NCBI GenBank assembly: GCA_964417645.1
Contig: CAYQIS010000003.1
Coordinates: 19,568-83,567 of the forward strand
Direction of reading: 5' to 3'
DNA: 64,000 nt
DNA from: an uncultured Spirochaetia bacterium
GTDB taxonomy: Bacteria > Oederibacteriota > PGYV01
Shown here: positions 1 to 64,000 of the stretch, piece after piece
Layout of the letters: each line of letters begins with the position of its first letter
How positions within the stretch are numbered: position 1 is the stretch's first letter
Position numbers and translations under genes: made by a program
Notes under the pieces: generated by a model
Seen by the model: only the letters and a program-made list of their open reading frames with translations
Told to the model about the DNA's origin: nothing
The model's database searches: none

Positions 1-1
1 G

Positions 2-469
2 CTTTCAGGTTCTTTTATGGTTTATAAAGGTTTTTTTTTGCAGGGCGCTTTAATAATTGCTTTTTCCAGTATTTTTGACATGGTGGACGGCGCTCTTGCA
101 CGAAGGACAAACCAAAAAAGCAGGTTCGGCGGTTTTCTTGACTCAACAACTGACAGGATAAGCGAAGCAGGTATTTTTTTGGCGGTTCTGGCGTTTTACC
201 TGAATGCCGGTGATAAAACAGCCGTAATCTTGTCATATCTGGCAATGTTTCTGGGATTTATGGTAAGCTACCTGCGTGCCCGGGCCGGAGGTCTTAAAAT
301 AGACTGCAGCAGGGGGCTTTTTACAAGACCCGAAAGAATGATTGTCATACTTTTGGGGCTGCTTACAGGATTTGTAAAACCCGCGCTGGCTGTGATTGTT
401 TTCGGTTCTTTGTTTACAGTTATTCAGCGGTTTATGCTTGTCAACGAACAGGCAAAAAATATAAAGTAA
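2..469 (+). CDS. pgsA: CDP-alcohol phosphatidyltransferase (phosphatidylinositol-phosphate synthase-like), 5' end outside window
   Basis: Motif DMVDGALAR...G..LDSTTDR; frame is open back to the window start; lies next to ino1 and patA/pimA-like genes. Confidence 0.85.
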
Positions 470-485
470 AAATGGAGGAAAAGAA

Positions 486-1565
486 ATGGCAAAAATCAGA
501 ATTGCAATCGCAGGAATGGGCAACTGCGCCTGGTCGCTTATTCAGGGCCTTGAGTTTTACAAAGATGTAAAGGACAGTGAATTTGTCCCCGGCTTAATGC
601 ACACAAACCTTGGCGGCTACAGGATAAGAGACATAGAACTTGTGGCTGCTTTCGACGTTGACAAAAACAAAGTGGGAAAAGACGCCAAGGATGCCCTGGA
701 ATCGCCGCCCAACAACACAATTGTTTTTGCAAAAATCAAAAAAACCGGCGTCAAAGTTATGAGAGGTCCGACTTTCGACGGTCTTGGCAAATATTACCGC
801 CAGGTTATTGAAGAATCCGATGAAGCGCCTGTTGATGTGGTTAAAGTGCTCCGAGATACAAAAGCCGACGTGCTTATCAGCTATCTTCCGGTTGGTTCCG
901 AAGAAGCCACAAAGTATTATGCACAGTGCGCAATAGACGCCAAAGTTGCTTTTGTCAACGCAATTCCGGTTTTCATCGCTTCAAATCCCGAATGGGCCGC
1001 AAAATTTAAAAAAGCCGGTGTTCCCGTAATCGGAGATGACATAAAATCCCAGGTGGGCGCCACAATAGTGCACCGCGTGCTTACAAAACTCTTCGGAGAC
1101 CGCGGGGTAAATATACTTCGCACATACCAGATAAATTTCGGCGGAAACATGGACTTCATGAACATGCTTGAAAGAGAAAGACTGCACAGCAAAAAAATAA
1201 GCAAAACAAACGCCGTGCTTTCACAGATGCAAAATGAAATTGACGACAAAGAAGACGTGCACGTGGGGCCGTCGGACCACATTCCGTGGCTTCTTGACAG
1301 AAAATGGTGCCATATAAGAATGGAAGGCGAAAACTTCGGCAAAGTTCCGCTTAATCTGGAATTAAAACTTGAAGTTTGGGATTCTCCAAACTCAGCCGGT
1401 GTTATTATTGACGCTTTGCGCTGCGCAAAAATTGCAAAAGACAGGAAGCTTGGAGGATATATTGAATGGCCTTCGGCTTATTTTATGAAAACGCCGCCTG
1501 TTCAGCATGATGACAATGAAGCTTATCAGATGGTTGAAAAATTTATACAAAACAAGAAAAAATAA
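486..1565 (+). CDS. ino1: myo-inositol-1-phosphate synthase (bacterial type)
   Basis: N-terminal GMGNCAWSL Rossmann motif; [19 protein letters not shown] and WDSPNSAG motifs; SD GGAGG. Confidence 0.95.
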
Positions 1566-2428
1566 TGTTTCTTAATTTTTTGGAAATACTGTTAAAAAAT
1601 ATCCCGCGAAAAGCGGGATATTTTTTTTTCAGGCTTGCAGGAAGGATTTTGTCTCATATACCTTCAAAAAGACAGCGCAATGTAAACGCCACTTTGTTTG
1701 CCGTAACAGGAATCAAAAATTATTCCTCTATACGCGCCAAAATTTACGAGACATATGCATCATATTATTATGAACTTTTTCTGGACAACAAAGAACTTTT
1801 AAAAAAAGTTGATTACTCGGCTTATGAAAACTCCGCAAAAACCATAAAAAGACTTTTGGAAAAATACGGAGGCTGCATTATGGTCAGTCTTCATTACGGG
1901 AACTGGGACCTTGCGGGCTCTTTTTTGGCGTCACTTTTTCCGGGACAAGTCACAGTTGTTGTTGAAGAGCTGTCGCCAAAAGTTTTTAAGTGGTTTACAA
2001 AAACAAGAAGTTCCTGGGGAATGAAAGTTCTTAAATCAACAGACTTAAAAGGTATGTTAAAGTCTCTTAAAGATAAAAATATACTTGTTCTTCTTGGAGA
2101 CAGGGACCTTGAAAAAAACGGCTATAAAATTGAAATGTTCGGCAGAAAAGCGCATCTGCCCTCGGGACCTGCAAAGCTTGCTTTAATGGCAAAAGTCCCT
2201 GTTGTGTTTTCCGTATTTGAGCGCATCAATGAAAACGGCTTTGAATTCAGGCCTTCCGGGGCTATAATATTAAACGATCCGCCGCTTGAACGCACGGAAG
2301 AAAACGCGCTTTTAATTACAAAAAAACTTGTATTAGAATTTGAAAATAAAATTAAATCAAAACCGGAAATGTGGTGTATGCTTCAGAATATATGGGCTGA
2401 AGAAAAAAAGCCCGTAAACAAAAAATAA
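1565..2428 (+). CDS. lipid acyltransferase, PatA/LpxL family (PIM acyltransferase-like)
   Basis: LHYGNWDLAG catalytic motif, LLGDRD, F-G...LPSGPA; TAATG coupling to ino1. Confidence 0.85.
   Translation: MFLNFLEILLKNIPRKAGYFFFRLAGRILSHIPSKRQRNVNATLFAVTGIKNYSSIRAKIYETYASYYYELFLDNKELLKKVDYSAYENSAKTIKRLLEKYGGCIMVSLHYGNWDLAGSFLASLFPGQVTVVVEELSPKVFKWFTKTRSSWGMKVLKSTDLKGMLKSLKDKNILVLLGDRDLEKNGYKIEMFGRKAHLPSGPAKLALMAKVPVVFSVFERINENGFEFRPSGAIILNDPPLERTEENALLITKKLVLEFENKIKSKPEMWCMLQNIWAEEKKPVNKK
1594..1629 (+). terminator. intrinsic-terminator-like hairpin inside the start of the acyltransferase CDS
   Basis: AAAAAATATCCCGC-GAAAA-GCGGGATATTTTTT (14-bp inverted repeat) ending in a run of 9 T. Confidence 0.6.
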
Positions 2429-2440
2429 AAAGGAAAAAAA

Positions 2441-3565
2441 ATGCCTTCATTCAAAAAAATTGCCATATGCACCCCTTATTATTATCCTCTTTTCGGAGGT
2501 GTTCAGGAATATGTTTACCATCTTAAACACGAATATCAAAAACTTGGTTTTACCGTAAAAGTAATTACGGGAAATTTCAGCAGCACTCCCTCACATGATG
2601 AAAATGACGTTATAAGAATAGGCAGAGGCATTCCTTTCATGGTCAACGGCTCCACAGGAAGAATAATATTAATCCGCAGGGGAGAAAAAGTCAGGCAGAT
2701 GCTTGAAAGGGAAAATTTTGACATAATTCATTTCCAGGAGCCTTTTGTTCCGTTTTTGTCACACGACATCATTAAATATTCCAAATCCGTTAACATAGCA
2801 ACTTTTCACGCAAATTTTGAAAGCAACATTTATTACAGATTTGGAAGACACTTTTTAAAACCTTTGTGGGAAAAACTTCACGGTAAAATAGCGGTATCTC
2901 CTTCGGCAAAAAGCAGCATAAGCAGGTACTTTAACGGAAGAGACATTGAAATAATACCCAACGGGGTTTCAACATCAAGGTTTAATCCGGAAGGAAAAAA
3001 AATCGCCAAATTTAACGATGACTTCACAAACATACTTTTTACGGGAAGAATAGAAAAAAGAAAAGGGCTTATTTATCTTATTAAAGCTTTTGCAATTCTG
3101 AAAAAGGATCACCCAAAAACAAGACTTATAGTTCTTGGAAAAGGACCGCTTCAAGAGCGTCTGAAAAAAATGGTTTTAAAAGAAAAAATATCCGATGTTC
3201 ATTTTGAAGGTTTCGTAAAACTTGAAGAATTGGCTGATTATTACAGAACGGCGCACATTTACTGTTCACCTGCTCTTTTTGGCGAAAGTTTTGGTATTGT
3301 CCTTCTTGAAGCAATGGCAAGCGGCATACCCGCTGTTGCTTTTAATATCAGCGGCTACAATGATGTTGTTTCCAATCTTGACGACGGACTTCTGGCAATA
3401 CCGCGGGATGTTCATGACCTGCACGAAAAACTTGATCTTCTTGTTTCTCATCCGGAAATAGCCAAAGAACTGGGACGCCGAGGTTATGAAAAAGCCCAAA
3501 AATTCAGATGGGATATTATAGCCGCAAAAAACATTCAGTTTTATGAAAAATTTTTTAGGAAATAA
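2441..3565 (+). CDS. pimA: GT4 glycosyltransferase, phosphatidylinositol alpha-mannosyltransferase-like
   Basis: PYYYPLFGGVQEYV, HFQEPFVP, ATFH, GRIEKRKG and ESFGIVLLEAMA motifs closely resemble PimA; operon context. Confidence 0.75.
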   Translation: MPSFKKIAICTPYYYPLFGGVQEYVYHLKHEYQKLGFTVKVITGNFSSTPSHDENDVIRIGRGIPFMVNGSTGRIILIRRGEKVRQMLERENFDIIHFQEPFVPFLSHDIIKYSKSVNIATFHANFESNIYYRFGRHFLKPLWEKLHGKIAVSPSAKSSISRYFNGRDIEIIPNGVSTSRFNPEGKKIAKFNDDFTNILFTGRIEKRKGLIYLIKAFAILKKDHPKTRLIVLGKGPLQERLKKMVLKEKISDVHFEGFVKLEELADYYRTAHIYCSPALFGESFGIVLLEAMASGIPAVAFNISGYNDVVSNLDDGLLAIPRDVHDLHEKLDLLVSHPEIAKELGRRGYEKAQKFRWDIIAAKNIQFYEKFFRK

Positions 3566-3570
3566 TCCAG

Positions 3571-4449
3571 ATGACATATACAACAATTAAATTTGCGGTT
3601 TTTTTAATAACCGCTTTGCCAATAAATTTCATATATTGGATTGCAATTAACATAACACATATATTCTTTTTTTTCTGGAAAGAGAAAAAGATCAACACTG
3701 AAAGCAATTACAAAACCATACTGAAAGATATTCTTGGCAGAGAACCTTTGATTGCAGAAATTAAAAATCTTGCTTTTCAAAACCGTGTTCATTACGGAAA
3801 ATTCAGCGCCGAATTTCTTTATCTTCCAAAGCTTGCAAAAAAGGATATTTTTCCGGATATAACAAATAAGGATTCCATAGACCTTGCGCTTAAAAGAGGC
3901 CGCGGCCTTATTATAGGCACACTGCACTTTTCAAACTGGGACATTGCCGGCATTGTAATATCAAAATATTGCAAAAATGTATGGGCGGTTGCCGATGATT
4001 TGGGCGGAGATTTTTCGCGGTTTGTACAGGAAACCCGCGGAAAATACGGCATAAATATAATACTTCCGAATAAAAATCTTAAAGATGTTTATCGCTGTCT
4101 TGAAAATAACGGTGTTTTAAATGTTCTTATAGACAGGCCGGTTTCTGCCGAAGATAAAAACGGCACCGTTATTGACTTTTTTGGAAAAAAAGCGCGGGTA
4201 ACATCTTTCGCCGCAAGACTTGCCCTTAAAACAGGCGCTGATGTTGCCGTGGGCTGGACAGTAAGAGAAAACGGCAAATTCACCGCCTTTTGTTCGGATA
4301 TAATTAAATATAATGCAACAGGCAACACATCGGAAGACATACGCAATCTTACGCAGCTTATGTTTAAAGAAGCCGAAAAAGCCGTCAGAAAAAATCCGGA
4401 ACAGTGGTACATGTTCAGAAAATTTTTTATTGACCAGGAGACAAAATGA
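3571..4449 (+). CDS. second PatA/LpxL-family acyltransferase
   Basis: LHFSNWDIAG, LIDRP, DFFG, PEQWYMF motifs. Confidence 0.85.
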   Translation: MTYTTIKFAVFLITALPINFIYWIAINITHIFFFFWKEKKINTESNYKTILKDILGREPLIAEIKNLAFQNRVHYGKFSAEFLYLPKLAKKDIFPDITNKDSIDLALKRGRGLIIGTLHFSNWDIAGIVISKYCKNVWAVADDLGGDFSRFVQETRGKYGINIILPNKNLKDVYRCLENNGVLNVLIDRPVSAEDKNGTVIDFFGKKARVTSFAARLALKTGADVAVGWTVRENGKFTAFCSDIIKYNATGNTSEDIRNLTQLMFKEAEKAVRKNPEQWYMFRKFFIDQETK

Positions 4450-5225
4450 AAAAAAGAAAATTTTTTACAGACAGCCCGCCCCACGGACACGCCGTAACAA
4501 AAAATAAAGAAAATATCCGAATAGATTCCTTAAAAGGATACGGAAAGGCGGATATTCATATTCATTCTTCCGCAAGCGATGCCGTTGTGACTCCGGAAGA
4601 AATAGTTGATTATGTTGAAAATAATACGGATCTTAACGTTATAGCAATTACCGACCACGATCAAATAAAAGGCGCAATACGCGCAAGAGAATATGCTCTT
4701 GAAAAAAAATACAATCTGCAGGTTATAGTAGGCGAAGAAGTAAGCACTTTAAAAGGTCATTTAATCGGCTTATTCATAAAAAAAAGAATTAAACGCTATA
4801 CAGGCTTAATTGACACGGTAAAATCAATTCACGAACAGGGTGGAATTGCAATAGTTCCTCATCCTCTTTCATGGCTTACAACATCAGTCGGTGAACAGGC
4901 TTTTAAGTCCGTTATTAAAAATAAAACTCCCGGAGTTTATTTCGACGCAGTTGAATTAATTAATCCGGCCATTGCTGGAAAAGTCACGGATGAACGAGCA
5001 CAAAAATTAAATACAATGCTTTGGAAATTACCCGTAACAGGGGGGTCGGACAGCCATTCATTGGACGGCATTGGCTCCGCTTTTACTTTATTCCCCGGAA
5101 AAACAGAAGAAGATTTACGCAAAGCCATACTTGAAGGCACAACTTTATACGGGGGGAAATACTGGAACTTCAGGGAGCATTGGGATTTATTCGTAAAAAA
5201 ATTCAAACGCTTCAAAGTTTTTTAA
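4446..5225 (+). CDS. PHP-domain phosphoesterase
   Basis: DIHIHS..SD, ITDHD, GEEVST, HP, GGSDSH metal motifs; ATGA overlap with the upstream gene. Confidence 0.9.
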   Translation: MKKRKFFTDSPPHGHAVTKNKENIRIDSLKGYGKADIHIHSSASDAVVTPEEIVDYVENNTDLNVIAITDHDQIKGAIRAREYALEKKYNLQVIVGEEVSTLKGHLIGLFIKKRIKRYTGLIDTVKSIHEQGGIAIVPHPLSWLTTSVGEQAFKSVIKNKTPGVYFDAVELINPAIAGKVTDERAQKLNTMLWKLPVTGGSDSHSLDGIGSAFTLFPGKTEEDLRKAILEGTTLYGGKYWNFREHWDLFVKKFKRFKVF

Positions 5226-5227
5226 AA

Positions 5228-5260
5228 AAAAAGCCCCGCGCGGAAAACGCGGGGCTTTTT
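5228..5260. terminator. bidirectional intrinsic terminator between convergent PHP and pckG
   Basis: AAAAAGCCCCGCG-CGGAAAA-CGCGGGGCTTTTT. Confidence 0.85.
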
Positions 5261-5276
5261 GCTGAAAATATTGTAA

Positions 5277-7127
5277 TTAAAATTGATCAGGTGTTACGTA
5301 ATCACCTTTCGCGGCCTTAAGGTCCAAAAGCCTTTTTTTCTGGGCTTCCAATTCTTCAAATACTTTTTCCGGTGTTCCCTTTACGCCTTTATAAACAGCG
5401 ATTATTCTGTCCATCTTGGCAACATTTTCATTAACACGTATCATAAACTGCTCTTTGTAATCCGCTTCGGTAAAATCCTTGTTCAAAAGCTCCTTAAACA
5501 GTTTTTTAAGTATGTCATACTTCGGTATTATCCCCAGGGGCGTTTTTATGCCGTCAATGTCTCCAGATGCCTTTAGTTCCATCCATTTCAGCCATACTCT
5601 TTTATCCTTTACGCCGTTTAGCCATTTGCCTTCCTTATTTCGCAGGAAATAATTTACACCGAATATTTTAGGCACTGTTTTTAAGCCTTTAGGAAATTCC
5701 AAATAACACTCAAGGTATTTTGCCATGGATATTGAAAGAAACTCCAAATTTGACATTAAATTAAACACTCTGTTGCCTTCCTGCCCAATTGTTGCGGCGG
5801 TTGTTTCGGATTCAAGGGATGCTCCCATTGTTATAACGCCATGGTCCCAATTAAACGCTTCGCATACAGGAACCGAGGTGTTGCTGTCACGGCCGCCGTA
5901 AATTATGCCTTTTAATTCAACACCTTTTTTATTGTGAAGATTTTTGTCGCAGTTTTTGAGTTTTTCAAGACTTATTGAATAGCGGGCATTTTTATGGGCA
6001 TAATCTATGGGTTTACCGGTTGCATCGGTTTTTCCTTTAAACCATTCTCCGGAATAGTTAATTCCCCTTTCAGGTTCTGGCTTTTTATCCCCAAGCCAGC
6101 GTGGAGTTCCGTTTTCATCAAGAACATTTCCAAATATAACATCACCGGGTGTTGTAAGGACCTTGTATATCAAAGGGTCGCCTGCTTCATTTATATCCTG
6201 AATAATTCCGAATATGCCGCGCTCAACATTTGCCGCATGAACTTTGCCGTCTATCTTACGGAGATATGCAAGATCATCTCCAACTATTGTTTCGCCTTCA
6301 ACCATTGCGGTTGAAGTTTTTCCGCACATTGAAGGATACGCTCCCGCAAAATAAGAAACTCTGCCTTTTGGTCCTTTAACCCCCATAATAAACATATGCT
6401 CCGCCAGCCAGCCCTCGCGGGAAGCTTTTTGTATAGCAAGTCTTAAAGCAAGTTTTTTAAAACCTACAGACTGCCCGGCATATTGTGTGTTGCAGCTGTA
6501 AACAGTTTCTGTTTTTAAATCCATATATACGCGGCGGTCGGCAACATTCTTACTGTTCATACGCTCGTCAACTTCACCTGTTGCATGTACAACCTTAAAA
6601 AAGCTTGAAGGTTTTGCTTTTTTAAAGGCCTCATATGCCTTCCTGTAAAGTATGTTTTCCGAATGAACCACATAATATGAATCCGTTATCTGAACTGCCG
6701 GAATGTAAAAAGGCGAATCCGTAGGACCAAGGGAATAAAAAAGCACAAACATATCGCGGCCTTTCATAATCCCTTTCATTTTTGAATAAACATCTTTAAG
6801 CCCTTCCTCCCGGTCAATTCCGTTTAAACCCTCGGGAGCTTCCCCGGGTTCAAAAAGAAATTTTGTGTTTTTAGGGTCTCTTCCCTGATCATAAATTCCG
6901 TCGTGATGTATTGTATGACCTTTTATCTTAAGAGCTTTTTCCTCACCCTTTTCTATGGCCATCTTTTTTGCCATTTCTTCATCAGCTTTGCTGTCATTAA
7001 ATACATATATGCCGTCAGGTTCCAGAAGTTCCGCATATTTTGCCACAAATTCCATAAGAACCGGATTTTTAAGGGCTTCAAGCCTTTTATAACTGTCTTT
7101 TCTGCATTTATTTTTAAGTAATTCCAT
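5277..7127 (-). CDS. pckG: GTP-dependent phosphoenolpyruvate carboxykinase
   Basis: YAG..GFKKLALR, WLAEHM, PSMCGKT, VGDDLA motifs; start moved to the ATG at 7127 behind SD GGAGG. Confidence 0.92.
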   Translation of the reverse strand: MELLKNKCRKDSYKRLEALKNPVLMEFVAKYAELLEPDGIYVFNDSKADEEMAKKMAIEKGEEKALKIKGHTIHHDGIYDQGRDPKNTKFLFEPGEAPEGLNGIDREEGLKDVYSKMKGIMKGRDMFVLFYSLGPTDSPFYIPAVQITDSYYVVHSENILYRKAYEAFKKAKPSSFFKVVHATGEVDERMNSKNVADRRVYMDLKTETVYSCNTQYAGQSVGFKKLALRLAIQKASREGWLAEHMFIMGVKGPKGRVSYFAGAYPSMCGKTSTAMVEGETIVGDDLAYLRKIDGKVHAANVERGIFGIIQDINEAGDPLIYKVLTTPGDVIFGNVLDENGTPRWLGDKKPEPERGINYSGEWFKGKTDATGKPIDYAHKNARYSISLEKLKNCDKNLHNKKGVELKGIIYGGRDSNTSVPVCEAFNWDHGVITMGASLESETTAATIGQEGNRVFNLMSNLEFLSISMAKYLECYLEFPKGLKTVPKIFGVNYFLRNKEGKWLNGVKDKRVWLKWMELKASGDIDGIKTPLGIIPKYDILKKLFKELLNKDFTEADYKEQFMIRVNENVAKMDRIIAVYKGVKGTPEKVFEELEAQKKRLLDLKAAKGDYVTPDQF

Positions 7128-7194
7128 AAATGATCCTCCTGTGGACAAAATTTAAAATATTATCCATTTTTTAATCCATTTTTCAAGGCAATAA

Positions 7195-7728
7195 TTATTC
7201 TTCTATACATGAAAGATCCCCTTCTTCCATATTATAAAAAAGAGGGGCAACAGCAAGGTTTGGATATCTTGTCCTTATCCTTTTAACTTCTGAAATTACA
7301 AAATCAAGTTCATCCCCTATTTCAAATATAGGCGCAAAACTGTCAAAATGCTGTTCGGCTGTTTTTTTCTGCCAGCCGGCTTTTACCAAGCCCTTTATAT
7401 AACTTTCTTTTCTGTTATGAAGACCGCACATACCGCAGTCATCATGGCCTATTATTGCAATTGCCTTAACTTTGCCAACAGCAACAGCATAAGAAATTAT
7501 AAAATCACTGTGTTTCATATTTCCGCCTGCGGTTCTTATTACATAAGCAAAATTATCCGGAACATGCAAAGCTTTTCTGTTGTCCATGCACATTCCAACC
7601 AATATTTCCGCTGATTCATAAGGTCTGCCTTCTTCGGCAAAATTATGATAACGTATCAGTGTTTCCACCGGTGTTCCGATATATTTTTTTGGAATATCGG
7701 TTTCTTTATGAATTTGTATTATTCTCAT
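7195..7728 (-). CDS. beta-class carbonic anhydrase
   Basis: CMDNR and GHDDCG zinc-ligand motifs, RTAGG. Confidence 0.88.
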   Translation of the reverse strand: MRIIQIHKETDIPKKYIGTPVETLIRYHNFAEEGRPYESAEILVGMCMDNRKALHVPDNFAYVIRTAGGNMKHSDFIISYAVAVGKVKAIAIIGHDDCGMCGLHNRKESYIKGLVKAGWQKKTAEQHFDSFAPIFEIGDELDFVISEVKRIRTRYPNLAVAPLFYNMEEGDLSCIEE

Positions 7729-7767
7729 AGCATAACGCTCCGTTTAATCAGTATTTTAGGGAATAAG

Positions 7768-7796
7768 AATATACAAATAAACACAGGATAAGTCAA
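7768..7796 (-). promoter_or_regulatory. sigma70-type promoter of the carbonic anhydrase gene
   Basis: TTGACT-N17-TATATT on the minus strand. Confidence 0.6.
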
Positions 7797-7800
7797 ACAT

Positions 7801-8349
7801 TTAGATTTTATTATTTTTTTTATCCATAAGTATATACTGAGAAGCTTCCCATAAAGTTTCGGTGGTAAAATCCGGCTTTTCCCTTTTTTCATAAAAATGC
7901 TTTGCCCCGTGCCCGGATAAAAGATATATTGTTTTTGTTCCGGCTTTTTTTCCCATATTTATATCATGGGGATGATCGCCTATTACCCAGGATTCTCCAA
8001 GATTTATCGGATTTTCTTCGCAAATTTTTCTGATAAAAAAATCAGAGGGTTTCCTGCATAAGCAATTAACATCTTTTGCATGAGGACAATGAAAAACGCG
8101 ATTTATTTTAATATTTTCTTTTTTAAGGCGCTCCAAAAAATATTTATTAAATTCCATATACTGTTCTTCCGAAAAAAAACCTTCTCCAATGCCTGCCTGA
8201 TTGGTTATCACATACAAATCATAATATTTTTGCAACAAAAAAAGAGCTTTTATTGACCCTTTAATAAATACAAGATCATCTTTTTTATAAATATATCCTC
8301 TGTCTTCAATTATTGTTCCGTCACGGTCCAAAAAAAGAGCGTTTTTCAT
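7801..8349 (-). CDS. HAD-IIIA phosphatase, GmhB/histidinol-phosphatase family
   Basis: FLDRDGTI, TNQAGI, CPH....C.CRKP, IGD..D motifs. Confidence 0.88.
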   Translation of the reverse strand: MKNALFLDRDGTIIEDRGYIYKKDDLVFIKGSIKALFLLQKYYDLYVITNQAGIGEGFFSEEQYMEFNKYFLERLKKENIKINRVFHCPHAKDVNCLCRKPSDFFIRKICEENPINLGESWVIGDHPHDINMGKKAGTKTIYLLSGHGAKHFYEKREKPDFTTETLWEASQYILMDKKNNKI

Positions 8350-9509
8350 ACTTTAATTTGCGATTTATATAAAATAAAAATTCCTGTAACAGAAGCAAGC
8401 AGTGTCATAAGAAAAACATTGCTGTAAGTTCCGCTTATATCCCTTATTAACCCGGAAATCAAAATACCCGTAAAAGCAGCCGCTCCATAAGCGGTGAAAA
8501 CAAAACCGTAAACTTTTCTGTAATTTTCAGATCCAAATATTTTTGCCGTGGCAACAGGAGCCAAAGCAAGCCATCCGCCAAGACTGAACCAAAGCATACA
8601 AAAAGAAATATAGAATAACACTTTCAAGCTGCCGTTAATCAGCATACCTGTTACAGATGCTGTTATTATTATGACAAAATTTAAAATTGCCGTGTTTTTA
8701 AATCCGGCTTTATCGGTTAACATTCCGAATAAAGGCCTGCCCAATCCGTTGAAAGCCGCAAATAATGACACTGCCGCGGCGGCTCCTGCAGGCGTAAGTC
8801 CGGCAAGTTCCTGCGCAAGCGGGCCTGAAATTCCTATTGCTGTAAGTCCTGACAATGCTCCAAGAGCATAAACAATCCATAAAATTCTGAAATTATCCTG
8901 AGAAATTAAATTTTTTAAATTTTCAATCAATGAAGCATTATCCGCAATATTATCCTCAATTTTTCTGTTTTTAATAAATATTCCAAGTATTGAAACAATA
9001 ACAAGAAAAAACACACCCGTTAATTTAAATGTATTGCTTAAACCGTATAATTCTATTGCTTTTTCAAGAACTGGTGCCGTAATTATTGCCGATAACCCGA
9101 ATCCGGACAAAACCAAACCTACGGCAAGACCGCGGTTTTTCCCATACCACTCCATTACCGCAGCCATTGGTATTCCATAAACTATTCCTATTCCGGCTCC
9201 CACAAAAAACCCGTAAAAAAAAGTTATCATCCATATGTTTTTGACAAATCCGGACAATGCCCATCCAAGACCTATGAATAAAGCCCCGATAAAAATTAAT
9301 TTTTTATGTTTTATTTTCCCTATATATTTTCCCGTAAAAAGCATTGTAATTGAATAAACAATAAGCAAAACCATAAAAGGAAGTCCGCTTTCAAACGCGC
9401 CTATTAACAGCTCGTTTTGTAAAGGCTTTCTGAAAATACTCCATGAATATACCGAACCAAGGCATAACATTATAAAAAATCCCGCGGGAACAATAAATGT
9501 TTTTGCCAT
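8346..9509 (-). CDS. MFS transporter, oxalate:formate antiporter (OFA)-like
   Basis: LGSVYSWSIF, GIGIVY..P, GLAVG..LSGFG, NGLGRPLFG, YGFVFTAYG; about 12 hydrophobic segments. Confidence 0.85.
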   Translation of the reverse strand: MAKTFIVPAGFFIMLCLGSVYSWSIFRKPLQNELLIGAFESGLPFMVLLIVYSITMLFTGKYIGKIKHKKLIFIGALFIGLGWALSGFVKNIWMITFFYGFFVGAGIGIVYGIPMAAVMEWYGKNRGLAVGLVLSGFGLSAIITAPVLEKAIELYGLSNTFKLTGVFFLVIVSILGIFIKNRKIEDNIADNASLIENLKNLISQDNFRILWIVYALGALSGLTAIGISGPLAQELAGLTPAGAAAAVSLFAAFNGLGRPLFGMLTDKAGFKNTAILNFVIIITASVTGMLINGSLKVLFYISFCMLWFSLGGWLALAPVATAKIFGSENYRKVYGFVFTAYGAAAFTGILISGLIRDISGTYSNVFLMTLLASVTGIFILYKSQIKV

Positions 9510-9524
9510 TCCCTGTTTTCCTCC

Positions 9525-11384
9525 TTAATTTAAAATACCTGAATAATCTTCAACACTTCCTTTTGATTCAAAACATTCTATTATTTCCATTCCTTTTTTG
9601 GACAGCTGCGGCGTTTTAAATTTTTTAAGCTCCTTGTCAAAAAATTCATACAGCATTTTTTCTCCGAATTGAAATGCTTCTTTACCGACTTCAGGCTGAA
9701 GACTTACATCTATAAGAAAATCAGGAATTGATATTCCCTCAACTTTAAGTTCTTTTCTTATATAACCAAGAAGCGGGGTTCCGGCTTTTTTTAATTCTGA
9801 TTCTTCAAATTTTCTTCCGCCTCTTCTTGCAAGATATTCCCTTACAAACCACTGCGGCATAAAACCTGTTTTCCAGGCGCCTACATATTGATTCGGAAAA
9901 AGAACATTACACGTGTTATTATTTTTTATAAATTGTTCCAGAAGCATGTTGGCGTGTTTAACCGGACTCCCTGTTAAAAACGGACCGTAAGTTCCGATTC
10001 CTTCACTGCTCATTCCTTCGGAACTTATTATGCTTGGATTATCATGTCCGCGGGGCGCAACCAGTCTCCATAACCAAGCCAATGCGGGAGGTAATATGTG
10101 AAAAAAACCTATTATTCCATAAGAAGGATTTTTGGAAGTGCAAGGAGGCGTTCTTATGCCAAAACTTCTGTAGTCTATTGCCGTTTCGGAGTTCTCAATA
10201 TTTGGAATAAGCTCTCTGGGAAAAATCACTCTTGGATTGGGGCATCTTTTTGAAGGCGCGTCTTCAATATGTTCCCAAATAAGGCATGTTGATCCTGCAA
10301 CAGCCTGAATATTAAGAAATATCATGGGCTTTGACGGATGTATGCACATTTTTTCAAAATGAGGATTCATTCCGTAATGTTCAATATGATTTACTCTTAC
10401 AAACCAAGCATTTTCCGCGTCCATTACATGAAGTTTTCCGTCATTTTTTTGTATTGAAGTGTGACAAATTGACATATCATCGGTAACAGGATGTATTTCA
10501 CATTCATTTATAAGTGACGTTTCTATCACCTTTCCGTCAATTATATTCTCGGCAATTCTCATTTTGCTGTTTTCGGTGTGCTCCATATATTCGTTCATCT
10601 CGCTTTTTCCGCCGCCGCTTGCGCCTTCATGAAGTATTGTTATTGAATTATCATAAGGGGTAATAAGTTTTGTTGAAGACGCATGAAGAGTAAGCCATCC
10701 TTCTTTTTCCCCTATGGAAAGAAGCGCCCCATATATGCCTTTTTTTGCGCTTGGCCCCGGATAAAGATTATAGGAAAAAATTTCATAAAGATTTTCTGTT
10801 CTGTTATGAACCACCACCTGTTTTCCTGAAAAATGTGTATGTCTGAACACAGGGGCCAAATATATTATTATTTTTGGAGAAAATTCACGGTTTAAATCCG
10901 CTTCATTCATTAAATTCTGTAAATCAGCAACGGCCATGGCAAAAAAAGCGCAGTTAAGAGGACCAACAAAAAGAGACTGAATTTTTACCGGATCCCTTCC
11001 CGTTATAAAAGGCATTACAATTACATCTGTTTCAGAAAACCATTTAATTGTATCTTTTCTAAAATCAGGAAAATCCATTTTAAACACATCTTTAAATCTT
11101 GGTTTGTCGGATTCAAATTCATCCCCTACAAATGTACAATTTGGATCCCTTCTTCTCATATATGGTTCCTGATAATTTACCGCAACACCGTTTTTACATA
11201 GTGTAACATCGGCTTCCTTAAACTTTTTACCCTGTGATGTTTCGGAAAAAACTTCAAACTGATTCAAACCGTTTCCTGTTGCAAGTTTTATAAGGTCTTC
11301 CCTGCTTTTTGGAAAAACGCAGGATTTTGATTTAAGCAGTGCATCCTTTAATTCTTTTGGTATGTTCCAGTCATTTATACTCAT
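9525..11384 (-). CDS. DUF4914-family protein (PEPCK-like fold)
   Basis: NYQEPYMRRRDP, P-loop HEGASGGGKSE, TDDM, AENAWF, CPNPR motifs; SD GGAGG. Confidence 0.8.
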   Translation of the reverse strand: MSINDWNIPKELKDALLKSKSCVFPKSREDLIKLATGNGLNQFEVFSETSQGKKFKEADVTLCKNGVAVNYQEPYMRRRDPNCTFVGDEFESDKPRFKDVFKMDFPDFRKDTIKWFSETDVIVMPFITGRDPVKIQSLFVGPLNCAFFAMAVADLQNLMNEADLNREFSPKIIIYLAPVFRHTHFSGKQVVVHNRTENLYEIFSYNLYPGPSAKKGIYGALLSIGEKEGWLTLHASSTKLITPYDNSITILHEGASGGGKSEMNEYMEHTENSKMRIAENIIDGKVIETSLINECEIHPVTDDMSICHTSIQKNDGKLHVMDAENAWFVRVNHIEHYGMNPHFEKMCIHPSKPMIFLNIQAVAGSTCLIWEHIEDAPSKRCPNPRVIFPRELIPNIENSETAIDYRSFGIRTPPCTSKNPSYGIIGFFHILPPALAWLWRLVAPRGHDNPSIISSEGMSSEGIGTYGPFLTGSPVKHANMLLEQFIKNNNTCNVLFPNQYVGAWKTGFMPQWFVREYLARRGGRKFEESELKKAGTPLLGYIRKELKVEGISIPDFLIDVSLQPEVGKEAFQFGEKMLYEFFDKELKKFKTPQLSKKGMEIIECFESKGSVEDYSGILN

Positions 11385-11393
11385 TTTTCCTCC

Positions 11394-11439
11394 AAAAAAA
11401 AAATCCGGTTAAAGCGGATTAAACCGCAATAACCGGATT
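11394..11439 (-). terminator. intrinsic terminator (attenuator) directly before the SD of the DUF4914 gene
   Basis: Minus strand AATCCGGTTA-TT-GCGG-TTTAAT-CCGC-TT-TAACCGGATT, then a T-run, then GGAGG. Confidence 0.8.
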
Positions 11440-11511
11440 ATTATATGACAAGCCCGTTTTAAACGTGCTTCTCATCAAATCTTCCAGATAATTTTAACTT
11501 ATCATTTAAAA

Positions 11512-11540
11512 TTTATATACCATAAATGTTTTATTGTCAA
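11512..11540 (-). promoter_or_regulatory. sigma70-type promoter for the DUF4914 leader
   Basis: TTGACA-N17-TATAAA on the minus strand. Confidence 0.75.
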
Positions 11541-11551
11541 ATGTTTATGAT

Positions 11552-11917
11552 CTAATTTATTTCTATTTTTTTATCCATTGTAAAAACTATTATTCTTTCG
11601 CCTGTTTTTGTGCTTATATCGGTGTGCATGGAGACAACCCCGGCACCCGATATCTCTTCTATGTTTTTTTCAAGCATTTTTCTGGAACTTTCAAGAAGTC
11701 TTACCCTTGTCTGTTTCACCAGCATTCTGCCTTCGCCGGGGTCTTTTGCCAATGTTTTTTCGGCTGCGGTAAGAACACCGGTTAAACGAACAAATATAAT
11801 ATCATCCAAAATTGTGACATTTGTATCTTCAGGGCCGCGGCCCATATGTTCTTTTTCAAATTTTATTATATATTCCCTGATTTTTGCTTCTGTCTGGCCT
11901 TTTGATAATTTTTTCAT
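11552..11917 (-). CDS. DUF2294 / MpsC-family protein
   Basis: EKEHMGRGP, LTAAEK.L, VKQTR..L, HTDISTKTGER motifs typical of the family. Confidence 0.85.
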   Translation of the reverse strand: MKKLSKGQTEAKIREYIIKFEKEHMGRGPEDTNVTILDDIIFVRLTGVLTAAEKTLAKDPGEGRMLVKQTRVRLLESSRKMLEKNIEEISGAGVVSMHTDISTKTGERIIVFTMDKKIEIN

Positions 11918-11924
11918 GATTTAT

Positions 11925-11953
11925 ATTTTATATTTCATATTCTTTACAGTCAA
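11925..11953 (-). promoter_or_regulatory. promoter of the DUF2294 gene (near-leaderless transcript)
   Basis: TTGACT-N17-TAAAAT; 7 nt separate the -10 from the ATG; no SD. Confidence 0.5.
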
Positions 11954-12054
11954 TATTGTTTTCAAATAAAACATCCCGTTCCATTTTTAAACACATTTTG
12001 TTTTAAGGTTTAACATAATCAAAAAATCTTTATTAAATATATGGTTTTTTTGTC

Positions 12055-12070
12055 TGGCATATCTTATGCA
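12055..12070 (+). promoter_or_regulatory. putative sigma54 (-24/-12) promoter of hsp20
   Basis: TGGCATATCTTATGCA has GG and GC at consensus spacing. Confidence 0.55.
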
Positions 12071-12115
12071 TATTATTTTATGGAAGTTAAAAAAAATTTA
12101 CAGGAGGTGGGTTTT

Positions 12116-12538
12116 ATGAAACTCATCAGAAGGTCTGATTTTGCAAGACCAACGCTCTTTGGGGATCTGTTTGACGATTTTTTCAGAACAGATATCCCGG
12201 CAGTACGTTCCATGATGCCCGCTATTGACATTGTGGAGGAAAAAGATCATTACACCATTAAAGCTGATCTCCCGGGCATGAACCAGAAAGACATTAAAGT
12301 TGAACTTGATGAAGGAGTTTTAAGAATTTCCGGAGAGAGAAACGAAGAGAAAAAAGAACAGGACAAAGACAATCACTATCGCTACTATGAAAGGTCTTTT
12401 GGAAGCTTCGAACGCCGTTTTGTGCTTCCAAGGGAAGTAAAAGAAGACGCAATAGAAGCAAAGTATGAAAACGGTGTTCTGAAAATCACAATTCCAAAAG
12501 CGGAAACAAGAAAAGCCAAAGAAATAGCTGTTAAATAA
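12116..12538 (+). CDS. small heat shock protein, Hsp20/alpha-crystallin family
   Basis: PAIDI.E, ADLPG, ERSFGSFER.F.LP, A.YENGVL.I.IPK; start moved to 12116 behind AGGAGGT. Confidence 0.93.
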   Translation: MKLIRRSDFARPTLFGDLFDDFFRTDIPAVRSMMPAIDIVEEKDHYTIKADLPGMNQKDIKVELDEGVLRISGERNEEKKEQDKDNHYRYYERSFGSFERRFVLPREVKEDAIEAKYENGVLKITIPKAETRKAKEIAVK

Positions 12539-12550
12539 AAACATTCGTTG

Positions 12551-12587
12551 AAAATAATAACCCCGCTTTAAGCGGGGTTATTATTTT
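12551..12587 (+). terminator. intrinsic terminator after hsp20
   Basis: 17-bp perfect stem AAAATAATAACCCCGCT/AGCGGGGTTATTATTTT. Confidence 0.85.
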
Positions 12588-12649
12588 GTATTTGAATGAT
12601 AATTTTCGCCTGATATAATTAGAATATAAATTATTTAAAGGCGGATTTT

Positions 12650-13057
12650 ATGAATAAAAAAGAAGAAAATGTTGATTTTTTAAATCTTATTCTTATGCTT
12701 AATCAAAATGCTCTTATATATCTTGGAGAATCCCCGCGTTTTATAGGAGGAATAAAAAAATCAAATCTGCCTCTTGCCCGACAGACAATAAATATGATTA
12801 AAGCAATATCGGATAAAACCCGCGGAAATCTGACAGCCGGAGAATCAAAACTTATATTCAGAATACTCGGAGAACTTCAAAAAAAATATGTTATGGCTTC
12901 CGGACTTATGAAACCGGAAACATCCGAAGATAAAAAGGCACAGGCGGTAAAAAAAGTGGCGGAAAAACATGCGGAAAACCTTGATGAGGTTCTTGACAAA
13001 CTTAAAGACAGCGAACTTGCGGAAATGCTGGATGAATTAAAAAAGAACGCCAAATGA
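12650..13057 (+). CDS. DUF1844 domain protein
   Basis: ALIYLGE...NLPLARQTI.M...TRGNL pattern. Confidence 0.7.
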   Translation: MNKKEENVDFLNLILMLNQNALIYLGESPRFIGGIKKSNLPLARQTINMIKAISDKTRGNLTAGESKLIFRILGELQKKYVMASGLMKPETSEDKKAQAVKKVAEKHAENLDEVLDKLKDSELAEMLDELKKNAK

Positions 13058-13557
13058 TATTGCCGGAAAAAATAAACAATATTTCCAAAATAGGGCTGAT
13101 TTCAGACACTCATGTACCTTCACGTTTAAGGTATTTGCCTTCGATTATTCATAAAATATTCAATGATGTTGATGCAATAATTCACGCCGGCGATTTTACT
13201 TCAAAAGATGTAATAACGGAACTTGAATCTGTTGCCCCATTATTCGGAGTTATGGGCAATATGGATCCTCATGAAATTCATTTACCTCAGCAAAAAACAA
13301 TTCTTGTAAACGAAAAATTTCTTTTTGCAATCTGCCATGGAGCAGGACTGCATTCAACAACCGAAGAAAGAATGTTTAATAAATTTAAAGAAATAAGACC
13401 TAATGCAATAATTTACGGGCATACACATATTCCAAAAATATCAAAAAAAGAAGAAATATTGCTTGTTAATCCGGGAAGTTTATGCTCTGCTGAGCCAAGT
13501 GTCGGTCTAATAGTTTTTAATGGAGATATTTTAATACCTGAAATAATTAAACTGTGA
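13054..13557 (+). CDS. metallophosphoesterase, YfcE/MJ0936 family
   Basis: SDTH, HAGD, GNMD, CHG, GHTH, NPGS motifs. Confidence 0.9.
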   Translation: MILPEKINNISKIGLISDTHVPSRLRYLPSIIHKIFNDVDAIIHAGDFTSKDVITELESVAPLFGVMGNMDPHEIHLPQQKTILVNEKFLFAICHGAGLHSTTEERMFNKFKEIRPNAIIYGHTHIPKISKKEEILLVNPGSLCSAEPSVGLIVFNGDILIPEIIKL

Positions 13558-13617
13558 AATTATTTCAACAATATTATAAAAAATCAATAAAAAACCTTAT
13601 TTTTAAAGGATTTTTAT

Positions 13618-13658
13618 TGTGAATTATATGTGGAAAATTGTGGATAACATGTGCAAAT
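13618..13658 (-). promoter_or_regulatory. cluster of four tandem DnaA boxes
   Basis: Plus strand TGTGAATTA, TGTGGAAAA, TGTGGATAA, TGTGCAAAT starting at 13618, 13629, 13639, 13650. Confidence 0.7.
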
Positions 13659-13687
13659 CCAACGAAACATAACGAAAACTTTAAATA

Positions 13688-14884
13688 TTACTTCTTTTTT
13701 CTTTTTTCAAGTTCTTCTTTTCTTTCTTTTTTTATTTCCGCTTCTTCTTTTTTATACTGTTCCTTAACTTCGCCTTCCGTTTCTTTTTCATCTTCCTTAA
13801 CATCCATTATTTTCTCATGATATTCTCGTTTCCATTCATCCTTGGTTTCTTTTACTTTATTTTTCATAACAGGGGCTGTTTTTGTCTCCTTTTTTTCATG
13901 TTTGCCGTAATCATATACTTTTTCTGAATCTTTTATGCATTCAGGTTCTTTTTCATTTACCCGCGTTTTTTGTGCAATTACCGTCTTCACTGGAATTTGT
14001 GTATAAGTTGCGCCTGGCTGCAAAGGCGTATCAGAAGGCTTAACAGGCACAGGCGTACATGTTTCCTGAATTGAAAGCGGAGTATTCGTATATTCAGGCA
14101 ATATCCGGGTACTTGTTGAAATCGGAATATCAACAGCTGTGTTTGTCCCTGAAGCTTGAGCGGATTTTAATATAGCTGTTGGTGATGCAGCAATATAAAT
14201 TATATACGGCGTTTGAGTTGCCGTTGCAGTAACAATTATATATTGAATTTTATTTTCCTGTGACGTTGCCTGCCCGGCAGGCAAAGGAAATGCATTATTT
14301 AGCTGAGGAACCGGGGTTGGAGAAAAAACAGCTGTTAATGTTGCCGTTGGTGTATAAACATATTTTCGCGTTATGTATTTTTCACCGTTTATATATTTGC
14401 CTTCTTCCATAAGCTGGCCGCCTTCATAATATTCTTTGTATTGTCCTGAAAGTTTCCCTTCCGAATACCAATATTCACTTTTTAAATTTCCGTTTTGATA
14501 ATATTCTTTATATTCGCCTTCAAGGATATCGTTTTTATAAGTGTATTGTTTCCAGATTACCCCGTTTATAAAATAAACATTTTGTATAAAATTAAACTGA
14601 TTGTTCAATATTATTGCTTCCGATTTCAGATTATTTCCGTTTTCATAATATTCCCTGGCAATACCATTTATGTTCTCGCCTGTTTTTATAAAGCCTTTAC
14701 CTTCTTGAGCTGTCCAAACAGCAATTTGGACCTGATTTTTATAAAAAATATATTTACCCGAGCTGTAAACATAAACAATTCCGGGAACGGCCCCTTTATA
14801 GGGGCAATCTTTATATTCAGGAGTGCATGATATAAATAAAAAAATTGTTAAAATCAAAAACAAAGAAAGTATATTTTTTTTCAT
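13688..14884 (-). CDS. lipoprotein with MORN-variant (YwqK-like) repeats, Thr/Pro-rich linker and charged C-terminus
   Basis: Lipobox FISC; G.YKEYY.NG.L repeats; TPTAT/TP-rich segment. Confidence 0.75.
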   Translation of the reverse strand: MKKNILSLFLILTIFLFISCTPEYKDCPYKGAVPGIVYVYSSGKYIFYKNQVQIAVWTAQEGKGFIKTGENINGIAREYYENGNNLKSEAIILNNQFNFIQNVYFINGVIWKQYTYKNDILEGEYKEYYQNGNLKSEYWYSEGKLSGQYKEYYEGGQLMEEGKYINGEKYITRKYVYTPTATLTAVFSPTPVPQLNNAFPLPAGQATSQENKIQYIIVTATATQTPYIIYIAASPTAILKSAQASGTNTAVDIPISTSTRILPEYTNTPLSIQETCTPVPVKPSDTPLQPGATYTQIPVKTVIAQKTRVNEKEPECIKDSEKVYDYGKHEKKETKTAPVMKNKVKETKDEWKREYHEKIMDVKEDEKETEGEVKEQYKKEEAEIKKERKEELEKRKKK

Positions 14885-15324
14885 CTCCTGCCTCCTTTCT
14901 TTGTTTTAAAATTTTTTTTTGATATAACATTTCCGTTTATGTCATATTCCGTAAATGTTCCATAAGGCTCTCCGTTGACATAATAGCCCTCTTTCTTAAG
15001 CATACCTGTTTCATAATATTCAAAATAATTATAATTAAGTTTGTTGTCTTTATAAATCATTTCCGCCATCAAAGAACCGTCGGGATAAAATTTTCTTACA
15101 ATTCCGTTTATGGCAATTCCTTCCCGCTTTATGCTTCCGTCTCTTCCTATTATCCATGTCGCCACTTCTTTTTTTCCCTCATAAAATATAATCTTATCCT
15201 CTGCTTCCTGCATCCATGTTCCCTGATATTTTAAATAAGGTTTTGGCGGACAGTTATATACCGTATATCTGCAGGATGAAAATGCCAATAAAATCATAAT
15301 TAAAACAAAAAATATTCTTGCCAT
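14881..15324 (-). CDS. small lipoprotein with MORN-variant repeats
   Basis: Lipobox FSSC; FYPDGSL / YYETGML repeats; start moved to 15324 behind GGAGG. Confidence 0.7.
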   Translation of the reverse strand: MARIFFVLIMILLAFSSCRYTVYNCPPKPYLKYQGTWMQEAEDKIIFYEGKKEVATWIIGRDGSIKREGIAINGIVRKFYPDGSLMAEMIYKDNKLNYNYFEYYETGMLKKEGYYVNGEPYGTFTEYDINGNVISKKNFKTKKGGRR

Positions 15325-15346
15325 ACATCCTCCGATTATTTTATTT

Positions 15347-16540
15347 TCAATCAATGCTTTTTCTTAGTACCGAAAAGGATTCTATGTTGCCTGTTTTAAA
15401 CTTTATTTTATAGACGGATTTTCCTGATGTTTTGGTTACTTCAATGCCGCTTTCATCAAAAATACCCGTCACTTCGTCATTTTTCTTTCCTTTTGGCGAA
15501 AAAATTTCAATTTTGTCTCCTAATCTTATTACATTTCTCACAATAACTTCGGCTTCTTTAACTCCTCCTGCGATTGTATGTCCAAGGTAAACAGAATCTG
15601 CGCTATAATCGGATGTGGCGTAATTTTGCCTTATTTCTCCGTCATCAAAATAAAAACCTGTTGTATATTCCCTGTGGGAAATCTTATTTAATTCGCTTTT
15701 TAAAATTTCATCGGCATTAAAGCCGGCATCGATGCATTTTCTGTATGCATTGGTTACAGCCGCAACATAATGAATTCCTTTCATTCTTCCTTCTATCTTA
15801 AAACTTTCTATACCGGCCTCATAAAGTTCGCCGAGTTTTTCCAGAAGATTCAAATCTTTTGAATTAAATATATATGTCCCTCTTTCATCTTCAACTACGG
15901 GAATTTTTTCTCCGGGTCTTTTGGCTTCAATCAATTCATAGCTCCATCTGCACCCTTGCGTGCATTCTCCGCGGTTTGCATCACGTCCTGTCATATAATT
16001 GCTTATAAGGCATCTGCCCGAATATGATATGCACATTGCACCGTGAACAAAAGCTTCAAGTTCAATATCAGGAAGTTTTTCTTTTATTTCCTTTATTTCT
16101 TTAACATTTAATTCTCTCGCCAAAATAACCCTTTTTGCGCCCAATTCTTTCCACATCTTAACTTCCATATAGTTAAGATTATTTGCCTGAACAGAGACAT
16201 GTATCGGCAGACTTATTTTTTCTTCCCTTATTATTTTAAGCACTCCCAAATCTGAAATAATAATTGCATCGGGCTTTATTAAGTCAAGAAACTTTAAATG
16301 CTGTCTTATTTTTGGAATATCCGAATTGCGTGGAAAAATATTTACTGTCATATATATTTTTTTTTTGAATGAATGAGTATATTCAACAGCTTCTTTGAGT
16401 TCTTCTTCCGTAAAATTATCCGAAAAATTGCGAAGCCCTGTACCCTTGCCAGAAGCATAAACCGCATCAGCTCCAAAAGCCAAAGCAAATTTTAATTTTT
16501 CAAAGTTTCCCGCGGGAGAAAGCAATTCCGGTTTTGACAT
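15347..16540 (-). CDS. U32 peptidase family protein (TrhP-like tRNA hydroxylation)
   Basis: PELLSPAG, GADAVY, HGAMCISYSGRC, KIEGR motifs. Confidence 0.88.
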   Translation of the reverse strand: MSKPELLSPAGNFEKLKFALAFGADAVYASGKGTGLRNFSDNFTEEELKEAVEYTHSFKKKIYMTVNIFPRNSDIPKIRQHLKFLDLIKPDAIIISDLGVLKIIREEKISLPIHVSVQANNLNYMEVKMWKELGAKRVILARELNVKEIKEIKEKLPDIELEAFVHGAMCISYSGRCLISNYMTGRDANRGECTQGCRWSYELIEAKRPGEKIPVVEDERGTYIFNSKDLNLLEKLGELYEAGIESFKIEGRMKGIHYVAAVTNAYRKCIDAGFNADEILKSELNKISHREYTTGFYFDDGEIRQNYATSDYSADSVYLGHTIAGGVKEAEVIVRNVIRLGDKIEIFSPKGKKNDEVTGIFDESGIEVTKTSGKSVYKIKFKTGNIESFSVLRKSID

Positions 16541-17145
16541 TAAAAATCCTTTCTTTCAGATATTGCCTGTGAAAGCGTGATTTCATCAATATAGCTTATA
16601 TCCGAACCGGTGGGAATACCCTTGGCCAGTCTCGTAATTCTTACAATTTTTCCGGAATCTTTCAGAGCTCTGCTTATATAAAGCGACGTTGCATCGCCTT
16701 CAACAGTATGATTAAGCGCAAGCATTATTTCGGATGAATTCTCGCTGTTTGATCTTTCCACAAGTTCCCTGATCTTCAAATTTTCCGGCATTATATTATT
16801 AAGAGGGTTTATAAGACCGTGTAAAACATGATAAGTGCCTTTATGTATGCCGGTTTTTTCAATTGTTATTACATCTTCGGGCGATTCAACCACGCATATA
16901 ATGCCGTTTGATATGGATTGTCTTTGTTTGCATATTGTACAAACATTCTCATCGCTTATATTGTAGCAAACGGAACAAAATTTAAGATCAAGTATTCCGT
17001 TTAAAGATTCAACAAGCGCATTTATTGTTCTTTCGCCTTTTTTTGCAACGGCAAGAGCTGTCCTCTCCGCCATTTTAGGACCTATACCCGGCAGCTTTGA
17101 TATTTCGTTTATTAATTTCTCAAGCTTAAACGGGTAGCGGGTCAT
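16540..17145 (-). CDS. recR: recombination mediator RecR
   Basis: LPGIGPKMAER, C4 zinc finger, TOPRIM, EGDAT, RLAKGIP.G. Confidence 0.96.
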   Translation of the reverse strand: MTRYPFKLEKLINEISKLPGIGPKMAERTALAVAKKGERTINALVESLNGILDLKFCSVCYNISDENVCTICKQRQSISNGIICVVESPEDVITIEKTGIHKGTYHVLHGLINPLNNIMPENLKIRELVERSNSENSSEIMLALNHTVEGDATSLYISRALKDSGKIVRITRLAKGIPTGSDISYIDEITLSQAISERKDF

Positions 17146-17150
17146 AATTT

Positions 17151-17474
17151 TTAAAAAATTCCCGGAAAATTTATTCCGCCGGTTATTTTTTTCATTTCTT
17201 CTTCCGCAGTTTCATTTGCTTTATTAAGAGCTTCATTTGCGGCGGCTGTTATCAAATCTTGAATCATTTCAACATCTCCTCCGGAAATAAGCTCTTTATC
17301 TATCTTCACCGAAAGTATTCTTTTGTCACAGCTGGCCGTTACCGTTACCGCCCCTCCGCCGGAAGAAGCTTCAACATTTATATTTTTAAGATTCTCCTGA
17401 ACTTGGGCAAGTTTTGCCTGCATCTGCTGAGCCTGTTTCATAATTTGATTTATATTTCCCATTCCTCTCATCAT
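17151..17474 (-). CDS. ybaB: YbaB/EbfC nucleoid-associated protein
   Basis: MKQAQQMQ, SGGGAV, D.EMIQDLI.AA; dnaX-ybaB-recR synteny. Confidence 0.93.
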   Translation of the reverse strand: MMRGMGNINQIMKQAQQMQAKLAQVQENLKNINVEASSGGGAVTVTASCDKRILSVKIDKELISGGDVEMIQDLITAAANEALNKANETAEEEMKKITGGINFPGIF

Positions 17475-19150
17475 TGTTTGTTACCTCCGGTTTTTTTCAC
17501 CTCAACACTTTTTATCTTAAAAACTTTTCCAAGATTTTTTATTACAGGATTGTTCATTGCTTCTTCCTGTGTAACTTCCTTTTGAATTTGGTATTTTTTT
17601 CTGTATTCATTTTTTTCATAAAAAACAGGCCTTACTTCCGTTTTAAATTCGGAGCTTAAAGCCAGCTTTATGCTTTCCGAATTCTTTTTTAATATACTTA
17701 CCGTAAAAGGATTTTCTCCTATTATCGTAAGAACAGGGGCTTCATATGATACTATTCCCGCTTTTAACAAAGCGCTTTGTGTGTCTTCATCAATCAAATC
17801 TTTTGCTTTTTCGCAAAAACTTTCCCATCTGCGCTCAATTATTTCTTGTGTAAGCTTTTCTATTTTTTCCTCTTCTTCTATTTCAAAAGCAACAAGGCCT
17901 TTTTCATTTTCTGCTTTAATGTCATCCTTTTGCGATCCCTTTTCCTCAATTTCAATTTTACGGTCCAACTGAACATTAAAATTATTTTCTTTTATTTTTT
18001 CCTGTGTTCCGGATTGCGTTTGATTAACTGTTATTGTAACCGTCTTGGGGGCATTAACGGGTCCTGCAACGGCTTCCGCCATAAAAAGTTCAAGAGCAAT
18101 ACCGGGAACAAAACTTTTGCTTACTCTGCTTTCGGCGTCAATGGCTTTTTGGAGCATAAACATAATGTCATTAATATCCGCTTCTTCCGATTCTTTTTTC
18201 ATTATGGAAATATCCGCATCCGTTGCCTGAATAAGGGAAACGTCTCCTGTTGTTTTTAAAACAAGAATATTTCTTAAACGTTCCTGAATGCCGCGGATAA
18301 AATTTCTTATATCATACCCGTTTTGTATTACAGACTCCGCTTCTCTTACGGCCGAAGTAATATCTTTTTTTAAAAAAGCGCTCACTGCAGACTGTATTCT
18401 GTCTGATTCTATTGAACCAAGCATCTCCGCAACAAGCTTTGCGGTAAGTTTTTCTGAACCTGCATATGTCACCGCCTGATCAAAAATTCTCTGCCCGTCT
18501 CTCATCGCGCCATCAGCGGCTTTTGCTATTTCATAAAGAGCTTTTTCCTCATATTGTATGTTCTCTTTTTCTGCTATCATCTTTATATTCTCAATTATTG
18601 TATTTATAGCCGCACGTTTAAATCTGAAATGCTGACAGCGGGAAAGAATCGTCTGGGGGATGTTTTGCGGATCAGTTGTTGCAAGTACAAATATTACATG
18701 CTTTGGCGGTTCTTCAAGAGTCTTTAAAAGTGCATTAAATGCCTCCGTGGTAAGCATATGCACTTCATCAATAATATATACCTTATATTTTCCTCCTGAA
18801 GCCGAAAATCCAACCTGCTCGCGAAGTTCTCTTATTCTGTCAATACCGCGGTTTGAAGCTCCGTCAATTTCAATCACATCCATGGAGCTTCCGTTTTTTA
18901 TTTCCTGGCAAGATGTGCATTTCCCGCAAGGTGTAACTGTTGGCCCTTCCTTGCAATTTAGAGCTTTGGCAAGAACTCTTGCGGTGGTTGTTTTTCCCAC
19001 GCCTCTTGGTCCGGAAAAAATATACGCATGCATAATACGATTTAACTGAATTGCGCGTTTTAAAGGTATTACAACCTGATCCTGTCCCATAATTGCGTCA
19101 AAATCCTGGGGTCTGAACTTTCTGGTAAAAACAAGATAATTTTCGCTCAT
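17471..19150 (-). CDS. dnaX: DNA polymerase III subunit gamma/tau
   Basis: RKFRPQ, GPRGVGKT, IDEVHML, NALLKTLEEPP, SRC; start probably 19150. Confidence 0.96.
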   Translation of the reverse strand: MSENYLVFTRKFRPQDFDAIMGQDQVVIPLKRAIQLNRIMHAYIFSGPRGVGKTTTARVLAKALNCKEGPTVTPCGKCTSCQEIKNGSSMDVIEIDGASNRGIDRIRELREQVGFSASGGKYKVYIIDEVHMLTTEAFNALLKTLEEPPKHVIFVLATTDPQNIPQTILSRCQHFRFKRAAINTIIENIKMIAEKENIQYEEKALYEIAKAADGAMRDGQRIFDQAVTYAGSEKLTAKLVAEMLGSIESDRIQSAVSAFLKKDITSAVREAESVIQNGYDIRNFIRGIQERLRNILVLKTTGDVSLIQATDADISIMKKESEEADINDIMFMLQKAIDAESRVSKSFVPGIALELFMAEAVAGPVNAPKTVTITVNQTQSGTQEKIKENNFNVQLDRKIEIEEKGSQKDDIKAENEKGLVAFEIEEEEKIEKLTQEIIERRWESFCEKAKDLIDEDTQSALLKAGIVSYEAPVLTIIGENPFTVSILKKNSESIKLALSSEFKTEVRPVFYEKNEYRKKYQIQKEVTQEEAMNNPVIKNLGKVFKIKSVEVKKTGGNKQ

Positions 19151-19165
19151 ATTATCCTTTTTCAA

Positions 19166-19253
19166 GGGACACCGGCAACACCCCGGAAAATCCTTTTACC
19201 GCTGCTCCCTTCCGGGCCTGACGGGGTTCAAGGCTGCCGGGTGTGCCGGGCCC
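19166..19253 (-). ncRNA. ffs: small signal recognition particle RNA (4.5S)
   Basis: Minus strand contains the CCGTCAGGCCCGGAAGGGAGCAGCGG domain IV inside a long GC-rich hairpin; canonical position upstream of dnaX. Confidence 0.92.
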
Positions 19254-19257
19254 ATTT

Positions 19258-19968
19258 TTATTTTTTTTCAGCCGTAGCTATCAGTGATTGTCCCATGAAA
19301 GGTTTAATCACAGATTCCGTTAATTTTACGACAGGCAGCACATACCTGTCAAATATCCTTGCCTGATTAATGGGTATTTTTTTTTCCTTAAATATTCTTC
19401 CGCTTATAAACCATCCGAACATACCCGGTAAATTACTGTAAAAAATTTCCTTTATTTCCATTTGGCTGTTTTTAAATAACTTTTCAATATCTTTTTTTTC
19501 ATATCTTTTATGGTGACCAAGGGCCCGGTCTGTTTCACCATAAATCCACTGCATGGCAGGCACCAAGATTATAAATTTACCGCCTTTTTTAAGGGCGGCG
19601 CAGGCATTTTTTACGGCTTTTGAATCATCTTTTATATGTTCCAAAACATTAAGCATAACAACCGTATCATATTTTTCTTTAATTATTTTCTTATTAGGTT
19701 TCATGATGTCCATTTTAATAATTTTTACCTTACGAGATTTTAAATATTTTTTTTTGGCATATTTAATATATGAATCATCTATATCTGTTGCCGTAACATT
19801 AACAGCATCCTTAATTAAATAATCTGTTATATTTCCGATTCCGCAGCCTATTTCAAGAACTTTTCCTCTTACGTGTTTTTTTATATTGTTGTATATCCAT
19901 TCGTTATATGAAGCAAGTTCTTTAATTTTATGAAGGGAATCCGTGAGACTTTTGGAATTTTTTATCAT
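19258..19968 (-). CDS. class I SAM-dependent methyltransferase
   Basis: VLEIGCGIG, NVLEHI, D..LGH..RY; TGATG coupling puts the start at 19968. Confidence 0.85.
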   Translation of the reverse strand: MIKNSKSLTDSLHKIKELASYNEWIYNNIKKHVRGKVLEIGCGIGNITDYLIKDAVNVTATDIDDSYIKYAKKKYLKSRKVKIIKMDIMKPNKKIIKEKYDTVVMLNVLEHIKDDSKAVKNACAALKKGGKFIILVPAMQWIYGETDRALGHHKRYEKKDIEKLFKNSQMEIKEIFYSNLPGMFGWFISGRIFKEKKIPINQARIFDRYVLPVVKLTESVIKPFMGQSLIATAEKK

Positions 19969-20669
19969 CAGTCGGTAAACCTGTATTTCAATAATGCCCA
20001 AACCGCCTTAAAACCGTCAATTGATTTAATTTTTTTTCCTTCGGCTACCGATCGTCCAAAATAACTTATTGGAACCTCATATATCCTGAAATTTTTTTTA
20101 AGCAGCTTGGCTGTGATTTCCGGTTCAATTTCAAAACCTTTTGATTTTATATCTATTGATTTAATAACATTTGCCCTGAACATTTTATAACAGGTTTCCA
20201 TATCCGTGAGAATTGTATTATAAAGAATATTTGTAATCAAATTTAATACTTTATTGGCTATATAATTAACAAACATAAATGCTCTGTGAGGCCCAAGGAA
20301 CCTTGAACCATATACAACATCCACTTCATTGTGCCTGAAAGTTGCAAGCATTATTTTATAATCTTCCGGATCATATTCAAGATCTGCATCCTGAATAATT
20401 ATAAAATCCCCTTCAGCTTTTGCAATTCCTTCTTTTAATGCGGCGCCTTTACCCGAATTTTTTTCTTTAAGAATAAGTGTGATCCATTTCTGACCAGCAC
20501 ATATTTTTTTTAATTTTTCCCTGGTTCCGTCTGTTGAACAATCATCAACTATTATTAATTTTTTTTCAATCCCCTCAAGCTTTACGGCTTTAACCCTTCT
20601 TATAATTTCTTCTATTGTGGCTTTTTCGTTGTATACGGGCATTACAACACATAAAACCTTTTTTTTCAT
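19968..20669 (-). CDS. GT2 glycosyltransferase (polyprenol-phosphate glycosyltransferase-like)
   Basis: MPVYNE, VDDCSTDGT, GKGAA, QDADLEY, GSRF, TDMETCYK. Confidence 0.9.
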   Translation of the reverse strand: MKKKVLCVVMPVYNEKATIEEIIRRVKAVKLEGIEKKLIIVDDCSTDGTREKLKKICAGQKWITLILKEKNSGKGAALKEGIAKAEGDFIIIQDADLEYDPEDYKIMLATFRHNEVDVVYGSRFLGPHRAFMFVNYIANKVLNLITNILYNTILTDMETCYKMFRANVIKSIDIKSKGFEIEPEITAKLLKKNFRIYEVPISYFGRSVAEGKKIKSIDGFKAVWALLKYRFTD

Positions 20670-22477
20670 TTTAAACTCCTGATTTTTAAAAACTTATATA
20701 TGATATATCCCGCCAATAATGCATAAAAAACGGTTATTATTATTGTTTGAGGCGTAATTTTATCACGATATGTCGGAAAAAGCCACAGCAAATACCCGGC
20801 TTTTGTGCTTATTAATGAATATATTTTATCTTTGGATGCCGCATATCTTAAAAAGGGTAAAATCGAAAGAATTGCCGAAAAAAACACGGAAAACAGTACT
20901 GTTATTTTTACCGTATTATTTTTTTGAAGATTATTTTTTGAAATAAAAACAGCTGCATATACCGCCCATACACAGGCTGCCGGTATCAATTGTCTTGCGG
21001 GAGCCATTGAACCTGTCCAGTCATTCCATACAAGAAACAAACAAAAATAAGGAATTGTAAAATAAAAAGGAAGCAATTCAATATGTTCTTTTTTTGCAGT
21101 CATAAATATGACACCCGTAAAAGACAAAATAAAAACTGGCGAGAAAAAAAACAGGCCATAATCCCTGTCGAAAAATATTGCAAAAAATGCTTTTATGATA
21201 TGAAAAAGATTAAAATCAAAAAAGAAAGATGAACTCACATAAATATTTTTCATTCCTGTAAAAGCAAAAAATCCAAAAATCGAATAATAATAAATAATAT
21301 AAAGAGATATAAAAACAAAAAATATTATATTTAAAAATATTGCCTCTTTTGCATTAAACCGCTTTTTTACAATAACCGCAATAATCCAGGCTGCCCAAAA
21401 AATTCCGGAAAAAACAAACATTTTCGGATGCAGCCAAACAAGAAATCCTGTGCAGATAAAAAAAATAATGTCAGATTTTATTTCTTTCTTTTCACCTCTA
21501 AAAATATCTCTTATAAAAAAAGCGCAATAAACAACAGCACACGCCGATGGCATTTCGGTAAGTATAAGTGAAGCGCCTGCGGAAAAAGGTATGATAACCG
21601 AAGTGATTATTGCCGAAGCAGCGGCTGTTTTTTCGTCAGAACCGGATGATATTGATGCTTTAAAAATAAGCACAGCCAAAATTGCAGCAAAAAACGCAAT
21701 TAAAAACTGGGCTCCGTATCTTCCTGCAATCATATAAGGAATTGAAATAAGCAGTGAAATACCCGGATTGTGTATTGAATATATTCCTTTTCCGTTTTTC
21801 CCCGCAGTATTGTGAATATTTTTATATTCAAGTTCGGAAGGATAAAAATTTCTGTATGTTTTTTCAAAAACATAATCATTCTCAAGGTTCATATCATGAT
21901 CTTTTACAAGGCTCTGAGCCATTAAAAGATAATGCGGCTCGTCGCCTGTCGGCGGATAAATAAATGTGTTATAAATCCCGGAAATCAATCCAAATATAAA
22001 AACCGAAATAAAAATAAATTTAGCGGAAAAAGCCGATGAATCCGCGGCTTCTTTTGCCAGCATAAGCATAAACACAAACAAAGGGAAAATAACAGCCGCT
22101 CCCGCACTTAAAAGAGCCGAATAAGAATCCATATTAAGTGAAACAAAACCGGTTTTAAAAAAACTTATGTTTCCAAGCATGCTGAATTTAATCAAAGATA
22201 ATTTACCGCCGTAAATTAAAGAAAAAACAATAAAAGGCAATGCAAAAAATGATGAAACTGTTATTAACCGGGATGCGCCTTTATTTTTTAAAAAAATATA
22301 TTTTTCGGCAATTAAAGAAAAAAGTAAAAAAATCAAGCTTGTTATAATTCCAAATACGGCAATATATCCGGAAGAAATATTCAATCCCGGAAATTTTGAT
22401 ACAGCATAATATATTGCAATTCCGGTAAAAAAACCTGCAGATGCGGAAATTGAAAAATTATTTTTTCTTATTTGCAT
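20666..22477 (-). CDS. polytopic membrane protein, GT-C/PMT-like glycosyltransferase
   Basis: Many TM segments; GDEPHY loop motif; next to a GT2; start moved to 22477. Confidence 0.7.
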   Translation of the reverse strand: MQIRKNNFSISASAGFFTGIAIYYAVSKFPGLNISSGYIAVFGIITSLIFLLFSLIAEKYIFLKNKGASRLITVSSFFALPFIVFSLIYGGKLSLIKFSMLGNISFFKTGFVSLNMDSYSALLSAGAAVIFPLFVFMLMLAKEAADSSAFSAKFIFISVFIFGLISGIYNTFIYPPTGDEPHYLLMAQSLVKDHDMNLENDYVFEKTYRNFYPSELEYKNIHNTAGKNGKGIYSIHNPGISLLISIPYMIAGRYGAQFLIAFFAAILAVLIFKASISSGSDEKTAAASAIITSVIIPFSAGASLILTEMPSACAVVYCAFFIRDIFRGEKKEIKSDIIFFICTGFLVWLHPKMFVFSGIFWAAWIIAVIVKKRFNAKEAIFLNIIFFVFISLYIIYYYSIFGFFAFTGMKNIYVSSSFFFDFNLFHIIKAFFAIFFDRDYGLFFFSPVFILSFTGVIFMTAKKEHIELLPFYFTIPYFCLFLVWNDWTGSMAPARQLIPAACVWAVYAAVFISKNNLQKNNTVKITVLFSVFFSAILSILPFLRYAASKDKIYSLISTKAGYLLWLFPTYRDKITPQTIIITVFYALLAGYIIYKFLKIRSLK

Positions 22478-23150
22478 TTTTCTCCCTGAACCAGCTCTGC
22501 GGCCTGGAAGATAACACATAAACTTTTACATTTTTCTTTCTTCCCCAATTAAGCGCTTCCTGTGTGGTATTATAACAAAGATCTATCCTATTTCCTTTAA
22601 TAGCGCCGCCTGTATCGCCTGTCCATGCAAAACCATAACCTTCAACATAAATTAAAGATCTTAAAGCTATTACTTTAGGGTCAACAGCGGCTATTCCGTG
22701 CCTTGTACGCCATCCAAGTTTTGTAATACCCGCCCAATTTAGCGTGTTATCTTCCGGAGAACTGTCATAAGCCGTTGCTTCCATCTTATGAACAAATTGA
22801 GCGTAAGTAACTTTCGGAACCGTTACGGGATTTTTTTTATTTGATATGCCTTTTAACATAAAACCCTGAACAGGTTTTTTTATAATTTTTGATTCATATA
22901 ATTTTATGCTTTTTATTTTATTTTTTCCCAATAAATATTCTTTATAAACAGAATTTCTGTAACCGTCTTCGCCTTCTTTCAGCCAAACTTCCCATCCTTT
23001 TTCAATAAAATTGCTTTTTTTTATTAACGGCTGTATCGTTATTGATTCTTTTTTTACAATGTTTCTTTCGTTAATCATTACTGCCGTAAAGCAAAAAGAA
23101 AACCAAATACAAACAAAAAAACCTACAATTAAATTAAAAATTTTTGTCAT
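22458..23150 (-). CDS. 3D-domain cell-wall enzyme (membrane-anchored)
   Basis: ATAY, IAAVDPKVI, GDTGGAIKGNRIDL. Confidence 0.88.
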   Translation of the reverse strand: MTKIFNLIVGFFVCIWFSFCFTAVMINERNIVKKESITIQPLIKKSNFIEKGWEVWLKEGEDGYRNSVYKEYLLGKNKIKSIKLYESKIIKKPVQGFMLKGISNKKNPVTVPKVTYAQFVHKMEATAYDSSPEDNTLNWAGITKLGWRTRHGIAAVDPKVIALRSLIYVEGYGFAWTGDTGGAIKGNRIDLCYNTTQEALNWGRKKNVKVYVLSSRPQSWFREKNANKKK

Positions 23151-24214
23151 ATTATCATCTTTCTTGTAATAACAGAATAAATTTCATGCGTGCCTGTCTT
23201 GCCTTTAACCTCCACGGGCGGAAGAACTTCAACATTAACCAATGGCTCAACCAGAATATAAACTTCCCTTGAAATTATAACTTCGCCGTCTTTGGCCTTG
23301 CTGCAAAGCCGGCTTGCGAAATTCACGGCATCTCCTATTACCGTGTATTCCATTCTTTCCTCTGACCCCATATTTCCCGTTACAATTTCTCCTCTTGCAA
23401 TTCCCACTCCAAGTCCAAGTTTTAAAGTAGGGTCAATTGTGTCAATCCATTCCCTCATTTTTAATTTAAACTGTGTCTGTATGTCAAGCCCAGATATTAC
23501 GGCTTTATCCGCGTCCATGTAATCTATGTATTTTGGAGCTTCTTCAAAAACAGCCAAAATTGCGTCCCCTATATATTTATTGACCCTTCCCCTGTTCTTT
23601 GTAATTATCGCCGTTGCAAAAGTAAAATAATCATTCAAAATTTTGACAACATCATGAGGATCGTGATTCTCCGTAAAAGATGTAAAACCCCTTAAATCAC
23701 AAAAAAGAATTGTTGCATTCTTTTTCTTTCCGCCAACATATATTTCATGTATATTTTTTGTTTCTATTTCGGCTTTTAAAGAAGGATCAAGATATGTCTG
23801 CAGCGTTTTTGAATATTTGTCTTTTTCTTTTTTTAATTTAAAATAATTGTGAACAAAATTATCAAAAACCTCCATTATATCTTCGTAAACATGATTAAAT
23901 CTTCTGCGTTTTTTAACCTTGTATCCCGGAGGCAGAAGTTCTTTACATCTCATTTCATATAAAAGAACCTTAAAAACGTTTCTTGCAAAACTGTTTAAAA
24001 AACTTACCGTAAGCAGATATATAAGCAAACCCAAATAAAATATTCCAAGAAATGCCATAACTATAATGTCATTCCATACTCCAAGGCTAATATATTGATG
24101 AGCAAGTTTTCGTGTTTCTTCGTATAAAGGCTGAAATCCAAAAGAAATCAACAATCCTGCCGCCATGCTTGTAAGGAGCACCTGCCCTATTGTTGCCTTT
24201 CTTTTACGGGCCAT
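23147..24214 (-). CDS. membrane-bound class III adenylate cyclase
   Basis: LFCDLRGFT, KYIGDA, YTVIGDAVNFASRL; two N-terminal TM segments. Confidence 0.9.
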   Translation of the reverse strand: MARKRKATIGQVLLTSMAAGLLISFGFQPLYEETRKLAHQYISLGVWNDIIVMAFLGIFYLGLLIYLLTVSFLNSFARNVFKVLLYEMRCKELLPPGYKVKKRRRFNHVYEDIMEVFDNFVHNYFKLKKEKDKYSKTLQTYLDPSLKAEIETKNIHEIYVGGKKKNATILFCDLRGFTSFTENHDPHDVVKILNDYFTFATAIITKNRGRVNKYIGDAILAVFEEAPKYIDYMDADKAVISGLDIQTQFKLKMREWIDTIDPTLKLGLGVGIARGEIVTGNMGSEERMEYTVIGDAVNFASRLCSKAKDGEVIISREVYILVEPLVNVEVLPPVEVKGKTGTHEIYSVITRKMII

Positions 24215-24215
24215 T

Positions 24216-24863
24216 TCAACCTCCTGCCAATTTTAAAAGCTTTTTCACGCTTACTTCTTTAAGGTCTTTAACGGTCAAATCTGCACCTTTAAGCGCGTGC
24301 TCCCTTGAAACCCCCACGCATTTAATTTTAGCCGCAACAGCGGCATCTATGCCTGCCTGAGAATCTTCTATTACAATGCATTCCTCCGCCTTTAATTTTA
24401 ATTTTTTTGCGGCTTTTAAAAATATATCCGGATATGGTTTTCCTCTTTTTACTTCAGAACCTTCCGCATCCGCATCAAAAAGATCATATATCCCTTCCGA
24501 TTCAAGAATGTGTCTTGCATTTTTGCTTGATGATGCCATACAAAGCAATATACCGGCTTTTTTAAGGTCTTTCATTAACTTTACCGTTGATGAAAATTTT
24601 TTAACACCTTCTTTTTTTAAAAAACCGTTAAAATATATCTGTTTTTCTTCACAAATTTTCTTTACGGTTTTCTCATCAAGACCTGGAAAAATTTTTAATA
24701 CTCCTTTAGCTCTTGGCATACCGTCAATTTTATTTTTAAAATCCAGAAAAGTAAATTTTTTTATTCCATAATTTTTAAACGTTTCTTTCCAGGATTTATG
24801 ATGAACAGGAGCTGTATCTATTATAACACCGTCAACATCAAAAATAACGCCTTTCAAGCCCAT
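24216..24863 (-). CDS. HAD hydrolase, beta-phosphoglucomutase family
   Basis: FDVDGVIIDT, SSSKNA, GKPYPDIF, IEDS..G; TAATG coupling to crp. Confidence 0.88.
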   Translation of the reverse strand: MGLKGVIFDVDGVIIDTAPVHHKSWKETFKNYGIKKFTFLDFKNKIDGMPRAKGVLKIFPGLDEKTVKKICEEKQIYFNGFLKKEGVKKFSSTVKLMKDLKKAGILLCMASSSKNARHILESEGIYDLFDADAEGSEVKRGKPYPDIFLKAAKKLKLKAEECIVIEDSQAGIDAAVAAKIKCVGVSREHALKGADLTVKDLKEVSVKKLLKLAGG

Positions 24864-25528
24864 TATGAACACAACTCCTTTAATTTTTCTTCATCCTTTA
24901 TAACTATTTTTCTGTTTTTCACCGATATAAGACCTTCTTTCACCATCTGTTTTAATGTTCTTGTTGTGGTTTCTCTTGTAAGTCCCGCAAAATCACCAAT
25001 GTCCTGATGGGTAAATTTTACTTTTCCAACTTCATCTTTAAAATCCATTATAACGCATGCAATTCTGCTTTTTGCATCGCCCAAAGCAAGAACTTTAATA
25101 TCTCTGTCAGCTTTTGCAAGTCTTTCAGAAAGCGTTTTTATTATTTGAAGCGAAATTGACGGTTCTTTATAAACCAAATTTTCAAAATCCGCTCTTGATA
25201 TTGACAGAGTGACAGTGTCTTCCATTGCTTCTATTGTTGCCGTTCTTGCCTCTTTGGTAAGAATCGACATCTCTCCAAAAATATCTTTTTCCTTTAATAT
25301 TGCAAGGGTTTTAATTTTTCCGTCCCTGCCGTATTTAATAACTTTTACTTCTCCCGATACAATTATATGAAGAGAATCGCCTTCATCTCCTTCGTTGAAA
25401 ATTATTTCACCGGATTTAAAATATCTTTCTTTGGCACATTTAAAAATTAAATTTAGTCCTTTTTTTGAAACACCCGAAAATAAATAATTTAATTTTAAAT
25501 ATTTTAAAAACTTTTTCTCTTGTGCCAA
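24863..25528 (-). CDS. Crp/Fnr-family transcriptional regulator
   Basis: cNMP site FGEMS...RTAT; HTH THQDIG..AGLTRETTTR. Confidence 0.92.
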   Translation of the reverse strand: MAQEKKFLKYLKLNYLFSGVSKKGLNLIFKCAKERYFKSGEIIFNEGDEGDSLHIIVSGEVKVIKYGRDGKIKTLAILKEKDIFGEMSILTKEARTATIEAMEDTVTLSISRADFENLVYKEPSISLQIIKTLSERLAKADRDIKVLALGDAKSRIACVIMDFKDEVGKVKFTHQDIGDFAGLTRETTTRTLKQMVKEGLISVKNRKIVIKDEEKLKELCS

Positions 25529-25542
25529 AAAAAACTCCGATT

Positions 25543-28486
<2,944 letters not shown>

Positions 28487-28487
<1 letters not shown>

Positions 28488-29896
28488 TATTCGCTCAAAA
28501 ACAAAGGCACATCAAAATAAACCATGCCTGAAATGTAAAAAGCCGCACTGTTTATGGCTCCGGTATTTGACAAAGCAATATTATAATCAGCTCCTGATTT
28601 CAGCGAAAAAAATTTTAAAATAAACCACTCCGCCCCCAGACCTGCAGAAGCGGCATAATTTAATTCAGGTTTTTTTATTGTTGTTCCGTCTTTAAATTTA
28701 TATTGTCTTGAAATCATTACCAAGCCGTTTCCTATTTTTGCAAATGGGACAAAATATACGTCTTTTTTCCAGCCTATATAAGAATAAGCATTAATCATCA
28801 TTTCCGTAAGAGAAATTTCATAATCATAAATATTTTTGTCTTTATTGCTCATAATAAAATTCTTCCCTTCAACTCCAAGCATAAACCAGCCGTTTAAATT
28901 AAGCAAAAACTCGGCATTTAATCCAAAACCTAAAGAATTTTCTTTTGCCACATTCTCGGGTATAAAAGGCATGAAACCCGTAAAACCAGGCCCGATTCCA
29001 AGCTTTGGGTTTTCATCCCGTATTTTTTTTAAAGAAAGCAAATATTTCACCAACTGTTGTATCTGCGGCGTAAGTTTATAAGAAGCATACGGGGCGGAAG
29101 AATATGGCCTGTAATTTATTTCTCCAAGTTTTGTGTTGTTTCTCTTTCCAAAAAAACCTTTAATTATCTGATTTTCATCAGCTGTTCCCCAATAATTATC
29201 TTTGGCTTCAATATTAACCGGCGTATAATTTGTTATATCCACGGTATTTTCTTCAAAATTATTTTTCTCAACAGAAAATTTTGTATTTGTAAGTTCCTGA
29301 AAATATAAAGCATATTTATTTTTTTTGAAAGTATTGCCTGTTATTGTAAAAGCCATTTCTTTGCCTTCCGCATAAATTCCATAGGTGTTGTTTAAAAAAT
29401 AATTGTCTTTTATAACGGCTTTTGCAAAATGTGAAAGCATAACACCAGTTGAATTAACCATATAATTATTGTTATAAAGCAGGCTTCCGCCTTCGACTTT
29501 TATGGAAGCCCTTATTATCACACAAAATTCCATTATATTTTTATATTTGCCTTCAAACAAGAATCCGTCATAAAAAGAGCTTCCGTCGTAAGGCATAAAT
29601 CTTACCGGATTTTCAGGCAGACCCTTTGCATACATTGCTCCTTTTACAACAATTCTGCCCTTTTCGCCAAATTTAACTGTTGTACCGGGCTGTATGTTAA
29701 GAACGCCCTTGGGACCAATTACAATTTCTTCATTAATAACATATGGCGAATTCTGTGCTGTCCAAAATTCTTTTTTTTCAATCAGCTGCATTGGTTTTGT
29801 TTCATTTGCGGCAAGCCTTGGCTTATCCCATGCGGCATTTAAAATTAAAGGGAAAGATATTATGCCTGTAATAATAAGAGCTGCAATTTTTTTCAA
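28487..29896 (-). CDS. secreted protein with right-handed beta-helix and C-terminal beta-barrel-like domain
   Basis: Signal peptide; SPY...L.IQPGT.V.F...G...NPV.F; NYWG; alternating aromatic strands at the C-terminus; TTG start. Confidence 0.65.
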
Positions 29897-29910
29897 AAAA
29901 ACACACCTTC

Positions 29911-32577
29911 CTATAAAATGTCTGACCCTTTGTCATCCTGAAGGTCCGGCAAAGGCGGAAGTTCATCCGGCAATTTTGCATCCATAAGTTTATCAGGTAC
30001 TTTTATTCCCGCGCCGGGAATTGTTGCCGCGGGAGTGCTGTCTTGTGATGCAGATTTCGAAATAATTTCACTGACTTTTGGAACTTCCGGAAGATCAACA
30101 GAAAGCGGCAGATCTGTTATTAAGCTGTTTGTCTGAATTTTAACGCTTTTAATGAGTTCTTGTTTTTTTTGTACGGGCTCGGTTTCAATTCCCATCGAAG
30201 CCAGATTATTCATAATCTTTGGTCTGTCAGACGGGATATTTGACGTTGGTTTGGCATCAAAAGTGTTTCTTGCAATTTTAAATCCTGAAACCGGCGGCTG
30301 CTCTTTTATATTTTTTCCGGATTCTTCGGAAGGGCTTAAATTGGAATTTAAATTGTCTTTTATTGCCGAAGATTCTATAATTATTTCCGGTGTTTTTATT
30401 TCCGATTTTAATTCCTGTGATTTTATTGAATTTCCGCTTTTTAATTCTTTGGGCAACATTATTACGAATGTTTTTCCTTTTCCTATCTCAGATTCAACCC
30501 AAATATCTCCGTTCATATTTCTCATGACTGATTTAATAATAGGAAATCTTAAACCCGTATTTGAAAATTCAGGACCGGCAGGTGACTCTGTTCCGTGGAA
30601 ATTAATAAAAAGCTGTTCTGTTTTTACTTTTGGCAGACTCATTCCAAAATCTGAAATTCTTAAATAAACGGCTTTGTCATCATCTGATGTTTTAATTATT
30701 ATCTGCCCGCCTCTGGGAGAAACTTTAATTGCCTGCGTAATAAGCTGAGAAAGCACATTTGATATTCTGGAAGAATCTCCAAGCGCCATGGCAAGTGAAG
30801 GCGCAAAATTTTGTTTAATCTCAACTTTTTTGACATCGGCCTGCGGCTGTATGGAAAGCAAAATATCGGATACTATTGTGTTTAAATCAACAGGCTGCTT
30901 GTTAATTGCAATATCACCTTTTTCAAGCCTTGCAAGTTCCGTTAGGTCATTAATCAGTCTTTCAAGCCTTGCGGATTTGTTGATTACAACTCCAAGAAAC
31001 TGCTGCTGCGCATCGGTTATTTTGCCCTCTCCTCCAAGAACCGAAGATATATAGGTTTTAATAACAGACAAAACACCTTTTAATTCCGTGTTCATCATTA
31101 AAACCGCTTCCATCCTCATATTTTCTTTTTCTGCCGGTATTTTTGATTCCTGCGCCTTTTTAATATCCGCTTCAAGAGACTCTATTTTTTTGCGCATTTC
31201 ATTTATCTTTTTTTCCGCTTCCTGATTGGCAGCTTTAATTTTTTCTTCGGACTCTTTTAAAATTTTTTCCATCTCATTTTTTGTTTTTATAACCTGCTCC
31301 TGAGCGCTTACTTTTGCATTCTCGGCATTTTTAACCGCATTTCTCAATTCGGAAATTTCATGATCGGCTCTGGAAGCTTCTTTTGAAAGTTCCTCTTCAA
31401 GTTCTTTTCCCATCTGTGACAATTTTTCCGCTTTATCTTCGGCCGCTTTCAGTCTTCCTTTTAAAATTACCAAAGCGTCCGTAAGCTTTTTAAAATCCCC
31501 TTCGGCAGGAGGAAGCAATGTTTCAAAAATATCATCATCTATTCTTGCAATGGCAGATACAACTTTTTTTAAAGGATATGAGCCGGAACCGGCGGCGGAA
31601 AAAACAAGAATAAATCCTATAACCGCCGAACCTGCCAGAATAAACAATACCGGTATGCCGTATAATGTTGAATTAACAAAAGGTTCATATTTATTTTCCT
31701 GTACGGAAGAAAGCGATTTATAATCCGAATATGGCGTAAAAACACACGGCATCATCATTATTTCCCTCATTTTTGTATAGCCCAATATGCCAAGCAGATT
31801 ATTATATTTTGCCTCTCTCACATTTGTGTCCGGAACTTCCCTTGTCATTAACGGTTTTAAATCATTGTTATCATTGATGTTTTCCGTCATTTCTTTTGAT
31901 CTGTCAGAACTTAATATTACAAGGCCTGTTGGATCGGTGATAAAATTATATCCGCGCGGAGACTGCAGCTGTTTTCTTATTTTATCAAGCATTTCGCTTA
32001 AATCTTCTCTTACATAAATAACTGACACTATTTGTTCTTTATTGTCAATTACAGGTATGTAGTATTCTCCGGTTCCCTCTTTTAAATTTCTTGTTATTAC
32101 AATTTTTTTTGAATTAATGGAAGCTGTAAAAGCCTCTTTGCCGGTATGCTTTATTTTTTCAAGACCTTTTCTGTTTACGGCTATTGAATTGCCGTTTGTC
32201 AAAAGAAGCGCCGATTCAGCGCTTAACTTTGCGGAAAGTGCAAGAAACTGTGAAATAATTTTTTGTTTTGAAGCCGGTTTGCTGTAGCTTGAATTTTTTA
32301 TAATCGGATCATTTGCCGGACCTCCAAAACGTTCAAGAATTCTTTTTTCGGAAAGCTCCAAAAGCATCGAGGAAATTTCGCTTACTTTTTGCGCAACCTG
32401 TGATTTTATAAGCTCTCGCTCTGTTTTATTTTCAGTTTCAATGATATTTGCCTGCAGTTTTTTTATTTGCGCCAGCCTTATATTGTCATTTTCAATAATA
32501 AGCCAAACCGGCGTTCCAAAAAGCAAAATTACAGCAGCAAATAATAAAATCTTGACCATCAATGAGCTTTTGCCCAT
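29911..32577 (-). CDS. membrane sensor histidine-kinase-like protein with degenerate catalytic boxes
   Basis: TM, periplasmic Cache-like, TM, coiled coil, HisKA/HATPase-like, disordered tail; H-box NTELKG, N-box SQLITQAIK. Confidence 0.8.
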   Translation of the reverse strand: MGKSSLMVKILLFAAVILLFGTPVWLIIENDNIRLAQIKKLQANIIETENKTERELIKSQVAQKVSEISSMLLELSEKRILERFGGPANDPIIKNSSYSKPASKQKIISQFLALSAKLSAESALLLTNGNSIAVNRKGLEKIKHTGKEAFTASINSKKIVITRNLKEGTGEYYIPVIDNKEQIVSVIYVREDLSEMLDKIRKQLQSPRGYNFITDPTGLVILSSDRSKEMTENINDNNDLKPLMTREVPDTNVREAKYNNLLGILGYTKMREIMMMPCVFTPYSDYKSLSSVQENKYEPFVNSTLYGIPVLFILAGSAVIGFILVFSAAGSGSYPLKKVVSAIARIDDDIFETLLPPAEGDFKKLTDALVILKGRLKAAEDKAEKLSQMGKELEEELSKEASRADHEISELRNAVKNAENAKVSAQEQVIKTKNEMEKILKESEEKIKAANQEAEKKINEMRKKIESLEADIKKAQESKIPAEKENMRMEAVLMMNTELKGVLSVIKTYISSVLGGEGKITDAQQQFLGVVINKSARLERLINDLTELARLEKGDIAINKQPVDLNTIVSDILLSIQPQADVKKVEIKQNFAPSLAMALGDSSRISNVLSQLITQAIKVSPRGGQIIIKTSDDDKAVYLRISDFGMSLPKVKTEQLFINFHGTESPAGPEFSNTGLRFPIIKSVMRNMNGDIWVESEIGKGKTFVIMLPKELKSGNSIKSQELKSEIKTPEIIIESSAIKDNLNSNLSPSEESGKNIKEQPPVSGFKIARNTFDAKPTSNIPSDRPKIMNNLASMGIETEPVQKKQELIKSVKIQTNSLITDLPLSVDLPEVPKVSEIISKSASQDSTPAATIPGAGIKVPDKLMDAKLPDELPPLPDLQDDKGSDIL

Positions 32578-32589
32578 GACGCCTCCTTG

Positions 32590-35088
32590 TTATTCCGTTT
32601 CTTCTTCGTCTTCTTTTTCCGCAACACGAGCAACAGCGCTTACGCGTTCTCCTTCTTTCATCTTAATAAGCCTTACACCCTGTGTATTTCTGCCTATTGT
32701 TTTTATATCTTTTATTTTTGTTCTTATTAAAGTTCCGCTGGTTGTAATTATCATAAGCTCATTTGTGTCATCAACAAGTTTTATATCTATAACATTGCCT
32801 GTTTTTTCGGTCACTTTCATATTTATAAGACCTTTTCCACCTCTTGATTGTTCCCTGTATTCGCTTATCTCAGTCCTTTTTCCAAAACCCAATTCTGTCA
32901 CGGTCAATAAAGTTAAATTTTTCTGTCCTGCGGGAAGTATGGTAACTCCCACGACAACATCTTTCTTGTCAAGATTTATTCCGCGTACACCCATTCCCGT
33001 TCTTCCGACTTCTCTGAAATCTTTAACTTTGCTTCTGATTGCCATTCCTTCAAGAGTTGCTATAAATATTTCGTCATTTTCGCCGGCAATTTTTGTATCT
33101 ATTAAAGTGTCATCATCATTAAGTGTTATCGCTATAATTCCCCCGCTTCTCGGGTTGCTGAACAAAGACAATCTTGACCGTTTAATTAAGCCTTTTCTTG
33201 TGCTCATTATAAGAAATTTATCTTCGGAAAAATTCTTTACGGAAACATAAGAAGCTATTTTTTCCCCTTCCTCAAGTTTAATCAAATTGACTATTGCTTT
33301 GCCCTTTGTCTGTCTTGCGGCTTCAGGAATTTCATAAACTTTAAGCCAGTGACATTTTCCTTTATTTGTAAAGAATAAAATATATTCATGTGTGTTCGAA
33401 ATAAACAGATCTTCCACAAAATCTTCATCTTTTGTTGCCATTGCCATAATTCCGCGGCCTCCGCGTTTTTGCGCTTTATAAGTGCTTACGGCCGTTCTTT
33501 TAATAAAACCGTTATGTGAAATTGTGACAACCATGTCTTCTTCCTGTATTAAATCTTCAACGCTTACTTCTTTTTCTTTTTCTATTATCTGTGTCCTTCT
33601 TTCGTCCGCAAATTTATTCTTTACTTCAAGAAGTTCCTCTGCCATAAGTTCAAATATTTTCTTTTCACTTGCCAGCAATGATTTTAATTTTTCTATTAAT
33701 TTAATCAGCTCTTTGTATTCATTTTCAATTTTCTCCACTTCAAGGGAAGTAAGCTGTTTTAATGTCATGTCAAGAATTGCCTGAGCCTGAACAGGGGTTA
33801 ATTTAAAAGCTTCAATTAAAGCCTGTTTGGCTGTTTCGGTGTTTTCGGATGCCCTGATTATTTTTATCACTTTATCAAGATATTTAAGCGCAATTTTTAA
33901 TCCTTCCAATATATGCGCTCGGCGTTCGGCTTTATCAAGCTCGAATTTTGTTCTTCTTATAATGACTTCTTTTCTGAACGCAATAAAATTTTCTATCAGT
34001 TCTTTTATATTTAAAATTTTTGGCTTTCCGTTTACAATTGCAAGAAAAATAATTCCAAATGTTGTTCTAAGCGCCGTATGTTTATAAAGCTGATTTAATA
34101 TTATTTCAGGATTGTCATTTCTGCTTACCTCTATTACAGCCCTTATTCCTTCTTTGTCCGATTCGTCCCTTAAATCCGTTATACCGTCTATTTTTTTATC
34201 CCTTACAAGTTCGGAAATATTTTCAAGAAGCTGCGCTTTATTCACCATAAACGGAAGTTCGGTTATTACAATTTGTTTTTTTCCTTTTTTTGTTTCTTCA
34301 ATTTTTGCTTTGGCCTGCATTGTAACGGAGCCTTTGCCTGTTGTATAAGCCTGTTTTATGCCTTCTCTGCCTATTATATAGCCCGCTGTCGGAAAATCAG
34401 GGCCTTTAATATATTGAAGCAGTTCTTCGGGTTTAATATTTCTTTCCCTGTTTTTTATAAAATAAACCACAGCATCAATTACTTCGCCAAGATTATGCGG
34501 GGGAATATTCGTTGCCATTCCAACGGCAATTCCCGCGCTTCCATTTACAAGAAGATGCGGAAAAGTCACCGGAAGAACGGACGGTTCTTTGTTTGACTCA
34601 TCGTATGTGGGAATAAAATCCACTGTATTTTTGTCTATACCCTGCACAAGTTCTTCTGCTATCTTTGACATCCTGGCTTCCGTATAACGCATGGCTGCAG
34701 GGGGGTCTCCGTCAACCGATCCAAAATTACCCTGCCCGTCAATCAGCGGCATCCTGAAAGAAAAATCCTGCGCCATTCTTACCATTGTGTCGTAGATTGA
34801 TGAATCACCGTGAGGGTGATAATTACCCATTACTTCACCGACTATTTTAGCCGATTTTCTGTAAGGCTTATTATGAAGAAGTCCCATGTCATATAAGCCG
34901 TAAATTATTCTTCTTTGAACCGGTTTTAACCCGTCGCGAACATCCGGCAAAGCACGTCCTACAATAACGCTCATTGAATAATCAAGATAAGAGGTCTTCA
35001 TCTCCTCTTCTATTGAAGCCTGGATAATTTTTCCGTGTATTTCCTGATCAGGTATTAAATTATTTTCTTTATTGTTCTCGTCCATCAT
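32590..35088 (-). CDS. gyrA: DNA gyrase subunit A
   Basis: [29 protein letters not shown], GyrA-box QKRGGRG, acidic tail. Confidence 0.97.
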
Positions 35089-35097
35089 TTACCCCGC

Positions 35098-36201
35098 TTA
35101 TTTTCTGATAGGCATAATTACATATAAAAGATTGGAATCTCCGGTAGGTTTCATAACGCCGGGATTCATTGAACTTATCAAATTTAATTCTATTTCATCC
35201 GTTTCAACGGCTTTTAAAAAATCCATTATATAAACAGCATTATAAGAAACTTCCATCGGGTCACCTTCATATTTTATGTCTATTTCTTCATTTGCTTCGC
35301 CTTCATCCGCCGTTTGAACACACAAATGCATTTTTCCTTTTTCAAATTTAAAAACAATGATTTTGCTTTTTTCAGAAGTAATGACGGCGGCGCGTCTTAT
35401 GGCTGAAGCAAGCTCTTCTTTTGATATTACTGCGGTCATATTAAAATCTTTTGGAATAACTTGATTATAGTTTGGATAATTCTCATCTATTACTCTTGAA
35501 ATTATTTCTATATTTTCAAGTTTAAACTCAATTATCTTTTCATAAAAATTTATTACAACATCTTTTTCGTCATCGTTAAGAACTTTTGAAATTTCCGATA
35601 TTGTTTTTAAAGGCACTATATATTCAAATTTGGCTTTAACCGTATTTTTTCCTTCTGTTTTATAATATGCCAGTCTGTGCGCGTCTGTTGCAACAGCTTC
35701 AATTTTGGAGCCGTCAAATTTAAAAAATACTCCGTTTAAATTTCTTTTTGTTGAATCCTTAAGCGCCGCATATGAAATATTGTTAATGATGTCTTTCAGC
35801 AGTTTTTGCTGTATTTTTATAGTTTCAAGCTTTTTATCATCAAGCTGAAGAGCGGGAAAATCATCCGCGGATAAACCGGGCATTTTATAATTTGATTTTT
35901 TAAATTTTACCTGAATATTGTCATTTTTATCGGATTCAATGATAATTTCCGTATCAGGCAGTTCTTTTATAAGTGATATTATTTTTTTAGGTATTGTTGT
36001 TTTTCCTTCTTCTTTTACACTTTCAACCTTACATTTTACTTTTGCGCTGATGTCCATGTCTGTTGCCGTTAGATTAAGCGTGTCTCCTTCGGCTTCAAAA
36101 AGTATATTTGACAATAAAGGCAGTGTTGCCCCCGTTGATATAAAATATTGTACAATTTGAAGAGAATTTAAAATTTCCTGTTTATTTGTTTTAATCTTCA
36201 T
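35098..36201 (-). CDS. dnaN: DNA polymerase III beta clamp
   Basis: LPLLSNIL, ATDAHRLA, YPNYNQVIP, C-terminal MPIR. Confidence 0.96.
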   Translation of the reverse strand: MKIKTNKQEILNSLQIVQYFISTGATLPLLSNILFEAEGDTLNLTATDMDISAKVKCKVESVKEEGKTTIPKKIISLIKELPDTEIIIESDKNDNIQVKFKKSNYKMPGLSADDFPALQLDDKKLETIKIQQKLLKDIINNISYAALKDSTKRNLNGVFFKFDGSKIEAVATDAHRLAYYKTEGKNTVKAKFEYIVPLKTISEISKVLNDDEKDVVINFYEKIIEFKLENIEIISRVIDENYPNYNQVIPKDFNMTAVISKEELASAIRRAAVITSEKSKIIVFKFEKGKMHLCVQTADEGEANEEIDIKYEGDPMEVSYNAVYIMDFLKAVETDEIELNLISSMNPGVMKPTGDSNLLYVIMPIRK

Positions 36202-36471
36202 TAAACAAAATCCTCCTTATAAGGTTTTTAACAATATAAATTATATTTATATTTTTATTAAATAATTTTAGATATAGTTATTATATTGTTAATAAGTGTG
36301 ATAACTTAAAAAAAATCTTAATTTAATAAAACTTTTTATTTTTGTTAATGTGAAATATTACTGTATTTTAATACAAAAAAACTGTTTTATCCACAAAAAA
36401 ATGGACAGTATTTTTTATCAACAGGATATCAACATGATAACAGGAAAATATCAACAAAATATGGCAAAAAA
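36202..36471. other. probable oriC segment (dnaA-dnaN intergenic)
   Basis: Very AT-rich; TTATCCACA at 36387-36395, TTATCAACA at 36415-36423, ATATCAACA at 36426 and 36448; AT-rich DUE-like stretch near 36235-36295. Confidence 0.7.
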
Positions 36472-37812
36472 TCATTTTTTAATTCTGTTTATTATTTCGT
36501 TTATTTCTGTTTTAAATTTTTCGTCTGATTTTATAAGATTATCAACTTTTGATATTGCATGCATCACGGTTGTATGGTCTTTTCCGCCAAAATACTGTCC
36601 TATCTGCATTAATGAATAATTTGTCAATTCTCTTGTTAAATACATTGCAACCTGTCTTGCCATTGCAATATTCTCGTGCCTTTTTTTTGAAAGCATTTCC
36701 TGAACTTTTATATTATAAAAATCGGAAACAACAGTCTGAATAAAATCAACGCCTATCTTTTTTTCCTGCTCAAATTTTGGATTTCTTATTTTTATTGCTT
36801 TTTTTGCAAGTTCAATTGTCATTTCTTCCGGTTTGCCTTCAGAAAGCTGTTTAAAGGTGACAAGAGTGCCGTTTAATTCTCTGATATTGCTGTTTATATG
36901 TTCAGCGATGAAAGCTATTACATTATCAGGGACTTTGATATTTTCTTCTTTGCATTTTTGATATAAAATTGCGACGCGGGTTTCAAAATCAGGCGGCTGA
37001 ATGTCAACAATCATTCCAGCGGAAAAACGTGATGTCAAGCGGTCTTCAATTTCAAGCTGACTTGGCGCGACATCGGAAGTGATAACTATTTGTCTGTTTA
37101 AATTTGTAAGTTCATTGAATGTGTGAAAGAATTCTTCCCTGGTTTTTTCGCCTTTTTGAAGGTATTGGATATCATCAACCAAAAGCAAATCAGCGCTTCT
37201 GTAACGATCCCTGAATTCTTCCATTTTGTTGTCTCTCATTCCCTGAACGGCTTCATACAAAAATTTTTCCGCTGTCACAACCATTATTTTTTTTGAAGGG
37301 TCTTTTTCATGCACATAGGTGCCTATGGCGTGTAAAAGATGAGTTTTTCCAAGACCGACGCCGCCGTAAATAAAAAGAGGATTATAGCTTTGACCCGGAG
37401 CTTCCGCAACGGACATACATGCGCCATGGGCAAAACGGTTTCCTGTGCCTATAATAAAATTATTAAATCTGAAATTTGCGTTTAAAGAAGGAATATTTCC
37501 TGAGGAAAAAAGGGGCAGGGGCATTTGTTTTACTTCAATGGTAATTTTTTCCGATATGTCTTTTTTTGATTCCTTTGCGGTTTCAATGTTTATTGAAGGT
37601 TTAAAGTTAAAAGTGTTTTCAAAAATATCTTCAAGCTCGTTTTTATATTTATTTAATGTTTTAACATGCAGATTGCTTTTTACAAAAATATTAAGCTTAT
37701 TGTCGGCTTCATTATAAACCGCATCGGATCCTTCAAGCCAAAGTGAAAGACTTTGATTTTCTGTTTTTACTTTTTCAAGCAGATTTTGCCAAATAAATTC
37801 TTTTGATTTCAT
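36472..37812 (-). CDS. dnaA: chromosomal replication initiator DnaA
   Basis: NPLFIYGGVGLGKTHL, DDIQ, EEFFHTFN, RELNG, GGKDHTTV. Confidence 0.98.
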   Translation of the reverse strand: MKSKEFIWQNLLEKVKTENQSLSLWLEGSDAVYNEADNKLNIFVKSNLHVKTLNKYKNELEDIFENTFNFKPSINIETAKESKKDISEKITIEVKQMPLPLFSSGNIPSLNANFRFNNFIIGTGNRFAHGACMSVAEAPGQSYNPLFIYGGVGLGKTHLLHAIGTYVHEKDPSKKIMVVTAEKFLYEAVQGMRDNKMEEFRDRYRSADLLLVDDIQYLQKGEKTREEFFHTFNELTNLNRQIVITSDVAPSQLEIEDRLTSRFSAGMIVDIQPPDFETRVAILYQKCKEENIKVPDNVIAFIAEHINSNIRELNGTLVTFKQLSEGKPEEMTIELAKKAIKIRNPKFEQEKKIGVDFIQTVVSDFYNIKVQEMLSKKRHENIAMARQVAMYLTRELTNYSLMQIGQYFGGKDHTTVMHAISKVDNLIKSDEKFKTEINEIINRIKK

Positions 37813-38049
37813 ATAATAAAACCTTTCTTTTTAATTAACAACTTATCCACAAAATTTTTTAATATTATTGAACACATAATTTACCTTAAATATAAGGCAA
37901 AAAATAAGTTTTCCACATAATTTAAATATTTTATTAACAATATTCCAAATTATTTTTTGTCATATCAAAGATTTTAAAATAAAAGTTTTTACAGCTTTTA
38001 ACGCGTTATTATATATCATAAGGTCCGGCTGTCAAGGCATATTTTTATA
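37813..38049. other. dnaA upstream region with DnaA boxes (oriC part or autoregulation)
   Basis: TTATCCACA at 37843-37851, TTTTCCACA at 37909-37917; AT-rich. Confidence 0.65.
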
Positions 38050-38625
38050 TCAGTATCTCGTTAATGCAGTAATTTTTACGGCATCATAATTGAAGGATAT
38101 TTTTATATCAGGGGGAAAGACATTATGAAGCCAAAAAAAGTCCGCTGCGGTATATCCAAGCAGAACAGCGGTTATTGAAGACATTATTATGCATCCTGAC
38201 AACCTGTCTTCAACGGATTTTTTCTTGTTTAACAGGTATTTGTAATTATCGTATGTTGTATTGTTAACTTCATCGTAAATTTTGTTATAGTTATTTATTT
38301 GCATCAAATAATCACTCCATAAAAAAGCCGTTAAACCGGCTGATATTGAGTCTGAAATTATCAGAATTCCAGCGGGTATATTGTCTGAGGGAGTGCTTTC
38401 ATAAACGTTGCTGCCTGTATTTGTGACTCCGGCTGGAGAAGGTTTAAACGAGTTAATAATGGCGTCAATTATCGTGCCGTTTGATTTGGAATCAGAGGCG
38501 GCGTTAATTGTGGAGGAAACAGGTTCTGTCTGCGCTGTTAAAGTTAAGGCTGCAGGCACATTTTCTGAATATATCAGCGAAACAGCCGCCAGAAATATGA
38601 ATGCGGATAAAAAAACTTTTTTCAT
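38050..38625 (-). CDS. hypothetical exported/membrane protein
   Basis: Signal peptide MKKVFL..., two hydrophobic helices; SD AGGAG. Confidence 0.65.
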   Translation of the reverse strand: MKKVFLSAFIFLAAVSLIYSENVPAALTLTAQTEPVSSTINAASDSKSNGTIIDAIINSFKPSPAGVTNTGSNVYESTPSDNIPAGILIISDSISAGLTAFLWSDYLMQINNYNKIYDEVNNTTYDNYKYLLNKKKSVEDRLSGCIIMSSITAVLLGYTAADFFWLHNVFPPDIKISFNYDAVKITALTRY

Positions 38626-38644
38626 TTTAGACTCCTTAAAAAAC

Positions 38645-38674
38645 AAACTCCGGGTAAATTTTTACCCGGGGTTT
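38645..38674 (-). terminator. terminator-like hairpin after the OMP pair
   Basis: AAACTCCGGGTAAA...TTACCCGGGGTTT inverted repeat. Confidence 0.65.
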
Positions 38675-38689
38675 TTATTTTTAATTTTT

Positions 38690-40012
38690 TTATTTCCAGT
38701 TATAAACCAAAGCCACACCCTGATTTAAATCAACAGATGCATTTGATATGAAATTAGGCCCTGTTATAAATATTTCAGGGTTAATATACATATCAAGCCT
38801 TAAATCGCCTATTACGCCTGTTAATCCGAATGCATAGGTCATAAAAGGTTCAATAGTCTGTGAATCAGATACAGAATCAAGAGTGAATTTGGTTGTTTTG
38901 GAACCGTCTGCCGCCTGGTAGCCGTTTTTATAGCCGTCAAGGTTAAGAATATCCATCCCTGCGCCGGCATTAAACGACCAAGTTTCATTAAGCTTGCCTG
39001 TTACTGCAATATTTAAAGGAACAGAAACAAAGGAATACTGGTCATAATCATCATTGTAATAACCTTTATAGTTATACACAAAATCTTCATAATAATAAAG
39101 CGGCATTGTTCTTCCCATAAGCGACAAACCGGTTGCAAGCCTGACTTTTAAAGTGTCGCCCGCCTTAATTGTTTTTCCGACAAGCGCTTTAAAATTAAGC
39201 TCGCTGTTGTAATAAACATTCTGATAGTCGTCCCACCATTGACTGGTTCTTGTTATGTCCCAGCCTTGAAGCCAGTTGGCCATGGCAACAACATAAAGGT
39301 CATCGGAAAAATTCAATCTGCCCGCAATATCAAAGTTCATTTTTGATGTTTCATAAGTATATGTTGAATTCCACTGTGAAGAACTGTTGTAGTAATTGTC
39401 TTCCTCAACATTGTTATAAAACATAAACCCAAAAGCAAGGTCAACAGGCATCCCTATTTTTAACGAAGACCCAAGTCTTGCGCTGAAATACTGGGAATTG
39501 TCAAACCCGTCGTGCGGCTATGCGCTGTAATTGTTAAGATAATCATAACTTGAATTATTACAGCCGTATTGAAGGCCTGCGCCTACAGGAATACCCCCAA
39601 AAGTATTTGCATACGAAAGACCGACAATATTGCTTAAATTGGTTGAACCTATGTAAATAAGCGGATACAAAAGTGTTGGCTGAACAGAAACGCCTATTAC
39701 GCCAAGGTCTGTATTCAAGGTCACTGAACCTGAAATATTATCTCTTGTGAATGGATCATTGTTGCTATCAAGATAAGTATAGAAATCATAGATATATTCA
39801 AACATTACCGAATTGCCAAGAGACGGAAGATTTGAAACAAACACAGAAACATCAGAAACGCTTCCGGGAATAAGCACACCGGGATAATGCGCTTCGGCAG
39901 CTTCCTGTGTAAGTGTCCTTATTCCGCTTTCGGCAACGGGCTTGGCTGCAGCGGCAAATACGGGTGCTGCCGCAAGAACAGCCGTTAAAAGAATGGCCAA
40001 AATCTTTTTCAT
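38690..40012 (-). pseudogene. outer-membrane beta-barrel-like protein interrupted by one in-frame TAG (39518-39520)
   Basis: ORFs 39518-40012 and 38690-39451 share one frame with no other stop between them; the joined product aligns by eye with the paralog at 40074-41357. Confidence 0.8.
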
Positions 40013-40033
40013 TAAATCCTCCCGTTGTTTTAT

Positions 40034-40062
40034 ATCACCCGCCCGGTAAACGGGCGGGTGAT
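40034..40062. other. intergenic 12-bp stem-loop between the OMP paralogs
   Basis: ATCACCCGCCCG-GTAAA-CGGGCGGGTGAT; no U-tract on the coding (minus) strand. Confidence 0.7.
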
Positions 40063-40073
40063 TTTACCGCTTT

Positions 40074-41357
40074 TTATTTCCACTCGTAAACGAGCGCTAT
40101 GCTGTTGTTAAGGTCATCGCTGTAATTGGAAATAAAGTTAGGACCTGCCATCAGAATTTCAGGGTCAATGTACATATCTATCCTGAAGTCGCCGATTTTG
40201 CCTGTTAAACCGATTGAGTAACCAAGATATGGTGATATATTTATGTCTGTATGTATGTTATTATCTTTGTAAGAAGGCTTCTGTGTATTAGGATTTTCGC
40301 TGTATTTTGTTACATAATTATTAAAGTTTATTGCGTAGAAGCTTGCGCCTGCGCTGAATGTCCATGTTTCATTAAGTTTTCCTTTTATTGCAATATTTAC
40401 AGGAACATAGCAATAAAATTCATTCCATGTTGTTGTTTCATATGTTTTTACGCCTGTGTTTTTATTTTCTGTAACCTTGTCATCGGATGCTGTTACATTT
40501 CCCAAAAGACCTGCTGAAAGAAGGACAGAAAGTGTGTCAGTTGCTTTTATTGTTTTTCCAATAAGAGCGGAAAAATCAAGCGCATTGTTGCTGTTTGTAA
40601 AAACAGAGTTTGTATCGCCTGCATCCGTAAAATCGCCGTCATTGTTTGCGTCTGTTTTTGTAATATTATTTACTCCGCCGTTTTTAAAACCAAGCCCTGC
40701 GCTTACAAGAAGGTCTTTGGTGAGCGCAAGCCTTGCGTCAGCTCCAATTCTCATATTTCCATAGGATGTGGAGCTGTCACCAACTATTGTTCCTGATGCA
40801 TTTTTATTTTTTGTGGCATCGCCGGAATTTATTGTTCCAAAGTTAAGAGCAAGGTCAAGACCTGTAAGGCCAACAGTTCCTTTTAAACCCAAATACTGAT
40901 AAAATTTTGAATATTTATCAGACGAGTTTGATGCATAAAGGGCAGGATTCTTGTTTTCGTCATATAAAGAATTAACACCATACAAAACAGCAACACCAAG
41001 TTTTCCGAAATTCATGTCTCCGGCCCATGCCAAACCAAGCACCATGCTTGGATAGTCCGGATCTATTCCGTCAAGATAAATATATTCGGTATGGCTTGCT
41101 GATACTGCAAATGTTCCCATGTCTGTTTTTAATGAAACAAGGCCTAAAAAGTCTCCTCCGCCTAAGTCTTCAATTAAAGCCGAATTGCCAAAAAGAGCGA
41201 TGTCTGTTACAAATGTGTTTGCGCCTGTAAGGCTTCCGGGATTAAGAACGCCGGGATACAAGGCCATTGATGATTCCTGCGTGTAGCTTGTAATTCCTGC
41301 GAATGCGCCTGAAGTTAAAAGCGCAAGTACTGCAAAAACAGCCAAAAATTTCTTCAT
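40074..41357 (-). CDS. outer-membrane beta-barrel-like protein
   Basis: Signal peptide; amphipathic strands; C-terminus GPNFIS...ALVYEWK. Confidence 0.7.
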   Translation of the reverse strand: MKKFLAVFAVLALLTSGAFAGITSYTQESSMALYPGVLNPGSLTGANTFVTDIALFGNSALIEDLGGGDFLGLVSLKTDMGTFAVSASHTEYIYLDGIDPDYPSMVLGLAWAGDMNFGKLGVAVLYGVNSLYDENKNPALYASNSSDKYSKFYQYLGLKGTVGLTGLDLALNFGTINSGDATKNKNASGTIVGDSSTSYGNMRIGADARLALTKDLLVSAGLGFKNGGVNNITKTDANNDGDFTDAGDTNSVFTNSNNALDFSALIGKTIKATDTLSVLLSAGLLGNVTASDDKVTENKNTGVKTYETTTWNEFYCYVPVNIAIKGKLNETWTFSAGASFYAINFNNYVTKYSENPNTQKPSYKDNNIHTDINISPYLGYSIGLTGKIGDFRIDMYIDPEILMAGPNFISNYSDDLNNSIALVYEWK

Positions 41358-41546
41358 TACGAGTACCCTCCAAATTTTTTTTTGCGGGACTGATTGACTT
41401 TTAGGTTCCGGTTTGCCCCATTTATTCCGGGACCTTTTTTCGCTTACTTTTCACCTCCCTTTTGGGGATTTTAATGAAACATAAAGCTAAAAAAGTTTTA
41501 ATCAGTATTTCCGGTAAGATTATTCCTCAATTCCCAATATGAAAAC

Positions 41547-41575
41547 ATATTATCATATGGCTGAATGGCTGTCAA
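41547..41575 (-). promoter_or_regulatory. sigma70-type promoter of the OMP pair (about 185-nt leader)
   Basis: TTGACA-N17-TAATAT on the minus strand. Confidence 0.65.
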
Positions 41576-41688
41576 GGATATGTACAGTATAAAATTCATC
41601 AAGGTATTGATATGCAGGGTGTAGATGTGTTAATATTTGACCGGATATAAGGGATAAACAGTAAAAAATTTCAGGAGGCAAAACAATT

Positions 41689-42108
41689 ATGGAAAAAGGG
41701 CTTAAACTTTTACTTGCAGGGGTTATAGCGGGAATAATACTGTTTGTTGCTGCAGGTATATCTTATAGGTATACTGGGGAAATAGTTGACCCTTCATTAA
41801 GAGCTCTTTTTAGGGAAACGGTTTCAATGAAGTGGTTTCATAAGCTTCTTTTATTAAACGCAGGAATGGGGATTATGATGGCGGTATTTTTTGCCCTTTT
41901 GCAGAACGGTATACCGGGTCAGGGCATGGCAAAAGGGATAATGTGGGGTTTTATAATATGGTTTATAATTGTTACCCAGCCTCTTATTTTTCAGCTTGTA
42001 AACGGACAGTTTTCATCAGAAAAACTTTTAACATGGCTTACACAGGGTCTTGTAAGCTATGTTGCCGCAGGGCTGTCAATATCCTTGATTTATAAAACAG
42101 GAAAGTGA
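41689..42108 (+). CDS. small 4-TM membrane protein
   Basis: Four hydrophobic segments; SD AGGAGG. Confidence 0.7.
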   Translation: MEKGLKLLLAGVIAGIILFVAAGISYRYTGEIVDPSLRALFRETVSMKWFHKLLLLNAGMGIMMAVFFALLQNGIPGQGMAKGIMWGFIIWFIIVTQPLIFQLVNGQFSSEKLLTWLTQGLVSYVAAGLSISLIYKTGK

Positions 42109-42962
42109 TGTTTAAAAAAGCAAAGGATATTCTTTTTTCACTGAGGCCTTCAAGGCATATACATTACACTGTTTTATTTATAATCGGATATCTTGCATAT
42201 AATGGTTTTTCTTTTGAAAATAAATGGCGCTTTATTCAGGGCATTGCTGTAATAAACCTGCTTTTTGCTTCCGCGCTGCTTGTTAACAGCATCTATGATG
42301 CTGAAATAGACGGAATAAACAGAAAACCAAACATGGTGAATATAATAAAAAGCCATGAAAAAAACTGGTTTACTCTTTACGGTTTTTTGCTTTTTATTCT
42401 TTTTGGAATTTCTCTTTTAAACGGAATAACACAGTTTATTGTTTGTTTGATTCTTTCTTTAATGTCTTATTTTTATTCCGCGCCTCCTTTAAGATTAAAA
42501 AAGATTTTCATTTTAAATCTTTTGATTATTGCTGTGGCTGCAACAGGAACGGTATTCTTGGCATATATATGGACAGAGCCTGAAAAAGCATTTCCCACTT
42601 TTAATTTTAAAGCCGCCGTAATGATGACAATTCTTCTTGCGGCGGCTTTCAGCGTAAAAGACGTAAATGATTATGAAGGCGATTTAAAAGGCGGCATAAT
42701 TACCATAATGACATTGTTCGGAGAACGTAAAGGAAGATATATTACGGCCATTCTTGCGGCAGCGGCTTATTTTTTAACGCCTTTTGCAATAAATAAATTT
42801 AATTTAACGCCTTATTCTTTTGCCGCCGGCATATTGACTTTTTTGGCGGTAATTTTTGGGAAAAAAGTAAACGAGACTTTTGTTTTTATTGTTTTATATG
42901 TTTTTCTGGGTATATATCTTTTTTTTAATCCCATTCAACCAGAAATGCAATACCGCCCGTAA
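42105..42962 (+). CDS. UbiA-superfamily prenyltransferase
   Basis: NSIYDAEID and KDVNDYEGD Asp-rich motifs; YSAPPLRLK. Confidence 0.85.
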   Translation: MMFKKAKDILFSLRPSRHIHYTVLFIIGYLAYNGFSFENKWRFIQGIAVINLLFASALLVNSIYDAEIDGINRKPNMVNIIKSHEKNWFTLYGFLLFILFGISLLNGITQFIVCLILSLMSYFYSAPPLRLKKIFILNLLIIAVAATGTVFLAYIWTEPEKAFPTFNFKAAVMMTILLAAAFSVKDVNDYEGDLKGGIITIMTLFGERKGRYITAILAAAAYFLTPFAINKFNLTPYSFAAGILTFLAVIFGKKVNETFVFIVLYVFLGIYLFFNPIQPEMQYRP

Positions 42963-43452
42963 AATCAAGTTCGGTTACCCGGATATTTTGGGCGCTTGTG
43001 TTGACAATGCCCTGCTTTAGCCATCCAAGCAGCCTTTTTGAAACAAAACGGTCATCTGGAAATCCGGAAAAAAACATTTTAACTTTGTTGTCCCTGATAT
43101 GTTCTATGCGCACCGCCGCTTCCGTATAATATGAAGAAAGAATTGCGGGCGCGGTATTTATCAAACCGTAAGGCGGCATATTTTTAAAAAGTCTGTGTGT
43201 TGTTTCCATTGCCTGGTTTGCGGAATATGCCCCGGTTTCTTCCGATATTCTTCCGTCATTAAAACCGAAATATTTTTCAACTTCGGCAAGAAGATAAATA
43301 AATTCTTCAACAGGAATCCATTCAAGAGCGTTTGAGGAGGATAATTTTTTGATTTTAGATGCGGAGTTGATAAAGTGATTTGTTTTTTCGGTTCCGAATT
43401 TGTTTTTTAAAAAATTGAATGTGTTAACAAAAAGAATGCCTTTTGCTTGCAT
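42925..43452 (-). CDS. DUF2378/V4R-related small ligand-binding protein
   Basis: KG.LF...L...G, W.P, G...A pattern resembles this family. Confidence 0.5.
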   Translation of the reverse strand: MQAKGILFVNTFNFLKNKFGTEKTNHFINSASKIKKLSSSNALEWIPVEEFIYLLAEVEKYFGFNDGRISEETGAYSANQAMETTHRLFKNMPPYGLINTAPAILSSYYTEAAVRIEHIRDNKVKMFFSGFPDDRFVSKRLLGWLKQGIVNTSAQNIRVTELDFTGGIAFLVEWD

Positions 43453-43551
43453 TTTTACCGCCGGCCGGTTAAAGTTTTAATATCATAATGCCTGAAAAGA
43501 TTCCGGCAGAAAAATAATATCACATAATATTTTGGAAGTCAAATAAAGCCG

Positions 43552-44862
43552 TTATTCGGCTTTAATTTTTTGGAAAAGGCCCTCTCCCGTTATTTCTTTC
43601 ATTTCCTTGATGGCGCAAAGTTCGCCGCACATTGTGCAAACTTCATTATTGCCGGGTTTTGAACTTTCTCTCATTTTTCTTGACAGGGCGGGATTAATTG
43701 AAAGGGATATTTGTTTTTCCCAGTCAAGTGCTTTTCGCGCTTTTGCCATTTCATTGTCCCATTCAATTGCGCCCGGTATTCCCTTTGCGATATCAGCGGC
43801 GTGAGCGGCAATTCTTGAAACTATAACGCCTTCCCGCACTTCTTCTATATCTGGAAGCTTCAGGTGTTCTGCTGCGGTCACATAACACAAAAAGTCGGCG
43901 CCGCTCATTGCTGCCAAAGCGCCCCCTATGGCTGATGTTATATGGTCATATCCGGGCGCTATATCGGTGACAAGAGGCCCAAGAACATAAAAAGGCGCGT
44001 TATTGCATAATTTTTTTTGTATCTGCATATTTGTTGCTATCTGATTTAAAGGCACATGGCCGGGGCCCTCTATCATAACCTGCACATTTTTTTCATATGC
44101 CCTTTTTGCAAGTTCGCCGAGAGTTATAAGTTCTTCAATTTGCGCCCTGTCGGTTGCGTCAGAAAGGCAGCCGGGGCGCATGCCGTCCCCTAAAGACAGT
44201 GTTACATCATATTTATACGCAATATCAAGCAGTCTGTCATATTGTGTAAAAAGAGGATTTTCGGTTTTATTTTTCATTATCCATACGGCAAGCAGTGTTC
44301 CTCCGCGGCTTACCATATCAAGCATTCTTCCCTGATTGATAAGTGTGTCTATTGAACGCTTTGTAACTCCGCAATGGACAGTTATAAAATCAATTCCTTC
44401 TTTTGCCTGATTTTCAATTGCCGTAAACAGGTCTTCTTCCGTCATTTGTTCAAGTTTTCGGCCGCTTTTTATTACATCGATAACCGCCTGGTAAACTGGA
44501 ACAGTGCCTATTGGAATTGTTGATTTTTCGGTTATTTTTCTTCTTATGTTTGTAATATCACCGCCGGTTGAAAGATCCATTACAGTATCGGCCCCGGCTT
44601 CCGTACAAACACGCAGTTTTTCAAGCTCATTTTCAACGGAACAAATATATTCCGAACTTCCTATGTTGGCGTTTACTTTTGTTTTAAGCCCCCTGCCAAT
44701 ACCGGTTGCTTTTATATTTTTATGATTTATGTTTTTTGTTATTACTATTTCCCCGGCGGCAATCCTTTTTACAAGCTCGTTAATATTAAAATTTTCATTT
44801 TTTGCAACTTCCGCCATTTCAGGCGTTATTATGCCTTTTTTTGCGGCTTCAAGCTGTGTCAT
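43552..44862 (-). CDS. thiC: phosphomethylpyrimidine synthase
   Basis: KVNANIG, MDLSTGGD, SRGG, LGDGMRPG, EGPGH, YDHI, C-terminal CTMCG.LC. Confidence 0.92.
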   Translation of the reverse strand: MTQLEAAKKGIITPEMAEVAKNENFNINELVKRIAAGEIVITKNINHKNIKATGIGRGLKTKVNANIGSSEYICSVENELEKLRVCTEAGADTVMDLSTGGDITNIRRKITEKSTIPIGTVPVYQAVIDVIKSGRKLEQMTEEDLFTAIENQAKEGIDFITVHCGVTKRSIDTLINQGRMLDMVSRGGTLLAVWIMKNKTENPLFTQYDRLLDIAYKYDVTLSLGDGMRPGCLSDATDRAQIEELITLGELAKRAYEKNVQVMIEGPGHVPLNQIATNMQIQKKLCNNAPFYVLGPLVTDIAPGYDHITSAIGGALAAMSGADFLCYVTAAEHLKLPDIEEVREGVIVSRIAAHAADIAKGIPGAIEWDNEMAKARKALDWEKQISLSINPALSRKMRESSKPGNNEVCTMCGELCAIKEMKEITGEGLFQKIKAE

Positions 44863-45290
44863 ATATTTTTACCCGCCTTAAGCATGAATTTTTTCTCCAA
44901 AACATATGTTTCATACCGTAATTCTTTAAAAAGAAAGGAAGCTTTTTTATTTATAAGTTTTGATATTTCTTCAAGAACACGAAGGCTTTCCTGCGACCTT
45001 TTAAAATTTGAAAGAATTATATCGTAAAGATTTTTACGGTTAAATTCCGATTTTTGTTTAATATGTCTTCCTTTATCCGAAGCGCTGTTTCTTGATTCCA
45101 GATAATCTGAAATTTCATGACCAAGTTTTTTTGATGCAAAAGTTATTCCGTGCCTTATTTTTTTACTCATTGAAGTAAGGGTTTTATCTTTAAAAATAAA
45201 CCTTGATATGTCTTCTGTAACCCGCAGCCCTTCCCTTGAACGGTTGACATTTGCGTCTATAACCGCAAGAATTCCTTTCTTTATCTCCAT
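44859..45290 (-). CDS. stand-alone ThiD2-type domain (as found N-terminal to some ThiE proteins)
   Basis: DANVNRSREGLRV.ED, N..RSQESLRVLEE, LRY..Y. Confidence 0.75.
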   Translation of the reverse strand: MEIKKGILAVIDANVNRSREGLRVTEDISRFIFKDKTLTSMSKKIRHGITFASKKLGHEISDYLESRNSASDKGRHIKQKSEFNRKNLYDIILSNFKRSQESLRVLEEISKLINKKASFLFKELRYETYVLEKKFMLKAGKNI

Positions 45291-45511
45291 TTTCCTTCCT
45301 TAAGGCTTTTTATTGCTTCCGATAAAAAAGTTAAGGGTGAAATTCCTTCATCAAACCATTTGCCTATTATATATCCAAGAAGGCAGAATAAAAGGATAAT
45401 AAGGGTTTTTGCAATACCGAATATTACAATCAGAAGCGATATGATAAAAGCTGAAATTATTCCGATAATTTTGCCTATATTTAAAAGCAGGAAATGCAGA
45501 AATTCTTTCAT
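45281..45511 (-). CDS. DUF2273 small membrane protein
   Basis: GKIIG....FG..KT..LGY.IG pattern; follows amaP. Confidence 0.75.
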   Translation of the reverse strand: MKEFLHFLLLNIGKIIGIISAFIISLLIVIFGIAKTLIILLFCLLGYIIGKWFDEGISPLTFLSEAIKSLKEGKWR

Positions 45512-45514
45512 TGT

Positions 45515-46072
45515 TTATCTGTCTGCCTGACGAAAAGTCACTTTACTTACTATTACGGTTGGCTTGACAGGCGTGTCAATTCCAAGGGTGTTTCTTATAT
45601 ATCTTATTGTTTCTTCCTGTATTTCCTGTGTTACGTCGGCAACGGGCCTGTCTGAATAAAGAACAACCCGTGCAATCACGTCTATTCTTTTGTTTCTGGA
45701 ATAAACTTTTCCTTTTATATCCTTGACTCCGGGAATAAGATTTTTAATGACCCTTGAAAAATCTTCAAGCGCGGACATCGAAACATAAATGTCGCCAAGG
45801 TCCGATTGAAGCACCACGGTCCTTTCAAGCCGGCGGTTTTCAATATTTCCTATTATTGTAAGAAGAGCGATTGCAACAAGAAAAACTCCCGTGATAAAAA
45901 CAGCCACTCTCCAAGCTGCGGTGGCATTTTTCATATAGTTAATAAATGATTCCGAGGTTTTCATTGCAAAAGCATTTCCGGCGGTATTTACGCTTACAGC
46001 TATCATAAATATTCCCGCAATAATAAATAAAAGAGTGTTGATTATTATGATGATTCTGTTAAAGTATCTCAT
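45515..46072 (-). CDS. amaP: alkaline shock response membrane anchor AmaP
   Basis: Two N-terminal TMs plus an Asp23-like domain; asp23-amaP-DUF2273 synteny. Confidence 0.75.
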   Translation of the reverse strand: MRYFNRIIIIINTLLFIIAGIFMIAVSVNTAGNAFAMKTSESFINYMKNATAAWRVAVFITGVFLVAIALLTIIGNIENRRLERTVVLQSDLGDIYVSMSALEDFSRVIKNLIPGVKDIKGKVYSRNKRIDVIARVVLYSDRPVADVTQEIQEETIRYIRNTLGIDTPVKPTVIVSKVTFRQADR

Positions 46073-46085
46073 TCTTCTTCCTCCG

Positions 46086-46433
46086 TTATTTTGGAGGCCT
46101 TACACCATTAATATTTATATTAACTTTATCAACGATAAGGCCTGTCATTTTTTCAATGGATTTTTTTATTTTATCCTGAACTTTTTCCGCAACTTCCGAA
46201 ACATCATATCCAAAACATATTATTATATTTATGTCAATGCTTACAATGTCATGGTTTAAATATACCTTAACTCCTCGCGTAAAATTTATTACTCCAAATG
46301 ATTCTGCAAGACTTCCAAGAGCTCCGGAATCAATTCCCAAAACTCCTTCGGCGGATTTTGCCGCAACGCATGCAATTTCTCCTATTGCAGAGTCTGACAG
46401 TCTTATTGTTCCCAATCCTGTTTTTTCTTCCAT
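46086..46433 (-). CDS. Asp23/Gls24 family protein (YqhY-like)
   Basis: G.I.LSD.AI..IA, GVKV, V..VQ..I...TGL.V..VNI; follows accC. Confidence 0.88.
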   Translation of the reverse strand: MEEKTGLGTIRLSDSAIGEIACVAAKSAEGVLGIDSGALGSLAESFGVINFTRGVKVYLNHDIVSIDINIIICFGYDVSEVAEKVQDKIKKSIEKMTGLIVDKVNININGVRPPK

Positions 46434-46434
46434 G

Positions 46435-47781
46435 CTATTTTCCCATTTTTTCTATGAAAGATGTTGAATAATTATTGCTTAAAAAATGTTCATTATCAAG
46501 AATTTTAAGATGCAAAGGAATTGTGGTTTTTACGCCTTCAATTACAAACTCGCTTAAGGCCCTTTTCATTCTTACTATCGCTTCGTCCCTGTTTGCTCCC
46601 CTTGCAATAATTTTCGCAACCATGGAATCGTAATAAGGAGGGATGCAATAGCCTTTATAAACATGGGTGTCAACCCTTATGCCTGCGCCGCCGGGAACAT
46701 TGTATTCGGTTATTTTTCCCGGGGAAGGCATAAAGTTATTATCCGGATCTTCTGCATTTATTCTGCACTCTATGGCATGACCGCGAAGCCCTATTTCTTT
46801 GTTTGGAGGCAGCGTGCATTTTTCGCCCGCCGCTATCCTTATTTGTTCCTTGATAAGGTCAAAACCAAGCACTTCTTCGGATACCGTGTGTTCAACCTGT
46901 ATTCTTGTGTTCATCTCCATAAAATAGAAATTTTTGTTTTTGTCCATTATAAATTCTATTGTTCCTGCGCCTTCGTATTTAATATTGCGAATAAGCTTTT
47001 GGGCAACAGAGCACATTTCGCTTCGTATTTTTTCACTTATAAAAGGAGATGGCGATTCTTCTATAAGTTTTTGATGCCTGCGCTGAACGGAACAATCGCG
47101 TTCACCAAGAGTGTAATAAAGGTTGTGTTTTGGATCTCCCATTACCTGTATTTCTATATGACGTGGTTCTTCAACAAATCTTTCAAGGTAAATGTCAGGA
47201 TTGTTGAAGGCTGTTTGAGCTTCCTGTCTTACTATGTTAAAAGCATTGCGAAGCGCGAGTTCTGTATGGGCAACTCTCATTCCGCGGCCGCCGCCGCCCG
47301 CCACGGCTTTAAGCATTATCGGATATCCGACTTTTTTTGCAACTTCAACACAGTCTTCTTCATCTTTTAAAACCCTGCCTGAACCGGGAACAGTGGGAAC
47401 TTTGCTTAATGTTGCGGTCTCTATTGCTTTGGCTTTATCACCCATCATTCGTATTGCTTCAGGCGAAGGACCTATAAATTTAATATTGCATTGTGCGCAT
47501 AATTCGGCAAAATGCGCGTTTTCCGCAAGAAAACCATAGCCGGGATGTATTGCTTCCGCATCAGTCACTTCCGCGGCTGAAAGTATTGCTGGAATGTTAA
47601 GATAACTTGATTTTGGGGAAGCCGGACCTATGCACACGGCATGATCGGCATATCTTACATGCAGCGAATTTTCATCGGCTTCAGAAAAAACAGCAACAGT
47701 TTCAACACCCAATTCCTTGCAGGCCCTTATTATTCTTAATGCAATTTCGCCCCTGTTTGCGATAAGTATTCTGTTAAACAC
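46435..47781 (-). CDS. accC: acetyl-CoA carboxylase biotin carboxylase subunit
   Basis: ANRGEIA, GGGGRGMR, RDCS.QRRHQKL, EMNTRIQVEH, YYDSM. Confidence 0.96.
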   Translation of the reverse strand: MFNRILIANRGEIALRIIRACKELGVETVAVFSEADENSLHVRYADHAVCIGPASPKSSYLNIPAILSAAEVTDAEAIHPGYGFLAENAHFAELCAQCNIKFIGPSPEAIRMMGDKAKAIETATLSKVPTVPGSGRVLKDEEDCVEVAKKVGYPIMLKAVAGGGGRGMRVAHTELALRNAFNIVRQEAQTAFNNPDIYLERFVEEPRHIEIQVMGDPKHNLYYTLGERDCSVQRRHQKLIEESPSPFISEKIRSEMCSVAQKLIRNIKYEGAGTIEFIMDKNKNFYFMEMNTRIQVEHTVSEEVLGFDLIKEQIRIAAGEKCTLPPNKEIGLRGHAIECRINAEDPDNNFMPSPGKITEYNVPGGAGIRVDTHVYKGYCIPPYYDSMVAKIIARGANRDEAIVRMKRALSEFVIEGVKTTIPLHLKILDNEHFLSNNYSTSFIEKMGK

Positions 47782-47801
47782 TTTTTGCCCCTTTCGATTG
47801 C

Positions 47802-48302
47802 TTATATTTTTTCTATTATAATAATGGGCTGATTAAATTCAACAGCCTGGGCGTTTTCAACAAGTATTTCTTTTACCTTTCCTTTAACTTCGGATTTTAT
47901 TTCATTCATAATTTTCATTGCTTCAATTATGCACAAGGTTTTTCCGGGTTCAACCATGTCGCCTACATTTACATAAGGAGCGGCATCGGGTGAAGGCGCA
48001 CGATAAAAAGTTCCGACCATGGGTGATTTAACGGTTGTTTCATTTGGATTTTCGGTTTTTACAGGAGCTGTATTTTGCGCCGGAACCGGAGCCGCAGCAG
48101 GTGCTGATACGGCAGGCTGTGTAATCGCGGGCGCAGCGTATGTTACCGCTCCGGCGGGAACATAAGCCCCTTGTTTTTTTAAGGTTATTTTAAGGTCTTT
48201 TTCTTCGTAAACAAATTCAACAAGTTCGCCTTTTTCCATTACTTTAAGTGCGATATTAAGGGATTCTGAATCTATTTTTGTTTTTGTTTTTTTATCCGGC
48301 AT
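47802..48302 (-). CDS. accB: biotin carboxyl carrier protein
   Basis: SPMVGTFYR, EAMK biotinylation motif, Ala/Pro linker. Confidence 0.96.
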   Translation of the reverse strand: MPDKKTKTKIDSESLNIALKVMEKGELVEFVYEEKDLKITLKKQGAYVPAGAVTYAAPAITQPAVSAPAAAPVPAQNTAPVKTENPNETTVKSPMVGTFYRAPSPDAAPYVNVGDMVEPGKTLCIIEAMKIMNEIKSEVKGKVKEILVENAQAVEFNQPIIIIEKI

Positions 48303-48317
48303 TTTTTCACCTCTTTT

Positions 48318-48881
48318 TTATTTGTTAACCCTTTCAATATATTCTCCGGTTCTGGTGTCTATTCTTATTATATCGCCTTCTTTAATAAAAGGCGGCACAT
48401 TTACAACCGCCCCTGTTTCAACTGTTACAGGTATTGTAATGGAACCGGCAGAATTACCCTTAACACCGGGAGGCGCCGAAACAACTTTTAAATCAACTTT
48501 TGTCGGAAGTCTTACTCCCAAAATTTCTCCCTGATACATAAGCATTGTCATCTGCATTTCTTCCATAAGAAATTGCGCAGAATCGCCAAGCTGTTCTTTT
48601 GTAAATTCGTATTGGTCATATGTTTCAACATCCATAAAATGGAATGTATCGCCGTCTTTATAGCTGTACTGAAGTTTTTTCTCGTCAAGATATACTTCTT
48701 CAAATTTGTCATCAGGGCTGAATGTGCGTTCAACCGTTGTGCCAAGCTTATAATTTTTCATTTTTATTCTTACAAGAGGTGCAAGCCTTGGTCTTTGAAC
48801 ATGTTGATATTGAACTGTTTCCCATATTATGCCTTCATGTTTAAAACATGTTCCAGGCCTTAATTCTGATGCTGATACCAT
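48318..48881 (-). CDS. efp: translation elongation factor P
   Basis: PG.KG.SA, ETGA.V.VP.FI, DTRTGEY..R; pepP-efp-accB synteny. Confidence 0.93.
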   Translation of the reverse strand: MVSASELRPGTCFKHEGIIWETVQYQHVQRPRLAPLVRIKMKNYKLGTTVERTFSPDDKFEEVYLDEKKLQYSYKDGDTFHFMDVETYDQYEFTKEQLGDSAQFLMEEMQMTMLMYQGEILGVRLPTKVDLKVVSAPPGVKGNSAGSITIPVTVETGAVVNVPPFIKEGDIIRIDTRTGEYIERVNK

Positions 48882-48895
48882 GTAAAAAAGCCTCC

Positions 48896-49951
48896 TTATT
48901 CCTTAATTATTAAGTTATCATCAATTTTGTTAAGTTTTTCCGCTTTGCCGTTTTCGGCTGTTATCAGGTAATCGTCTTCGATGCGTATTCCGTACTTTCC
49001 TTTTATATATATGCCGGGTTCACATGTTACGGTCATTCCTGCCATAAATTTTGATGTTTCTTTCTTATTAATATATGGCATTTCATGCACTTCAATTCCT
49101 GTTCCATGACCAAGTGAATGGGTAAAAAGAGCGTCAAGACCGTGTTTCTTAAGGAAATATCGTGCTTTTAAATCAGCTTTTTTTATAATATTTCCGTTTT
49201 TATATAATTTAACAGCTTCTTTTTTCGCCTGCCGAACAATATTATAATGATTTTTAAAACGGGTGTCAATTATACCGAAGGCTATAACCCTTGTCAAGTC
49301 TGAACAGTAGCCCTTATATTTTACACCGCAGTCAAGGAGTATTATGTCGCCTTTTTTAAGTTTTCTGTCGGAGGGCATTGCGTGAGGGGTTGCCGCATTT
49401 TCTGAAAAAACGGATATTGTGGAAAAACTTACACCATCTCCCTTGTTTCTTTTGACGAAACTTTCAAATTCAATGGCAAGCTCATATTCAGTTATTCCTT
49501 CTTTGAGCAATGAAACACAATGAAGTATTGCATTCCCGTTTATTTCAGCGGCTTTTGATATAATATCAATCTCGTTTTTATCTTTTATCATTCTCATTTT
49601 TTTAACTGTGTCACAAATAATTTTTTGTTTATTTTTTATTGAAAGATAAACTGAAAGGGGTGTATCATTTGAAAACATAATACTTTTTGCGGGTTTAATA
49701 ATTTTTGAAATGTCTTTTGCGGGTTCAGGTGAAATAATTATATCGGTTAATCCGGCTATATCAAGATTTTGAGCTATTCCGTCATATCGTTTGTCGGAAA
49801 TAAAGTAATTTTTTCCGTTTAGCGATATTAATCTTCCGTAAGAGCCTGAAAAACCTGTAAGATAAAATAAATCAGAGAAAGAAGCGCATAAATATGCGCA
49901 GTTTTTATTAAGGCTTTCGGAAAGTTTTTTTATTCTGTTTTTATAATTCAA
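48896..49951 (-). CDS. Xaa-Pro aminopeptidase (M24B)
   Basis: LDCG..Y.GYCSD, HSLGHG.G.EVHE, EPG.Y, RIED. Confidence 0.92.
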   Translation of the reverse strand: MNYKNRIKKLSESLNKNCAYLCASFSDLFYLTGFSGSYGRLISLNGKNYFISDKRYDGIAQNLDIAGLTDIIISPEPAKDISKIIKPAKSIMFSNDTPLSVYLSIKNKQKIICDTVKKMRMIKDKNEIDIISKAAEINGNAILHCVSLLKEGITEYELAIEFESFVKRNKGDGVSFSTISVFSENAATPHAMPSDRKLKKGDIILLDCGVKYKGYCSDLTRVIAFGIIDTRFKNHYNIVRQAKKEAVKLYKNGNIIKKADLKARYFLKKHGLDALFTHSLGHGTGIEVHEMPYINKKETSKFMAGMTVTCEPGIYIKGKYGIRIEDDYLITAENGKAEKLNKIDDNLIIKE

Positions 49952-50569
49952 TTATTTTTTCCTTATTATTGCCATATTATATTCAATTATCGGCAGATAA
50001 AAAGGTATCTTTTCGGCAATATCAGAAATTTTGTTTGTAAGATTGATTAAATGTTTGTTGTTTATCGGGCATACCCTTGCCGAAAAATGTTTTATTTCGT
50101 AAGGAAGTCCCGCGGAGGATACAAGTTGTATAAATTTTTTTTGTGTAAAATGCTGATGATTTTTCATTAATGTAAGATGAATATAAAAAACAGGATTATA
50201 TCTGTTTGCTTCAAGCAATATTACAGTGTTTGAAGCCACGCGTATCATTTCTTTTAATGCGGCGAAAGGATCCGAAGCGTGATGAAGCATGTCCTTTTCC
50301 ATTACCGTATCAAAAGAATTTGAAGGATAATCAAGCTTCTCCGCGTTTCCTTTTTTAAATACAATTCCGGTTGAAGCCAGATTTTTCCAGTTATCGCTTT
50401 CAAAAATGTCGGTTGCTTCCGTCCTTTCAAAATGTTCTGAAAAAGGCACGGTATCAAAACCGTCTCCGCAGCCCACATCAAGCAAAGAACTTCCGGTAAA
50501 ATAGGGTTTTACATTTTTTAAAACCCTTTCCCTGTAAGCGCTGACATTAAGAGGAATTTTATTTGTCAT
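49952..50569 (-). CDS. class I SAM-dependent methyltransferase
   Basis: LLDVGCGDG, LHH..DP...L.EM.RV. Confidence 0.85.
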   Translation of the reverse strand: MTNKIPLNVSAYRERVLKNVKPYFTGSSLLDVGCGDGFDTVPFSEHFERTEATDIFESDNWKNLASTGIVFKKGNAEKLDYPSNSFDTVMEKDMLHHASDPFAALKEMIRVASNTVILLEANRYNPVFYIHLTLMKNHQHFTQKKFIQLVSSAGLPYEIKHFSARVCPINNKHLINLTNKISDIAEKIPFYLPIIEYNMAIIRKK

Positions 50570-51587
50570 ATTTTTTAAGCGCAGAGACTATTGAAGCAAG
50601 GCTTTCCGTATTGAAAAGTTTTTTACCTGTTATTTCATTTGTAACAGCCTGATACATTGAAGCAATCAGCATTTTCATTTCCCGGGGAAGCGGCTCGGGT
50701 TTTTCTTTTACAAAAGTCTTCCAGTCATCGCCTTTTTCTTTTTTTGCTTTTTCAACTTCTTCCGCCCATTTTGTTTTTCTGTAAAACCTGCGTGCTATTT
50801 CTTTGCTGATATGAAAACCGTCAAGTGTGAACCGGCATTCATCCGGCGTGCCAAGCACATCAACAAGAATTATTTCTCCTTTGGCGTTTACGCCGAATTC
50901 AAACTTTCCGTCGGCGTTTTCTATTCCGGCCTTTTTTGTTTCTTCAGTAATTATGTTATTTATTGTAATAATCATTTCTTTAAGTTTTTTCATTTTTTCC
51001 GATGATAATGAGGATATTTTTTCCGCTTCATCCCATTTTATATAACGGTCAATATGCTCCAGTTTTGTTGAGACATCAAGAATGGGTTTTTCAAGGCGTT
51101 CACCGGGAACAGGTTCATGATCAAGCCCCAGATCTTTATATGTAATTGAGCCGTTTTTAAGTCTTTTAAATACGGACGCCCCTTCCCCAAGAGTGTTTCT
51201 GTATATCACTTCGAGCGGTATTAAATAATTTTCGCTTATACCTTTGTAAGATGAGTAATCATAAGTGTTTGAATCTTTGTTATAAAAAGGTTTTATTACT
51301 CTTAAAAGACTTACTTTCATTTTGGAGCAAGGGGCATTTATTTCCGAAAAACGCCAAATGCCTTTTTCATCAACCAGACCGCGGAAGTGGCTTTTAATGC
51401 CTTTTTTTTCAAGGACTTCAAAAAAATAAGCCGAAAGCGTGCAAAGTGCTGCGCCTTTTCCCGGTATATGATCAGGCATTTCTCCCCAGTCAAAAACAGA
51501 GTATCTGTCGGAGAAAGAAAAAATACCCTCTCCTTCCGAGCCCTCTTGAGCTGGTTTTATAACAGAGACCTCTTTAACGCTTCCCAT
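50559..51587 (-). CDS. purC: SAICAR synthase, long form
   Basis: SDRYSVFDW, GKG, IPLE.I.R, STK, DGKFEFG, D..GTPDECRF. Confidence 0.88.
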   Translation of the reverse strand: MGSVKEVSVIKPAQEGSEGEGIFSFSDRYSVFDWGEMPDHIPGKGAALCTLSAYFFEVLEKKGIKSHFRGLVDEKGIWRFSEINAPCSKMKVSLLRVIKPFYNKDSNTYDYSSYKGISENYLIPLEVIYRNTLGEGASVFKRLKNGSITYKDLGLDHEPVPGERLEKPILDVSTKLEHIDRYIKWDEAEKISSLSSEKMKKLKEMIITINNIITEETKKAGIENADGKFEFGVNAKGEIILVDVLGTPDECRFTLDGFHISKEIARRFYRKTKWAEEVEKAKKEKGDDWKTFVKEKPEPLPREMKMLIASMYQAVTNEITGKKLFNTESLASIVSALKKYDK

Positions 51588-52104
51588 TTTTCACCTCGTT
51601 TATTTTTTTATATGAAGATTTCATTTCCTTGATAAAAGTTTCATCTGCCATTGATTCGTTTGAAACAGAGCCTGAAGACACAACATTTCCGTCATAAGTA
51701 ATAAACCATTTAATTTCGGATGAATCAACAACGTTAAGAGCGGATGTAACAGATTGTTTTTCACCAAAGTATAATATCACATTTTTTCTTTTCTCGGGTT
51801 TTGTTCCGTTTTTTATTGCGTTTTTTATCACGCCTTCAAAAAAAGGAATTTGTCCAAAAACAGCTATTTGATAATGGCATGAATCTTTCCCAAATAAGGA
51901 AAGATATGCATCAACGAAAGAATCAACGACCCCGTCTTTTGGCCTTGAAAATGTGTAAATATAAAGACAGTAATTTGTTTGTTTGTCAGGAATGGTTAAA
52001 GTATTGCCTGAGGCGTCTTCCGCTTGTATTAAAGGCAGAGATACCGCTGAAAATATGTATGAAGGCATAATAATAAAGACAAAAAGAAGTATTTTTAATT
52101 TCAC
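51574..52104 (-). CDS. hypothetical exported protein, possibly thioredoxin-like fold
   Basis: Signal peptide; GTG start. Confidence 0.55.
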   Translation of the reverse strand: MKLKILLFVFIIMPSYIFSAVSLPLIQAEDASGNTLTIPDKQTNYCLYIYTFSRPKDGVVDSFVDAYLSLFGKDSCHYQIAVFGQIPFFEGVIKNAIKNGTKPEKRKNVILYFGEKQSVTSALNVVDSSEIKWFITYDGNVVSSGSVSNESMADETFIKEMKSSYKKINEVKNGKR

Positions 52105-52125
52105 AGTATTTCCACCGCCTTTTTT

Positions 52126-52287
52126 TCATAAAAAAATAAAAGTGTTTGAAGATATTATTTTCCGGGGAAACAAATATTTTGTCTTGCTCACAGTGTGATT
52201 TAAAAAGTTTGGCAGCGCTGAATTAACGGCCGGCGTGGCAAGCAACACATCGCCTATTGCACCGATTCTAAAAAACAATATGCGCAT
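52126..52287 (-). pseudogene. remnant of a GT9 (heptosyltransferase-like) gene
   Basis: MRILFFRIGAIGDVLLATPAV matches the GT9 N-terminus, then the frame ends after 53 codons; SD GGAG and promoter TTGACA-N17-TATTAT (52325-52353) are intact. Confidence 0.65.
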
Positions 52288-52373
52288 TTTTTCTCCGGCT
52301 ACAGGTTGATTAAAAGCAGTATTCATAATATTATAATGAAGAATTACTGTCAATTAACAAGGAGTGCATTTAT

Positions 52374-53399
52374 TTGAATAAGTTTGACATTTCATATTAT
52401 GATTATGATTTTCCGGAGGAATTAATAGCCCAAAAGCCCGCTGACAGGAGAGAAGATGCGAGGCTTATGGTAATTAACAGAAAAACCGGAGCCATTTCGC
52501 ATCATATATTTTCAGAAATAACAAAATTTTTTGAAAAATCAGATTGTCTTGTAATTAATAACACCAAAGTCATGCCTGCAAGGCTGAAAGGAACAAAAAA
52601 ATCAACGGGAGCGGCGATAGAAGTTCTTCTTTCCTCAAAAAGTGGTATATTTTGGGATGCAATGATGAGAAATTCAAGACGAATCAAGCCCGGTGATATA
52701 ATATATTTTAAGAATGGTCTGGAAGCGGAAATTATTGCAAAACACGGAAAGACAGTGACTGTAAAATTTAATAAATCAGGCGCCGAATTTTATGACATAT
52801 TAAATAAAAGCGGGGAAATACCTCTTCCGCCCTATATAAAGGCCGATATAAATGATAAAGTACACAAAGAACGATATCAGACTGTTTATGCAAAGAATGA
52901 AGGCGCGGCAGCAGCACCTACCGCAGGTCTTCATTTTACAGGGGAGATCTTATTGCAATTAAAAAGTATGGGAGTGAAAATCGTTGAAATTACACTGCAT
53001 ACCGGACTTGGAACATTTGAACCTGTAAATGAAAAGGATATAAGGCGGCATAAAATACATACCGAACATTATGAAATAAGCAAAGATGCTGCGGAAAAAA
53101 TAAACATGTCAAAAAGGGTGGTTGCTGTAGGAACAACATCTTTAAGAGCGCTTGAGACGGCATCAAATGAACAGGGTGTGGTGATGGAAAAATCAGGTGA
53201 AACAGGATTATTTATATATCCAGGTTATAGATTTAAAAGAGTTAATGCTTTAATAACAAACTTTCATCTGCCAAAAACCACTTTACTTGCTCTTGTATAT
53301 GCTTTTGGAGGAGAAGAACTTATAAAAAAAGCATATGAACAAGCAGTCAAAAACAAATATAGGCTTTTTTCTTACGGAGATGCAATGCTTATATTATGA
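52374..53399 (+). CDS. queA: S-adenosylmethionine:tRNA ribosyltransferase-isomerase
   Basis: IAQKP, NNTKV.PARL, PLPPYI, AAPTAGLHF, TNFHLP, FSYGDAM. Confidence 0.96.
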   Translation: MNKFDISYYDYDFPEELIAQKPADRREDARLMVINRKTGAISHHIFSEITKFFEKSDCLVINNTKVMPARLKGTKKSTGAAIEVLLSSKSGIFWDAMMRNSRRIKPGDIIYFKNGLEAEIIAKHGKTVTVKFNKSGAEFYDILNKSGEIPLPPYIKADINDKVHKERYQTVYAKNEGAAAAPTAGLHFTGEILLQLKSMGVKIVEITLHTGLGTFEPVNEKDIRRHKIHTEHYEISKDAAEKINMSKRVVAVGTTSLRALETASNEQGVVMEKSGETGLFIYPGYRFKRVNALITNFHLPKTTLLALVYAFGGEELIKKAYEQAVKNKYRLFSYGDAMLIL

Positions 53400-53483
53400 C
53401 AGGAATGCAATAACATTTTCTTATATTGACATTGCAAATAAAAGAATATAGTATATTAAAAAATACCCTGAAAAGAGGTAAAA

Positions 53484-54554
53484 ATGGGCGGAAAAAAGCT
53501 AATCTTACCGGTAATTTTAATAATTTTTACGCTTATTTCTGATTTAATTTCGGCACCACAAGCTGAACAGCCTCAAAAGATGTCAAATGTGGTTATTTAT
53601 ATAATTGAAGACAGCAGGGGAAATTATCAAATTGGGATTATGGATGCCGAAGGAAAAAATAAAAAAATATTAACTTCACAAGGCAATAATTGGGCCCCTG
53701 AAATTGACTCTTCCGGAAGCAAAATAGCCTTTTTTAGCGACAGAACCGGTCATGGAAATTTGTGGATAATGGACATTGACGGTTCGCAGCAGATTCAGCT
53801 TACAAGAGATGAAACATATATGCCGATAGATCTTTATACCAGAGGGCAAATAGCTTGGACCAAAGAATCTGATGAAGTCTTTTTTATAAAAAACGGAGAT
53901 ATATGGAGCATTGATAAATCAGGATTGTCTTTAAATTCTGTTACGAAAACTCATGATATAGTTTCATTTAAATTTTCGCCAGAAAAACTTAAATTGGTAT
54001 ATGCAAGAGAGAAAACAAAAAAAAATATAGGTTATTGGCTTATGAATCCTGACGGGACACAAGTACAGCAGATTGCCCAAAGCGACATACGCACAGCCGC
54101 TTATGATTGGATTGACAATGAAACTTTGGTATATTTTACAAATAACACACTTACCATATTAAAAGTGATTGGTTTTGAAAGAAAAAATATAATATCAATA
54201 ACTTATCCCGCCATAGAACTTACATGCGGTTCATCAAATGACGGAAAAGAAAAATTTATTGCTTATGTAAATTCAACTGATGGCAGTAGCCAGGATTTAT
54301 GGATGATAAAAGATATAAATTCAAAACCGGTAAAAATCACTTTTGAAGGAGCTTTAAATCCGGATTCAATTTACGGAGATCCAAACGTATATTATGTTAA
54401 AGACAACGATATTTACAGTGTAAATGCATTTAAAGGCGGTTCAAAAAAATTAACACATTATTTCAAATCTTTTTATCCTGTGGCTGCCAGAGTTAAGGAA
54501 TACGGTACAGAAGAGCGGCATGAACAAACAGGCGGAAAAAATGACAAATCATAA
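53484..54554 (+). CDS. TolB-like beta-propeller protein (PD40 repeats)
   Basis: Signal peptide; P....G..IAF.SDR.G..NLW.M..DG repeats. Confidence 0.8.
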   Translation: MGGKKLILPVILIIFTLISDLISAPQAEQPQKMSNVVIYIIEDSRGNYQIGIMDAEGKNKKILTSQGNNWAPEIDSSGSKIAFFSDRTGHGNLWIMDIDGSQQIQLTRDETYMPIDLYTRGQIAWTKESDEVFFIKNGDIWSIDKSGLSLNSVTKTHDIVSFKFSPEKLKLVYAREKTKKNIGYWLMNPDGTQVQQIAQSDIRTAAYDWIDNETLVYFTNNTLTILKVIGFERKNIISITYPAIELTCGSSNDGKEKFIAYVNSTDGSSQDLWMIKDINSKPVKITFEGALNPDSIYGDPNVYYVKDNDIYSVNAFKGGSKKLTHYFKSFYPVAARVKEYGTEERHEQTGGKNDKS

Positions 54555-55944
54555 TAAGCTATTTTTAATCCTTTTATTTACAATTTTATTTTTTCAGGCA
54601 TGCGACAAAAAAAGCCCTGTTATAAAAGTTTTTCCAACGGCAACTCCGACGGTAATACCGCATATAGAAAAAATTGTATATACATATAACGGTTCTTTAT
54701 TTATGACAGATACAGAGGGAAAAACAAAAGAAGAGCTTTTTGCTGACGGCAAAAGCAAATGGTATCCTTCGGTTTCGCCTGACGGATGGTATATTTCTTA
54801 TTGGGCTTTTTCTGAAGGAAATTATAATTTATGGGTTGCTGATTTAAGAAATAAAAAAAATGTGCAAATTACTTTTGACAACGCTCCCATAGAAGGCGAT
54901 ATCCAAAATTTTATGATTAATAACAGCGCTTCATGGAGCGGCGATTCAAAGAATTTAATTTTTTCAAGAAATAAAGATATCTGGAAAATAAGCTTTGAAG
55001 GATATAATTTAATTGCTTTAACGGAAAATCGTAAAAGTATTGCCCCGCAGCTGTCAATGCAGGACATATTGTATTTCACTGTTATAGAAAATAACAGCAC
55101 ACAAAATATATATTTTAAAAATATTGATCAACATCAGGAATATAAGCTCACGAATTATTTTATGAAAAAGGCTGTTTCGTTATCTGTATCTCCTGACGGT
55201 AAAAAGATTATTTATTCGCTTATTGACGGCGACAGCGTTAATATATATCTGTATGATACGGATAAAAAAACAGATATGCCAATTACAAATGACGGCAGAA
55301 GCATGTCGCCGCAATTTTCAAAGGATGGAAAGAGAATCATATTTGTTTCCACAATCAGCAACAGATTTCAGCCTGATATATGGATAATGAAAGCGGATGG
55401 CACAGACAGGCGCAGAATTACAACAGACGGAGGAGTTGCACCATCATGGCTTTATGCATTAACAGCGGAGATGCCTATATTAACACCCACGGTTAATGTT
55501 AAAAGCATAGAAAAGCAGATAATTGTTCCCACAAGCACGCCTAAAATAATAAATTCCCAAAAGTCAATAACCCATACTTCGGATATACAAAAGCAGCCTG
55601 AAAATATAACCGAAATGGCCGCTGATATTAAATTTGATATTGAAAATGAAAATATAAATGCCAATTCAGAACCTTTAAAGTCAGCAGAAAAAACGGATTA
55701 TAAAAATAATACTTTTAATTCAGTTTCTTCCGGAGCAGTAAAAGCAGTTACAGCTGTTAAAGTAATCAAACAAAATACAAAAAATAATAATGTTCAAAAT
55801 AAAAATGTAATTACAGGAAAAAATGAAACAGTTACAGCAAAACCAATCAATTCATCAGAGACCCCAAAACCAACCTTTACACCGGTAAAAGCTGTCCCTT
55901 ATAATTCGGGCAGTGGAAGATCATCTTCCACATCATCTTGGTAA
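54520..55944 (+). CDS. TolB-like lipoprotein with PD40 repeats and a Thr/Ser/Lys-rich tail
   Basis: Lipobox FQAC; SPDG/FSKDG repeats; start may be 54541. Confidence 0.8.
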   Translation: MNKQAEKMTNHNKLFLILLFTILFFQACDKKSPVIKVFPTATPTVIPHIEKIVYTYNGSLFMTDTEGKTKEELFADGKSKWYPSVSPDGWYISYWAFSEGNYNLWVADLRNKKNVQITFDNAPIEGDIQNFMINNSASWSGDSKNLIFSRNKDIWKISFEGYNLIALTENRKSIAPQLSMQDILYFTVIENNSTQNIYFKNIDQHQEYKLTNYFMKKAVSLSVSPDGKKIIYSLIDGDSVNIYLYDTDKKTDMPITNDGRSMSPQFSKDGKRIIFVSTISNRFQPDIWIMKADGTDRRRITTDGGVAPSWLYALTAEMPILTPTVNVKSIEKQIIVPTSTPKIINSQKSITHTSDIQKQPENITEMAADIKFDIENENINANSEPLKSAEKTDYKNNTFNSVSSGAVKAVTAVKVIKQNTKNNNVQNKNVITGKNETVTAKPINSSETPKPTFTPVKAVPYNSGSGRSSSTSSW

Positions 55945-55947
55945 TTT

Positions 55948-57066
55948 TTATTTAATAACAGAACCGTCAGCATTATATTTTACGCAGCGTATAAGCACAC
56001 CTTTATTATAAATTCCTTCCAATTTAATTTTACCGTTTTCATAATAGCTTGTGTAAGGACCGTCTGATATGCCTGAGGAGAAAATTTGTTCAACATGAAT
56101 TTTACCAGAAGGGTAATACATTTTAAAAAGTCCTTCCTCTTTTCCCTGTTTCATTGCGCCTTCAACTTTTAATTTGCCGTTTTTATAATATAATTTATAA
56201 TATCCTTCTTCGATTCCTTCTTTATATTCCCCCTCCACTTTTAATTCTCCGGTCTCATAAAAAAGGCAGTATGGACCGTTTTCTTTTCCTTCGGTATAAT
56301 TGCCTTCCAATTTTATGGAACCGTTTTCATAATATATGATAAATTTTCCGTTTTCTTTTCCGTTAATAAAAGCACCTGTCATTTTAAGATTTCCGTTGGG
56401 ATAATATTTTTGAACAGGTCCGTTTTTAATTCCGTTTTTGTAAGTTTCTTTAACACTTATTTTACCGTCTGGAAAATATAATTTATGAACACCTTCTTCT
56501 TTGCCGTTAATATAAATACCTTCCAGTTTAACTTTGGAATCCGGATAATAAAGTTTGAACATACCTTCAGGCTTTCCGTTTACATAATTGCCTTCAAGTT
56601 TTATGGAACCGTCTTCATAATAAGTTTTATATGGGCCTGTTTTTTCACCGTTTTTAAAAGATTCCAAAAGTTTCAAGTTGCCGTTTTCGTAATAAACTTC
56701 ATTTTGACCTGTCTCTGAAGCAGGATCAAATTTACGAATTATTTTGGGATTCCCGTTAAAATAGTATGATTTAAAATTCCATTCAGGTTCCCCGTTTTTG
56801 TAAAAGAACTCACGGGCTATATTTCCGTTTTCATATTTCCAAATTACTTGACCATCGGCTATATGATTATCGGTATATAAAATTAATGCTGTTTGTCTGC
56901 AGCCGGATTCATCTTTATAAACGGAAGAAACATAACCGTCTATAAAATCACCTTCTTTTGAGATGCTTCCGTCTTCGTTGAATGTCCATACGGCGGCGGT
57001 AAAATTTGTATCTTTGAAAAAAGTTTCGGTTTTTTCTGTTTTAATACTGTGATATTTAATAATCAT
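55948..57066 (-). CDS. MORN-variant repeat protein (12 x 24-aa repeats)
   Basis: Tandem K.EG.Y..YY.NG.LK.EG.Y.NG units. Confidence 0.85.
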   Translation of the reverse strand: MIIKYHSIKTEKTETFFKDTNFTAAVWTFNEDGSISKEGDFIDGYVSSVYKDESGCRQTALILYTDNHIADGQVIWKYENGNIAREFFYKNGEPEWNFKSYYFNGNPKIIRKFDPASETGQNEVYYENGNLKLLESFKNGEKTGPYKTYYEDGSIKLEGNYVNGKPEGMFKLYYPDSKVKLEGIYINGKEEGVHKLYFPDGKISVKETYKNGIKNGPVQKYYPNGNLKMTGAFINGKENGKFIIYYENGSIKLEGNYTEGKENGPYCLFYETGELKVEGEYKEGIEEGYYKLYYKNGKLKVEGAMKQGKEEGLFKMYYPSGKIHVEQIFSSGISDGPYTSYYENGKIKLEGIYNKGVLIRCVKYNADGSVIK

Positions 57067-57177
57067 TTTTCACCGACATAAGTTTTTTTTATATTATCAA
57101 TGTAAATAAAATTAATCAAACAATAAATATATTAACAATAAACTTGATTTTGTGTTCAGCTCTGCCATAATTAAGTT

Positions 57178-57900
57178 ATGAAATGTAATGCAGAACATAT
57201 AATTAAAGCATTAACAGAAACCAAATATAAAAACAGCGAACAATTGGCAAACAAATTACTCATTTACGCAAATGAGCTTATTAATTGGAATTCAAAATTT
57301 AATTTAACATCCATAAAAGAAGGAATGGAAGTAGCCCTGAAACACATTGCCGATTCAATTATACCTTTGTCGAACGGAGTTTTTGAAAGGATTAATCAGC
57401 TTGCAGACTGCGGAACAGGAGCAGGACTTCCTGGCATACCCTTGGCATTGGCTGAAAGTAATTTAAAAATTTCACTTATAGAATCAAACGGAAAAAAAAT
57501 AAAATTTTTACGACATATAAAAAAACTTTTGGATATTAATAATATCAATATAATACAATCACGAACAGAAGTAATTTCACATTCCAAAGAATTTAGAAAT
57601 TTTTTTGACGGAGTAACCATGAGAGCATTTGCAAATTTTTCTTCGGCAATGGAATTAACTGCTGAGCTTGTAAAGCCGGGAGGTAAAATTTTTTATTATG
57701 CGTCAAAAAATCAAGCTGAAAATATAAACGGCACAGAAAAAATTTTAAATGAGATGAAACTGTCAGAGCTGAATAAATTTTATTATAATTTGCCGGATAT
57801 GGCGGGAAGCAGGGCCGTAATTATTTTAACCAAAACAAATAAAGCGGATATTAAGTATCCAAGACCTTATCAAAAGATAAAATCAAATCCTTTAATTTAA
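57178..57900 (+). CDS. rsmG: 16S rRNA m7G527 methyltransferase
   Basis: FNLTS, KHIADS, DCGTGAGLPGIPL, RAF, YPRP. Confidence 0.93.
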   Translation: MKCNAEHIIKALTETKYKNSEQLANKLLIYANELINWNSKFNLTSIKEGMEVALKHIADSIIPLSNGVFERINQLADCGTGAGLPGIPLALAESNLKISLIESNGKKIKFLRHIKKLLDINNINIIQSRTEVISHSKEFRNFFDGVTMRAFANFSSAMELTAELVKPGGKIFYYASKNQAENINGTEKILNEMKLSELNKFYYNLPDMAGSRAVIILTKTNKADIKYPRPYQKIKSNPLI

Positions 57901-57901
57901 T

Positions 57902-57917
57902 TGTTCCACGTGGAACA
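57902..57917. promoter_or_regulatory. parS: parS centromere-like site
   Basis: TGTTCCACGTGGAACA at the core of a 32-bp perfect palindrome (57894-57925). Confidence 0.9.
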
Positions 57918-57995
57918 ATTAAATTTCTGATAAAAAGTTTTTGAACAAATGAAAGATTTAAGATGCTTTTATGAAAATTAAGGAGGCATATAAGT

Positions 57996-59084
57996 TTGAA
58001 GATAAAAAAACTTGCGCTTATAAATTTTCGAAATTATGAAAGTTTTTTTATGGAGCCTGAGGACGGAATTAATGTTATATATGGAAATAATGGTACTGGA
58101 AAAACAAATATTCTTGAAGCAGTTTATTGGATGTCATTTAATAAATCTTTTAGAACATCTGAAGATCAAGCTTTGATTAAACATGAAAATAATTTTTGCA
58201 GCGTTAAAATGGACTGTGATTTATCCGGAATGGAAAAGACTTTTGAAATCAGCTATGACAAAACTACAAGAAAAAAAATTATCAAAATTAATGAAAACCG
58301 ATTAAAAAAGCATTCTGAAATTATAGGTAAAATTCCAACTGTTTTGTTTTCGCCGGAAAATATTATGATAATTAAAGGCGACCCTGTTTTAAGAAGAAAA
58401 CAAATTGATGAACTGGTATCACAAATATATCCCGGTTATTATGATTTGCTTATAAGATATTCCAAAGAAGTCAGCCACAGGAATTATTTGCTTAAAGGAA
58501 TAAAAGAGGGCAGGTTTAAAAAAGAAAGCATAGAAGTATGGAATGATCTTATAACTGAAAAAGGAACGGAAATAGTATGCAAAAGACAAGAAACGCTGAT
58601 AAGCCTTAATGAAATATTGAATGATGAATTAAATTATAGTGATGCAAAGATCAAATTAACATACGAATCGAAAAATTATAAAAGTACAGATATTGATTCC
58701 ATAAAAGAATCTTATAAAAAGCATTTTATTGAAAATTTTAATGAAGAGCTGGCCAGAGGATCCACGACAATAGGTCCTCATAAAGATGATATAAAAATTG
58801 AATATGACGGCAGATCGGCAAAATTATTTGCTTCTGAAGGTCAACAAAGAATAACTGCCATAATGATTAAGCTTGCGGAAGGATTGTTTCTTAAAAAAAG
58901 AATTAACATATATCCGGTTATTTTACTTGATGATTTTTCATCAGAGCTTGATGAATTTAACAGGGATATAATAGGAAAAACATTTTCCGTTTTCAGACAG
59001 ATTTTGGTTACAACAACATCCCTTGAAAATTTAAAAGGATTATCGCCTAAAAAAACGTTCCACGTGGAACATTTAATAAGTTAG
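57996..59084 (+). CDS. recF: DNA replication/repair protein RecF
   Basis: NFRNY, G.NG.GKTN.LEA, GPHKDD, SEGQQR, LLDD.SELD. Confidence 0.95.
   Translation: MKIKKLALINFRNYESFFMEPEDGINVIYGNNGTGKTNILEAVYWMSFNKSFRTSEDQALIKHENNFCSVKMDCDLSGMEKTFEISYDKTTRKKIIKINENRLKKHSEIIGKIPTVLFSPENIMIIKGDPVLRRKQIDELVSQIYPGYYDLLIRYSKEVSHRNYLLKGIKEGRFKKESIEVWNDLITEKGTEIVCKRQETLISLNEILNDELNYSDAKIKLTYESKNYKSTDIDSIKESYKKHFIENFNEELARGSTTIGPHKDDIKIEYDGRSAKLFASEGQQRITAIMIKLAEGLFLKKRINIYPVILLDDFSSELDEFNRDIIGKTFSVFRQILVTTTSLENLKGLSPKKTFHVEHLIS
59056..59071. promoter_or_regulatory. parS: second parS site, inside the recF 3' end
   Basis: CGTTCCACGTGGAACA. Confidence 0.85.
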
Positions 59085-59135
59085 AAAAATATATAAAAAG
59101 TTATATTAATAAAACAAATAAATGTTTACCATGGT

Positions 59136-59164
59136 TTGACCGACGTGTTTTGGTGTGCTAATAT
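59136..59164 (+). promoter_or_regulatory. sigma70-type promoter of the HD-GYP/cyclase operon
   Basis: TTGACC-N17-TAATAT. Confidence 0.55.
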
Positions 59165-59207
59165 CTTTTTGTAAGGGACGGAAACACAGGATTTTTGGAG
59201 GATTGTA

Positions 59208-60485
59208 TTGAAGATTAAAACGCAGATGTTTATAGTCACTTTAATTATAATTTTCATTTCTGTTTCAATAACCACTTTGGTATTGATGAAGGATGCGTTA
59301 TATGTAATTTCAAATGAAAGTGTTGATAAAGGAAAAATACTTGCGGCATATATTGCAGGATCGGCCGCGGATTCTCTTGCGTTAAACGAGGAAGTTTCAC
59401 TTTTGTCGTATATTAATGAAGCAAGCAAAATGAGCGGTATAAGCCTTGTTTTAATCACCGATAATAACGGGTTTATTAAAGCAAGTTCCAATATTGATGA
59501 TTTAAGAAAAAAAGTTTCGGATATTTATCCCATGCTTCCGAATAAAAACGGATTGATTTCATTGGAGATAGCAGGCAAAAAAAATGATCTTATTATGTTT
59601 ATGCATCCTGTAATAATTAAAGACAAAACAAAATCTATATCTGTGGGAAGGGTTTATATAGGACTTGATAATAATTTTATTAACAGCAGGCTTAATGGAT
59701 TTATAATTAAAAGCACATTTGTTGCGGTTGCGGTATTAGTGTTATCAGTTACCATTGTGAGTATTTTTACGTCGAGAATAACAGGGCCCCTTAAAAAACT
59801 TATAGAAGGCACAAAAATCATTGCCGGCGGAAATTTAAAACATAAAATAAAAGTCAATGTAAAAAATGAATTTCAGATACTTGCCAACAGTTTAAATGAC
59901 ATGACATTAAAGCTTTCTGATTATTATGACGGAATACTTTGCGCTTTTACTGCGGCTGTTGATGTTAAAGATAAATATACCCCGGCGCATGCAAAGCGTG
60001 TTGCCAGATTATCCGTTAAATTGGCAGAGAAATGCGGACTTTCAGGTAAAAAAATTGAAAACTTAAGAATTGCGGCTCTTCTTAAGGATATAGGAAATAT
60101 AGGAATTGAAAGGAGAATTTTAAAAAAGAAAGATCCTTTGACTCCGGATGAAATTATTGAAATACAAAGACACCCTGAAACAAGCGCAAAAATAATAAAT
60201 AATATTGAAGCTCTTAAAGAAGTTGTGCCGATTATATTACAGCATCACGAGCGTTTTGACGGTTATGGCTACCCTTTGGGTCTTAACGGTAAAAATATCA
60301 GTATAGAGGCAAGAATTCTTTCCATTGTGGATGCTTTTGATGCTATGATTACCGAAAGGGATCACAGACAGGCAATTAAAAAGGAAGAAGCCATATACGA
60401 GCTTAGGCTTAACAAAGGCAAGCAGTTTGATCCCGATCTTACAGAAAAATTTATAGAGATAATTGAAAAAGAAGAGGCGGCTTGA
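59208..60485 (+). CDS. membrane HAMP/HD-GYP domain protein with the HD dyad changed to KD
   Basis: YTPAHAKRV, LLKDIG, HHERFDG.GYP, DAFDAM; TM-sensor-TM-HAMP N-terminus. Confidence 0.88.
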   Translation: MKIKTQMFIVTLIIIFISVSITTLVLMKDALYVISNESVDKGKILAAYIAGSAADSLALNEEVSLLSYINEASKMSGISLVLITDNNGFIKASSNIDDLRKKVSDIYPMLPNKNGLISLEIAGKKNDLIMFMHPVIIKDKTKSISVGRVYIGLDNNFINSRLNGFIIKSTFVAVAVLVLSVTIVSIFTSRITGPLKKLIEGTKIIAGGNLKHKIKVNVKNEFQILANSLNDMTLKLSDYYDGILCAFTAAVDVKDKYTPAHAKRVARLSVKLAEKCGLSGKKIENLRIAALLKDIGNIGIERRILKKKDPLTPDEIIEIQRHPETSAKIINNIEALKEVVPIILQHHERFDGYGYPLGLNGKNISIEARILSIVDAFDAMITERDHRQAIKKEEAIYELRLNKGKQFDPDLTEKFIEIIEKEEAA

Positions 60486-61984
60486 TGAAAAAAAACAAAA
60501 AAAAGGGCGTAAAAATATCGCTTGGAACAAAATTTAGTTTTATTGTGGGGCTTTTGCTTACCGCAATAATGATAAGTATAACCGTATTTATATATAATCA
60601 TGAAAAAGAAGTTCTTGGAAATGAAGTTAAACAAAGAGGTCTTGCCATTGCGATGAATGTTGCAAACAATGCCTCGGAAGCATTATTAAATTCTGATATT
60701 CTTACACTTTCCATTCTTGCAAATGAAGTTCTTCAGTCTCCAATGAAAGAAAAAACAGATGCTCCTTTGTTACAGCAGGTTATTATGTCATTGAAGGATG
60801 AATTTATCGGAAGAAAAGAAAAAGAAATAATAAAAAACGAAGGAATTGTTGGAGCCGTTATTGTTGATGCCAACGGTTTAATGATGGATCCGAAAAAAGC
60901 GGAACAAAAATATTATCCGCCTTCAGGGGTAAAACCGCTGGAGTTGGGACAGGATTATCTTATACAAGAATATCAGTTTAACGGCAAATCGTATTATGAC
61001 ATTGCAGTTCCAAGCATTGAAAAAATAACTGAAAAAAAAGTTGGTGAAGTTCATTTGACAGTTTCACAGGATGTAGTATCAAAAACAGTTTTAACGGCTG
61101 CCGTTAAAGTGCTTGTTATAATGTCTGTTGCGCTTATTGCAGGAATAATTATTACAATTGTGCTGGTGGCTTTTATGGTAAAACCTGTACAGGAGCTTGT
61201 TAAAGGTGTTAATGCAATCGGACAAGGAAACTATGATGTTCAGATAAAAATTAAAAGCCGGGACGAGTTGGGAGAATTAACGGAAGCATTTAATGCCACC
61301 GCAAAAAGTCTTAAAGAGAAAGAGCTTTTAAAAGGAGCTTTTTCCACTTATGTTTCAGGATCAATTATGGAGCAGATATTAAAAGATCCGGGAAAACTTT
61401 CACTTCATGGAACAAAAGTAAAAGCTACAATGCTTTTTACAGATATCAGAGGTTTTACTTCGATGTCTGAAACAATGGAACCCGAGCAGGTTGTTTCTAT
61501 AATTAATGAATATTTGACATTACAGACAGATAAAGTATTTAAATGGAACGGACTTCTTGATAAATTTGTGGGCGATTGCGTGATGGCTGTTTATGGAGTG
61601 CCTTTTGCAAAACCTGATGACTCTTACAGGGCCGTAAGAACAGCCATGGATATCAGAGAAGGCGTTGAGAAAATGAATTCCATCAGAAAAAAGAAAAATT
61701 TGCATACTGTAGGCATAGGGATAGGAATTAATACAGGTCTTGTGGTTTCTGGAAATATGGGATCACCGCAAAAGATGGATTATACAGTAATTGGGGATAA
61801 TGTTAACCTTGCAGCCAGATTGGAAGCAAATGCCCCGGCCGGACAGATTTGGTGCAGTGAAAGCACATATCTTGAAACACGTGATAAAATAGAATATGAG
61901 GAATTGCCCCCGATTATGGTTAAAGGAAAAAAAGATCCGGTAAAAGTTTATCTGCCGGTTAAATTGAAAGAAGGTGTAATGTAA
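60482..61984 (+). CDS. membrane HAMP class III adenylate cyclase
   Basis: LFTDIRGFT, DKFVGD, YTVIGDNVNLAARLE. Confidence 0.92.
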   Translation: MMKKNKKKGVKISLGTKFSFIVGLLLTAIMISITVFIYNHEKEVLGNEVKQRGLAIAMNVANNASEALLNSDILTLSILANEVLQSPMKEKTDAPLLQQVIMSLKDEFIGRKEKEIIKNEGIVGAVIVDANGLMMDPKKAEQKYYPPSGVKPLELGQDYLIQEYQFNGKSYYDIAVPSIEKITEKKVGEVHLTVSQDVVSKTVLTAAVKVLVIMSVALIAGIIITIVLVAFMVKPVQELVKGVNAIGQGNYDVQIKIKSRDELGELTEAFNATAKSLKEKELLKGAFSTYVSGSIMEQILKDPGKLSLHGTKVKATMLFTDIRGFTSMSETMEPEQVVSIINEYLTLQTDKVFKWNGLLDKFVGDCVMAVYGVPFAKPDDSYRAVRTAMDIREGVEKMNSIRKKKNLHTVGIGIGINTGLVVSGNMGSPQKMDYTVIGDNVNLAARLEANAPAGQIWCSESTYLETRDKIEYEELPPIMVKGKKDPVKVYLPVKLKEGVM

Positions 61985-61986
61985 TA

Positions 61987-63234
61987 ATGGAGGACAGGGC
62001 TGACATATTAAAGACAATAACAAGGCTTGCTCAGGCCGGTGAATGGCAGAAAGTTATTGCTGAATATTCAAAAATACTTGCCAATGAACCCGACAATCCA
62101 ACTTTGCATAATTCCATGGGGGATGCCTACGTTAAGCTTGGTGATTACAAAAAAGCTTTTGAACACTATTTAAAAGTGCTTGAAGATATGCAAAAAAAAG
62201 GAAATACATCCAAACTTGTTTTTTTATATAAAAAAATAGCAAAACTTGATCCTAAAAAATTTGATCTTGAAGGCAAAACATTGCATGAAACTATTTCAAA
62301 AACTGTCAAAGCCCGCGAATTATATGAAAGCGGGGATTATGAAAACGCTTTGCCGGTTATTAAAGAAGCAATAAGACTGGATAAAATGAACCCTGATTTA
62401 TATATGATGGCAGGGGATATAGCCGAAAAATCAACTGACATAGGAAATGCGGTCGAAAATTATGTAAAAGCACTGCGTATTATGGTTGAAAAAAACAAAA
62501 AGGAAGAAGCCATGTGTGTGGCGGAAAAAGTTATAAAGCTTGATCCGGGAAATGTTGACGCCGCAGCCATGAAGGCCGAAGATCTTTTGCTTAAAGGAAA
62601 CAAACAGGAAGCCGAAGATATTTTTAAAGAATTATTGATTACGCTTGCCGAAAAAGAACTTGTTGCATCGGGAAAAGAAATGGCTTACAGGGCCATGCAA
62701 TTAAATATTTCTTACGGCCCTCAATTTTACGCATATTTTTTGTTTAAAGACGGGAAATTTGAAGAAGCAAAAAAAGTTCTTGAAGTTAAATACGATCTTA
62801 CGACAGAAGAAAAACTTCTTTTAGGAAAAATATATTATAAAACATCAGAATTTGACAAAGCAAAAGCTGTTCTCTTGTCTTTGGATCCGGATGTAATTAA
62901 TGAGAATGTTGAAATACTTGAACAAATTGGAGATGTTTATCTTAAACTGAGAGAACACAGACAAGCGTCCGCTTTTTATATGAAGGCTGTAAGGAAGCTT
63001 AAAGAAATTAATGATTTTGACCATATAATAATGATGGCCAATAAAGTTCTTAATGTTGATGCCGACAATCTTGAAGTTCATGAAATAATGCTTGACGTTT
63101 TTAATAAAAAAGGCATCAAAAATAAAATAATTGACACTCTTATCAAATTGGCAACATTATATGAAATTAATAACAGACCCGAAGATGCCATAAGGATAAA
63201 AAATACACTTGCTAAAATGAAAATGGTGCAATGA
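61987..63234 (+). CDS. tetratricopeptide repeat protein
   Basis: Repeated A...Y......P.N...H..GD.Y helical units. Confidence 0.8.
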   Translation: MEDRADILKTITRLAQAGEWQKVIAEYSKILANEPDNPTLHNSMGDAYVKLGDYKKAFEHYLKVLEDMQKKGNTSKLVFLYKKIAKLDPKKFDLEGKTLHETISKTVKARELYESGDYENALPVIKEAIRLDKMNPDLYMMAGDIAEKSTDIGNAVENYVKALRIMVEKNKKEEAMCVAEKVIKLDPGNVDAAAMKAEDLLLKGNKQEAEDIFKELLITLAEKELVASGKEMAYRAMQLNISYGPQFYAYFLFKDGKFEEAKKVLEVKYDLTTEEKLLLGKIYYKTSEFDKAKAVLLSLDPDVINENVEILEQIGDVYLKLREHRQASAFYMKAVRKLKEINDFDHIIMMANKVLNVDADNLEVHEIMLDVFNKKGIKNKIIDTLIKLATLYEINNRPEDAIRIKNTLAKMKMVQ

Positions 63235-63608
63235 ACGCTTTTGTTTGCGGAGTTTGCGGATTAAAAAGCGATATAAAAGACATGTGTTTGAAATGGGGCT
63301 ATAACCCTCAAAAGAAAGAAGCTGCCGGTTTTATAATAACACATGCGTTTGAACCATGCATTAACCATTATTTTGAAAAATCCGATTTTTTAAACAGAAA
63401 ACTTGAACTTGAGTATGTATTTAAAAACATGCCGGAATTTATATATTATATGCGGCGGCTTAAAATTAATGAGAGAGAGCTGAAAGCTGTTGTTAATGAG
63501 ATTGAAAAAGGCAGATCTTATATAAGACGTTTTAATGTAATAAAAAAAGAGGTAAAAAAATTGATTATAATGCTTGAAGGTTCGGGTTCAAAAGATGGAA
63601 TGTGCTGA
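63231..63608 (+). CDS. hypothetical protein
   Basis: ATGA overlap with the TPR gene; N-terminal CxxC. Confidence 0.55.
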   Translation: MNAFVCGVCGLKSDIKDMCLKWGYNPQKKEAAGFIITHAFEPCINHYFEKSDFLNRKLELEYVFKNMPEFIYYMRRLKINERELKAVVNEIEKGRSYIRRFNVIKKEVKKLIIMLEGSGSKDGMC

Positions 63609-64000
63609 TTACAGAAAAAAATTAAAAAATTATGCGGAATCTTCATTAAATTTTGATGAAAAAGAGAAAATAGAAGCTCATATTGAAAAATGTCCTGTTT
63701 GTCTGAGGGAATTGTCAATGTGGCAGGAAGTTATTGAAAAACAAAAAAAGATTGCAAATTTCAATTCGCAAAAAGGACTTGCAGACAGAATAAGGGAAAC
63801 GGGAAAAAAGATGGAAAGAGAAATTTATATGGCGCCTTCTGCAAGACGACTTAATTATGTGGCAAAAACATTGCGTTCACCCGTTGGCTTTATAATATCA
63901 GTGACAACAGCTGTTATTATGGGTCTGGCGGTACTTTTTATTTTGATAAAAAAACAATTAAGCCCTGCATTTTATATTTTAATGATAATAGGAGGTTTTT
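63595..64000 (+). CDS. zf-HC2 (anti-sigma-type zinc finger) membrane protein, truncated by the window end
   Basis: Translated by hand: MECADYRKKLKNY...IEAHIEKCPVCLREL...(TM); frame open to the end; absent from the ORF track. Confidence 0.8.
   Translation, partial: MECADYRKKLKNYAESSLNFDEKEKIEAHIEKCPVCLRELSMWQEVIEKQKKIANFNSQKGLADRIRETGKKMEREIYMAPSARRLNYVAKTLRSPVGFIISVTTAVIMGLAVLFILIKKQLSPAFYILMIIGGF

What the first reader, a model, noticed from the sequence alone, without database searches (positions are those of the whole stretch)
2..5225. Actinobacterial-style phosphatidylinositol-mannoside (PIM) operon in an apparently diderm, non-actinobacterial genome
Seen: tightly coupled pgsA-ino1-acyltransferase-GT4-acyltransferase-PHP. 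Known: pgsA-patA-pimA is the core PIM locus of mycobacteria, and Ino1 supplies inositol-1-phosphate. The same window holds beta-barrel OMPs, TolB-like proteins, gmhB and a GT9 remnant. Inference: this lineage makes inositol glycolipids, possibly alongside or replacing LPS components.
Basis: partly seen in the sequence, partly recalled or inferred. Interest (0 to 1): 0.7.

Follow-up and report, generated by a model that had tools for sequence, protein, structure and literature searches.

The report
Inositol glycolipid operon outside Actinobacteria
A candidate-phylum bacterium (Goldbacteria/FCPU426-like) carries a conserved six-gene operon that most likely makes phosphatidylinositol and turns it into an acylated sugar-inositol lipid like the early mycobacterial PIMs. 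Two of its genes are candidates for enzymes still missing from the mycobacterial pathway.

Summary
The operon is real. It runs PIP synthase (cut by the window edge; 198 aa in sister contigs), Ino1, acyltransferase AT1, a GT4, acyltransferase AT2 and a PHP phosphoesterase. Gaps are -4 to +16 nt and a hairpin terminator follows.

- **GT4:** its family profile hits PimA at 282 bits, against 128 for the next solved structure. It keeps 9 of 10 mutagenesis-critical PimA residues but not the guanine contacts, so the sugar donor is uncertain.
- **Acyltransferases:** both lie nearer PatA than LpxM.
- **Conservation:** order and flanking housekeeping synteny are conserved in MAGs labelled Goldbacteria or FCPU426. 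The genome is therefore not actinobacterial.
- **Wider distribution:** the same six families recur, reordered, in clusters whose named members are Chloroflexota. This PHP subfamily sat inside such a cluster in all 13 genomes where it was examined.
- **Best reading:** Ins-3-P → PIP → PI → glycosyl-PI → acylated glycosyl-PI. I infer that PHP is the PIP phosphatase and AT2 a second acyltransferase. Both are reported as unidentified in mycobacteria.
- **Envelope:** one predicted outer-membrane beta-barrel supports a diderm cell. No GT9 was found, and the "TolB" and "gmhB" calls fall below family thresholds. Nothing supports replacement of LPS.

This is a new variant of a known pathway.

The parts
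2..469 (+). PIP synthase (CDP-alcohol phosphatidyltransferase). The window holds the C-terminal 155 of 198 aa. It is the first gene of the operon.
   Evidence: Pfam CDP-OH_P_transf. The full-length copy from L032 scores 150 bits on NCBIfam PIPSynth (cut-off 170) and 147.5 on archaetidylinositol-phosphate synthase. The DxxDGxxAR...GxxxDxxxD motif is visible in the sequence. Several hydrophobic segments are present.
486..1565 (+). myo-inositol-1-phosphate (inositol-3-phosphate) synthase, Ino1/MIPS
   Evidence: Pfam Inos-1-P_synth 118 bits. TIGR03450 573 bits over the full length (cut-off 638). It is 77-78% identical in L001-L005.
1565..2428 (+). AT1: a PatA-like acyltransferase with no predicted membrane anchor
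   Evidence: Pfam Lip_A_acyltrans. The best NCBIfam hit is the PIM acyltransferase model at 137.7 bits, against 71.9 for the best LpxL model. PDB hits are PatA only, E 7e-17. H110 and D179 correspond to PatA H126 and E200. No TM segment.
2441..3565 (+). PimA-like GT4 glycosyltransferase (GT-B)
   Evidence: PDB search: PimA 142 bits over the full length, next hit 80 bits. Family profile: PimA 282 bits, next hit 128 bits. Nine of 10 mutagenesis-critical PimA residues and the EX7E motif are kept; guanine contacts are not.
3571..4449 (+). AT2: a second acyltransferase of the HtrB/PatA family with an N-terminal hydrophobic anchor
   Evidence: Pfam Lip_A_acyltrans. NCBIfam scores are a tie: 99.7 (an LpxL-type model) against 97.2 (PatA). 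PDB: PatA 38.5 bits, LpxM 30.7 bits. H119 and D188 are present. A TM-like segment spans residues 6-29. It is the reciprocal best match of the first acyltransferase in the Chloroflexota-type clusters.
4446..5225 (+). PHP-family metal-dependent phosphoesterase, the candidate PIP phosphatase. Its start overlaps the AT2 stop by 4 nt.
   Evidence: Pfam PHP and PHP_C. Invariant metal ligands are H38, H40, D45, H71, E98, H105, H139, D202 and H204. The AF2 model has pLDDT 92.8, and its best fold match is the TM0559 PHP phosphoesterase. The subfamily lay inside an inositol-lipid cluster in all 13 genomes where it was examined.
5233..5260 (.). Hairpin terminator shared with the convergent PEPCK gene
   Evidence: The sequence GCCCCGCG-CGGAAAA-CGCGGGGC-TTTTT, preceded by A7, is read directly.

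Best explanation
The six genes form one operon for an inositol glycolipid, a variant of the early PIM pathway.

1. Ino1 converts glucose-6-P to inositol-3-P.
2. The PIP synthase joins it to CDP-diacylglycerol to give phosphatidylinositol phosphate (PIP).
3. A phosphatase removes the inositol phosphate to give PI. I assign this step to the PHP phosphoesterase (inferred, about 0.5).
4. The PimA-like GT4 glycosylates the inositol of PI at the cytoplasmic face. The acceptor is well supported. The donor may be GDP-mannose, at about even odds.
5. AT1, the PatA-like enzyme, acylates the sugar.
6. The membrane-anchored AT2 adds a further acyl chain, perhaps on the inositol as in Ac2PIM (inferred, about 0.35).

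The expected product is a tri- or tetra-acylated PIM1-like lipid. The family assignments, operon structure and conservation are shown. All substrates, the order of steps and the location of the product are inferred.
For: - **Gene identities:**
- **Tight coupling and terminator:**
- **PimA residues:** Y9, Q18, N63, R68, H118, R196, E199, R201 and E274 are kept and nearly invariant in 48 clade members.
- **Acyltransferases:** the joint profile prefers PatA (123 bits) to LpxM (92 bits). On clade HMMs PatA outscores LpxM for every group. The catalytic His and acidic pair is kept.
- **Vertical conservation:** the same six-gene order is found in L001-L005, with flanking synteny nadD-proA-hemN-lepB | operon | HSP20-DUF1844-metallophos-U32-recR-dnaX.
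- **Wider distribution:** the same families recur in other orders in L029, L030, L035, L038, L039 and L040.
- **PHP:** it has a complete metal-ligand set, a confident PHP fold and a conserved basic amphipathic C-terminal helix suited to membrane binding.
- **Open steps in the literature:** PI synthesis through PIPS needs a phosphatase that is 'yet-unidentified' in mycobacteria (PMC6506517, PMC9385802). The second PIM acyltransferase is 'as yet unknown' (PMC13223929).
Against: - No biochemistry or lipid data exist for this lineage.
- The equivalog models are all missed: PIPS 150 against 170, Ino1 573 against 638, AT1 138 against 209.
- PimA's guanine contacts P14, D252, D253 and K256 are F, K, L and L here, and are not conserved across the clade. 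A mannoside is therefore unproven.
- The nearest structural relatives of PHP are uncharacterised proteins or nucleases/nucleotidases (TM0559, RNase AM, Cv1693).
- One related cluster (L036) lacks PHP, and L007 lacks both PHP and the acyltransferases.
- No second mannosyltransferase and no GDP-mannose genes are in the window.
- The deep acyltransferase relationships are weakly resolved.
Confidence: 0.7

Rival explanations
1. The pathway is the same, but the GT4 uses a donor other than GDP-mannose (a UDP- or ADP-sugar). The product would then be an acylated glycosyl-PI that is not a mannoside.
For: Four of the six guanine-contact residues of PimA are changed in the window protein. D253 and K256 are not conserved in the 48-member clade. 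The ESF...I 'mannose' contacts lie in the EX7E region, which from general knowledge is common to GT4 enzymes with other donors.
Against: PimA is by far the closest characterised relative over its full length. The beta-phosphate and sugar-side residues are identical. JGI's pipeline names the homologues PI alpha-mannosyltransferase, though this is only an automatic annotation.
Confidence: 0.25
2. PHP is not the PIP phosphatase. It serves another role in the pathway, such as hydrolysing a nucleotide or nucleotide-sugar by-product. That would parallel the MutT/Nudix GDP-mannose hydrolase Rv2609c of the mycobacterial operon. PIP would then be dephosphorylated by an enzyme encoded elsewhere.
For: The closest solved PHP proteins act on nucleic acids or nucleotides (RNase AM, Cv1693 3',5'-bisphosphate nucleotidase) or are uncharacterised. 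The mycobacterial operon carries a nucleotide-sugar hydrolase at the matching end (PMC3229680). Cluster L036 works without an adjacent PHP. A PAP2 phosphatase lies about 4 kb upstream in L032.
Against: The pathway has exactly one unassigned chemical step, a phosphomonoester hydrolysis, and exactly one unassigned enzyme, a phosphoesterase. PHP lay in the cluster in all 13 genomes examined, often with its stop overlapping the next gene's start. It has a conserved basic amphipathic tail. The upstream PAP2 best matches undecaprenyl-diphosphatases and has a signal peptide.
Confidence: 0.2
3. The two acyltransferases are late lipid A acyltransferases (LpxL/LpxM type). The locus would then feed LPS assembly, or make an LPS substitute for the outer membrane.
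For: Both carry the Pfam 'lipid A biosynthesis acyltransferase' domain. AT2 ties between an LpxL-type model and PatA and has an LpxL-like N-terminal anchor. A predicted OM barrel is in the window.
Against: Every LpxL/LpxM NCBIfam model is missed by a wide margin. Profiles favour PatA over LpxM. The acyltransferases are always embedded between Ino1/PIPS and the PimA-like GT4. The same pair occurs in Chloroflexota-type clusters. No lpx, kdo or GT9 gene is in the window.
Confidence: 0.03
4. The operon makes a soluble inositol compound. Candidates are a mycothiol-like GlcNAc-inositol (an MshA-type GT plus a phosphatase) or di-myo-inositol phosphate.
For: MshA uses inositol-phosphate, is a GT4, and gives weak hits here. 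DIPP synthases belong to the same CDP-alcohol transferase superfamily (57-64 bits).
Against: The GT4 profile scores 282 bits on PimA against about 106 on MshA. The transferase scores 150 bits on PIPS against 64 on IPCT/DIPPS, and there is no cytidylyltransferase domain. Two lipid-type acyltransferases would have no role.
Confidence: 0.03

Closest known systems
Early PIM locus of Corynebacterineae: Rv2614c(thrS)-Rv2613c-pgsA1(Rv2612c)-Rv2611c(patA)-pimA(Rv2610c)-Rv2609c (PMC3229680)
   Same: A PIP synthase, a PatA-family acyltransferase and a PimA-family GT4 sit together in one operon. The predicted chemistry is PI to glycosyl-PI to acyl-glycosyl-PI at the cytoplasmic face of the membrane.
   Different: - This locus has two acyltransferases instead of one.
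- ino1 is inside the operon.
- A PHP phosphoesterase takes the place of the MutT/Nudix and HIT-like genes.
- The host is a low-GC candidate-phylum bacterium with a predicted outer-membrane barrel.
- The GT4 is 28% identical to PimA and lacks its guanine contacts.
Chloroflexota-type inositol-lipid clusters (L029 GCA_023382375.1, L030 GCA_014360825.1, L035, L038-L040). I found them undescribed in the searched literature.
   Same: The same six protein families are present. Both acyltransferase paralogues correspond as reciprocal best profile matches (AT2 with the first acyltransferase, AT1 with the second). The PHP subfamily is the same, at 43-49% identity.
   Different: - The gene order differs: Ino1-AT-AT-PHP-GT4-PIPS, or PIPS-Ino1-AT-AT-PHP-GT4.
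- The proteins are only 22-64% identical.
- The host lineage differs.
Bacteroides thetaiotaomicron inositol lipid cluster BT_1522-BT_1526 (PMC9246714)
   Same: MIPS plus PIPS plus a dedicated PIP phosphatase are clustered. PI is made through a PIP intermediate in a Gram-negative bacterium.
   Different: - The Bacteroides phosphatase belongs to the PgpA family, whereas this one is PHP.
- The Bacteroides cluster leads to inositol phosphoceramide.
- It has no PimA-like GT4 and no PatA-like acyltransferases.
LpxL/LpxM late lipid A acyltransferases
   Same: They share the Lip_A_acyltrans fold and the His plus block-3 acidic residue. AT2 also has an N-terminal hydrophobic anchor.
   Different: - All equivalog cut-offs are missed by a wide margin.
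- LpxM scores below PatA on every clade profile.
- There is no lipid A gene context.

Membership tests
PimA (GT4 phosphatidylinositol alpha-1,2-mannosyltransferase) | GT-B GT4 architecture (Glyco_transf_4 plus Glycos_transf_1 domains) | tested here: met
   Pfam scores of 83 and 142 bits.
PimA (GT4 phosphatidylinositol alpha-1,2-mannosyltransferase) | Closer to PimA than to any other characterised GT4, over the full length | tested here: met
   Single sequence: 142 against 80 bits. Family profile: 282 bits for PimA, against 128 for Tll1590, 106 for MshA and 98 for PimB'. No tree with broad reference sampling was built.
PimA (GT4 phosphatidylinositol alpha-1,2-mannosyltransferase) | Residues shown by mutagenesis to be critical (Y9, Q18, Y62, N63, R68, H118, R196, E199, R201, E274), plus beta-phosphate binders G16 and K202 and the EX7E motif | tested here: met
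   Nine of 10 are kept (Y62 is V). G16, K202, E274 and E282 are kept. They are nearly invariant in 48 clade members.
PimA (GT4 phosphatidylinositol alpha-1,2-mannosyltransferase) | Guanine-binding residues for GDP-Man (P14, L194, V226, V251, D252, D253; K256 on the ribose/guanine) | tested here: not met
   P14 is F, L194 is T, D252 is K, D253 is L and K256 is L. Only V251 is kept, and V226 is L.
PimA (GT4 phosphatidylinositol alpha-1,2-mannosyltransferase) | Transfers mannose from GDP-Man to O-2 of the inositol of PI | not testable with these tools
   This needs an enzyme assay.
PatA (PIM acyltransferase) | HtrB-family fold with catalytic His (H126) and a block-3 acidic residue (E200) | tested here: met
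   AT1 has H110 and D179. AT2 has H119 and D188. Both pairs are invariant in 18 sequences.
PatA (PIM acyltransferase) | Reaches the NCBIfam equivalog cut-off (NF005919, 209 bits) | tested here: not met
   AT1 scores 137.7 and AT2 97.2. The Chloroflexota acyltransferases score 171 and 181.
PatA (PIM acyltransferase) | Closer to PatA than to LpxL/LpxM | tested here: met
   AT1 scores 138 against 72 bits on NCBIfam, and its PDB hits are PatA only. AT2 alone is a near tie (99.7 against 97.2). However, PDB gives PatA 38.5 against LpxM 30.7, and the AT2-clade HMM gives PatA 57 against LpxM 41.
PatA (PIM acyltransferase) | Adjacent to pgsA1 and pimA | tested here: met
   Both acyltransferases flank the GT4 within the operon.
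LpxL/LpxM late lipid A acyltransferases | Reaches an LpxL/LpxM family cut-off and sits in a lipid A/Kdo gene context | tested here: not met
   The best scores are 72 to 100 bits against cut-offs of 248 to 540. No lpx or kdo gene is in the window.
Bacterial PIP synthase (PgsA1-type) | CDP-alcohol motif DxxDGxxAR...GxxxDxxxD, with a best match to PIP/AIP synthase models | tested here: met
   The motif reads [10 protein letters not shown]...GGFLDSTTD. PIPSynth scores 150 and AIP synthase 147.5, against 39.5 for pgsA.
Bacterial PIP synthase (PgsA1-type) | Reaches the equivalog cut-off (170 bits) | tested here: not met
   150 bits for the full-length protein from L032.
myo-inositol-1-phosphate synthase | Inos-1-P_synth domain with a full-length match to the bacterial Ino1 model | tested here: met
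   Pfam 118 bits, above the cut-off of 27. TIGR03450 gives 573 bits over positions 1-355 of 355, just under its 638 equivalog cut-off.
PHP trinuclear-metal phosphoesterases | HxH, D/H, H, E, H, H and DxH metal ligands on a PHP (beta/alpha)7 barrel | tested here: met
   H38, H40, D45, H71, E98, H105, H139, D202 and H204 are invariant in 43 sequences. The AF2 model has pLDDT 92.8, and Foldseek matches TM0559 at E 2e-11 with TM 0.71-0.73.
PIP phosphatase (functional class; the only characterised bacterial example is the PgpA-family BT_1525) | Homology to BT_1525/PgpA | tested here: not met
   No PgpA domain occurs in the operon. PHP would be a non-homologous replacement.
PIP phosphatase (functional class; the only characterised bacterial example is the PgpA-family BT_1525) | Dephosphorylates PIP to PI | not testable with these tools
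   The only support is gene association in 13 of 13 genomes examined, plus a membrane-type amphipathic tail.
Corynebacterineae early-PIM operon | Composition thrS, Rv2613c, pgsA1, one acyltransferase, pimA and a MutT hydrolase, in an actinobacterial host | tested here: not met
   The composition differs: ino1, a second acyltransferase and PHP are present, and there is no Nudix or HIT gene. The host is non-actinobacterial (PMC3229680).

The most novel reading that the evidence does not exclude
This PHP subfamily is the long-missing, non-PgpA type of bacterial phosphatidylinositol-phosphate phosphatase. AT2, together with its Chloroflexota orthologue, is the missing second acyltransferase that makes Ac2-type glycosyl-PI. 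The six-gene set would then be a complete, portable module for a tetra-acylated inositol glycolipid. That module would be older and more widespread than the actinobacterial PIM pathway, and it operates here in a cell with an outer membrane.
Probability: 0.25. Interest if true: 0.8.

Novelty: new variant of a known kind. Interest (0 to 1): 0.6.

Why it matters
PIMs and their early enzymes (PgsA1, PimA, PatA) are treated as a hallmark of Actinobacteria and as drug targets in tuberculosis. Two steps of that pathway still lack an enzyme. The PIP phosphatase is 'yet-unidentified' (PMC6506517, PMC9385802). The second acyltransferase is 'as yet unknown' (PMC13223929, 2026).

This locus, with its relatives in Goldbacteria/FCPU426-like and Chloroflexota genomes, offers one specific candidate for each step, tied to the pathway by conserved gene clustering. 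Both candidates can be tested with ordinary expression and assay work.

The locus also shows that a PIM-like module lies at a conserved, vertically inherited chromosomal position in a deep, uncultured lineage that appears to have an outer membrane. That widens the known range of bacterial inositol glycolipids. I found no description of such a cluster in the searched literature, which does not prove that none exists.

Tried and rejected
- **Lipid A reading of the acyltransferases.** Rejected on NCBIfam, PDB and clade-HMM scores, and on gene context.
- **Neighbour-joining tree of the acyltransferases with PatA and LpxM.** The topology placed AT1 next to PatA. Deep nodes were poorly supported, and my bootstrap values for rooted clades are unreliable. 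I rely on the HMM cross-scores instead.
- **Soluble-product readings (mycothiol-like, DIP).** Rejected on the PimA versus MshA and PIPS versus DIPPS scores, and on the lack of a cytidylyltransferase.
- **Diderm markers in the window.** Pfam and NCBIfam gave no BamA, Lpx, true TolB or GT9. Only the structure prediction of 40074-41357 gave positive evidence.
- **Marker-gene taxonomy (GyrB, DnaA).** Not done. The three large protein searches went to GT4, PHP and the OMP candidate. Placement rests on the names of homologues and on extended synteny.
- **Promoter and terminator scans.** These gave nothing useful. The terminator after PHP was read directly from the sequence.
- **Literature searches.** Searches for PIM outside Actinobacteria, for Chloroflexi with PIM, and for PHP with PIP phosphatase found nothing relevant. 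The Goldbacteria genome paper mentions neither inositol nor the envelope.
- **PAP2 phosphatase upstream in L032.** Considered as an alternative PIP phosphatase. It is on the opposite strand, about 4 kb away, carries a signal peptide, and best matches undecaprenyl-diphosphatases.

Full report
**Observation**

The + strand of window 2-5225 holds six consecutive ORFs.

| Coordinates | Product |
|---|---|
| 2-469 | CDP-alcohol phosphatidyltransferase, running off the 5' edge |
| 486-1565 | Inositol-1-phosphate synthase |
| 1565-2428 | Lip_A_acyltrans protein (AT1) |
| 2441-3565 | GT4 glycosyltransferase |
| 3571-4449 | Second Lip_A_acyltrans protein (AT2) |
| 4446-5225 | PHP/PHP_C phosphoesterase |

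Junction gaps are +16, -1, +12, +5 and -4 nt. Purine-rich stretches sit before the Ino1, GT4 and PHP starts. Immediately after PHP lies the hairpin GCCCCGCG-CGGAAAA-CGCGGGGC-TTTTT (5233-5260), shared with the convergent PEPCK gene.

Contigs of the same organism, 100% identical to the window (L032, L033), extend past the window edge. The first gene is 198 aa and begins the operon, divergent from a signal-peptidase gene. The unit therefore has exactly six genes.

**Gene identities**

- **First gene.** This is a PIP synthase, not PgsA proper. The full-length protein scores 150 bits on NCBIfam PIPSynth and 147.5 on archaetidylinositol-phosphate synthase, against 39.5 on pgsA. It carries the CDP-alcohol motif, although the equivalog cut-off of 170 is missed.
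- **Ino1.** It matches TIGR03450 end to end at 573 bits (cut-off 638).
- **GT4.** Its only strong solved relative is PimA: 142 bits over the full length, against 80 for the next hit. With an 18-sequence family profile, PimA scores 282 bits, against 128 (Tll1590), 106 (MshA) and 98 (PimB').
  - I mapped the PimA residues listed in PMC9202250 onto the alignment.
  - Nine of the ten mutagenesis-critical residues are kept: Y9, Q18, N63, R68, H118, R196, E199, R201 and E274. Only Y62 is changed, to V.
  - The beta-phosphate binders and the EX7E motif are also kept. These positions are almost invariant in 48 clade members.
  - The guanine contacts are not kept: P14, D252, D253 and K256 become F, K, L and L. 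The PI-type acceptor is therefore well supported, while GDP-mannose as donor is not established.
- **AT1.** It scores 137.7 bits on the PatA equivalog, against 71.9 for the best LpxL model. It hits only PatA in the PDB.
- **AT2.** It ties between the two kinds of model on NCBIfam (99.7 against 97.2). It still prefers PatA (38.5 bits) to LpxM (30.7 bits) in the PDB.
- **Both acyltransferases.** Each keeps the catalytic His and the block-3 acidic residue that PatA uses (H126/E200; PMC4792965). AT2 has an N-terminal hydrophobic segment (residues 6-29), and AT1 has none.
- **PHP protein.** It has all nine metal ligands invariant across 43 homologues. Its model is confident (pLDDT 92.8). The best fold match is the uncharacterised Thermotoga PHP phosphoesterase TM0559, followed by RNase AM and related proteins.

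**Lineage and conservation**

- GT4 homologues fall into a 60-84% identity group, then drop to 47% or less. Named members of the first group are Ca. Goldbacteria/Goldiibacteriota, plus one labelled Spirochaetia. PHP homologues show the same pattern.
- In the species-representative genome collection, six loci hold close relatives (L001-L006). Their titles read Goldbacteria, FCPU426, and some evidently loose labels.
- Five of the six have the same six-gene order, and L006 has AT1-GT4-AT2-PHP. Identities are 77-78% for Ino1, 62-72% for GT4, 61-75% for PHP and 40-50% for the acyltransferases.
- The flanks are syntenic too: nadD-proA-hemN-lepB before the operon, and HSP20-DUF1844-metallophosphatase-U32-recR-dnaX after it, at 37-66% identity. 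The window differs by a PEPCK-to-DUF4914 block inserted after the operon.
- The operon therefore sits at a conserved, vertically inherited position in a deep lineage.
- The genome is not actinobacterial. Its GC content is 36%. I did not run a marker-gene placement.

**A wider gene set**

I followed PHP and GT4 homologues from the second identity tier. Named members of that tier are Chloroflexota, Limnocylindrales and Dehalococcoidales. This gave the following clusters:

| Locus | Gene order |
|---|---|
| L029, L039 | Ino1-AT-AT-PHP-GT4-PIPS |
| L030 | AT-AT-PHP-GT4-PIPS |
| L035 | PIPS-Ino1-AT-AT-PHP-GT4 |
| L038 | Ino1-AT-AT-PHP-GT4 |
| L040 | The same set, with inserted genes |
| L036 | Ino1-AT-AT-GT4-PIPS, without PHP |

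- Every PHP homologue I located lay inside such a cluster: 13 genomes, counting the window. It was often translationally coupled to its neighbour.
- Clade HMM cross-scores show that both acyltransferase paralogues are shared. AT2 pairs with the first Chloroflexota acyltransferase (about 190-210 bits, against 120-150 on the other groups). AT1 pairs more weakly with the second.
- PatA outscores LpxM on all four profiles.
- PHP and the pair of acyltransferases are therefore components of the pathway, not passengers.

**Mechanism**

The shown parts are the family assignments, the operon structure and the conservation. The inferred pathway is as follows.

1. Ino1 makes inositol-3-P.
2. PIPS condenses it with CDP-DAG to give PIP.
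3. A phosphatase gives PI.
4. The PimA-like GT4 glycosylates the inositol.
5. AT1 acylates the sugar, as PatA does.
6. AT2 adds another acyl chain.

The pathway has one chemical step without an enzyme, hydrolysis of the PIP phosphomonoester. The operon has one enzyme without a step, a metal phosphoesterase. Its conserved C-terminal basic amphipathic helix (HWDLFVKKFKRFKVF) would suit work at a membrane surface. I therefore assign PHP to PIP dephosphorylation, at about 0.5.

The literature I could read calls the PIP phosphatase 'yet-unidentified' in mycobacteria (PMC6506517, PMC9385802). In Bacteroides it is assigned to a PgpA-family protein (PMC9246714). The second PIM acyltransferase is still 'as yet unknown' (PMC13223929).

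**Envelope and LPS**

- No curated diderm marker is in the window.
- The PD40 proteins score far below TolB cut-offs. The HAD-IIIA phosphatase is below GmhB cut-offs. No GT9 was found.
- The orphan secreted protein at 40074-41357 has only ten homologues. It folds confidently (pLDDT 83.7) into a large beta-sheet protein. Its best structural matches are all outer-membrane barrels: Bdellovibrio OmpA, FadL/TodX and TonB-dependent receptors. This supports an outer membrane.
- Nothing links the operon to LPS.
- Its presence in Chloroflexota-type genomes suggests a cytoplasmic-membrane lipid, as for mycobacterial PIMs. This rests on general knowledge that Chloroflexota lack LPS.

**Comparison and verdict**

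The locus works like the early PIM pathway, but it is not the Corynebacterineae operon. That operon has one acyltransferase, a MutT hydrolase and a HIT-like gene, and no ino1 or PHP (PMC3229680).

It is best described as a new variant of a known kind: a six-family inositol-glycolipid module shared by Goldbacteria/FCPU426-like and Chloroflexota lineages. I found no description of it in the searched literature.

The main uncertainties are these:

- the identity of the sugar;
- the substrate of PHP;
- the acylation site of AT2;
- whether the lineage also makes LPS.

Noticed in passing
window 40074-41357 (-), with 39518-40012 and 38690-39451 (-): This is an orphan secreted 427-aa protein with no Pfam or NCBIfam hit and only 10 homologues in the 5.8-billion-protein set. 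It is predicted to be an outer-membrane beta-barrel. The adjacent paralogue is split into two ORFs that match its N- and C-terminal parts, which suggests a frameshifted pseudogene or an assembly error.
   Followed up: partly
window 19968-20669 and 20666-22519 (-): A GT2 resembling polyprenyl-phosphate sugar synthases (AglJ/PpgS/ArnC-like) overlaps by 4 nt a 617-aa protein. That protein has only a weak match to a Leptospira 'putative glycosyltransferase' family. The pair looks like a lipid-linked-sugar donor plus a membrane transferase. It could in principle extend a glycolipid on the outer face, but there is no evidence tying it to the inositol operon.
   Followed up: no
window 25543-35088 (-): gyrB (873 aa) and gyrA are separated by two large genes. 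One is a NosD-like beta-helix protein (28487-29896) and the other an 888-aa protein with an HATPase_c domain (29911-32577). A DUF721-like small ORF follows gyrB.
   Followed up: no
window 36200-38050 and about 52100-52400: dnaA (36472-37812) is flanked by exact DnaA boxes at 36387 and 37843, plus near-matches at 36415 and 37909. However, the switch of gene strand and the cumulative GC-skew minimum lie about 14 kb away, between 52104 and 52374 next to queA. DnaA-box counts over the whole window are not above chance (26 found against 17.6 expected).
   Followed up: partly
window 5277-11384 (-): PEPCK(GTP), a beta-carbonic-anhydrase-like protein, a HAD-IIIA phosphatase, a lactate/oxalate-formate-type MFS transporter and DUF4914 form a block. 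It is inserted between the operon and HSP20 relative to the FCPU426 and other related MAGs. L001 shares only PEPCK and the carbonic anhydrase.
   Followed up: partly
window 13688-15354 and 55948-57066 (-): Three proteins carry MORN-variant repeats. There are also two adenylate/guanylate cyclases (23147-24214, 60482-61984), a Crp-family regulator (24863-25528) and an HD-GYP-like HD_5 protein (59208-60485). Together they suggest dense cyclic-nucleotide signalling.
   Followed up: no
L040 6786-9042; L030 10494-11950: In Chloroflexota-type clusters, foreign genes sit inside the inositol-lipid cluster without breaking it up. L040 has a DNA methyltransferase plus an unknown ORF between PHP and GT4. 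L030 has an MBL-fold hydrolase and a second, divergent CDP-alcohol transferase after PIPS.
   Followed up: no
L032 658-1422 (-): A signal-peptide PAP2 phosphatase lies about 4 kb upstream of the operon in the same organism. Its best matches are undecaprenyl-diphosphatases, with a weak LpxE match. It was considered and set aside as an alternative PIP phosphatase.
   Followed up: partly

Follow-up and report, generated by a model that had tools for sequence, protein, structure and literature searches.

In every bacterial or archaeal pathway that makes inositol lipids via phosphatidylinositol phosphate (PIP), the phosphate has to be taken off again to give phosphatidylinositol (PI), and we know of an enzyme for this step in Bacteroides only. 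There, genetic work identified the PgpA-family protein BT_1525 of Bacteroides thetaiotaomicron as the enzyme that dephosphorylates PIP: its knockout accumulates PIP (Heaver et al. 2022, PMC9246714). The Mycobacterium tuberculosis enzyme was described as 'yet-unidentified' in 2019 (PMC6506517), and in July 2026 the mycobacterial phosphatase was still called 'long-sought', with EphE proposed as a candidate (10.64898/2026.07.15.738315). The premise of the initial annotation of the locus studied here—that the PIP phosphatase is not firmly assigned—holds for mycobacteria, where the enzyme is still being sought, and not for B. thetaiotaomicron. We analysed a 64,000-nucleotide stretch of DNA (the window) from an uncultured Spirochaetia bacterium, in which an inositol-lipid operon ends on a gene for a metallophosphoesterase of the PHP superfamily, and asked whether this protein might be the PIP phosphatase of its pathway.

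The PHP gene is the final member of a six-gene operon of the PI/PIM type, which reads PIP synthase (PIPS), INO1, acyltransferase (AT), GT4, acyltransferase, PHP (Table 1). All six genes lie on one strand and are separated by intergenic gaps of at most 16 nt or overlap one another. The first of them begins 128 nt before the window (at L003:9873), and the PIPSynth model NF045883 gives the part inside the window 123 bits and the entire gene 149 bits. The model that recognised the first acyltransferase, NF005919, describes PIM acyltransferases, and the glycosyltransferase matches PimA (2gej) over its full length with 142 bits, as against 51–65 bits for MshA. A modelled complex of this glycosyltransferase with the PHP protein, built from alignments of 24 rows, scored 0.15 (mark 0.32), a value to which we give no weight in either direction.

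Table 1 Features of the PI/PIM-type operon in the window
Feature	Position	Strand	Basis
PIP synthase (CDP-alcohol phosphatidyltransferase), 3′ part; 198 aa whole	1..469	+	NF045883, Pfam CDP-OH_P_transf
ino1, myo-inositol-3-phosphate synthase, 359 aa	486..1565	+	TIGR03450 (573 bits), PF01658
PatA-like acyltransferase 1, 287 aa	1565..2428	+	NF005919 (137.7 bits); top PDB match PatA 5f2t/5oce
PimA-like GT4 glycosyltransferase, 374 aa	2441..3565	+	M. smegmatis PimA 2gej match
PatA-like acyltransferase 2, 292 aa	3571..4449	+	PF03279; top PDB match PatA; stop overlaps PHP start
PHP/PHP_C metallophosphoesterase, candidate PIP phosphatase, 259 aa	4446..5225	+	Domain models, homologs, model fold
Terminator hairpin between operon and convergent PEPCK gene	5228..5260	.	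Fold energy; A-run and U-run flanks

At the 3′ end of the operon, the ATG of the PHP gene shares an ATGA with the TGA of the preceding acyltransferase frame (4447–4449). A GGAG sits 7 nt upstream of this ATG, and we found no alternative start codon 5′ of the catalytic core. The gene is followed by a hairpin that folds at −22.9 kcal/mol (z −3.9) and has a U-run behind it; a scan for consensus terminators did not pick it up, and folding revealed it. The next gene, encoding PEPCK, runs towards the operon. Translational coupling of the PHP gene and its place at the end of a PI/PIM operon, both proposed by the initial annotation, are thus confirmed by the start/stop overlap, the terminator hairpin, and the convergent neighbour. 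With the remaining five genes assigned, PHP is the sole hydrolase or phosphoesterase in the cluster. The genome that carries the operon is low in GC.

To our knowledge, every characterised member of the PIP synthase family makes PIP. When aligned to PgsA1 of M. tuberculosis, the enzyme of the window keeps the signature aspartates along with R95, S132, R152, and R155, and its R186—the arginine of a C-terminal QR—aligns with the Renibacterium enzyme; R95, S132, R152, R155, and R186 are the equivalents of the residues that hold the phosphate of inositol phosphate in PgsA1. In the latter protein a sulfate bound at these positions shows where the phosphate of D-myo-inositol 3-phosphate lies, and its R94 is conserved among inositol-phosphate-using enzymes (PMC6506517). 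As the PIP synthase of the window, being of the inositol-phosphate type, retains these phosphate-binding residues, the product of the operon should be PIP and a dephosphorylation would be needed.

The product of ORF 4446–5225 is a member of the PHP superfamily: it passes the Pfam gathering thresholds of both PHP (PF02811; 33.1 bits vs 26.4) and PHP_C (PF13263; 43.8 bits vs 21.3). Its family is large, with 1397 homolog clusters at E ≤ 1e−3, the nearest of them 85% identical, and at least 566 matches among species-representative genomes. Nine residues (H38, H40, D45, H71, E98, H105, H139, D202, and H204) show no variation across 81 homologs linked to such clusters; in alignments they coincide with the HxH, D, DHD, E, H, HP, and SDxH motifs found in RNase AM, Cv1693, and BAD_1165, whose structures are solved. 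With all nine His/Asp/Glu ligands present, the predicted trinuclear metal site looks intact, in agreement with what had been read from the window at the outset. Three further residues, T61, S142, and N189, do not change within the clade of cluster-linked proteins but do so in its sister groups; no basic residue reaches 90% conservation in this clade.

The protein has neither a signal peptide nor a hydrophobic segment. Its chain closes with a basic helix (242–259), and the last 30 residues are cationic in the family, with a median net charge of +4.5 over 120 homologs. We considered this tail as a membrane anchor; its hydrophobic moment does not exceed that of internal helices, so it is suggestive only. 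An AlphaFold model computed with 17 homologs (pLDDT 84.9, pTM 0.84; residues 1–23 disordered) predicts a distorted (beta/alpha)7 PHP barrel, and comparison of this model with ten solved PHP proteins gave Z scores of 17–21.6; a Foldseek search gave E-values down to 1e−11. Closest were BVU_3505 (Z 21.6), TM0559 (20.7), and BAD_1165 (20.1), followed by PsfC, RNase AM (18.2–18.6), EndoQ, and Cv1693 (17.1). Those of the solved relatives that have been characterised work on nucleotides or nucleic acids, and a lipid substrate is on record for none of the set.

Within the superfamily, the protein falls below the cut-off of each characterised subfamily model. The equivalogs for RNase AM (NF047791; 57.8 vs 375 bits) and for 3′,5′-nucleoside bisphosphate (pAp) phosphatase (NF041577; 56.4 vs 400 bits) match residues 34–114 of the protein alone. 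HisK-type histidinol-phosphate phosphatase (NF004981) scores 22.4 vs 117 bits, and the histidinol-phosphate phosphatase folds 2yxo, 3dcp, and 4gyf reach a Z of merely 8.3–8.9 to the model. The score for the CehA/McbA metallohydrolases (NF038032) lies slightly below the cut-off, at 75.2 vs 80 bits. A PgpA domain (PF04608) was not matched in the protein.

Conserved linkage of this PHP subfamily to inositol-lipid genes had been set beforehand as a test of the proposed function. Using tblastn, we mapped the remaining five proteins of the operon around the best 80 of the at least 566 PHP loci, over a span of 8 kb, and found the linkage upheld: in 79 of the 80, PHP shares its strand with one or more PI/PIM genes, the exception being a contig of 3.2 kb. 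A PIPS gene lies within the span in 70, and a contig edge cuts short most of the ten loci without one. Going by the NCBI record names—which are partly unreliable for metagenome-assembled genomes—the 80 loci cover about ten phyla (Chloroflexota, Thermomicrobiota, Dormiibacterota, Eiseniibacteriota, Acidobacteriota, Methylomirabilota, FCPU426, Goldbacteria, 'Spirochaetia', and Actinomycetota). Two gene orders recur. Relatives of the window share its PIPS-INO1-AT-GT4-AT-PHP (11 complete and two partial loci); the other order is INO1-AT-AT-PHP-GT4-PIPS, together with shortened versions, among them INO1-PHP-GT4-PIPS and PHP-GT4-PIPS. In this second order, the steady neighbours of PHP are the lipid-handling PimA-like GT4 and PIPS rather than Ino1, and ten loci have PHP beside GT4 and PIPS with no INO1 within 8 kb. 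In a tree of 93 PHP sequences, the 79 linked ones, including that of the window, form one clade (SH-aLRT 83), and two unlinked groups fall outside it.

One member of an unlinked sister group is a GT4-PHP fusion (P0121), the single clear fusion that we encountered; its contig of 3.9 kb carries no PI genes. Some PHP matches in high-GC Chloroflexota lie in long open frames of 554–693 aa, which also had the appearance of fusions. None was counted as such: in the three that we examined (653, 663, and 606 aa) the N-terminal 350–400 residues matched no Pfam domain and did not resemble any protein of the operon.

Not every PI cluster has a PHP gene. Among 201 Chloroflexota genomes, searched with a PHP cut-off of E ≤ 1e−30, a PIPS-like gene occurs in 198 and a PHP match in 143. 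In 44, a high-scoring PHP match lies 1–4.5 kb from the PIPS match, while low-scoring matches (130–180 bits) lie megabases away from PIPS; 58 genomes have a PIPS-like gene and no PHP match at this cut-off. Small Dehalococcoidia genomes carry a bare INO1-GT4-PIPS between housekeeping genes (purA and truB or GNAT genes). The phylum of the window comprises only 99 species genomes, which are relatives of one another, so that the counts are descriptive and do not amount to a statistical test. PHP was present in 43 and a PIPS-like gene in 54, with 40 genomes having both; the three with PHP only are fragmented assemblies or have PHP at a contig end, and 14 are PIPS-positive without PHP. No PHP gene was found in the roughly 40 genomes of families without a PIPS-like gene (f12–f16, f18, f19, f23, and most of f11 and f17). 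In the order to which the window belongs, 19 genomes have both genes, two have neither, and three are discordant, all of these being fragmented assemblies. The PHP of family f22 is a paralog of 38% identity that belongs to an unlinked group; in this family PIPS-INO1 adjoins the LPS genes lptB/lptA/lptC/lpxL/kdsC/kdsD. With many PI clusters lacking it, the PHP gene is dispensable, and no substitute phosphatase was found inside those PHP-less clusters that we examined (small Dehalococcoidia and family f22).

The genome of the window encodes other phosphatases elsewhere that could in principle convert PIP to PI, namely one PgpA, three PAP2 proteins, and one protein of the IMPase family. Its only pgpA gene (G000:C27), on a separate contig, overlaps pgsA by 4 nt. 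By analogy, this pgsA-pgpA pair parallels PIPS and PHP and suggests an arrangement of one dedicated phosphatase per phosphatidyltransferase. The nearest PAP2 gene was considered as the PIP phosphatase and set aside: it lies 4.7 kb upstream in a divergent proA-nadD operon. PgpA, this PAP2 protein, and the IMPase-family gene are all less well placed for the reaction than PHP. Two further cluster-bearing genomes that we checked, including a complete chromosome from Dehalococcoidia, showed no PgpA homolog.

Given these observations, we infer that ORF 4446–5225 encodes a candidate PIP phosphatase, a reading to which we give a probability of roughly 55%. The PIP synthase of the operon would make phosphatidylinositol 3-phosphate, from which a cytoplasmic phosphomonoesterase of the PHP fold with three metal ions would strip the 3-phosphate; the resulting PI would feed the adjoining PimA-like mannosyltransferase and the PatA-like acyltransferases. 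The chemistry has a possible analogy in Cv1693, the closest relative of characterised activity, which takes the ring 3′-phosphate off pAp, adjacent to a second phosphoryl group. The suggestion of the initial annotation that the enzyme removes the phosphate of PIP is thereby backed by the linkage, by the residues of the PIP synthase, and by the place of PHP as sole phosphoesterase of the cluster, and is weakened by the many PI clusters without it. A literature search for PHP enzymes in connection with PIP, PIM, or phosphatidylinositol, of incomplete coverage, returned nothing relevant. The broader proposition—that the linked clade is the first lipid-headgroup phosphatase of the PHP superfamily, a peripheral cytoplasmic PI3P 3-phosphatase of Chloroflexota and about nine other phyla by record name—strikes us as evenly balanced.

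Three other readings have to be weighed. PIP might be dephosphorylated by another enzyme (PgpA, PAP2, or other), with PHP serving instead as a phosphodiesterase that turns over or remodels lipids, or hydrolysing nucleotides or nanoRNA as its relatives do. The dispensability of PHP in many PI clusters speaks for this, as do the PgpA and the three PAP2 genes of the genome and the fact that some members of the superfamily, RNase AM and EndoQ for example, are diesterases or nucleases. However, the PgpA is translationally coupled to pgsA and the nearest PAP2 gene belongs to the divergent operon described above, 4.7 kb away, the RNase AM and pAp phosphatase equivalogs are far from being reached, and a housekeeping nucleotide role would leave unexplained why the linked clade stays in PI clusters across gene orders and some ten record-named phyla. 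We hold this division of labour to be unlikely. An action of PHP later in the same pathway, on a mannosyl-PIP after the PimA-like step or in freeing the inositol 3-OH before the second PatA-like acylation, appears a little less likely again. It would suit the position of PHP, which in the widespread gene order directly precedes the PimA-like GT4 and in the window follows the second acyltransferase, and it could draw on the GT4-PHP fusion of the sister group. Yet the gene is kept in clusters without any acyltransferase (INO1-PHP-GT4-PIPS and PHP-GT4-PIPS), the contig of the fusion is devoid of PI genes, and the substrate of the characterised PimA is PI.

Finally, PHP could be a soluble inositol-phosphate phosphatase that releases free inositol from the Ino1 product, be it for an inositol-using PI synthase or for other use. 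PHP enzymes are typically small-molecule phosphomonoesterases (histidinol phosphatase, pAp phosphatase), and PHP and ino1 share an operon. Such a phosphatase would vie with PIPS for its substrate, though, and the phosphatidyltransferase keeps the phosphate-binding arginines of inositol-phosphate users; moreover, the genome has a gene of the IMPase family at another site, and the ten loci that combine PHP, GT4, and PIPS lack INO1 nearby. We regard this as the least probable of the alternatives, and improbable in itself.

Were PHP indeed the PIP phosphatase, a function would be at hand for a large family annotated merely as 'PHP domain-containing protein' or 'TrpH', and the superfamily would be extended to lipid substrates. 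It would also help to read how PI/PIM-like glycolipids are made in Chloroflexota and in several candidate phyla, some of them apparently diderm; as it is, a PHP-fold candidate accompanies PI pathway genes in hundreds of species. Even then the mycobacterial enzyme would not thereby be identified, and PHP would belong to a subset of the PI-making bacteria. Neither Corynebacterium glutamicum nor B. thetaiotaomicron encodes a PHP_C protein, despite their PIPS-like genes, and because C. glutamicum has none, the enzyme still missing in actinobacteria cannot belong to this PHP family. If the reading is true, PHP would be a further non-orthologous solution, alongside the PgpA-type enzyme of Bacteroides and that of actinobacteria.

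How does the candidate compare with known systems? With BT_1525 it would share the reaction, PIP to PI, and it does share a gene cluster with PIP synthase and inositol-phosphate synthase. Fold and family are unrelated, and BT_1525 has genetic proof where PHP is known from sequence and context; in this reading, PHP would be the non-orthologous counterpart of the Bacteroides enzyme. The PI-PIM locus of mycobacteria and corynebacteria (pgsA1 Rv2612c, patA Rv2611c, pimA Rv2610c, plus ino1) has the same set of enzymes as the operon of the window but no PHP gene, whereas the operon has two acyltransferases and resides in a non-actinobacterial genome. Among PHP proteins, RNase AM (7ug9, 9etk) and Cv1693 (2yb1), of the TrpH/YciV branch, combine the PHP barrel with PHP_C and carry the same metal-ligand motifs. 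To RNase AM and Cv1693 the similarity amounts to a Z of 17–18.6 at 25–27% identity, with a sequence alignment that covers just the first ~80 residues and a length of 259 vs ~290 aa; those enzymes act on nucleotides or RNA and have another genomic context. The uncharacterised PHP phosphoesterases TM0559 (2anu) and BVU_3505 (3e38), the closest in fold, superpose over 191–204 residues (rmsd 2.7–3.0, 22% identity), and the alignment stops at about residue 240, leaving out the basic helix. A precedent is offered by the phosphatidylglycerophosphate phosphatases PgpA, PgpB, and PgpC, unrelated families for one lipid-headgroup dephosphorylation, and the pgsA-pgpA pair of this genome mirrors PIPS and PHP; the substrate of these phosphatases is another and so are their folds. 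Beside these systems, PHP stands as a well-linked and mechanistically sensible candidate for a new fold class in the PIP phosphatase reaction.

The operon carries two genes for PatA-like acyltransferases, and two acyltransferases per cluster also occur in many Chloroflexota, which suggests that its product is a PIM-like lipid with double acylation. To our knowledge, no enzyme has been assigned to the acylation of the inositol 3-OH in mycobacteria.

Inositol-lipid genes were also found in clusters that lack PHP. Small Dehalococcoidia genomes (L099, L101–L103, L106) harbor a minimal INO1-GT4-PIPS cluster, devoid of both PHP and acyltransferase and flanked by purA, truB, and GNAT genes. In f22, a family within the window's own phylum, PIPS-INO1 adjoins an S1/P1 nuclease gene together with lptB, lptA, lptC, lpxL, kdsC, and kdsD (locus L088); the inositol-lipid genes of this diderm lineage are therefore embedded in an LPS locus.

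PHP has two sister groups unlinked to PI clusters (33–39% identity; L085 [G069:C5], L087 [G054:C4], and L110–L119), one of which co-occurs with PIPS in the same f22 genomes, albeit on different contigs. P0121, a member of an unlinked sister group encoded on a Logan contig of 3931 bp, is a natural GT4-PHP fusion of 628 aa; its neighbors are PhoU and an HTH regulator, with no adjoining PI genes.

Downstream of the operon, the opposite strand (window 5277–8349) carries genes for a GTP-dependent PEPCK and a GmhB-like heptose bisphosphate phosphatase, along with a weakly matching beta-carbonic-anhydrase-like ORF. Further along lies a replication-gene neighborhood (17471–37812), in which dnaX, the SRP RNA, gyrB, gyrA, and dnaA are all minus-strand genes. 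The origin of the chromosome probably lies near 38–40 kb. A 617-aa ORF within this region (20666–22519, minus strand) had no Pfam match.

Coordinates of features in the window and at two other loci
Feature	Position	Strand	Remark
PatA-like acyltransferase	1565-2428
PatA-like acyltransferase	3571-4449
GTP-dependent PEPCK	within 5277-8349	-
Beta-carbonic-anhydrase-like ORF	within 5277-8349	-	weak, 31 bits
GmhB-like heptose bisphosphate phosphatase	within 5277-8349	-
DUF4914 protein	9525-11384	-	619 aa, 895 bits
dnaX	17471-19165	-
SRP RNA	19159-19257	-	70 bits
gyrB	25543-28164	-
gyrA	32590-35088	-
dnaA	36472-37812	-
PIPS-INO1 and neighbors (f22)	L088:7631-15500
pgsA and pgpA	G000:C27:6148-7265 (= L108:1477-2594)

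On another contig of the window's own genome, canonical pgsA (207 aa) and the sole pgpA of the genome (165 aa) overlap by 4 nt; the arrangement of this PG synthesis pair mirrors that of PIPS and PHP.

Follow-up and report, generated by a model that had tools for sequence, protein, structure and literature searches.

The leader of a DUF4914-MFS-HAD operon in an uncultured Spirochaetia bacterium is, in our judgment, very probably a conserved cis-regulatory attenuator of a new RNA class, in which a 51-nt rod-shaped RNA motif (the rod), lying downstream of mpsC, shares its last nucleotides with the 5' arm of an intrinsic terminator. We also lean, with moderate confidence in the statement as a whole and with no experimental evidence for it, towards an ON-type attenuator of this new class in which the MpsC protein (DUF2294/YbcI family) is the effector and clamps P1, the basal helix of the rod. 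All the evidence is comparative and comes from ~25 mostly metagenomic loci in several phyla, many of them interrelated, so the counts given here are not counts of independent events. CO2/bicarbonate sensing in non-photosynthetic bacteria is poorly understood, and for the widespread MpsC/YbcI family the sole published result is its dispensability for MpsAB transport; the leader may reveal RNA-level control of CO2/bicarbonate metabolism.

The stretch of DNA analysed (the window; 64,000 nt of contig CAYQIS010000003.1, assembly GCA_964417645.1) carries all the leader features on its minus strand. The mpsC gene (11552-11917; 121 aa; Pfam PF10057, E = 1.4e-36), which encodes the proposed trans-acting RNA partner, ends with a TAG stop codon at 11554-11552, and a sigma-70-type promoter, identified by reading the sequence, begins 12 nt past it (11512-11540; TTGACA at 11540-11535, a 17-nt spacer, and TATAAA at 11517-11512). 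Hairpin 1 (GAUAA/UUAUC, 11487-11503) and the rod (11435-11485) follow, and the leader ends in an intrinsic terminator, UCCGGUUA..GCGG..CCGC..UAACCGGA plus U10 (11394-11437). The terminator stem has a folding energy of -20.8 kcal/mol, abuts the U10 tract (11403-11394) and is two-tiered, running from 11437 to 11404 with a possible extension by A-U pairs to 11439-11402 and with the inner GCGG/CCGC at 11427-11424 and 11417-11414. Directly 3' of the U-tract come the Shine-Dalgarno sequence GGAGG (11393-11389) and the ATG of DUF4914 (11384-11382), which together occupy 11382-11393. The first-pass annotation had described the promoter, both hairpins, the terminator, the U-tract and the GGAGG on this strand, and reading the sequence places every one of them where it had put them. 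The window therefore has the layout of an attenuator (promoter, ~120-nt leader, intrinsic terminator, Shine-Dalgarno sequence and ATG), and the same layout is found in more than 20 loci. A consensus scan of the window listed the inner terminator but not the promoter, because the scan rule demands a T at position 6 of the -10 hexamer; the homologous loci carry TTGACA-N16-18-TAnnnT at the equivalent relative position. The folding energy of the 128-nt leader is -38.6 kcal/mol, compared with -22.0 ± 3.3 kcal/mol for dinucleotide shuffles (z = -5.1), and none of 200 shuffles folded as well. The terminator and DUF4914 lie too close together for a promoter to fit between them, so transcription of DUF4914 must read through the terminator. 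A leader-peptide attenuator of the Trp/Phe type was rejected, the window having only the 3-codon AUG-AUA-AGU-UAA, which is not conserved in its relatives.

Comparison with the homologous leaders establishes both the structure of the RNA and its conservation. In the window, the rod consists of P1a (GGA/UCC; 11485-11483 paired with 11437-11435), the 2x2 purine loop IL1 (AG/AA; 11482-11481 and 11439-11438), P1b (11480-11478 paired with 11442-11440), a second internal loop (IL2), and P2 (AUGA-G-AAGC-A-CGUU-UAA-AACG-G-GCUU-G-UCAU; 11475-11445). P2 is the hairpin 2 of the first-pass annotation, which is present as described but is only the upper part of the conserved unit at 11485-11435; beyond P2, the rod also takes in GGAAGAUU on the 5' side and AAUAAUCC on the 3' side. 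Hairpin 1 (11503-11487) is likewise present but has no counterpart in any homologous leader, and we regard it as a lineage-specific 5' spacer outside the conserved element. The proposal that UAUCUGGA acts as an antiterminator was half right: its GGA pairs with the UCC of the terminator 5' arm and this pairing is the conserved P1a, whereas the outward extension of P1 (UAUCU with GGUUA) is not conserved, as judged by eye in 12 loci. In the DUF4914 loci with mpsC upstream, the intergenic sequences 3' of mpsC recurrently show the pattern (Y)GGAAGAC, a variable hairpin, and (R)NAAGUAAGCC(R)AUAU..., the final part of which is the terminator 5' arm. From base to tip, the consensus rod is built of P1a (GGN/NCC), a 2x2 loop with 5' AG opposite 3' AA or AG, and P1b (AYN/NRU); a second small loop, in many copies AA/AA, leads to P2a, which has 4-5 bp and is commonly GCAA/UUGC, and above P2a come a loop of opposed purines (AG/AG, A/G or G/G), P2b, and an apical loop that varies from 3 to 11 nt. 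The same rod was obtained from each of 26 instances folded singly, with the unconstrained minimum free energy (MFE) equal to the constrained one in most, and the unconstrained MFE structure of the window copy is the consensus architecture. The base of the rod contains all the invariant or nearly invariant nucleotides: G1, G2, A4, G5 and A6 in the 5' strand, and U, A, C and C in the 3' strand.

Aligning the raw motif sequences with MAFFT and submitting them to RNAalifold predicted no structure, because the helices differ in length and are hence misaligned; we remedied this with an explicit structure, iterated covariance models and a curated, N-padded alignment. The first covariance model (R1) was built from 14 copies with the rod structure supplied, and in a search of 538 kb its matches were the known copies plus three weaker ones and nothing else, each of them downstream of mpsC. 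The window rod is the sole match in the 64 kb, scoring 36.4 bits with R1 and 39.7 bits with R2, the model after one round of refinement (E about 1e-6). With R2, true copies score 28-50 bits, the copy in L079, which contains a large insertion, scores 21, and decoys that share the conserved ends score no more than 16. The decoys are the seven matches of a pattern scan for the conserved ends in viral contigs, all of them within phage coding sequence, with no terminator, no mpsC and at most 16 bits; the weakest R1 matches (L042, L058, L079 and L100) consequently rest on context and not on score alone. In the Infernal alignment (A8), 85.5% of the pairs are standard, compared with 20-47% when the partners are slid, both sides change at 11 of 14 pairs, and cells with double changes number 76, compared with 26 ± 4 in shuffles. 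In the curated N-padded alignment (A6), 12 of 15 pairs covary; its P1 columns are position-fixed and its P2 columns were taken from each sequence's own MFE, so its percentage of paired positions is inflated by construction. The position-fixed P1 pairs themselves covary: pair 7-46 is C-G in 14 copies and U-A in 8, and pair 3-50 is C-G in 7 and A-U in 6. P2a is wholly swapped between the window (AUGA/UCAU) and its Aerophobetes relative L086 (GCGG/CCGC), whose MpsC is 83% identical. A lack of homologous leaders with covariation had been named beforehand as an outcome that would refute a regulatory RNA; such leaders exist, they support a covariance model, and in each of them the terminator overlaps the conserved helix. 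One further Spirochaetia locus, L001, has DUF4914-MFS-HAD without mpsC, and we set it aside as no more than a resemblance to a decayed remnant, its leader having neither a model match nor a terminator.

The overlap between the rod and the terminator is likewise a result of the comparison. For most copies, the start of the terminator falls within the rod, as a rule 1-3 nt and at most 5 nt from the rod's 3' end (median overlap 3 nt), and the terminator stem is flush with the U-tract; in the window, the first 3-5 nt of the terminator are the 3' strand of P1a/IL1, and the MFE structures overlap by 3 nt. When rod and terminator were co-folded, 18 of 21 MFE structures kept P1b and P2 and ceded P1a to the terminator, while the remaining 3 retained both P1a and the terminator; these three, and the shortness of the overlap, count against the switch. 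The penalty for forcing P1a has a median of 4 kcal/mol but is just +1.4 kcal/mol in the window. Together with the covariation of P1, the overlap at P1a amounts to a conserved alternative structure that excludes the terminator. Effective intrinsic termination requires a hairpin that reaches the U-tract; therefore, holding back the bottom 3-5 pairs of the terminator should abolish termination. Sigma-70-type promoters precede the rod in most lineages, often with a -35 box that overlaps the mpsC stop codon, and lie 15-35 nt upstream of the rod in L003, L007, L052, L086, L092, L096, L100, L104, L109 and L110. In three lineages (the window, L022 and L041) the Shine-Dalgarno sequence directly follows the terminator. 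In the Endomicrobiales locus L109, two complete units of rod and terminator stand in tandem before a PEPCK gene, the second of them far from mpsC.

This anatomy is that of a default-OFF, effector-ON switch with P1a/IL1/P1b as the recognition site; that termination is conditional, and in this direction, is inferred from the anatomy, without experiments. As we picture it, transcription would start at the promoter abutting the mpsC stop codon, and the nascent RNA would fold into the rod, the last 1-5 nt of which (..UCC in the window) would also be the first nucleotides of the terminator 5' arm. Without effector, the terminator would prevail and strip P1a, and in the window transcription would halt right at the ribosome-binding site. 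An effector that clamped the base of the rod (G1 G2. A4 G5 A6 / U A R. C C) would block the bottom pairs of the terminator, the shortened stem would miss the U-tract, and RNA polymerase would continue into DUF4914-MFS-HAD and probably on into the genes for carbonic anhydrase (CA) and PEPCK. The effector would most likely be MpsC, which would bind the RNA and prevent termination as HutP, PyrR or REC-ANTAR proteins do, and MpsC would in turn report the status of inorganic carbon (CO2/HCO3-) or of C3/C4 carboxylation.

Gene order supports the choice of MpsC as the effector. We gathered DUF4914 loci regardless of mpsC, one from genome contigs with a single DUF4914 protein as query, four by exact-protein look-up and 80 from metagenome contigs. 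The rod was present in 17 of the 20 loci that have mpsC as the immediate upstream neighbor in the same orientation, and in none of the 47 that do not (Fisher p = 3e-13, a value that overstates the number of independent events because some of the loci are near-duplicates). Every confident rod copy is immediately preceded by an mpsC gene in the same orientation, as expected of a promoter-proximal regulator, and in loci sampled via diverse MpsC proteins the rod sits between mpsC and the next operon, an order found in Aerophobetes, Latescibacteria, Scalindua, Verrucomicrobia, Endomicrobiales, Phycisphaerae and others. As exceptions that weigh against MpsC as the effector, no rod was detected downstream of mpsC in L037, L044/45 and L111/112, nor downstream of the second mpsC paralogues of L013 and L110. 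Judged by these sequence comparisons, the rod tracks mpsC rather than DUF4914. A constant upstream gene with variable downstream genes is what one would expect of a regulator and its targets, as in hutP-hut, and is one that a self-sufficient riboswitch would not need.

The main rival, less probable but serious, is a riboswitch: an ion or small molecule (bicarbonate/CO2, Na+, PEP, oxaloacetate or some other metabolite related to carboxylation) would bind the rod itself at P1/IL1, stabilize P1a and prevent termination, and mpsC would be a mere neighbor. The architecture, in which the closing helix of an aptamer overlaps the terminator 5' arm, is that of a classical ON riboswitch; many copies have their own promoter and so are true 5' leaders; the L109 units are arranged in tandem; the regulon is coherent around CO2/HCO3- enzymes; and some known ion riboswitches are comparably simple hairpins with conserved internal loops. 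However, a riboswitch needs no particular gene upstream of its own promoter, and yet the rod was never found where mpsC was not directly upstream. Only ~10 nt of the rod are well conserved, all of them at its base, and the rest is helix and purine mismatches, more typical of a protein site; moreover, fusions of a receiver domain to MpsC (REC-MpsC) put the MpsC domain in the output position of a response regulator. We consider a protein effector, MpsC, more likely than a small-molecule ligand, and the specific case in which the rod RNA itself is a bicarbonate/CO2 riboswitch we regard as unlikely.

That MpsC binds the leader RNA is itself an inference, for which the REC-MpsC fusions and the invariant arginines and lysines provide only indirect support in the absence of binding data. 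With 3,134 clusters at 50% identity (E <= 1e-3), the MpsC family is a large one; it is also highly conserved, with R27, R44, K68, R71 and R108 invariant. The confident AlphaFold model of MpsC has the order alpha-beta-beta-alpha-alpha-beta-beta (pLDDT 94.7) and contains no recognizable RNA-binding fold; searches against the PDB by sequence and profile gave no informative relative, and a Foldseek search against the PDB gave nothing below E = 0.02. The weak top matches of the latter are TRAPPC3/Bet3-like and, if they point anywhere, hint at a small-ligand-binding fold. The REC-MpsC architecture occurs in two family representatives. In one such locus, L120, a rod with AG/AG loops like those described above comes after the gene. 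The 3' strand of this rod, GGAAGACC, doubles as the 5' arm of a strong terminator with a U6 tract, ahead of a DASS-family transporter; the rod scores only 12.6 bits with the model and has the otherwise invariant A6-U pair flipped, and as a related element it is suggestive only. A further point against MpsC as the effector is that in staphylococci mpsC lies at the end of the mpsAB operon. In Staphylococcus aureus a weak terminator separates it from mpsAB, its deletion gave no phenotype, and MpsC is dispensable for MpsAB bicarbonate transport (PMC6689103). The lack of a known RNA-binding fold, and weak structural neighbors that resemble ligand-binding domains, leave room for the same attenuator being clamped or opened by another trans factor, protein or sRNA, with MpsC a co-regulated sensor or enzyme that acts elsewhere. 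We find this quite unlikely, as no gene other than mpsC is consistently linked to the rod and the flanking genes on both sides differ between phyla.

Very unlikely, too, is that rod and terminator are a passive, structured 3' UTR of mpsC, without any switch, and that constitutive, leaky readthrough or promoters elsewhere account for expression of the downstream genes. The rod does start only 10-30 nt past the mpsC stop codon in about ten loci, and in several loci 100-800 nt, sometimes with extra ORFs, separate the terminator from DUF4914. But strong promoters lie between mpsC and the rod in many lineages, the window included, a ribosome-binding site directly follows the U-tract in the three lineages mentioned above, the tandem copy of L109 sets the second unit far from mpsC, and a plain terminator has no need of a covarying rod of 45-60 nt with a base complementary to its 5' arm. 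An independent sRNA gene, whose promoter, rod and terminator would yield a trans-acting RNA of ~125 nt with an incidental position before DUF4914, is hardly credible, for although the element has its own promoter and a strong terminator, and prematurely terminated leaders can function in trans, its orientation is constant and it always lies directly upstream of carboxylation-related genes, three lineages have the Shine-Dalgarno sequence of the following gene right against the terminator, and its conserved nucleotides are paired or in internal loops, leaving no exposed seed.

The attenuator with MpsC as its effector resembles several known systems in its logic (hutP-hut, pyrR-pyr, REC-ANTAR and ON riboswitches) and is a member of none of them; the RNA fold, the likely partner family and the regulon are new, whereas the principle of terminator and antiterminator is known. 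In Bacillus subtilis hut, a small regulator gene stands at the front, a terminator separates it from the structural genes, and HutP, once activated by its ligand, binds the leader RNA and prevents termination. The mpsC loci share this order of a regulator gene and then a terminator that blocks the structural genes. However, MpsC has no similarity to HutP in sequence or fold (PF10057 is its only Pfam match, and no HutP is found among its PDB matches by sequence or fold), and while HutP binds single-stranded UAG repeats, the rod is a covarying, base-paired RNA without such repeats, and many rods have a separate promoter after the regulator gene. The ANTAR systems (EutV, AmiR and NasR type) are similar in that the output domain occurs alone or fused to REC, as in REC-MpsC, and in that the proposed hairpin target overlaps a terminator upstream of the regulated genes. 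ANTAR targets, though, are two short hairpins with hexaloops, whereas the rod is single and long, with three purine internal loops and variable apical loops, and neither MpsC nor REC-MpsC contains an ANTAR domain. With ON riboswitches (the pbuE adenine riboswitch and hairpin-shaped ion types such as Rfam nhaA-I and DUF1646) the leader shares the overlap of the P1 3' strand with the terminator 5' arm, termination by default, and tandem arrangements; it differs from them in having no Rfam match even at E <= 10, few conserved nucleotides, and a strict dependence on an upstream protein gene. At IL1, 5'-G5 A6 Y7 opposite 5'-U A A/G carries what we take to be the signature of the UAA/GAN internal-loop motif, which is known from rRNA, RNase P and introns and is often a docking site; the rods depart from it with UAG in 5 of 24 copies and UAU in one, and without a structural test we treat the likeness only as a lead.

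The leader had been annotated as an undescribed RNA, and no family in Rfam 15 contradicts this. At gathering thresholds, the whole window matched only SRP RNA, at a site elsewhere in the window, and 16 homologous loci gave no match. Permissive scans (E <= 10) of the window leader and the L109 tandem gave only chance-level matches of about 21 bits or less. The best of the sub-threshold matches, the Trp operon leader RF00513 (21.4 bits, with a gathering score of 41), reflects a generic terminator shape, namely a hairpin followed by an intrinsic terminator; it was rejected, as the leader has no leader peptide and no Trp codons. In the literature that we searched, we found no such RNA motif, no DUF4914, no role for DUF2294, and no riboswitch associated with carbonic anhydrase, PEPCK or bicarbonate. 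The uncatalogued family and its working covariance model can be used to annotate metagenomes of phyla in which few regulatory RNAs are known.

The composition of the regulon, again seen by comparison, also changes the assignment of the leader to the DUF4914-MFS-HAD operon: it does precede that operon in the window, but it is linked to mpsC and elsewhere precedes genes for PEPCK, PEP carboxylase, carbonic anhydrase or PurE. The rod stands before an archaeal-type PEP carboxylase gene (PEPcase_2) in Latescibacteria (L092), before a beta-carbonic anhydrase gene (Pro_CA) in Scalindua (L096), and before PEPCK in Phycisphaerae (L110), in L104, in the Endomicrobiales tandem and, with a weak match of 13-18 bits, in Verrucomicrobia (L100); L071 and L079 have PurE/AIR carboxylase (AIRC) as their first regulated gene. 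Varied as they are, the products of the downstream genes (DUF4914, PEPCK_GTP, PEPcase_2, Pro_CA and AIRC/PurE) all use or make CO2/HCO3-. Together with the link of the MpsC family to MpsAB, this regulon points to inorganic carbon or the PEP/oxaloacetate node as the signal, and among the candidate signals listed in the first-pass annotation the comparative sequence data point to the DUF2294 protein and CO2/bicarbonate. As a tentative hypothesis, which we would not yet bet on, MpsC/DUF2294 may be a new family of RNA-binding antiterminators with the rod as operator, the two jointly sensing CO2/bicarbonate or the carboxylation state and, in many phyla that are for the most part uncultured, turning on PEPCK, PEP carboxylase, carbonic anhydrase, PurE and DUF4914, which is PEPCK-like. 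If MpsC and the rod do act as an inorganic-carbon sensor, this would be the first dedicated RNA-level CO2/bicarbonate regulon and would provide a function for staphylococcal mpsC. A switch that ties MpsC to PEPCK, PEP carboxylase, carbonic anhydrase, PurE and DUF4914 also suggests a testable function for two DUF families; the 51-nt RNA and the 121-aa protein are a defined pair for such a test, which could uncover a new RNA-binding fold or a new class of riboswitch ligand.

In the window, the genes behind the terminator are those for DUF4914 (11384-9525; Pfam E = 2e-269, with a weak resemblance to PEPCK_ATP and no informative relative in the PDB), an MFS transporter of the lactate/oxalate-formate family (9509-8346) and a HAD-IIIA phosphatase (8349-7801), the latter two assigned by Pfam/NCBIfam. 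All three are on the minus strand (7801-11384) and are tightly packed or overlapping, with no terminator-like site between them. Pfam identifies the next two genes on this strand as a beta-carbonic anhydrase (7728-7195) and a GTP-dependent PEPCK (7148-5277). These two (5277-7728) are possibly part of the same readthrough unit, and their co-transcription is unsettled given that promoter-like sites precede both. In the closest relatives, the rod stands directly before CA-PEPCK (the Aerophobetes locus L086, which shares the flanking genes of the window) or before DUF4914-CA-PEPCK (L003).

The placement of the motif, the conserved 51-nt rod RNA, was compared among the window and the collected homologous loci. 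In a locus from an Endomicrobiales MAG (L109), two complete motif-plus-terminator units stand in tandem (3408-3459 and 3522-3569) between mpsC and PEPCK-purC. The Spirochaetia MAG locus L001 carries the same DUF4914-MFS-HAD operon as the window and lacks mpsC; all that is left of the motif in its leader (2860-3000) is a degenerate trace, GGACGGA...GGAAUAAUCC, and in this leader neither a terminator nor a match to the covariance model was found. The RNA seems to have decayed here, where the MpsC protein is missing. The leader promoter is also placed close to the end of mpsC, as its -35 box, TTGAC(A/G), lies inside the last mpsC codons, across the stop codon or just past it in the window (11535-11554) and in L003, L007, L008, L052 and L109, which include several distant lineages.

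The divergent neighbours in the window, encoding Hsp20, DUF1844 and a Metallophos_2 phosphoesterase (12041-13557, plus strand), are syntenic with those in Candidatus Aerophobetes MAGs (L086-L091), and the MpsC proteins of the two are 83% identical; on this basis the window probably belongs to the Aerophobetes lineage. Compared with these MAGs, the window has DUF4914-MFS-HAD between the motif and the carbonic anhydrase (CA)-PEPCK genes. An Rfam scan of the whole window returned a single family that passed the threshold, the bacterial small SRP RNA (RF00169; 19159-19257, minus strand, 70 bits).

The DUF4914 protein (window 11384-9525) has an invariant P-loop-like stretch in our alignment, HEGASGGGKSE, and a sub-threshold match to PEPCK_ATP, and its gene adjoins PEPCK, CA or PurE in several loci. 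By sequence, the protein has no relative among solved structures; it could be a PEPCK-like carboxykinase. In some loci, other genes lie between the motif and DUF4914. One is a conserved ORF of 140-166 aa (L012 1995-2477, L013 516-1016 and L049 2019-2444) that shares the sequence FFILLERF...YFNDEGYIDIWR.PHL, and another encodes a small protein that contains Cys and is hydrophobic at its N-terminus (L007 1454-1828 and L008 2096-2485); neither could be assigned to a Pfam family. In L092, two short ORFs (3588-4038) separate the motif from PEP carboxylase; their similarity to GreA/GreB and to biotin carboxylase is confined to the N-terminal portions of these proteins, and they are probably gene remnants.

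Two MpsC family representatives, P0309 and P0355, have a response-regulator receiver domain fused to MpsC. At one such fusion locus (L120, region 3001-4065), a rod similar to the motif follows the fusion gene (3942-3994), with a score of only 12.6 bits in the refined covariance model. This rod overlaps a strong terminator, and downstream of them lie genes for a DASS (Na_sulph_symp/CitMHS) transporter and Usp.

Follow-up and report, generated by a model that had tools for sequence, protein, structure and literature searches.

The small protein MpsC of the DUF2294 family (Pfam PF10057) emerges as a strong candidate for an RNA-binding gene regulator of a new kind, because here and in dozens of distantly related bacteria its gene directly precedes a conserved RNA switch for genes of CO2/bicarbonate uptake and carboxylation. 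MpsC probably binds a helix of the leader RNA that competes with an intrinsic terminator, and so controls read-through into an inorganic-carbon regulon; we infer both the RNA binding and the signal. The leader is a structured RNA family that has not been described before. The class of mechanism is a known one; what is new is the protein family, together with its RNA family and its regulon.

The MpsC gene and its genomic setting

The window, i.e. the whole 64-kb stretch of DNA analysed, has a single copy of the MpsC gene. The order on the minus strand is MpsC, promoter, leader, terminator, DUF4914, MFS transporter, HAD-IIIA phosphatase, beta-carbonic-anhydrase-like gene and GTP-type phosphoenolpyruvate carboxykinase (PEPCK-GTP). 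The features are as follows.

11925..11953, minus strand: promoter-like site of the MpsC gene, TTGACT-17-TAAAAT (consensus match only)
11552..11917, minus strand: MpsC/DUF2294 gene, 121 aa, proposed trans-acting regulator (open reading frame and PF10057 match)
11512..11540, minus strand: promoter-like site of the downstream unit, TTGACA (11540-11535)-17-TATAAA (11517-11512), located between the MpsC stop codon and the leader (from the sequence)
11431..11487, minus strand: conserved leader element, helix P0 plus hairpin P1 (covariance-model matches of 65.9-69.2 bits)
11394..11439, minus strand: intrinsic terminator, AAUCCGGUUAUUGCGG-loop-CCGCUUUAACCGGAUU followed by a U-tract (terminator scan and folding energies)
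11393-11389, minus strand: ribosome binding site GGAGG of the DUF4914 gene (from the sequence)
9525..11384, minus strand: DUF4914 gene, P-loop, distantly PEPCK-like, the first gene behind the leader (PF16260, E 1.8e-269)
8346..9509, minus strand: MFS transporter of the lactate / oxalate-formate type (open reading frame and family search)
7801..8349, minus strand: HAD-IIIA phosphatase, in one row with the MFS and DUF4914 genes (open reading frame and family search)
7768-7796, minus strand: further promoter-like site, upstream of the beta-carbonic-anhydrase-like/PEPCK-GTP pair
7195..7728, minus strand: beta-carbonic-anhydrase-like gene, with the CxDxR and HxxC zinc motifs kept
5277..7148, minus strand: PEPCK-GTP gene (family search)

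The MpsC gene encodes a 14-kDa protein. In a Pfam profile search it matches PF10057 over the full length of the family (residues 6-116 on profile positions 2-111 of 111), at E 1.4e-36 and with 125.4 bits where the cut-off is 23. It is not named by any model of NCBIfam. The first-pass annotation of this DNA had described a DUF2294/MpsC gene without mpsAB, and this is borne out by the full-length match and by the surroundings, as DabA, DabB and SbtA were not found by tblastn in the 64-kb window and mpsA and mpsB are also absent from it. The same annotation had placed the gene upstream of a terminator-containing leader, a carbonic anhydrase and two genes of PEPCK fold. All of these are present; the DUF4914 protein displays weak similarity to PEPCK_ATP. 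A near-leaderless promoter for MpsC had also been proposed, and a promoter-like site is found where expected; it is a consensus match, and the promoter scan of the window is not enriched over chance (7 sites vs 6.7 in shuffles). Since the -10 box ends 7 nt ahead of the ATG and no Shine-Dalgarno sequence was seen before this start codon, a leaderless MpsC mRNA is plausible.

Secondary structure and conservation of the leader RNA

In helix P0, the sequence GGAAGAUU (11485-11478) pairs with AAUAAUCC (11442-11435), with a purine internal loop, and the helix encloses hairpin P1 (about 11475-11445). The consensus of P0 is GGNAGAYU paired with RRUARNCC, and the purine internal loop is part of it. The fold of the window leader has a z-score of -5.2. 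The whole is a compact RNA of ~55 nt with the terminator as its read-out.

Close relatives have the motif in the corresponding gaps in the order GGAAGAUU, hairpin, AAUAAUCCGG and terminator. A covariance model was started from seven copies and rebuilt twice, the third model being termed R3. With this approach the motif was recovered from distant loci in three sequence types, which differ from one another by compensated changes. The P0 strands GGAAGAUU/AAUAAUCC are replaced by GGCAGAUU/AAUAGGCC or by GGAAGACU/AGUAGGCC.

An alignment of 55 leader sequences has 93.1% of the paired cells occupied by base pairs, compared with 76.3% in shuffles, and both partners have changed in 11 of 13 pairs. For covariation, the score of 0.555 compares with 0.246 in shuffles, and none of 500 shuffles reached the former value. 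This alignment was fitted to the model and is hence biased towards the structure; a control in which pairing partners were slid by 1-3 columns gave scores of at most 0.137, which argues that the covariation signal is real. Among the unpaired residues, A6, G7, G124 and A137 show no variation or almost none. Conservation resides in the P0/P1 element, which precedes the terminator, rather than in the terminator itself. None of the three leader types has a relevant match in Rfam, at gathering or at permissive thresholds. The anatomy is that found in riboswitches, i.e. a covarying, structured, aptamer-like element joined to an expression platform.

Competition with the terminator and proposed mechanism

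The sequence AAUCC is common to the 5' arm of the terminator and to the 3' strand of P0 (AAUAAUCC), and the conserved element both overlaps the terminator and competes with it. P0 and the terminator are mutually exclusive. The nascent window RNA, taken up to and including AAUAAUCCGG, folds as P0 plus P1 at -20.7 kcal/mol. For the full leader, the terminator state has -38.5 kcal/mol vs -35.1 kcal/mol for the state with P0 forced, i.e. the terminator is favored by 3.4 kcal/mol. The stem that is left over in the forced-P0 state falls short of the U-tract, which in turn runs into the GGAGG of the DUF4914 gene. Therefore, read-through would be expected from a factor that stabilises P0/P1 by more than about 3.4 kcal/mol.

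According to the proposed mechanism, the leader would be transcribed from its own promoter and P0, enclosing P1, would form first in the nascent RNA. The 3' strand of P0 would double as the first part of the 5' arm of the terminator, which ends at the ribosome binding site of the next gene. With the leader alone, the terminator would win and transcription would stop. MpsC positioned on P0/P1 would hold the helix and block the base of the terminator, and RNA polymerase could then enter the operon. The mode would be protein-dependent antitermination, where we infer the direction of control. The signal would most likely be CO2/bicarbonate status, or a metabolite that reports it, because the controlled genes supply or consume inorganic carbon.

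A further-reaching proposal is that DUF2294 represents an unrecognised class of RNA-binding antiterminators, that the protein itself senses CO2 or bicarbonate, and that protein and leader form a dedicated inorganic-carbon switch. This may be put forward as a tentative possibility. Perhaps an anion site or a carbamylated lysine among the invariant Arg, Lys, His and Asp residues would then serve as sensor, to give two examples. The mpsA gene of Staphylococcus aureus is down-regulated at 5% CO2 (PMC6689103), and this fits induction at low CO2, in which MpsC may or may not take part.

Association of the leader with the MpsC gene

Metagenome contigs were scanned with an MpsC alignment, which gave 80 loci of 50-68% identity; 72 of these extend at least 160 nt beyond the gene. 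The second covariance model finds a same-strand match downstream of MpsC in 49 of the 72. Three more are matched by the third model at 25 bits or above (L091, L088 and, with filters off, L098), which brings the number to 52, and five weaker matches situated exactly at the expected place (L076, L058, L049, L125 and L097) bring it to 57. E-values from these short-calibrated models are rough. The 52 leaders matched by the two models start 32-457 nt past the true MpsC stop codon (median 69) and are always on the same strand as the gene. Thus, the putative regulator gene adjoins a terminator-containing leader in the window and likewise in 52-57 of the 72 related loci. Co-occurrence of DUF2294 with the leader had been suggested as a check on the regulatory proposal, and its outcome is strongly positive in these metagenomic loci and in the two copies derived from a pattern scan, described below.

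Nearly all loci were ascertained through MpsC, and a leader-bearing genome without MpsC cannot be recognised from metagenome contigs; the rate of leaders without MpsC was estimated from no more than two pattern copies and five PEPCK controls. The MpsC-independent scan with an exact DNA pattern, which is too strict for divergent leader types, gave 34 matches in 185,579 species genomes. This is about the number estimated by chance, and two of the matches are real leaders. In both, the gene immediately upstream is MpsC. A further 32 unrelated loci, picked for the core pattern, served as a control and score at most 21.9 bits, compared with 43-48 bits for the two true copies of the same set. Five PEPCK loci chosen via PEPCK alone have no MpsC gene within 4 kb and no leader. 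Among PEPCK genes, the leader is present in 23 of 26 with MpsC upstream vs none of five without MpsC (Fisher p = 3e-4). The remaining three of the 26 have leader variants that were seen by eye. The distribution of the leader is accordingly not independent of this one neighboring protein gene, in an MpsC-independent sample that is small.

In 33 of the 52 loci, the interval from the MpsC stop codon to the leader contains a promoter-like site of the form TTGACN-16..18-TANNNT. This indicates that the leader is the 5' end of a separate transcript and that MpsC is outside it. As judged from these sites, the MpsC gene appears to be located outside the unit that it would control, as is usual for regulators. 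In close relatives, where MpsC is 70-87% identical, the succession MpsC-leader-terminator is kept and the first gene behind it varies. The rows found there are DUF4914-AIRC-MFS-HAD, beta-CA-PEPCK, DUF4914-AIRC-Sua5-MFS::HAD and Sua5-MFS, and in six loci (L001-L004, L011 and L030) the beta-carbonic-anhydrase-like and PEPCK-GTP genes are directly behind the leader.

The leader module is also found in Firmicutes, both Clostridia and Bacilli. Acetoanaerobium noterae has the order MpsC-leader-MFS (model R3, E 1e-4), and Anoxybacillus amylolyticus has DUF2294-leader-SbtA. The leader begins only 2-4 nt past the MpsC stop codon in these two species. There is thus no room for a promoter, and MpsC and its presumed target share one transcript. 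Copies of the leader can also outnumber the protein gene, with four leaders for a single MpsC gene at L124 and two at L121.

Genes behind the leader

Open reading frames of the related loci were assigned by simple chaining of plus-strand frames and blastp to reference proteins. The first open reading frame after MpsC, in 64 loci, is PEPCK-GTP in 26, DUF4914 in four, a second MpsC in three and AIRC/PurE in two. The SbtA bicarbonate transporter is behind MpsC at L097. A NuoL-like DabB followed by DabA (PF10070, E 1.9e-269) is found at L098, and the same holds for L125. Other loci have Pro_CA_2 (L117), a biotin carboxylase (L092) or a carboxyltransferase (L090), and citrate synthase and aminotransferases are also among the genes behind MpsC. 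The commonest families further downstream are ATP-grasp, biotin carboxylase, SAICAR synthase and chorismate synthase. Judged by gene content, the theme of the regulon appears to be the supply or use of CO2/bicarbonate, and the carbon theme of the first-pass annotation fits these inorganic-carbon transporters and carboxylation enzymes. Targets off this theme are FlgB-like, GreA-like and CBS proteins and a small export protein.

The MpsC protein family

A profile search of 1.84 billion representatives gives 3143 clusters of the family at 50% identity (E <=1e-3). Nearly all have lengths of 85-290 aa, and most are without a receiver domain. The family is found in Omnitrophota, Planctomycetota, Verrucomicrobiota, Elusimicrobiota, Latescibacterota, Desulfobacterota and Firmicutes. 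The window protein and 55 homologues from many phyla share 24 invariant columns, with the motifs MGRGP, RL.GVLT and HTDIST.TGER. Conserved residues of the protein include R27, R44, K68, R71, H98 and R108. The window protein is mildly basic, with a pI of 9.2 vs a family median of 7.8.

An AlphaFold2 model of MpsC (pLDDT 94.6, pTM 0.85) has the order alpha-beta-beta-alpha-alpha-alpha-beta-beta, and MpsC is predicted from it to be a soluble alpha/beta protein. The protein has no match in a sequence search of the PDB. Comparison with RNA-binding folds, which had been proposed as a further check, gave no significant resemblance: Foldseek of the model against the PDB returned a best E of 0.02 and TM values of at most 0.43. 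No kinship of the fold with uL23, S6 permutants, Bet3/TRAPPC3 or designed proteins is claimed, as the Foldseek matches to these are insignificant. No second Pfam family recurs among 56 members at E up to 10. PF10057 alone was found in the protein, with none of the known RNA-binding domains or folds looked for (CAT, ANTAR, HutP, TRAP and PyrR), and Pfam scans show no helix-turn-helix or other DNA-binding signature.

The window protein is stand-alone. In two longer cluster representatives, P0360 and P0308, MpsC is fused C-terminally to a Response_reg domain in which the receiver residues are intact; for P0360, the E-values are 7.6e-31 for the receiver and 9.8e-33 for MpsC. These fusions place MpsC in the position of a response-regulator output domain. 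At the P0360 locus, the leader comes next after the fusion gene (22.5 bits, E 6e-5 in 16.5 kb), and behind it are a terminator and a gene for a DASS transporter. A histidine kinase gene is found near the fusion gene, and the locus keeps the target RNA although the input there is phosphorylation. A different association is seen in Alicyclobacillus dauci, where a distant DUF2294 paralogue overlaps a gene of the HxlR helix-turn-helix type.

No link of DUF2294 to RNA or to regulation was found in the literature searched. Searches for DUF2294, PF10057, COG5609, ybcI and bicarbonate riboswitch yielded nothing useful beyond the staphylococcal papers.

MpsC in staphylococci

The MpsAB activity of S. 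aureus does not require mpsC, either in S. aureus itself or in Escherichia coli, and deletion of mpsC gave no phenotype (PMC6689103). The location of mpsC beside mpsAB is an arrangement specific to staphylococci (PMC6689103), and co-location in mpsABC therefore does not define the family. The window gene is not part of an mpsA-mpsB-mpsC (dabB-dabA) locus. A plasmid of Staphylococcus pettenkoferi has the order NuoL-DabA-hypothetical-DUF2294, and this DUF2294 copy is 44% identical to the window MpsC; a leader search at the locus detected none beside it. DabC, which forms the third subunit of DAB1, is a transmembrane protein without a Pfam family (bioRxiv 10.64898/2026.05.01.722082), and an identity of DabC with MpsC was rejected on these grounds. 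The proposal that MpsC is a regulator rather than a transporter subunit gains support from the dispensability of mpsC (PMC6689103), from the receiver fusions and from the co-occurrence with the leader.

Alternative explanations

The main rival to antitermination by MpsC is that the leader is a self-sufficient riboswitch and senses a small ligand (bicarbonate, for instance, or a metabolite from the PEP/oxaloacetate node), with MpsC a linked accessory protein that does not bind RNA and functions, for example, in ligand handling or carbon metabolism. The compact covarying fold, the invariant unpaired bases and the overlap of the terminator with the closing helix speak for it, as do the several leaders that accompany a single MpsC gene (L124 and L121) and the lack of a recognisable RNA-binding fold in MpsC. 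It appears rather unlikely, however, as it leaves unexplained why in about 75-80% of loci MpsC directly precedes the controlled unit without belonging to it, though the controlled genes vary, why the leader is missing at all five MpsC-less PEPCK loci, and why a receiver-MpsC regulator that already has phosphorylation as its input should still be followed by the leader. The sigma-70-like promoter directly after MpsC in 33 of 52 loci raises the question of whether MpsC acts instead on DNA or on RNA polymerase at this adjacent promoter, either by itself or together with a DNA-binding partner, the leader being a separate layer of control. The overlap of the A. dauci paralogue with an HxlR-type gene is in keeping with such a role, and output domains of response regulators are mostly DNA-binding. 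Yet the sole conserved non-coding element beside MpsC is a transcribed, covarying RNA, Acetoanaerobium and Anoxybacillus leave no room for a promoter, and MpsC carries no helix-turn-helix or DNA-binding signature, so that action on the promoter seems improbable.

It is quite improbable that MpsC is a non-regulatory structural or catalytic part of inorganic-carbon metabolism, either as a subunit of the Mps/DAB pump or as a partner of PEPCK, and that the gene neighborhood reflects no more than shared function. The family does take its name from staphylococcal mpsABC, S. pettenkoferi keeps NuoL-DabA-hypothetical-DUF2294, and the neighbors of MpsC are always carbon-metabolism genes. Nevertheless, S. 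aureus mpsC is dispensable and its deletion silent (PMC6689103), the third DAB1 subunit DabC is unrelated to MpsC (bioRxiv 10.64898/2026.05.01.722082), the very different genes behind MpsC have no single enzyme partner in common, and the receiver-MpsC fusions point to signalling. Least credible is a reading of the stem-loop as the plain terminator of the MpsC gene, with the module an instance of ordinary conservation of gene order, and its probability is very small. A terminator is indeed found downstream of MpsC, and directly past the stop codon in two Firmicutes, but a promoter usually intervenes between stop codon and leader, conservation is in P0/P1 upstream of the terminator, the terminator abuts the ribosome binding site of the next gene, and the module is kept across phyla while the flanking genes change. 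With respect to antitermination by MpsC, which we regard as probable, the points counted against it are that the fold is unmatched, that the protein is no more than mildly basic, that the RNA also looks like a riboswitch and that there are targets off the theme; furthermore, staphylococcal MpsC is encoded at the end of dabBA, with no leader detected and a silent deletion.

Comparison with known regulatory systems

The layout and logic resemble those of HutP and the hut operon of Bacillus subtilis (hutP-terminator-hutH), where a small stand-alone protein is encoded just ahead of an intrinsic terminator, with the structural genes behind it. Once activated by its ligand, HutP binds to the leader RNA so that termination is prevented. 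As with hutP, a single transcript carries both MpsC gene and leader in Acetoanaerobium and Anoxybacillus, whereas in most loci a promoter separates the two. MpsC differs from HutP in having no sequence or fold similarity to it, and the MpsC leader is a closed helix-hairpin with a purine internal loop, unlike the UAG repeats that form the HutP target.

A second resemblance is to BglG, SacY, LicT and GlcT with their RAT elements. These, too, are short hairpins; their internal loops are conserved, and on its 3' side the hairpin overlaps the 5' arm of a terminator. In RAT systems a stabilised hairpin gives read-through, and the regulator gene can be directly upstream, as in glcT-RAT-ptsG. However, MpsC has neither CAT nor PRD domains, the leader sequence is unrelated to RAT, and the regulon comprises inorganic-carbon and carboxylation genes in place of sugar PTS genes.

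The ANTAR regulators AmiR, NasT and EutV combine a receiver with an antitermination output that binds RNA. This layout is matched by the P0360 and P0308 fusions, with RNA binding presumed for MpsC. The output of MpsC is PF10057, a predicted alpha/beta sandwich, in contrast to the helical ANTAR domain, and most MpsC proteins are without a receiver. The MpsC system is not a member of the HutP, GlcT/RAT or ANTAR systems, because their defining RNA-binding domains are absent.

The S. aureus MpsC (SAOUHSC_00414, the third gene of mpsABC) belongs to the same Pfam family and has the same tie to genes of inorganic-carbon supply. It differs in its location downstream of dabB/dabA behind a weak terminator, with no leader detected, whereas the window MpsC has no mpsAB and precedes the controlled unit. 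Terminating riboswitches, such as those for fluoride, ZTP and guanidine, share with the leader a compact covarying aptamer-like fold, an overlapping terminator and a position in the 5' UTR of transporter or metabolic genes. Unlike these, the MpsC leader is tied to one adjacent protein gene and has no Rfam match and no known ligand.

Biological significance

To our knowledge, no function has been assigned to MpsC/DUF2294 since it was named, and the ways in which non-photosynthetic bacteria sense inorganic carbon and respond to it are little understood. CO2 dependence affects growth, virulence and the response to antibiotics. The MpsC family now presents itself as one half of a concrete candidate protein-RNA pair, with a candidate regulon that consists of PEPCK, SbtA, DabAB, carbonic anhydrases, biotin carboxylases and PurE. 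If the more tentative proposal of CO2 sensing by DUF2294 is true, bacteria of many phyla, heterotrophic and anaerobic, would use the pair as a switch for pumps of dissolved inorganic carbon, carbonic anhydrases and carboxylases. If antitermination by MpsC is confirmed, it would add a new fold to the few proteins of attenuation and a new RNA family to Rfam, and it may offer an inorganic-carbon-responsive switch for synthetic biology.

A structured RNA family

The leader that lies between the MpsC (DUF2294) gene and the DUF4914 gene row is a structured RNA family of its own, previously undescribed. Covariation in this RNA is strong, and a comparison with Rfam revealed no matching family. At least three leader sequence types are found, and these are spread over many phyla. 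Positions of the leader in the window and at three related MpsC loci (L001, L098 and L127) are as follows.

Window 11394-11506, minus strand: leader, structured RNA with strong covariation
L001 8664-8780; L098 6409-6465; L127 6368-6450: leader copies elsewhere

Genes of the window

Window 7195-7728, minus strand: beta-carbonic-anhydrase-like protein, 177 aa
Window 7801-11384: DUF4914 cassette, recurring at L009 8537-12630 and L012 1333-6321
Window 12041-13557, plus strand: genes for HSP20, DUF1844 and a metallophosphoesterase, divergent from MpsC
Window 19159-19257, minus strand: small SRP RNA of the bacterial type (RF00169, 70.3 bits)

The 177-aa protein retains the zinc motifs CMDNR and HDDC of beta-carbonic anhydrases despite a weak Pro_CA match (E 3.5e-7), and among close relatives PEPCK is the constant partner of its gene. 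In the DUF4914 cassette, DUF4914, a P-loop protein distantly resembling PEPCK, is combined with AIRC (PurE-like), Sua5/YciO-like and MFS transporter proteins and with a HAD phosphatase, which at L012 is fused to the MFS transporter. The cassette looks like an uncharacterised pathway that handles a carboxylated or phosphorylated metabolite. The divergent layout of the HSP20, DUF1844 and metallophosphoesterase genes relative to MpsC is kept in all close relatives (L001, L009, L011 and L030). The small SRP RNA is an ordinary housekeeping gene.

Leaders and MpsC genes at other loci

L124 512-565 (minus), 2518-2570 (plus), 3285-3338 (plus), 4245-4298 (plus): four leader copies
L136 5001-5768; L137 1490-2257: receiver domain-MpsC fusion (P0360)

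At L124 the four leaders surround a single MpsC gene and a DDE transposase inside 4.8 kb. Downstream of them are genes for a FlgB-like protein and for a small multidrug-export-like protein, targets that are outside the inorganic-carbon theme. The P0360 fusion gene is followed 3′ by a leader, a terminator, a DASS transporter and Usp, with the gene of a HAMP histidine kinase close by; P0308 is a second response-regulator fusion in which a receiver domain is joined to MpsC.

MpsC genes are found in tandem with a leader in between at L005 (8001-9080), L047, L052 and L069; the leader separates the two genes, and thus the second copy is inside the controlled unit. At L120 and L099, MpsC is preceded by a leader. 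Together, the tandem copies and upstream leaders suggest MpsC autoregulation.

Other DUF2294 contexts

L129 5790-5995, Anoxybacillus amylolyticus pDSM15939_1: untranslated stretch of ∼190 nt, 5′ of DUF2294
L135 3132-3987, Alicyclobacillus dauci plasmid NZ_CP104065.1: overlapping HxlR-type helix-turn-helix and DUF2294 genes

The L129 stretch separates the start codon of DUF2294 from a strong promoter-like site, and no Rfam family reached its gathering score there. The A. dauci DUF2294 is a distant member (25% identical). Divergent hxlAB and fdhF flank the HxlR-DUF2294 pair, and a terminator-like hairpin adjoins the fdhF ribosome-binding site. This pair may represent a second regulatory role for the DUF2294 family.
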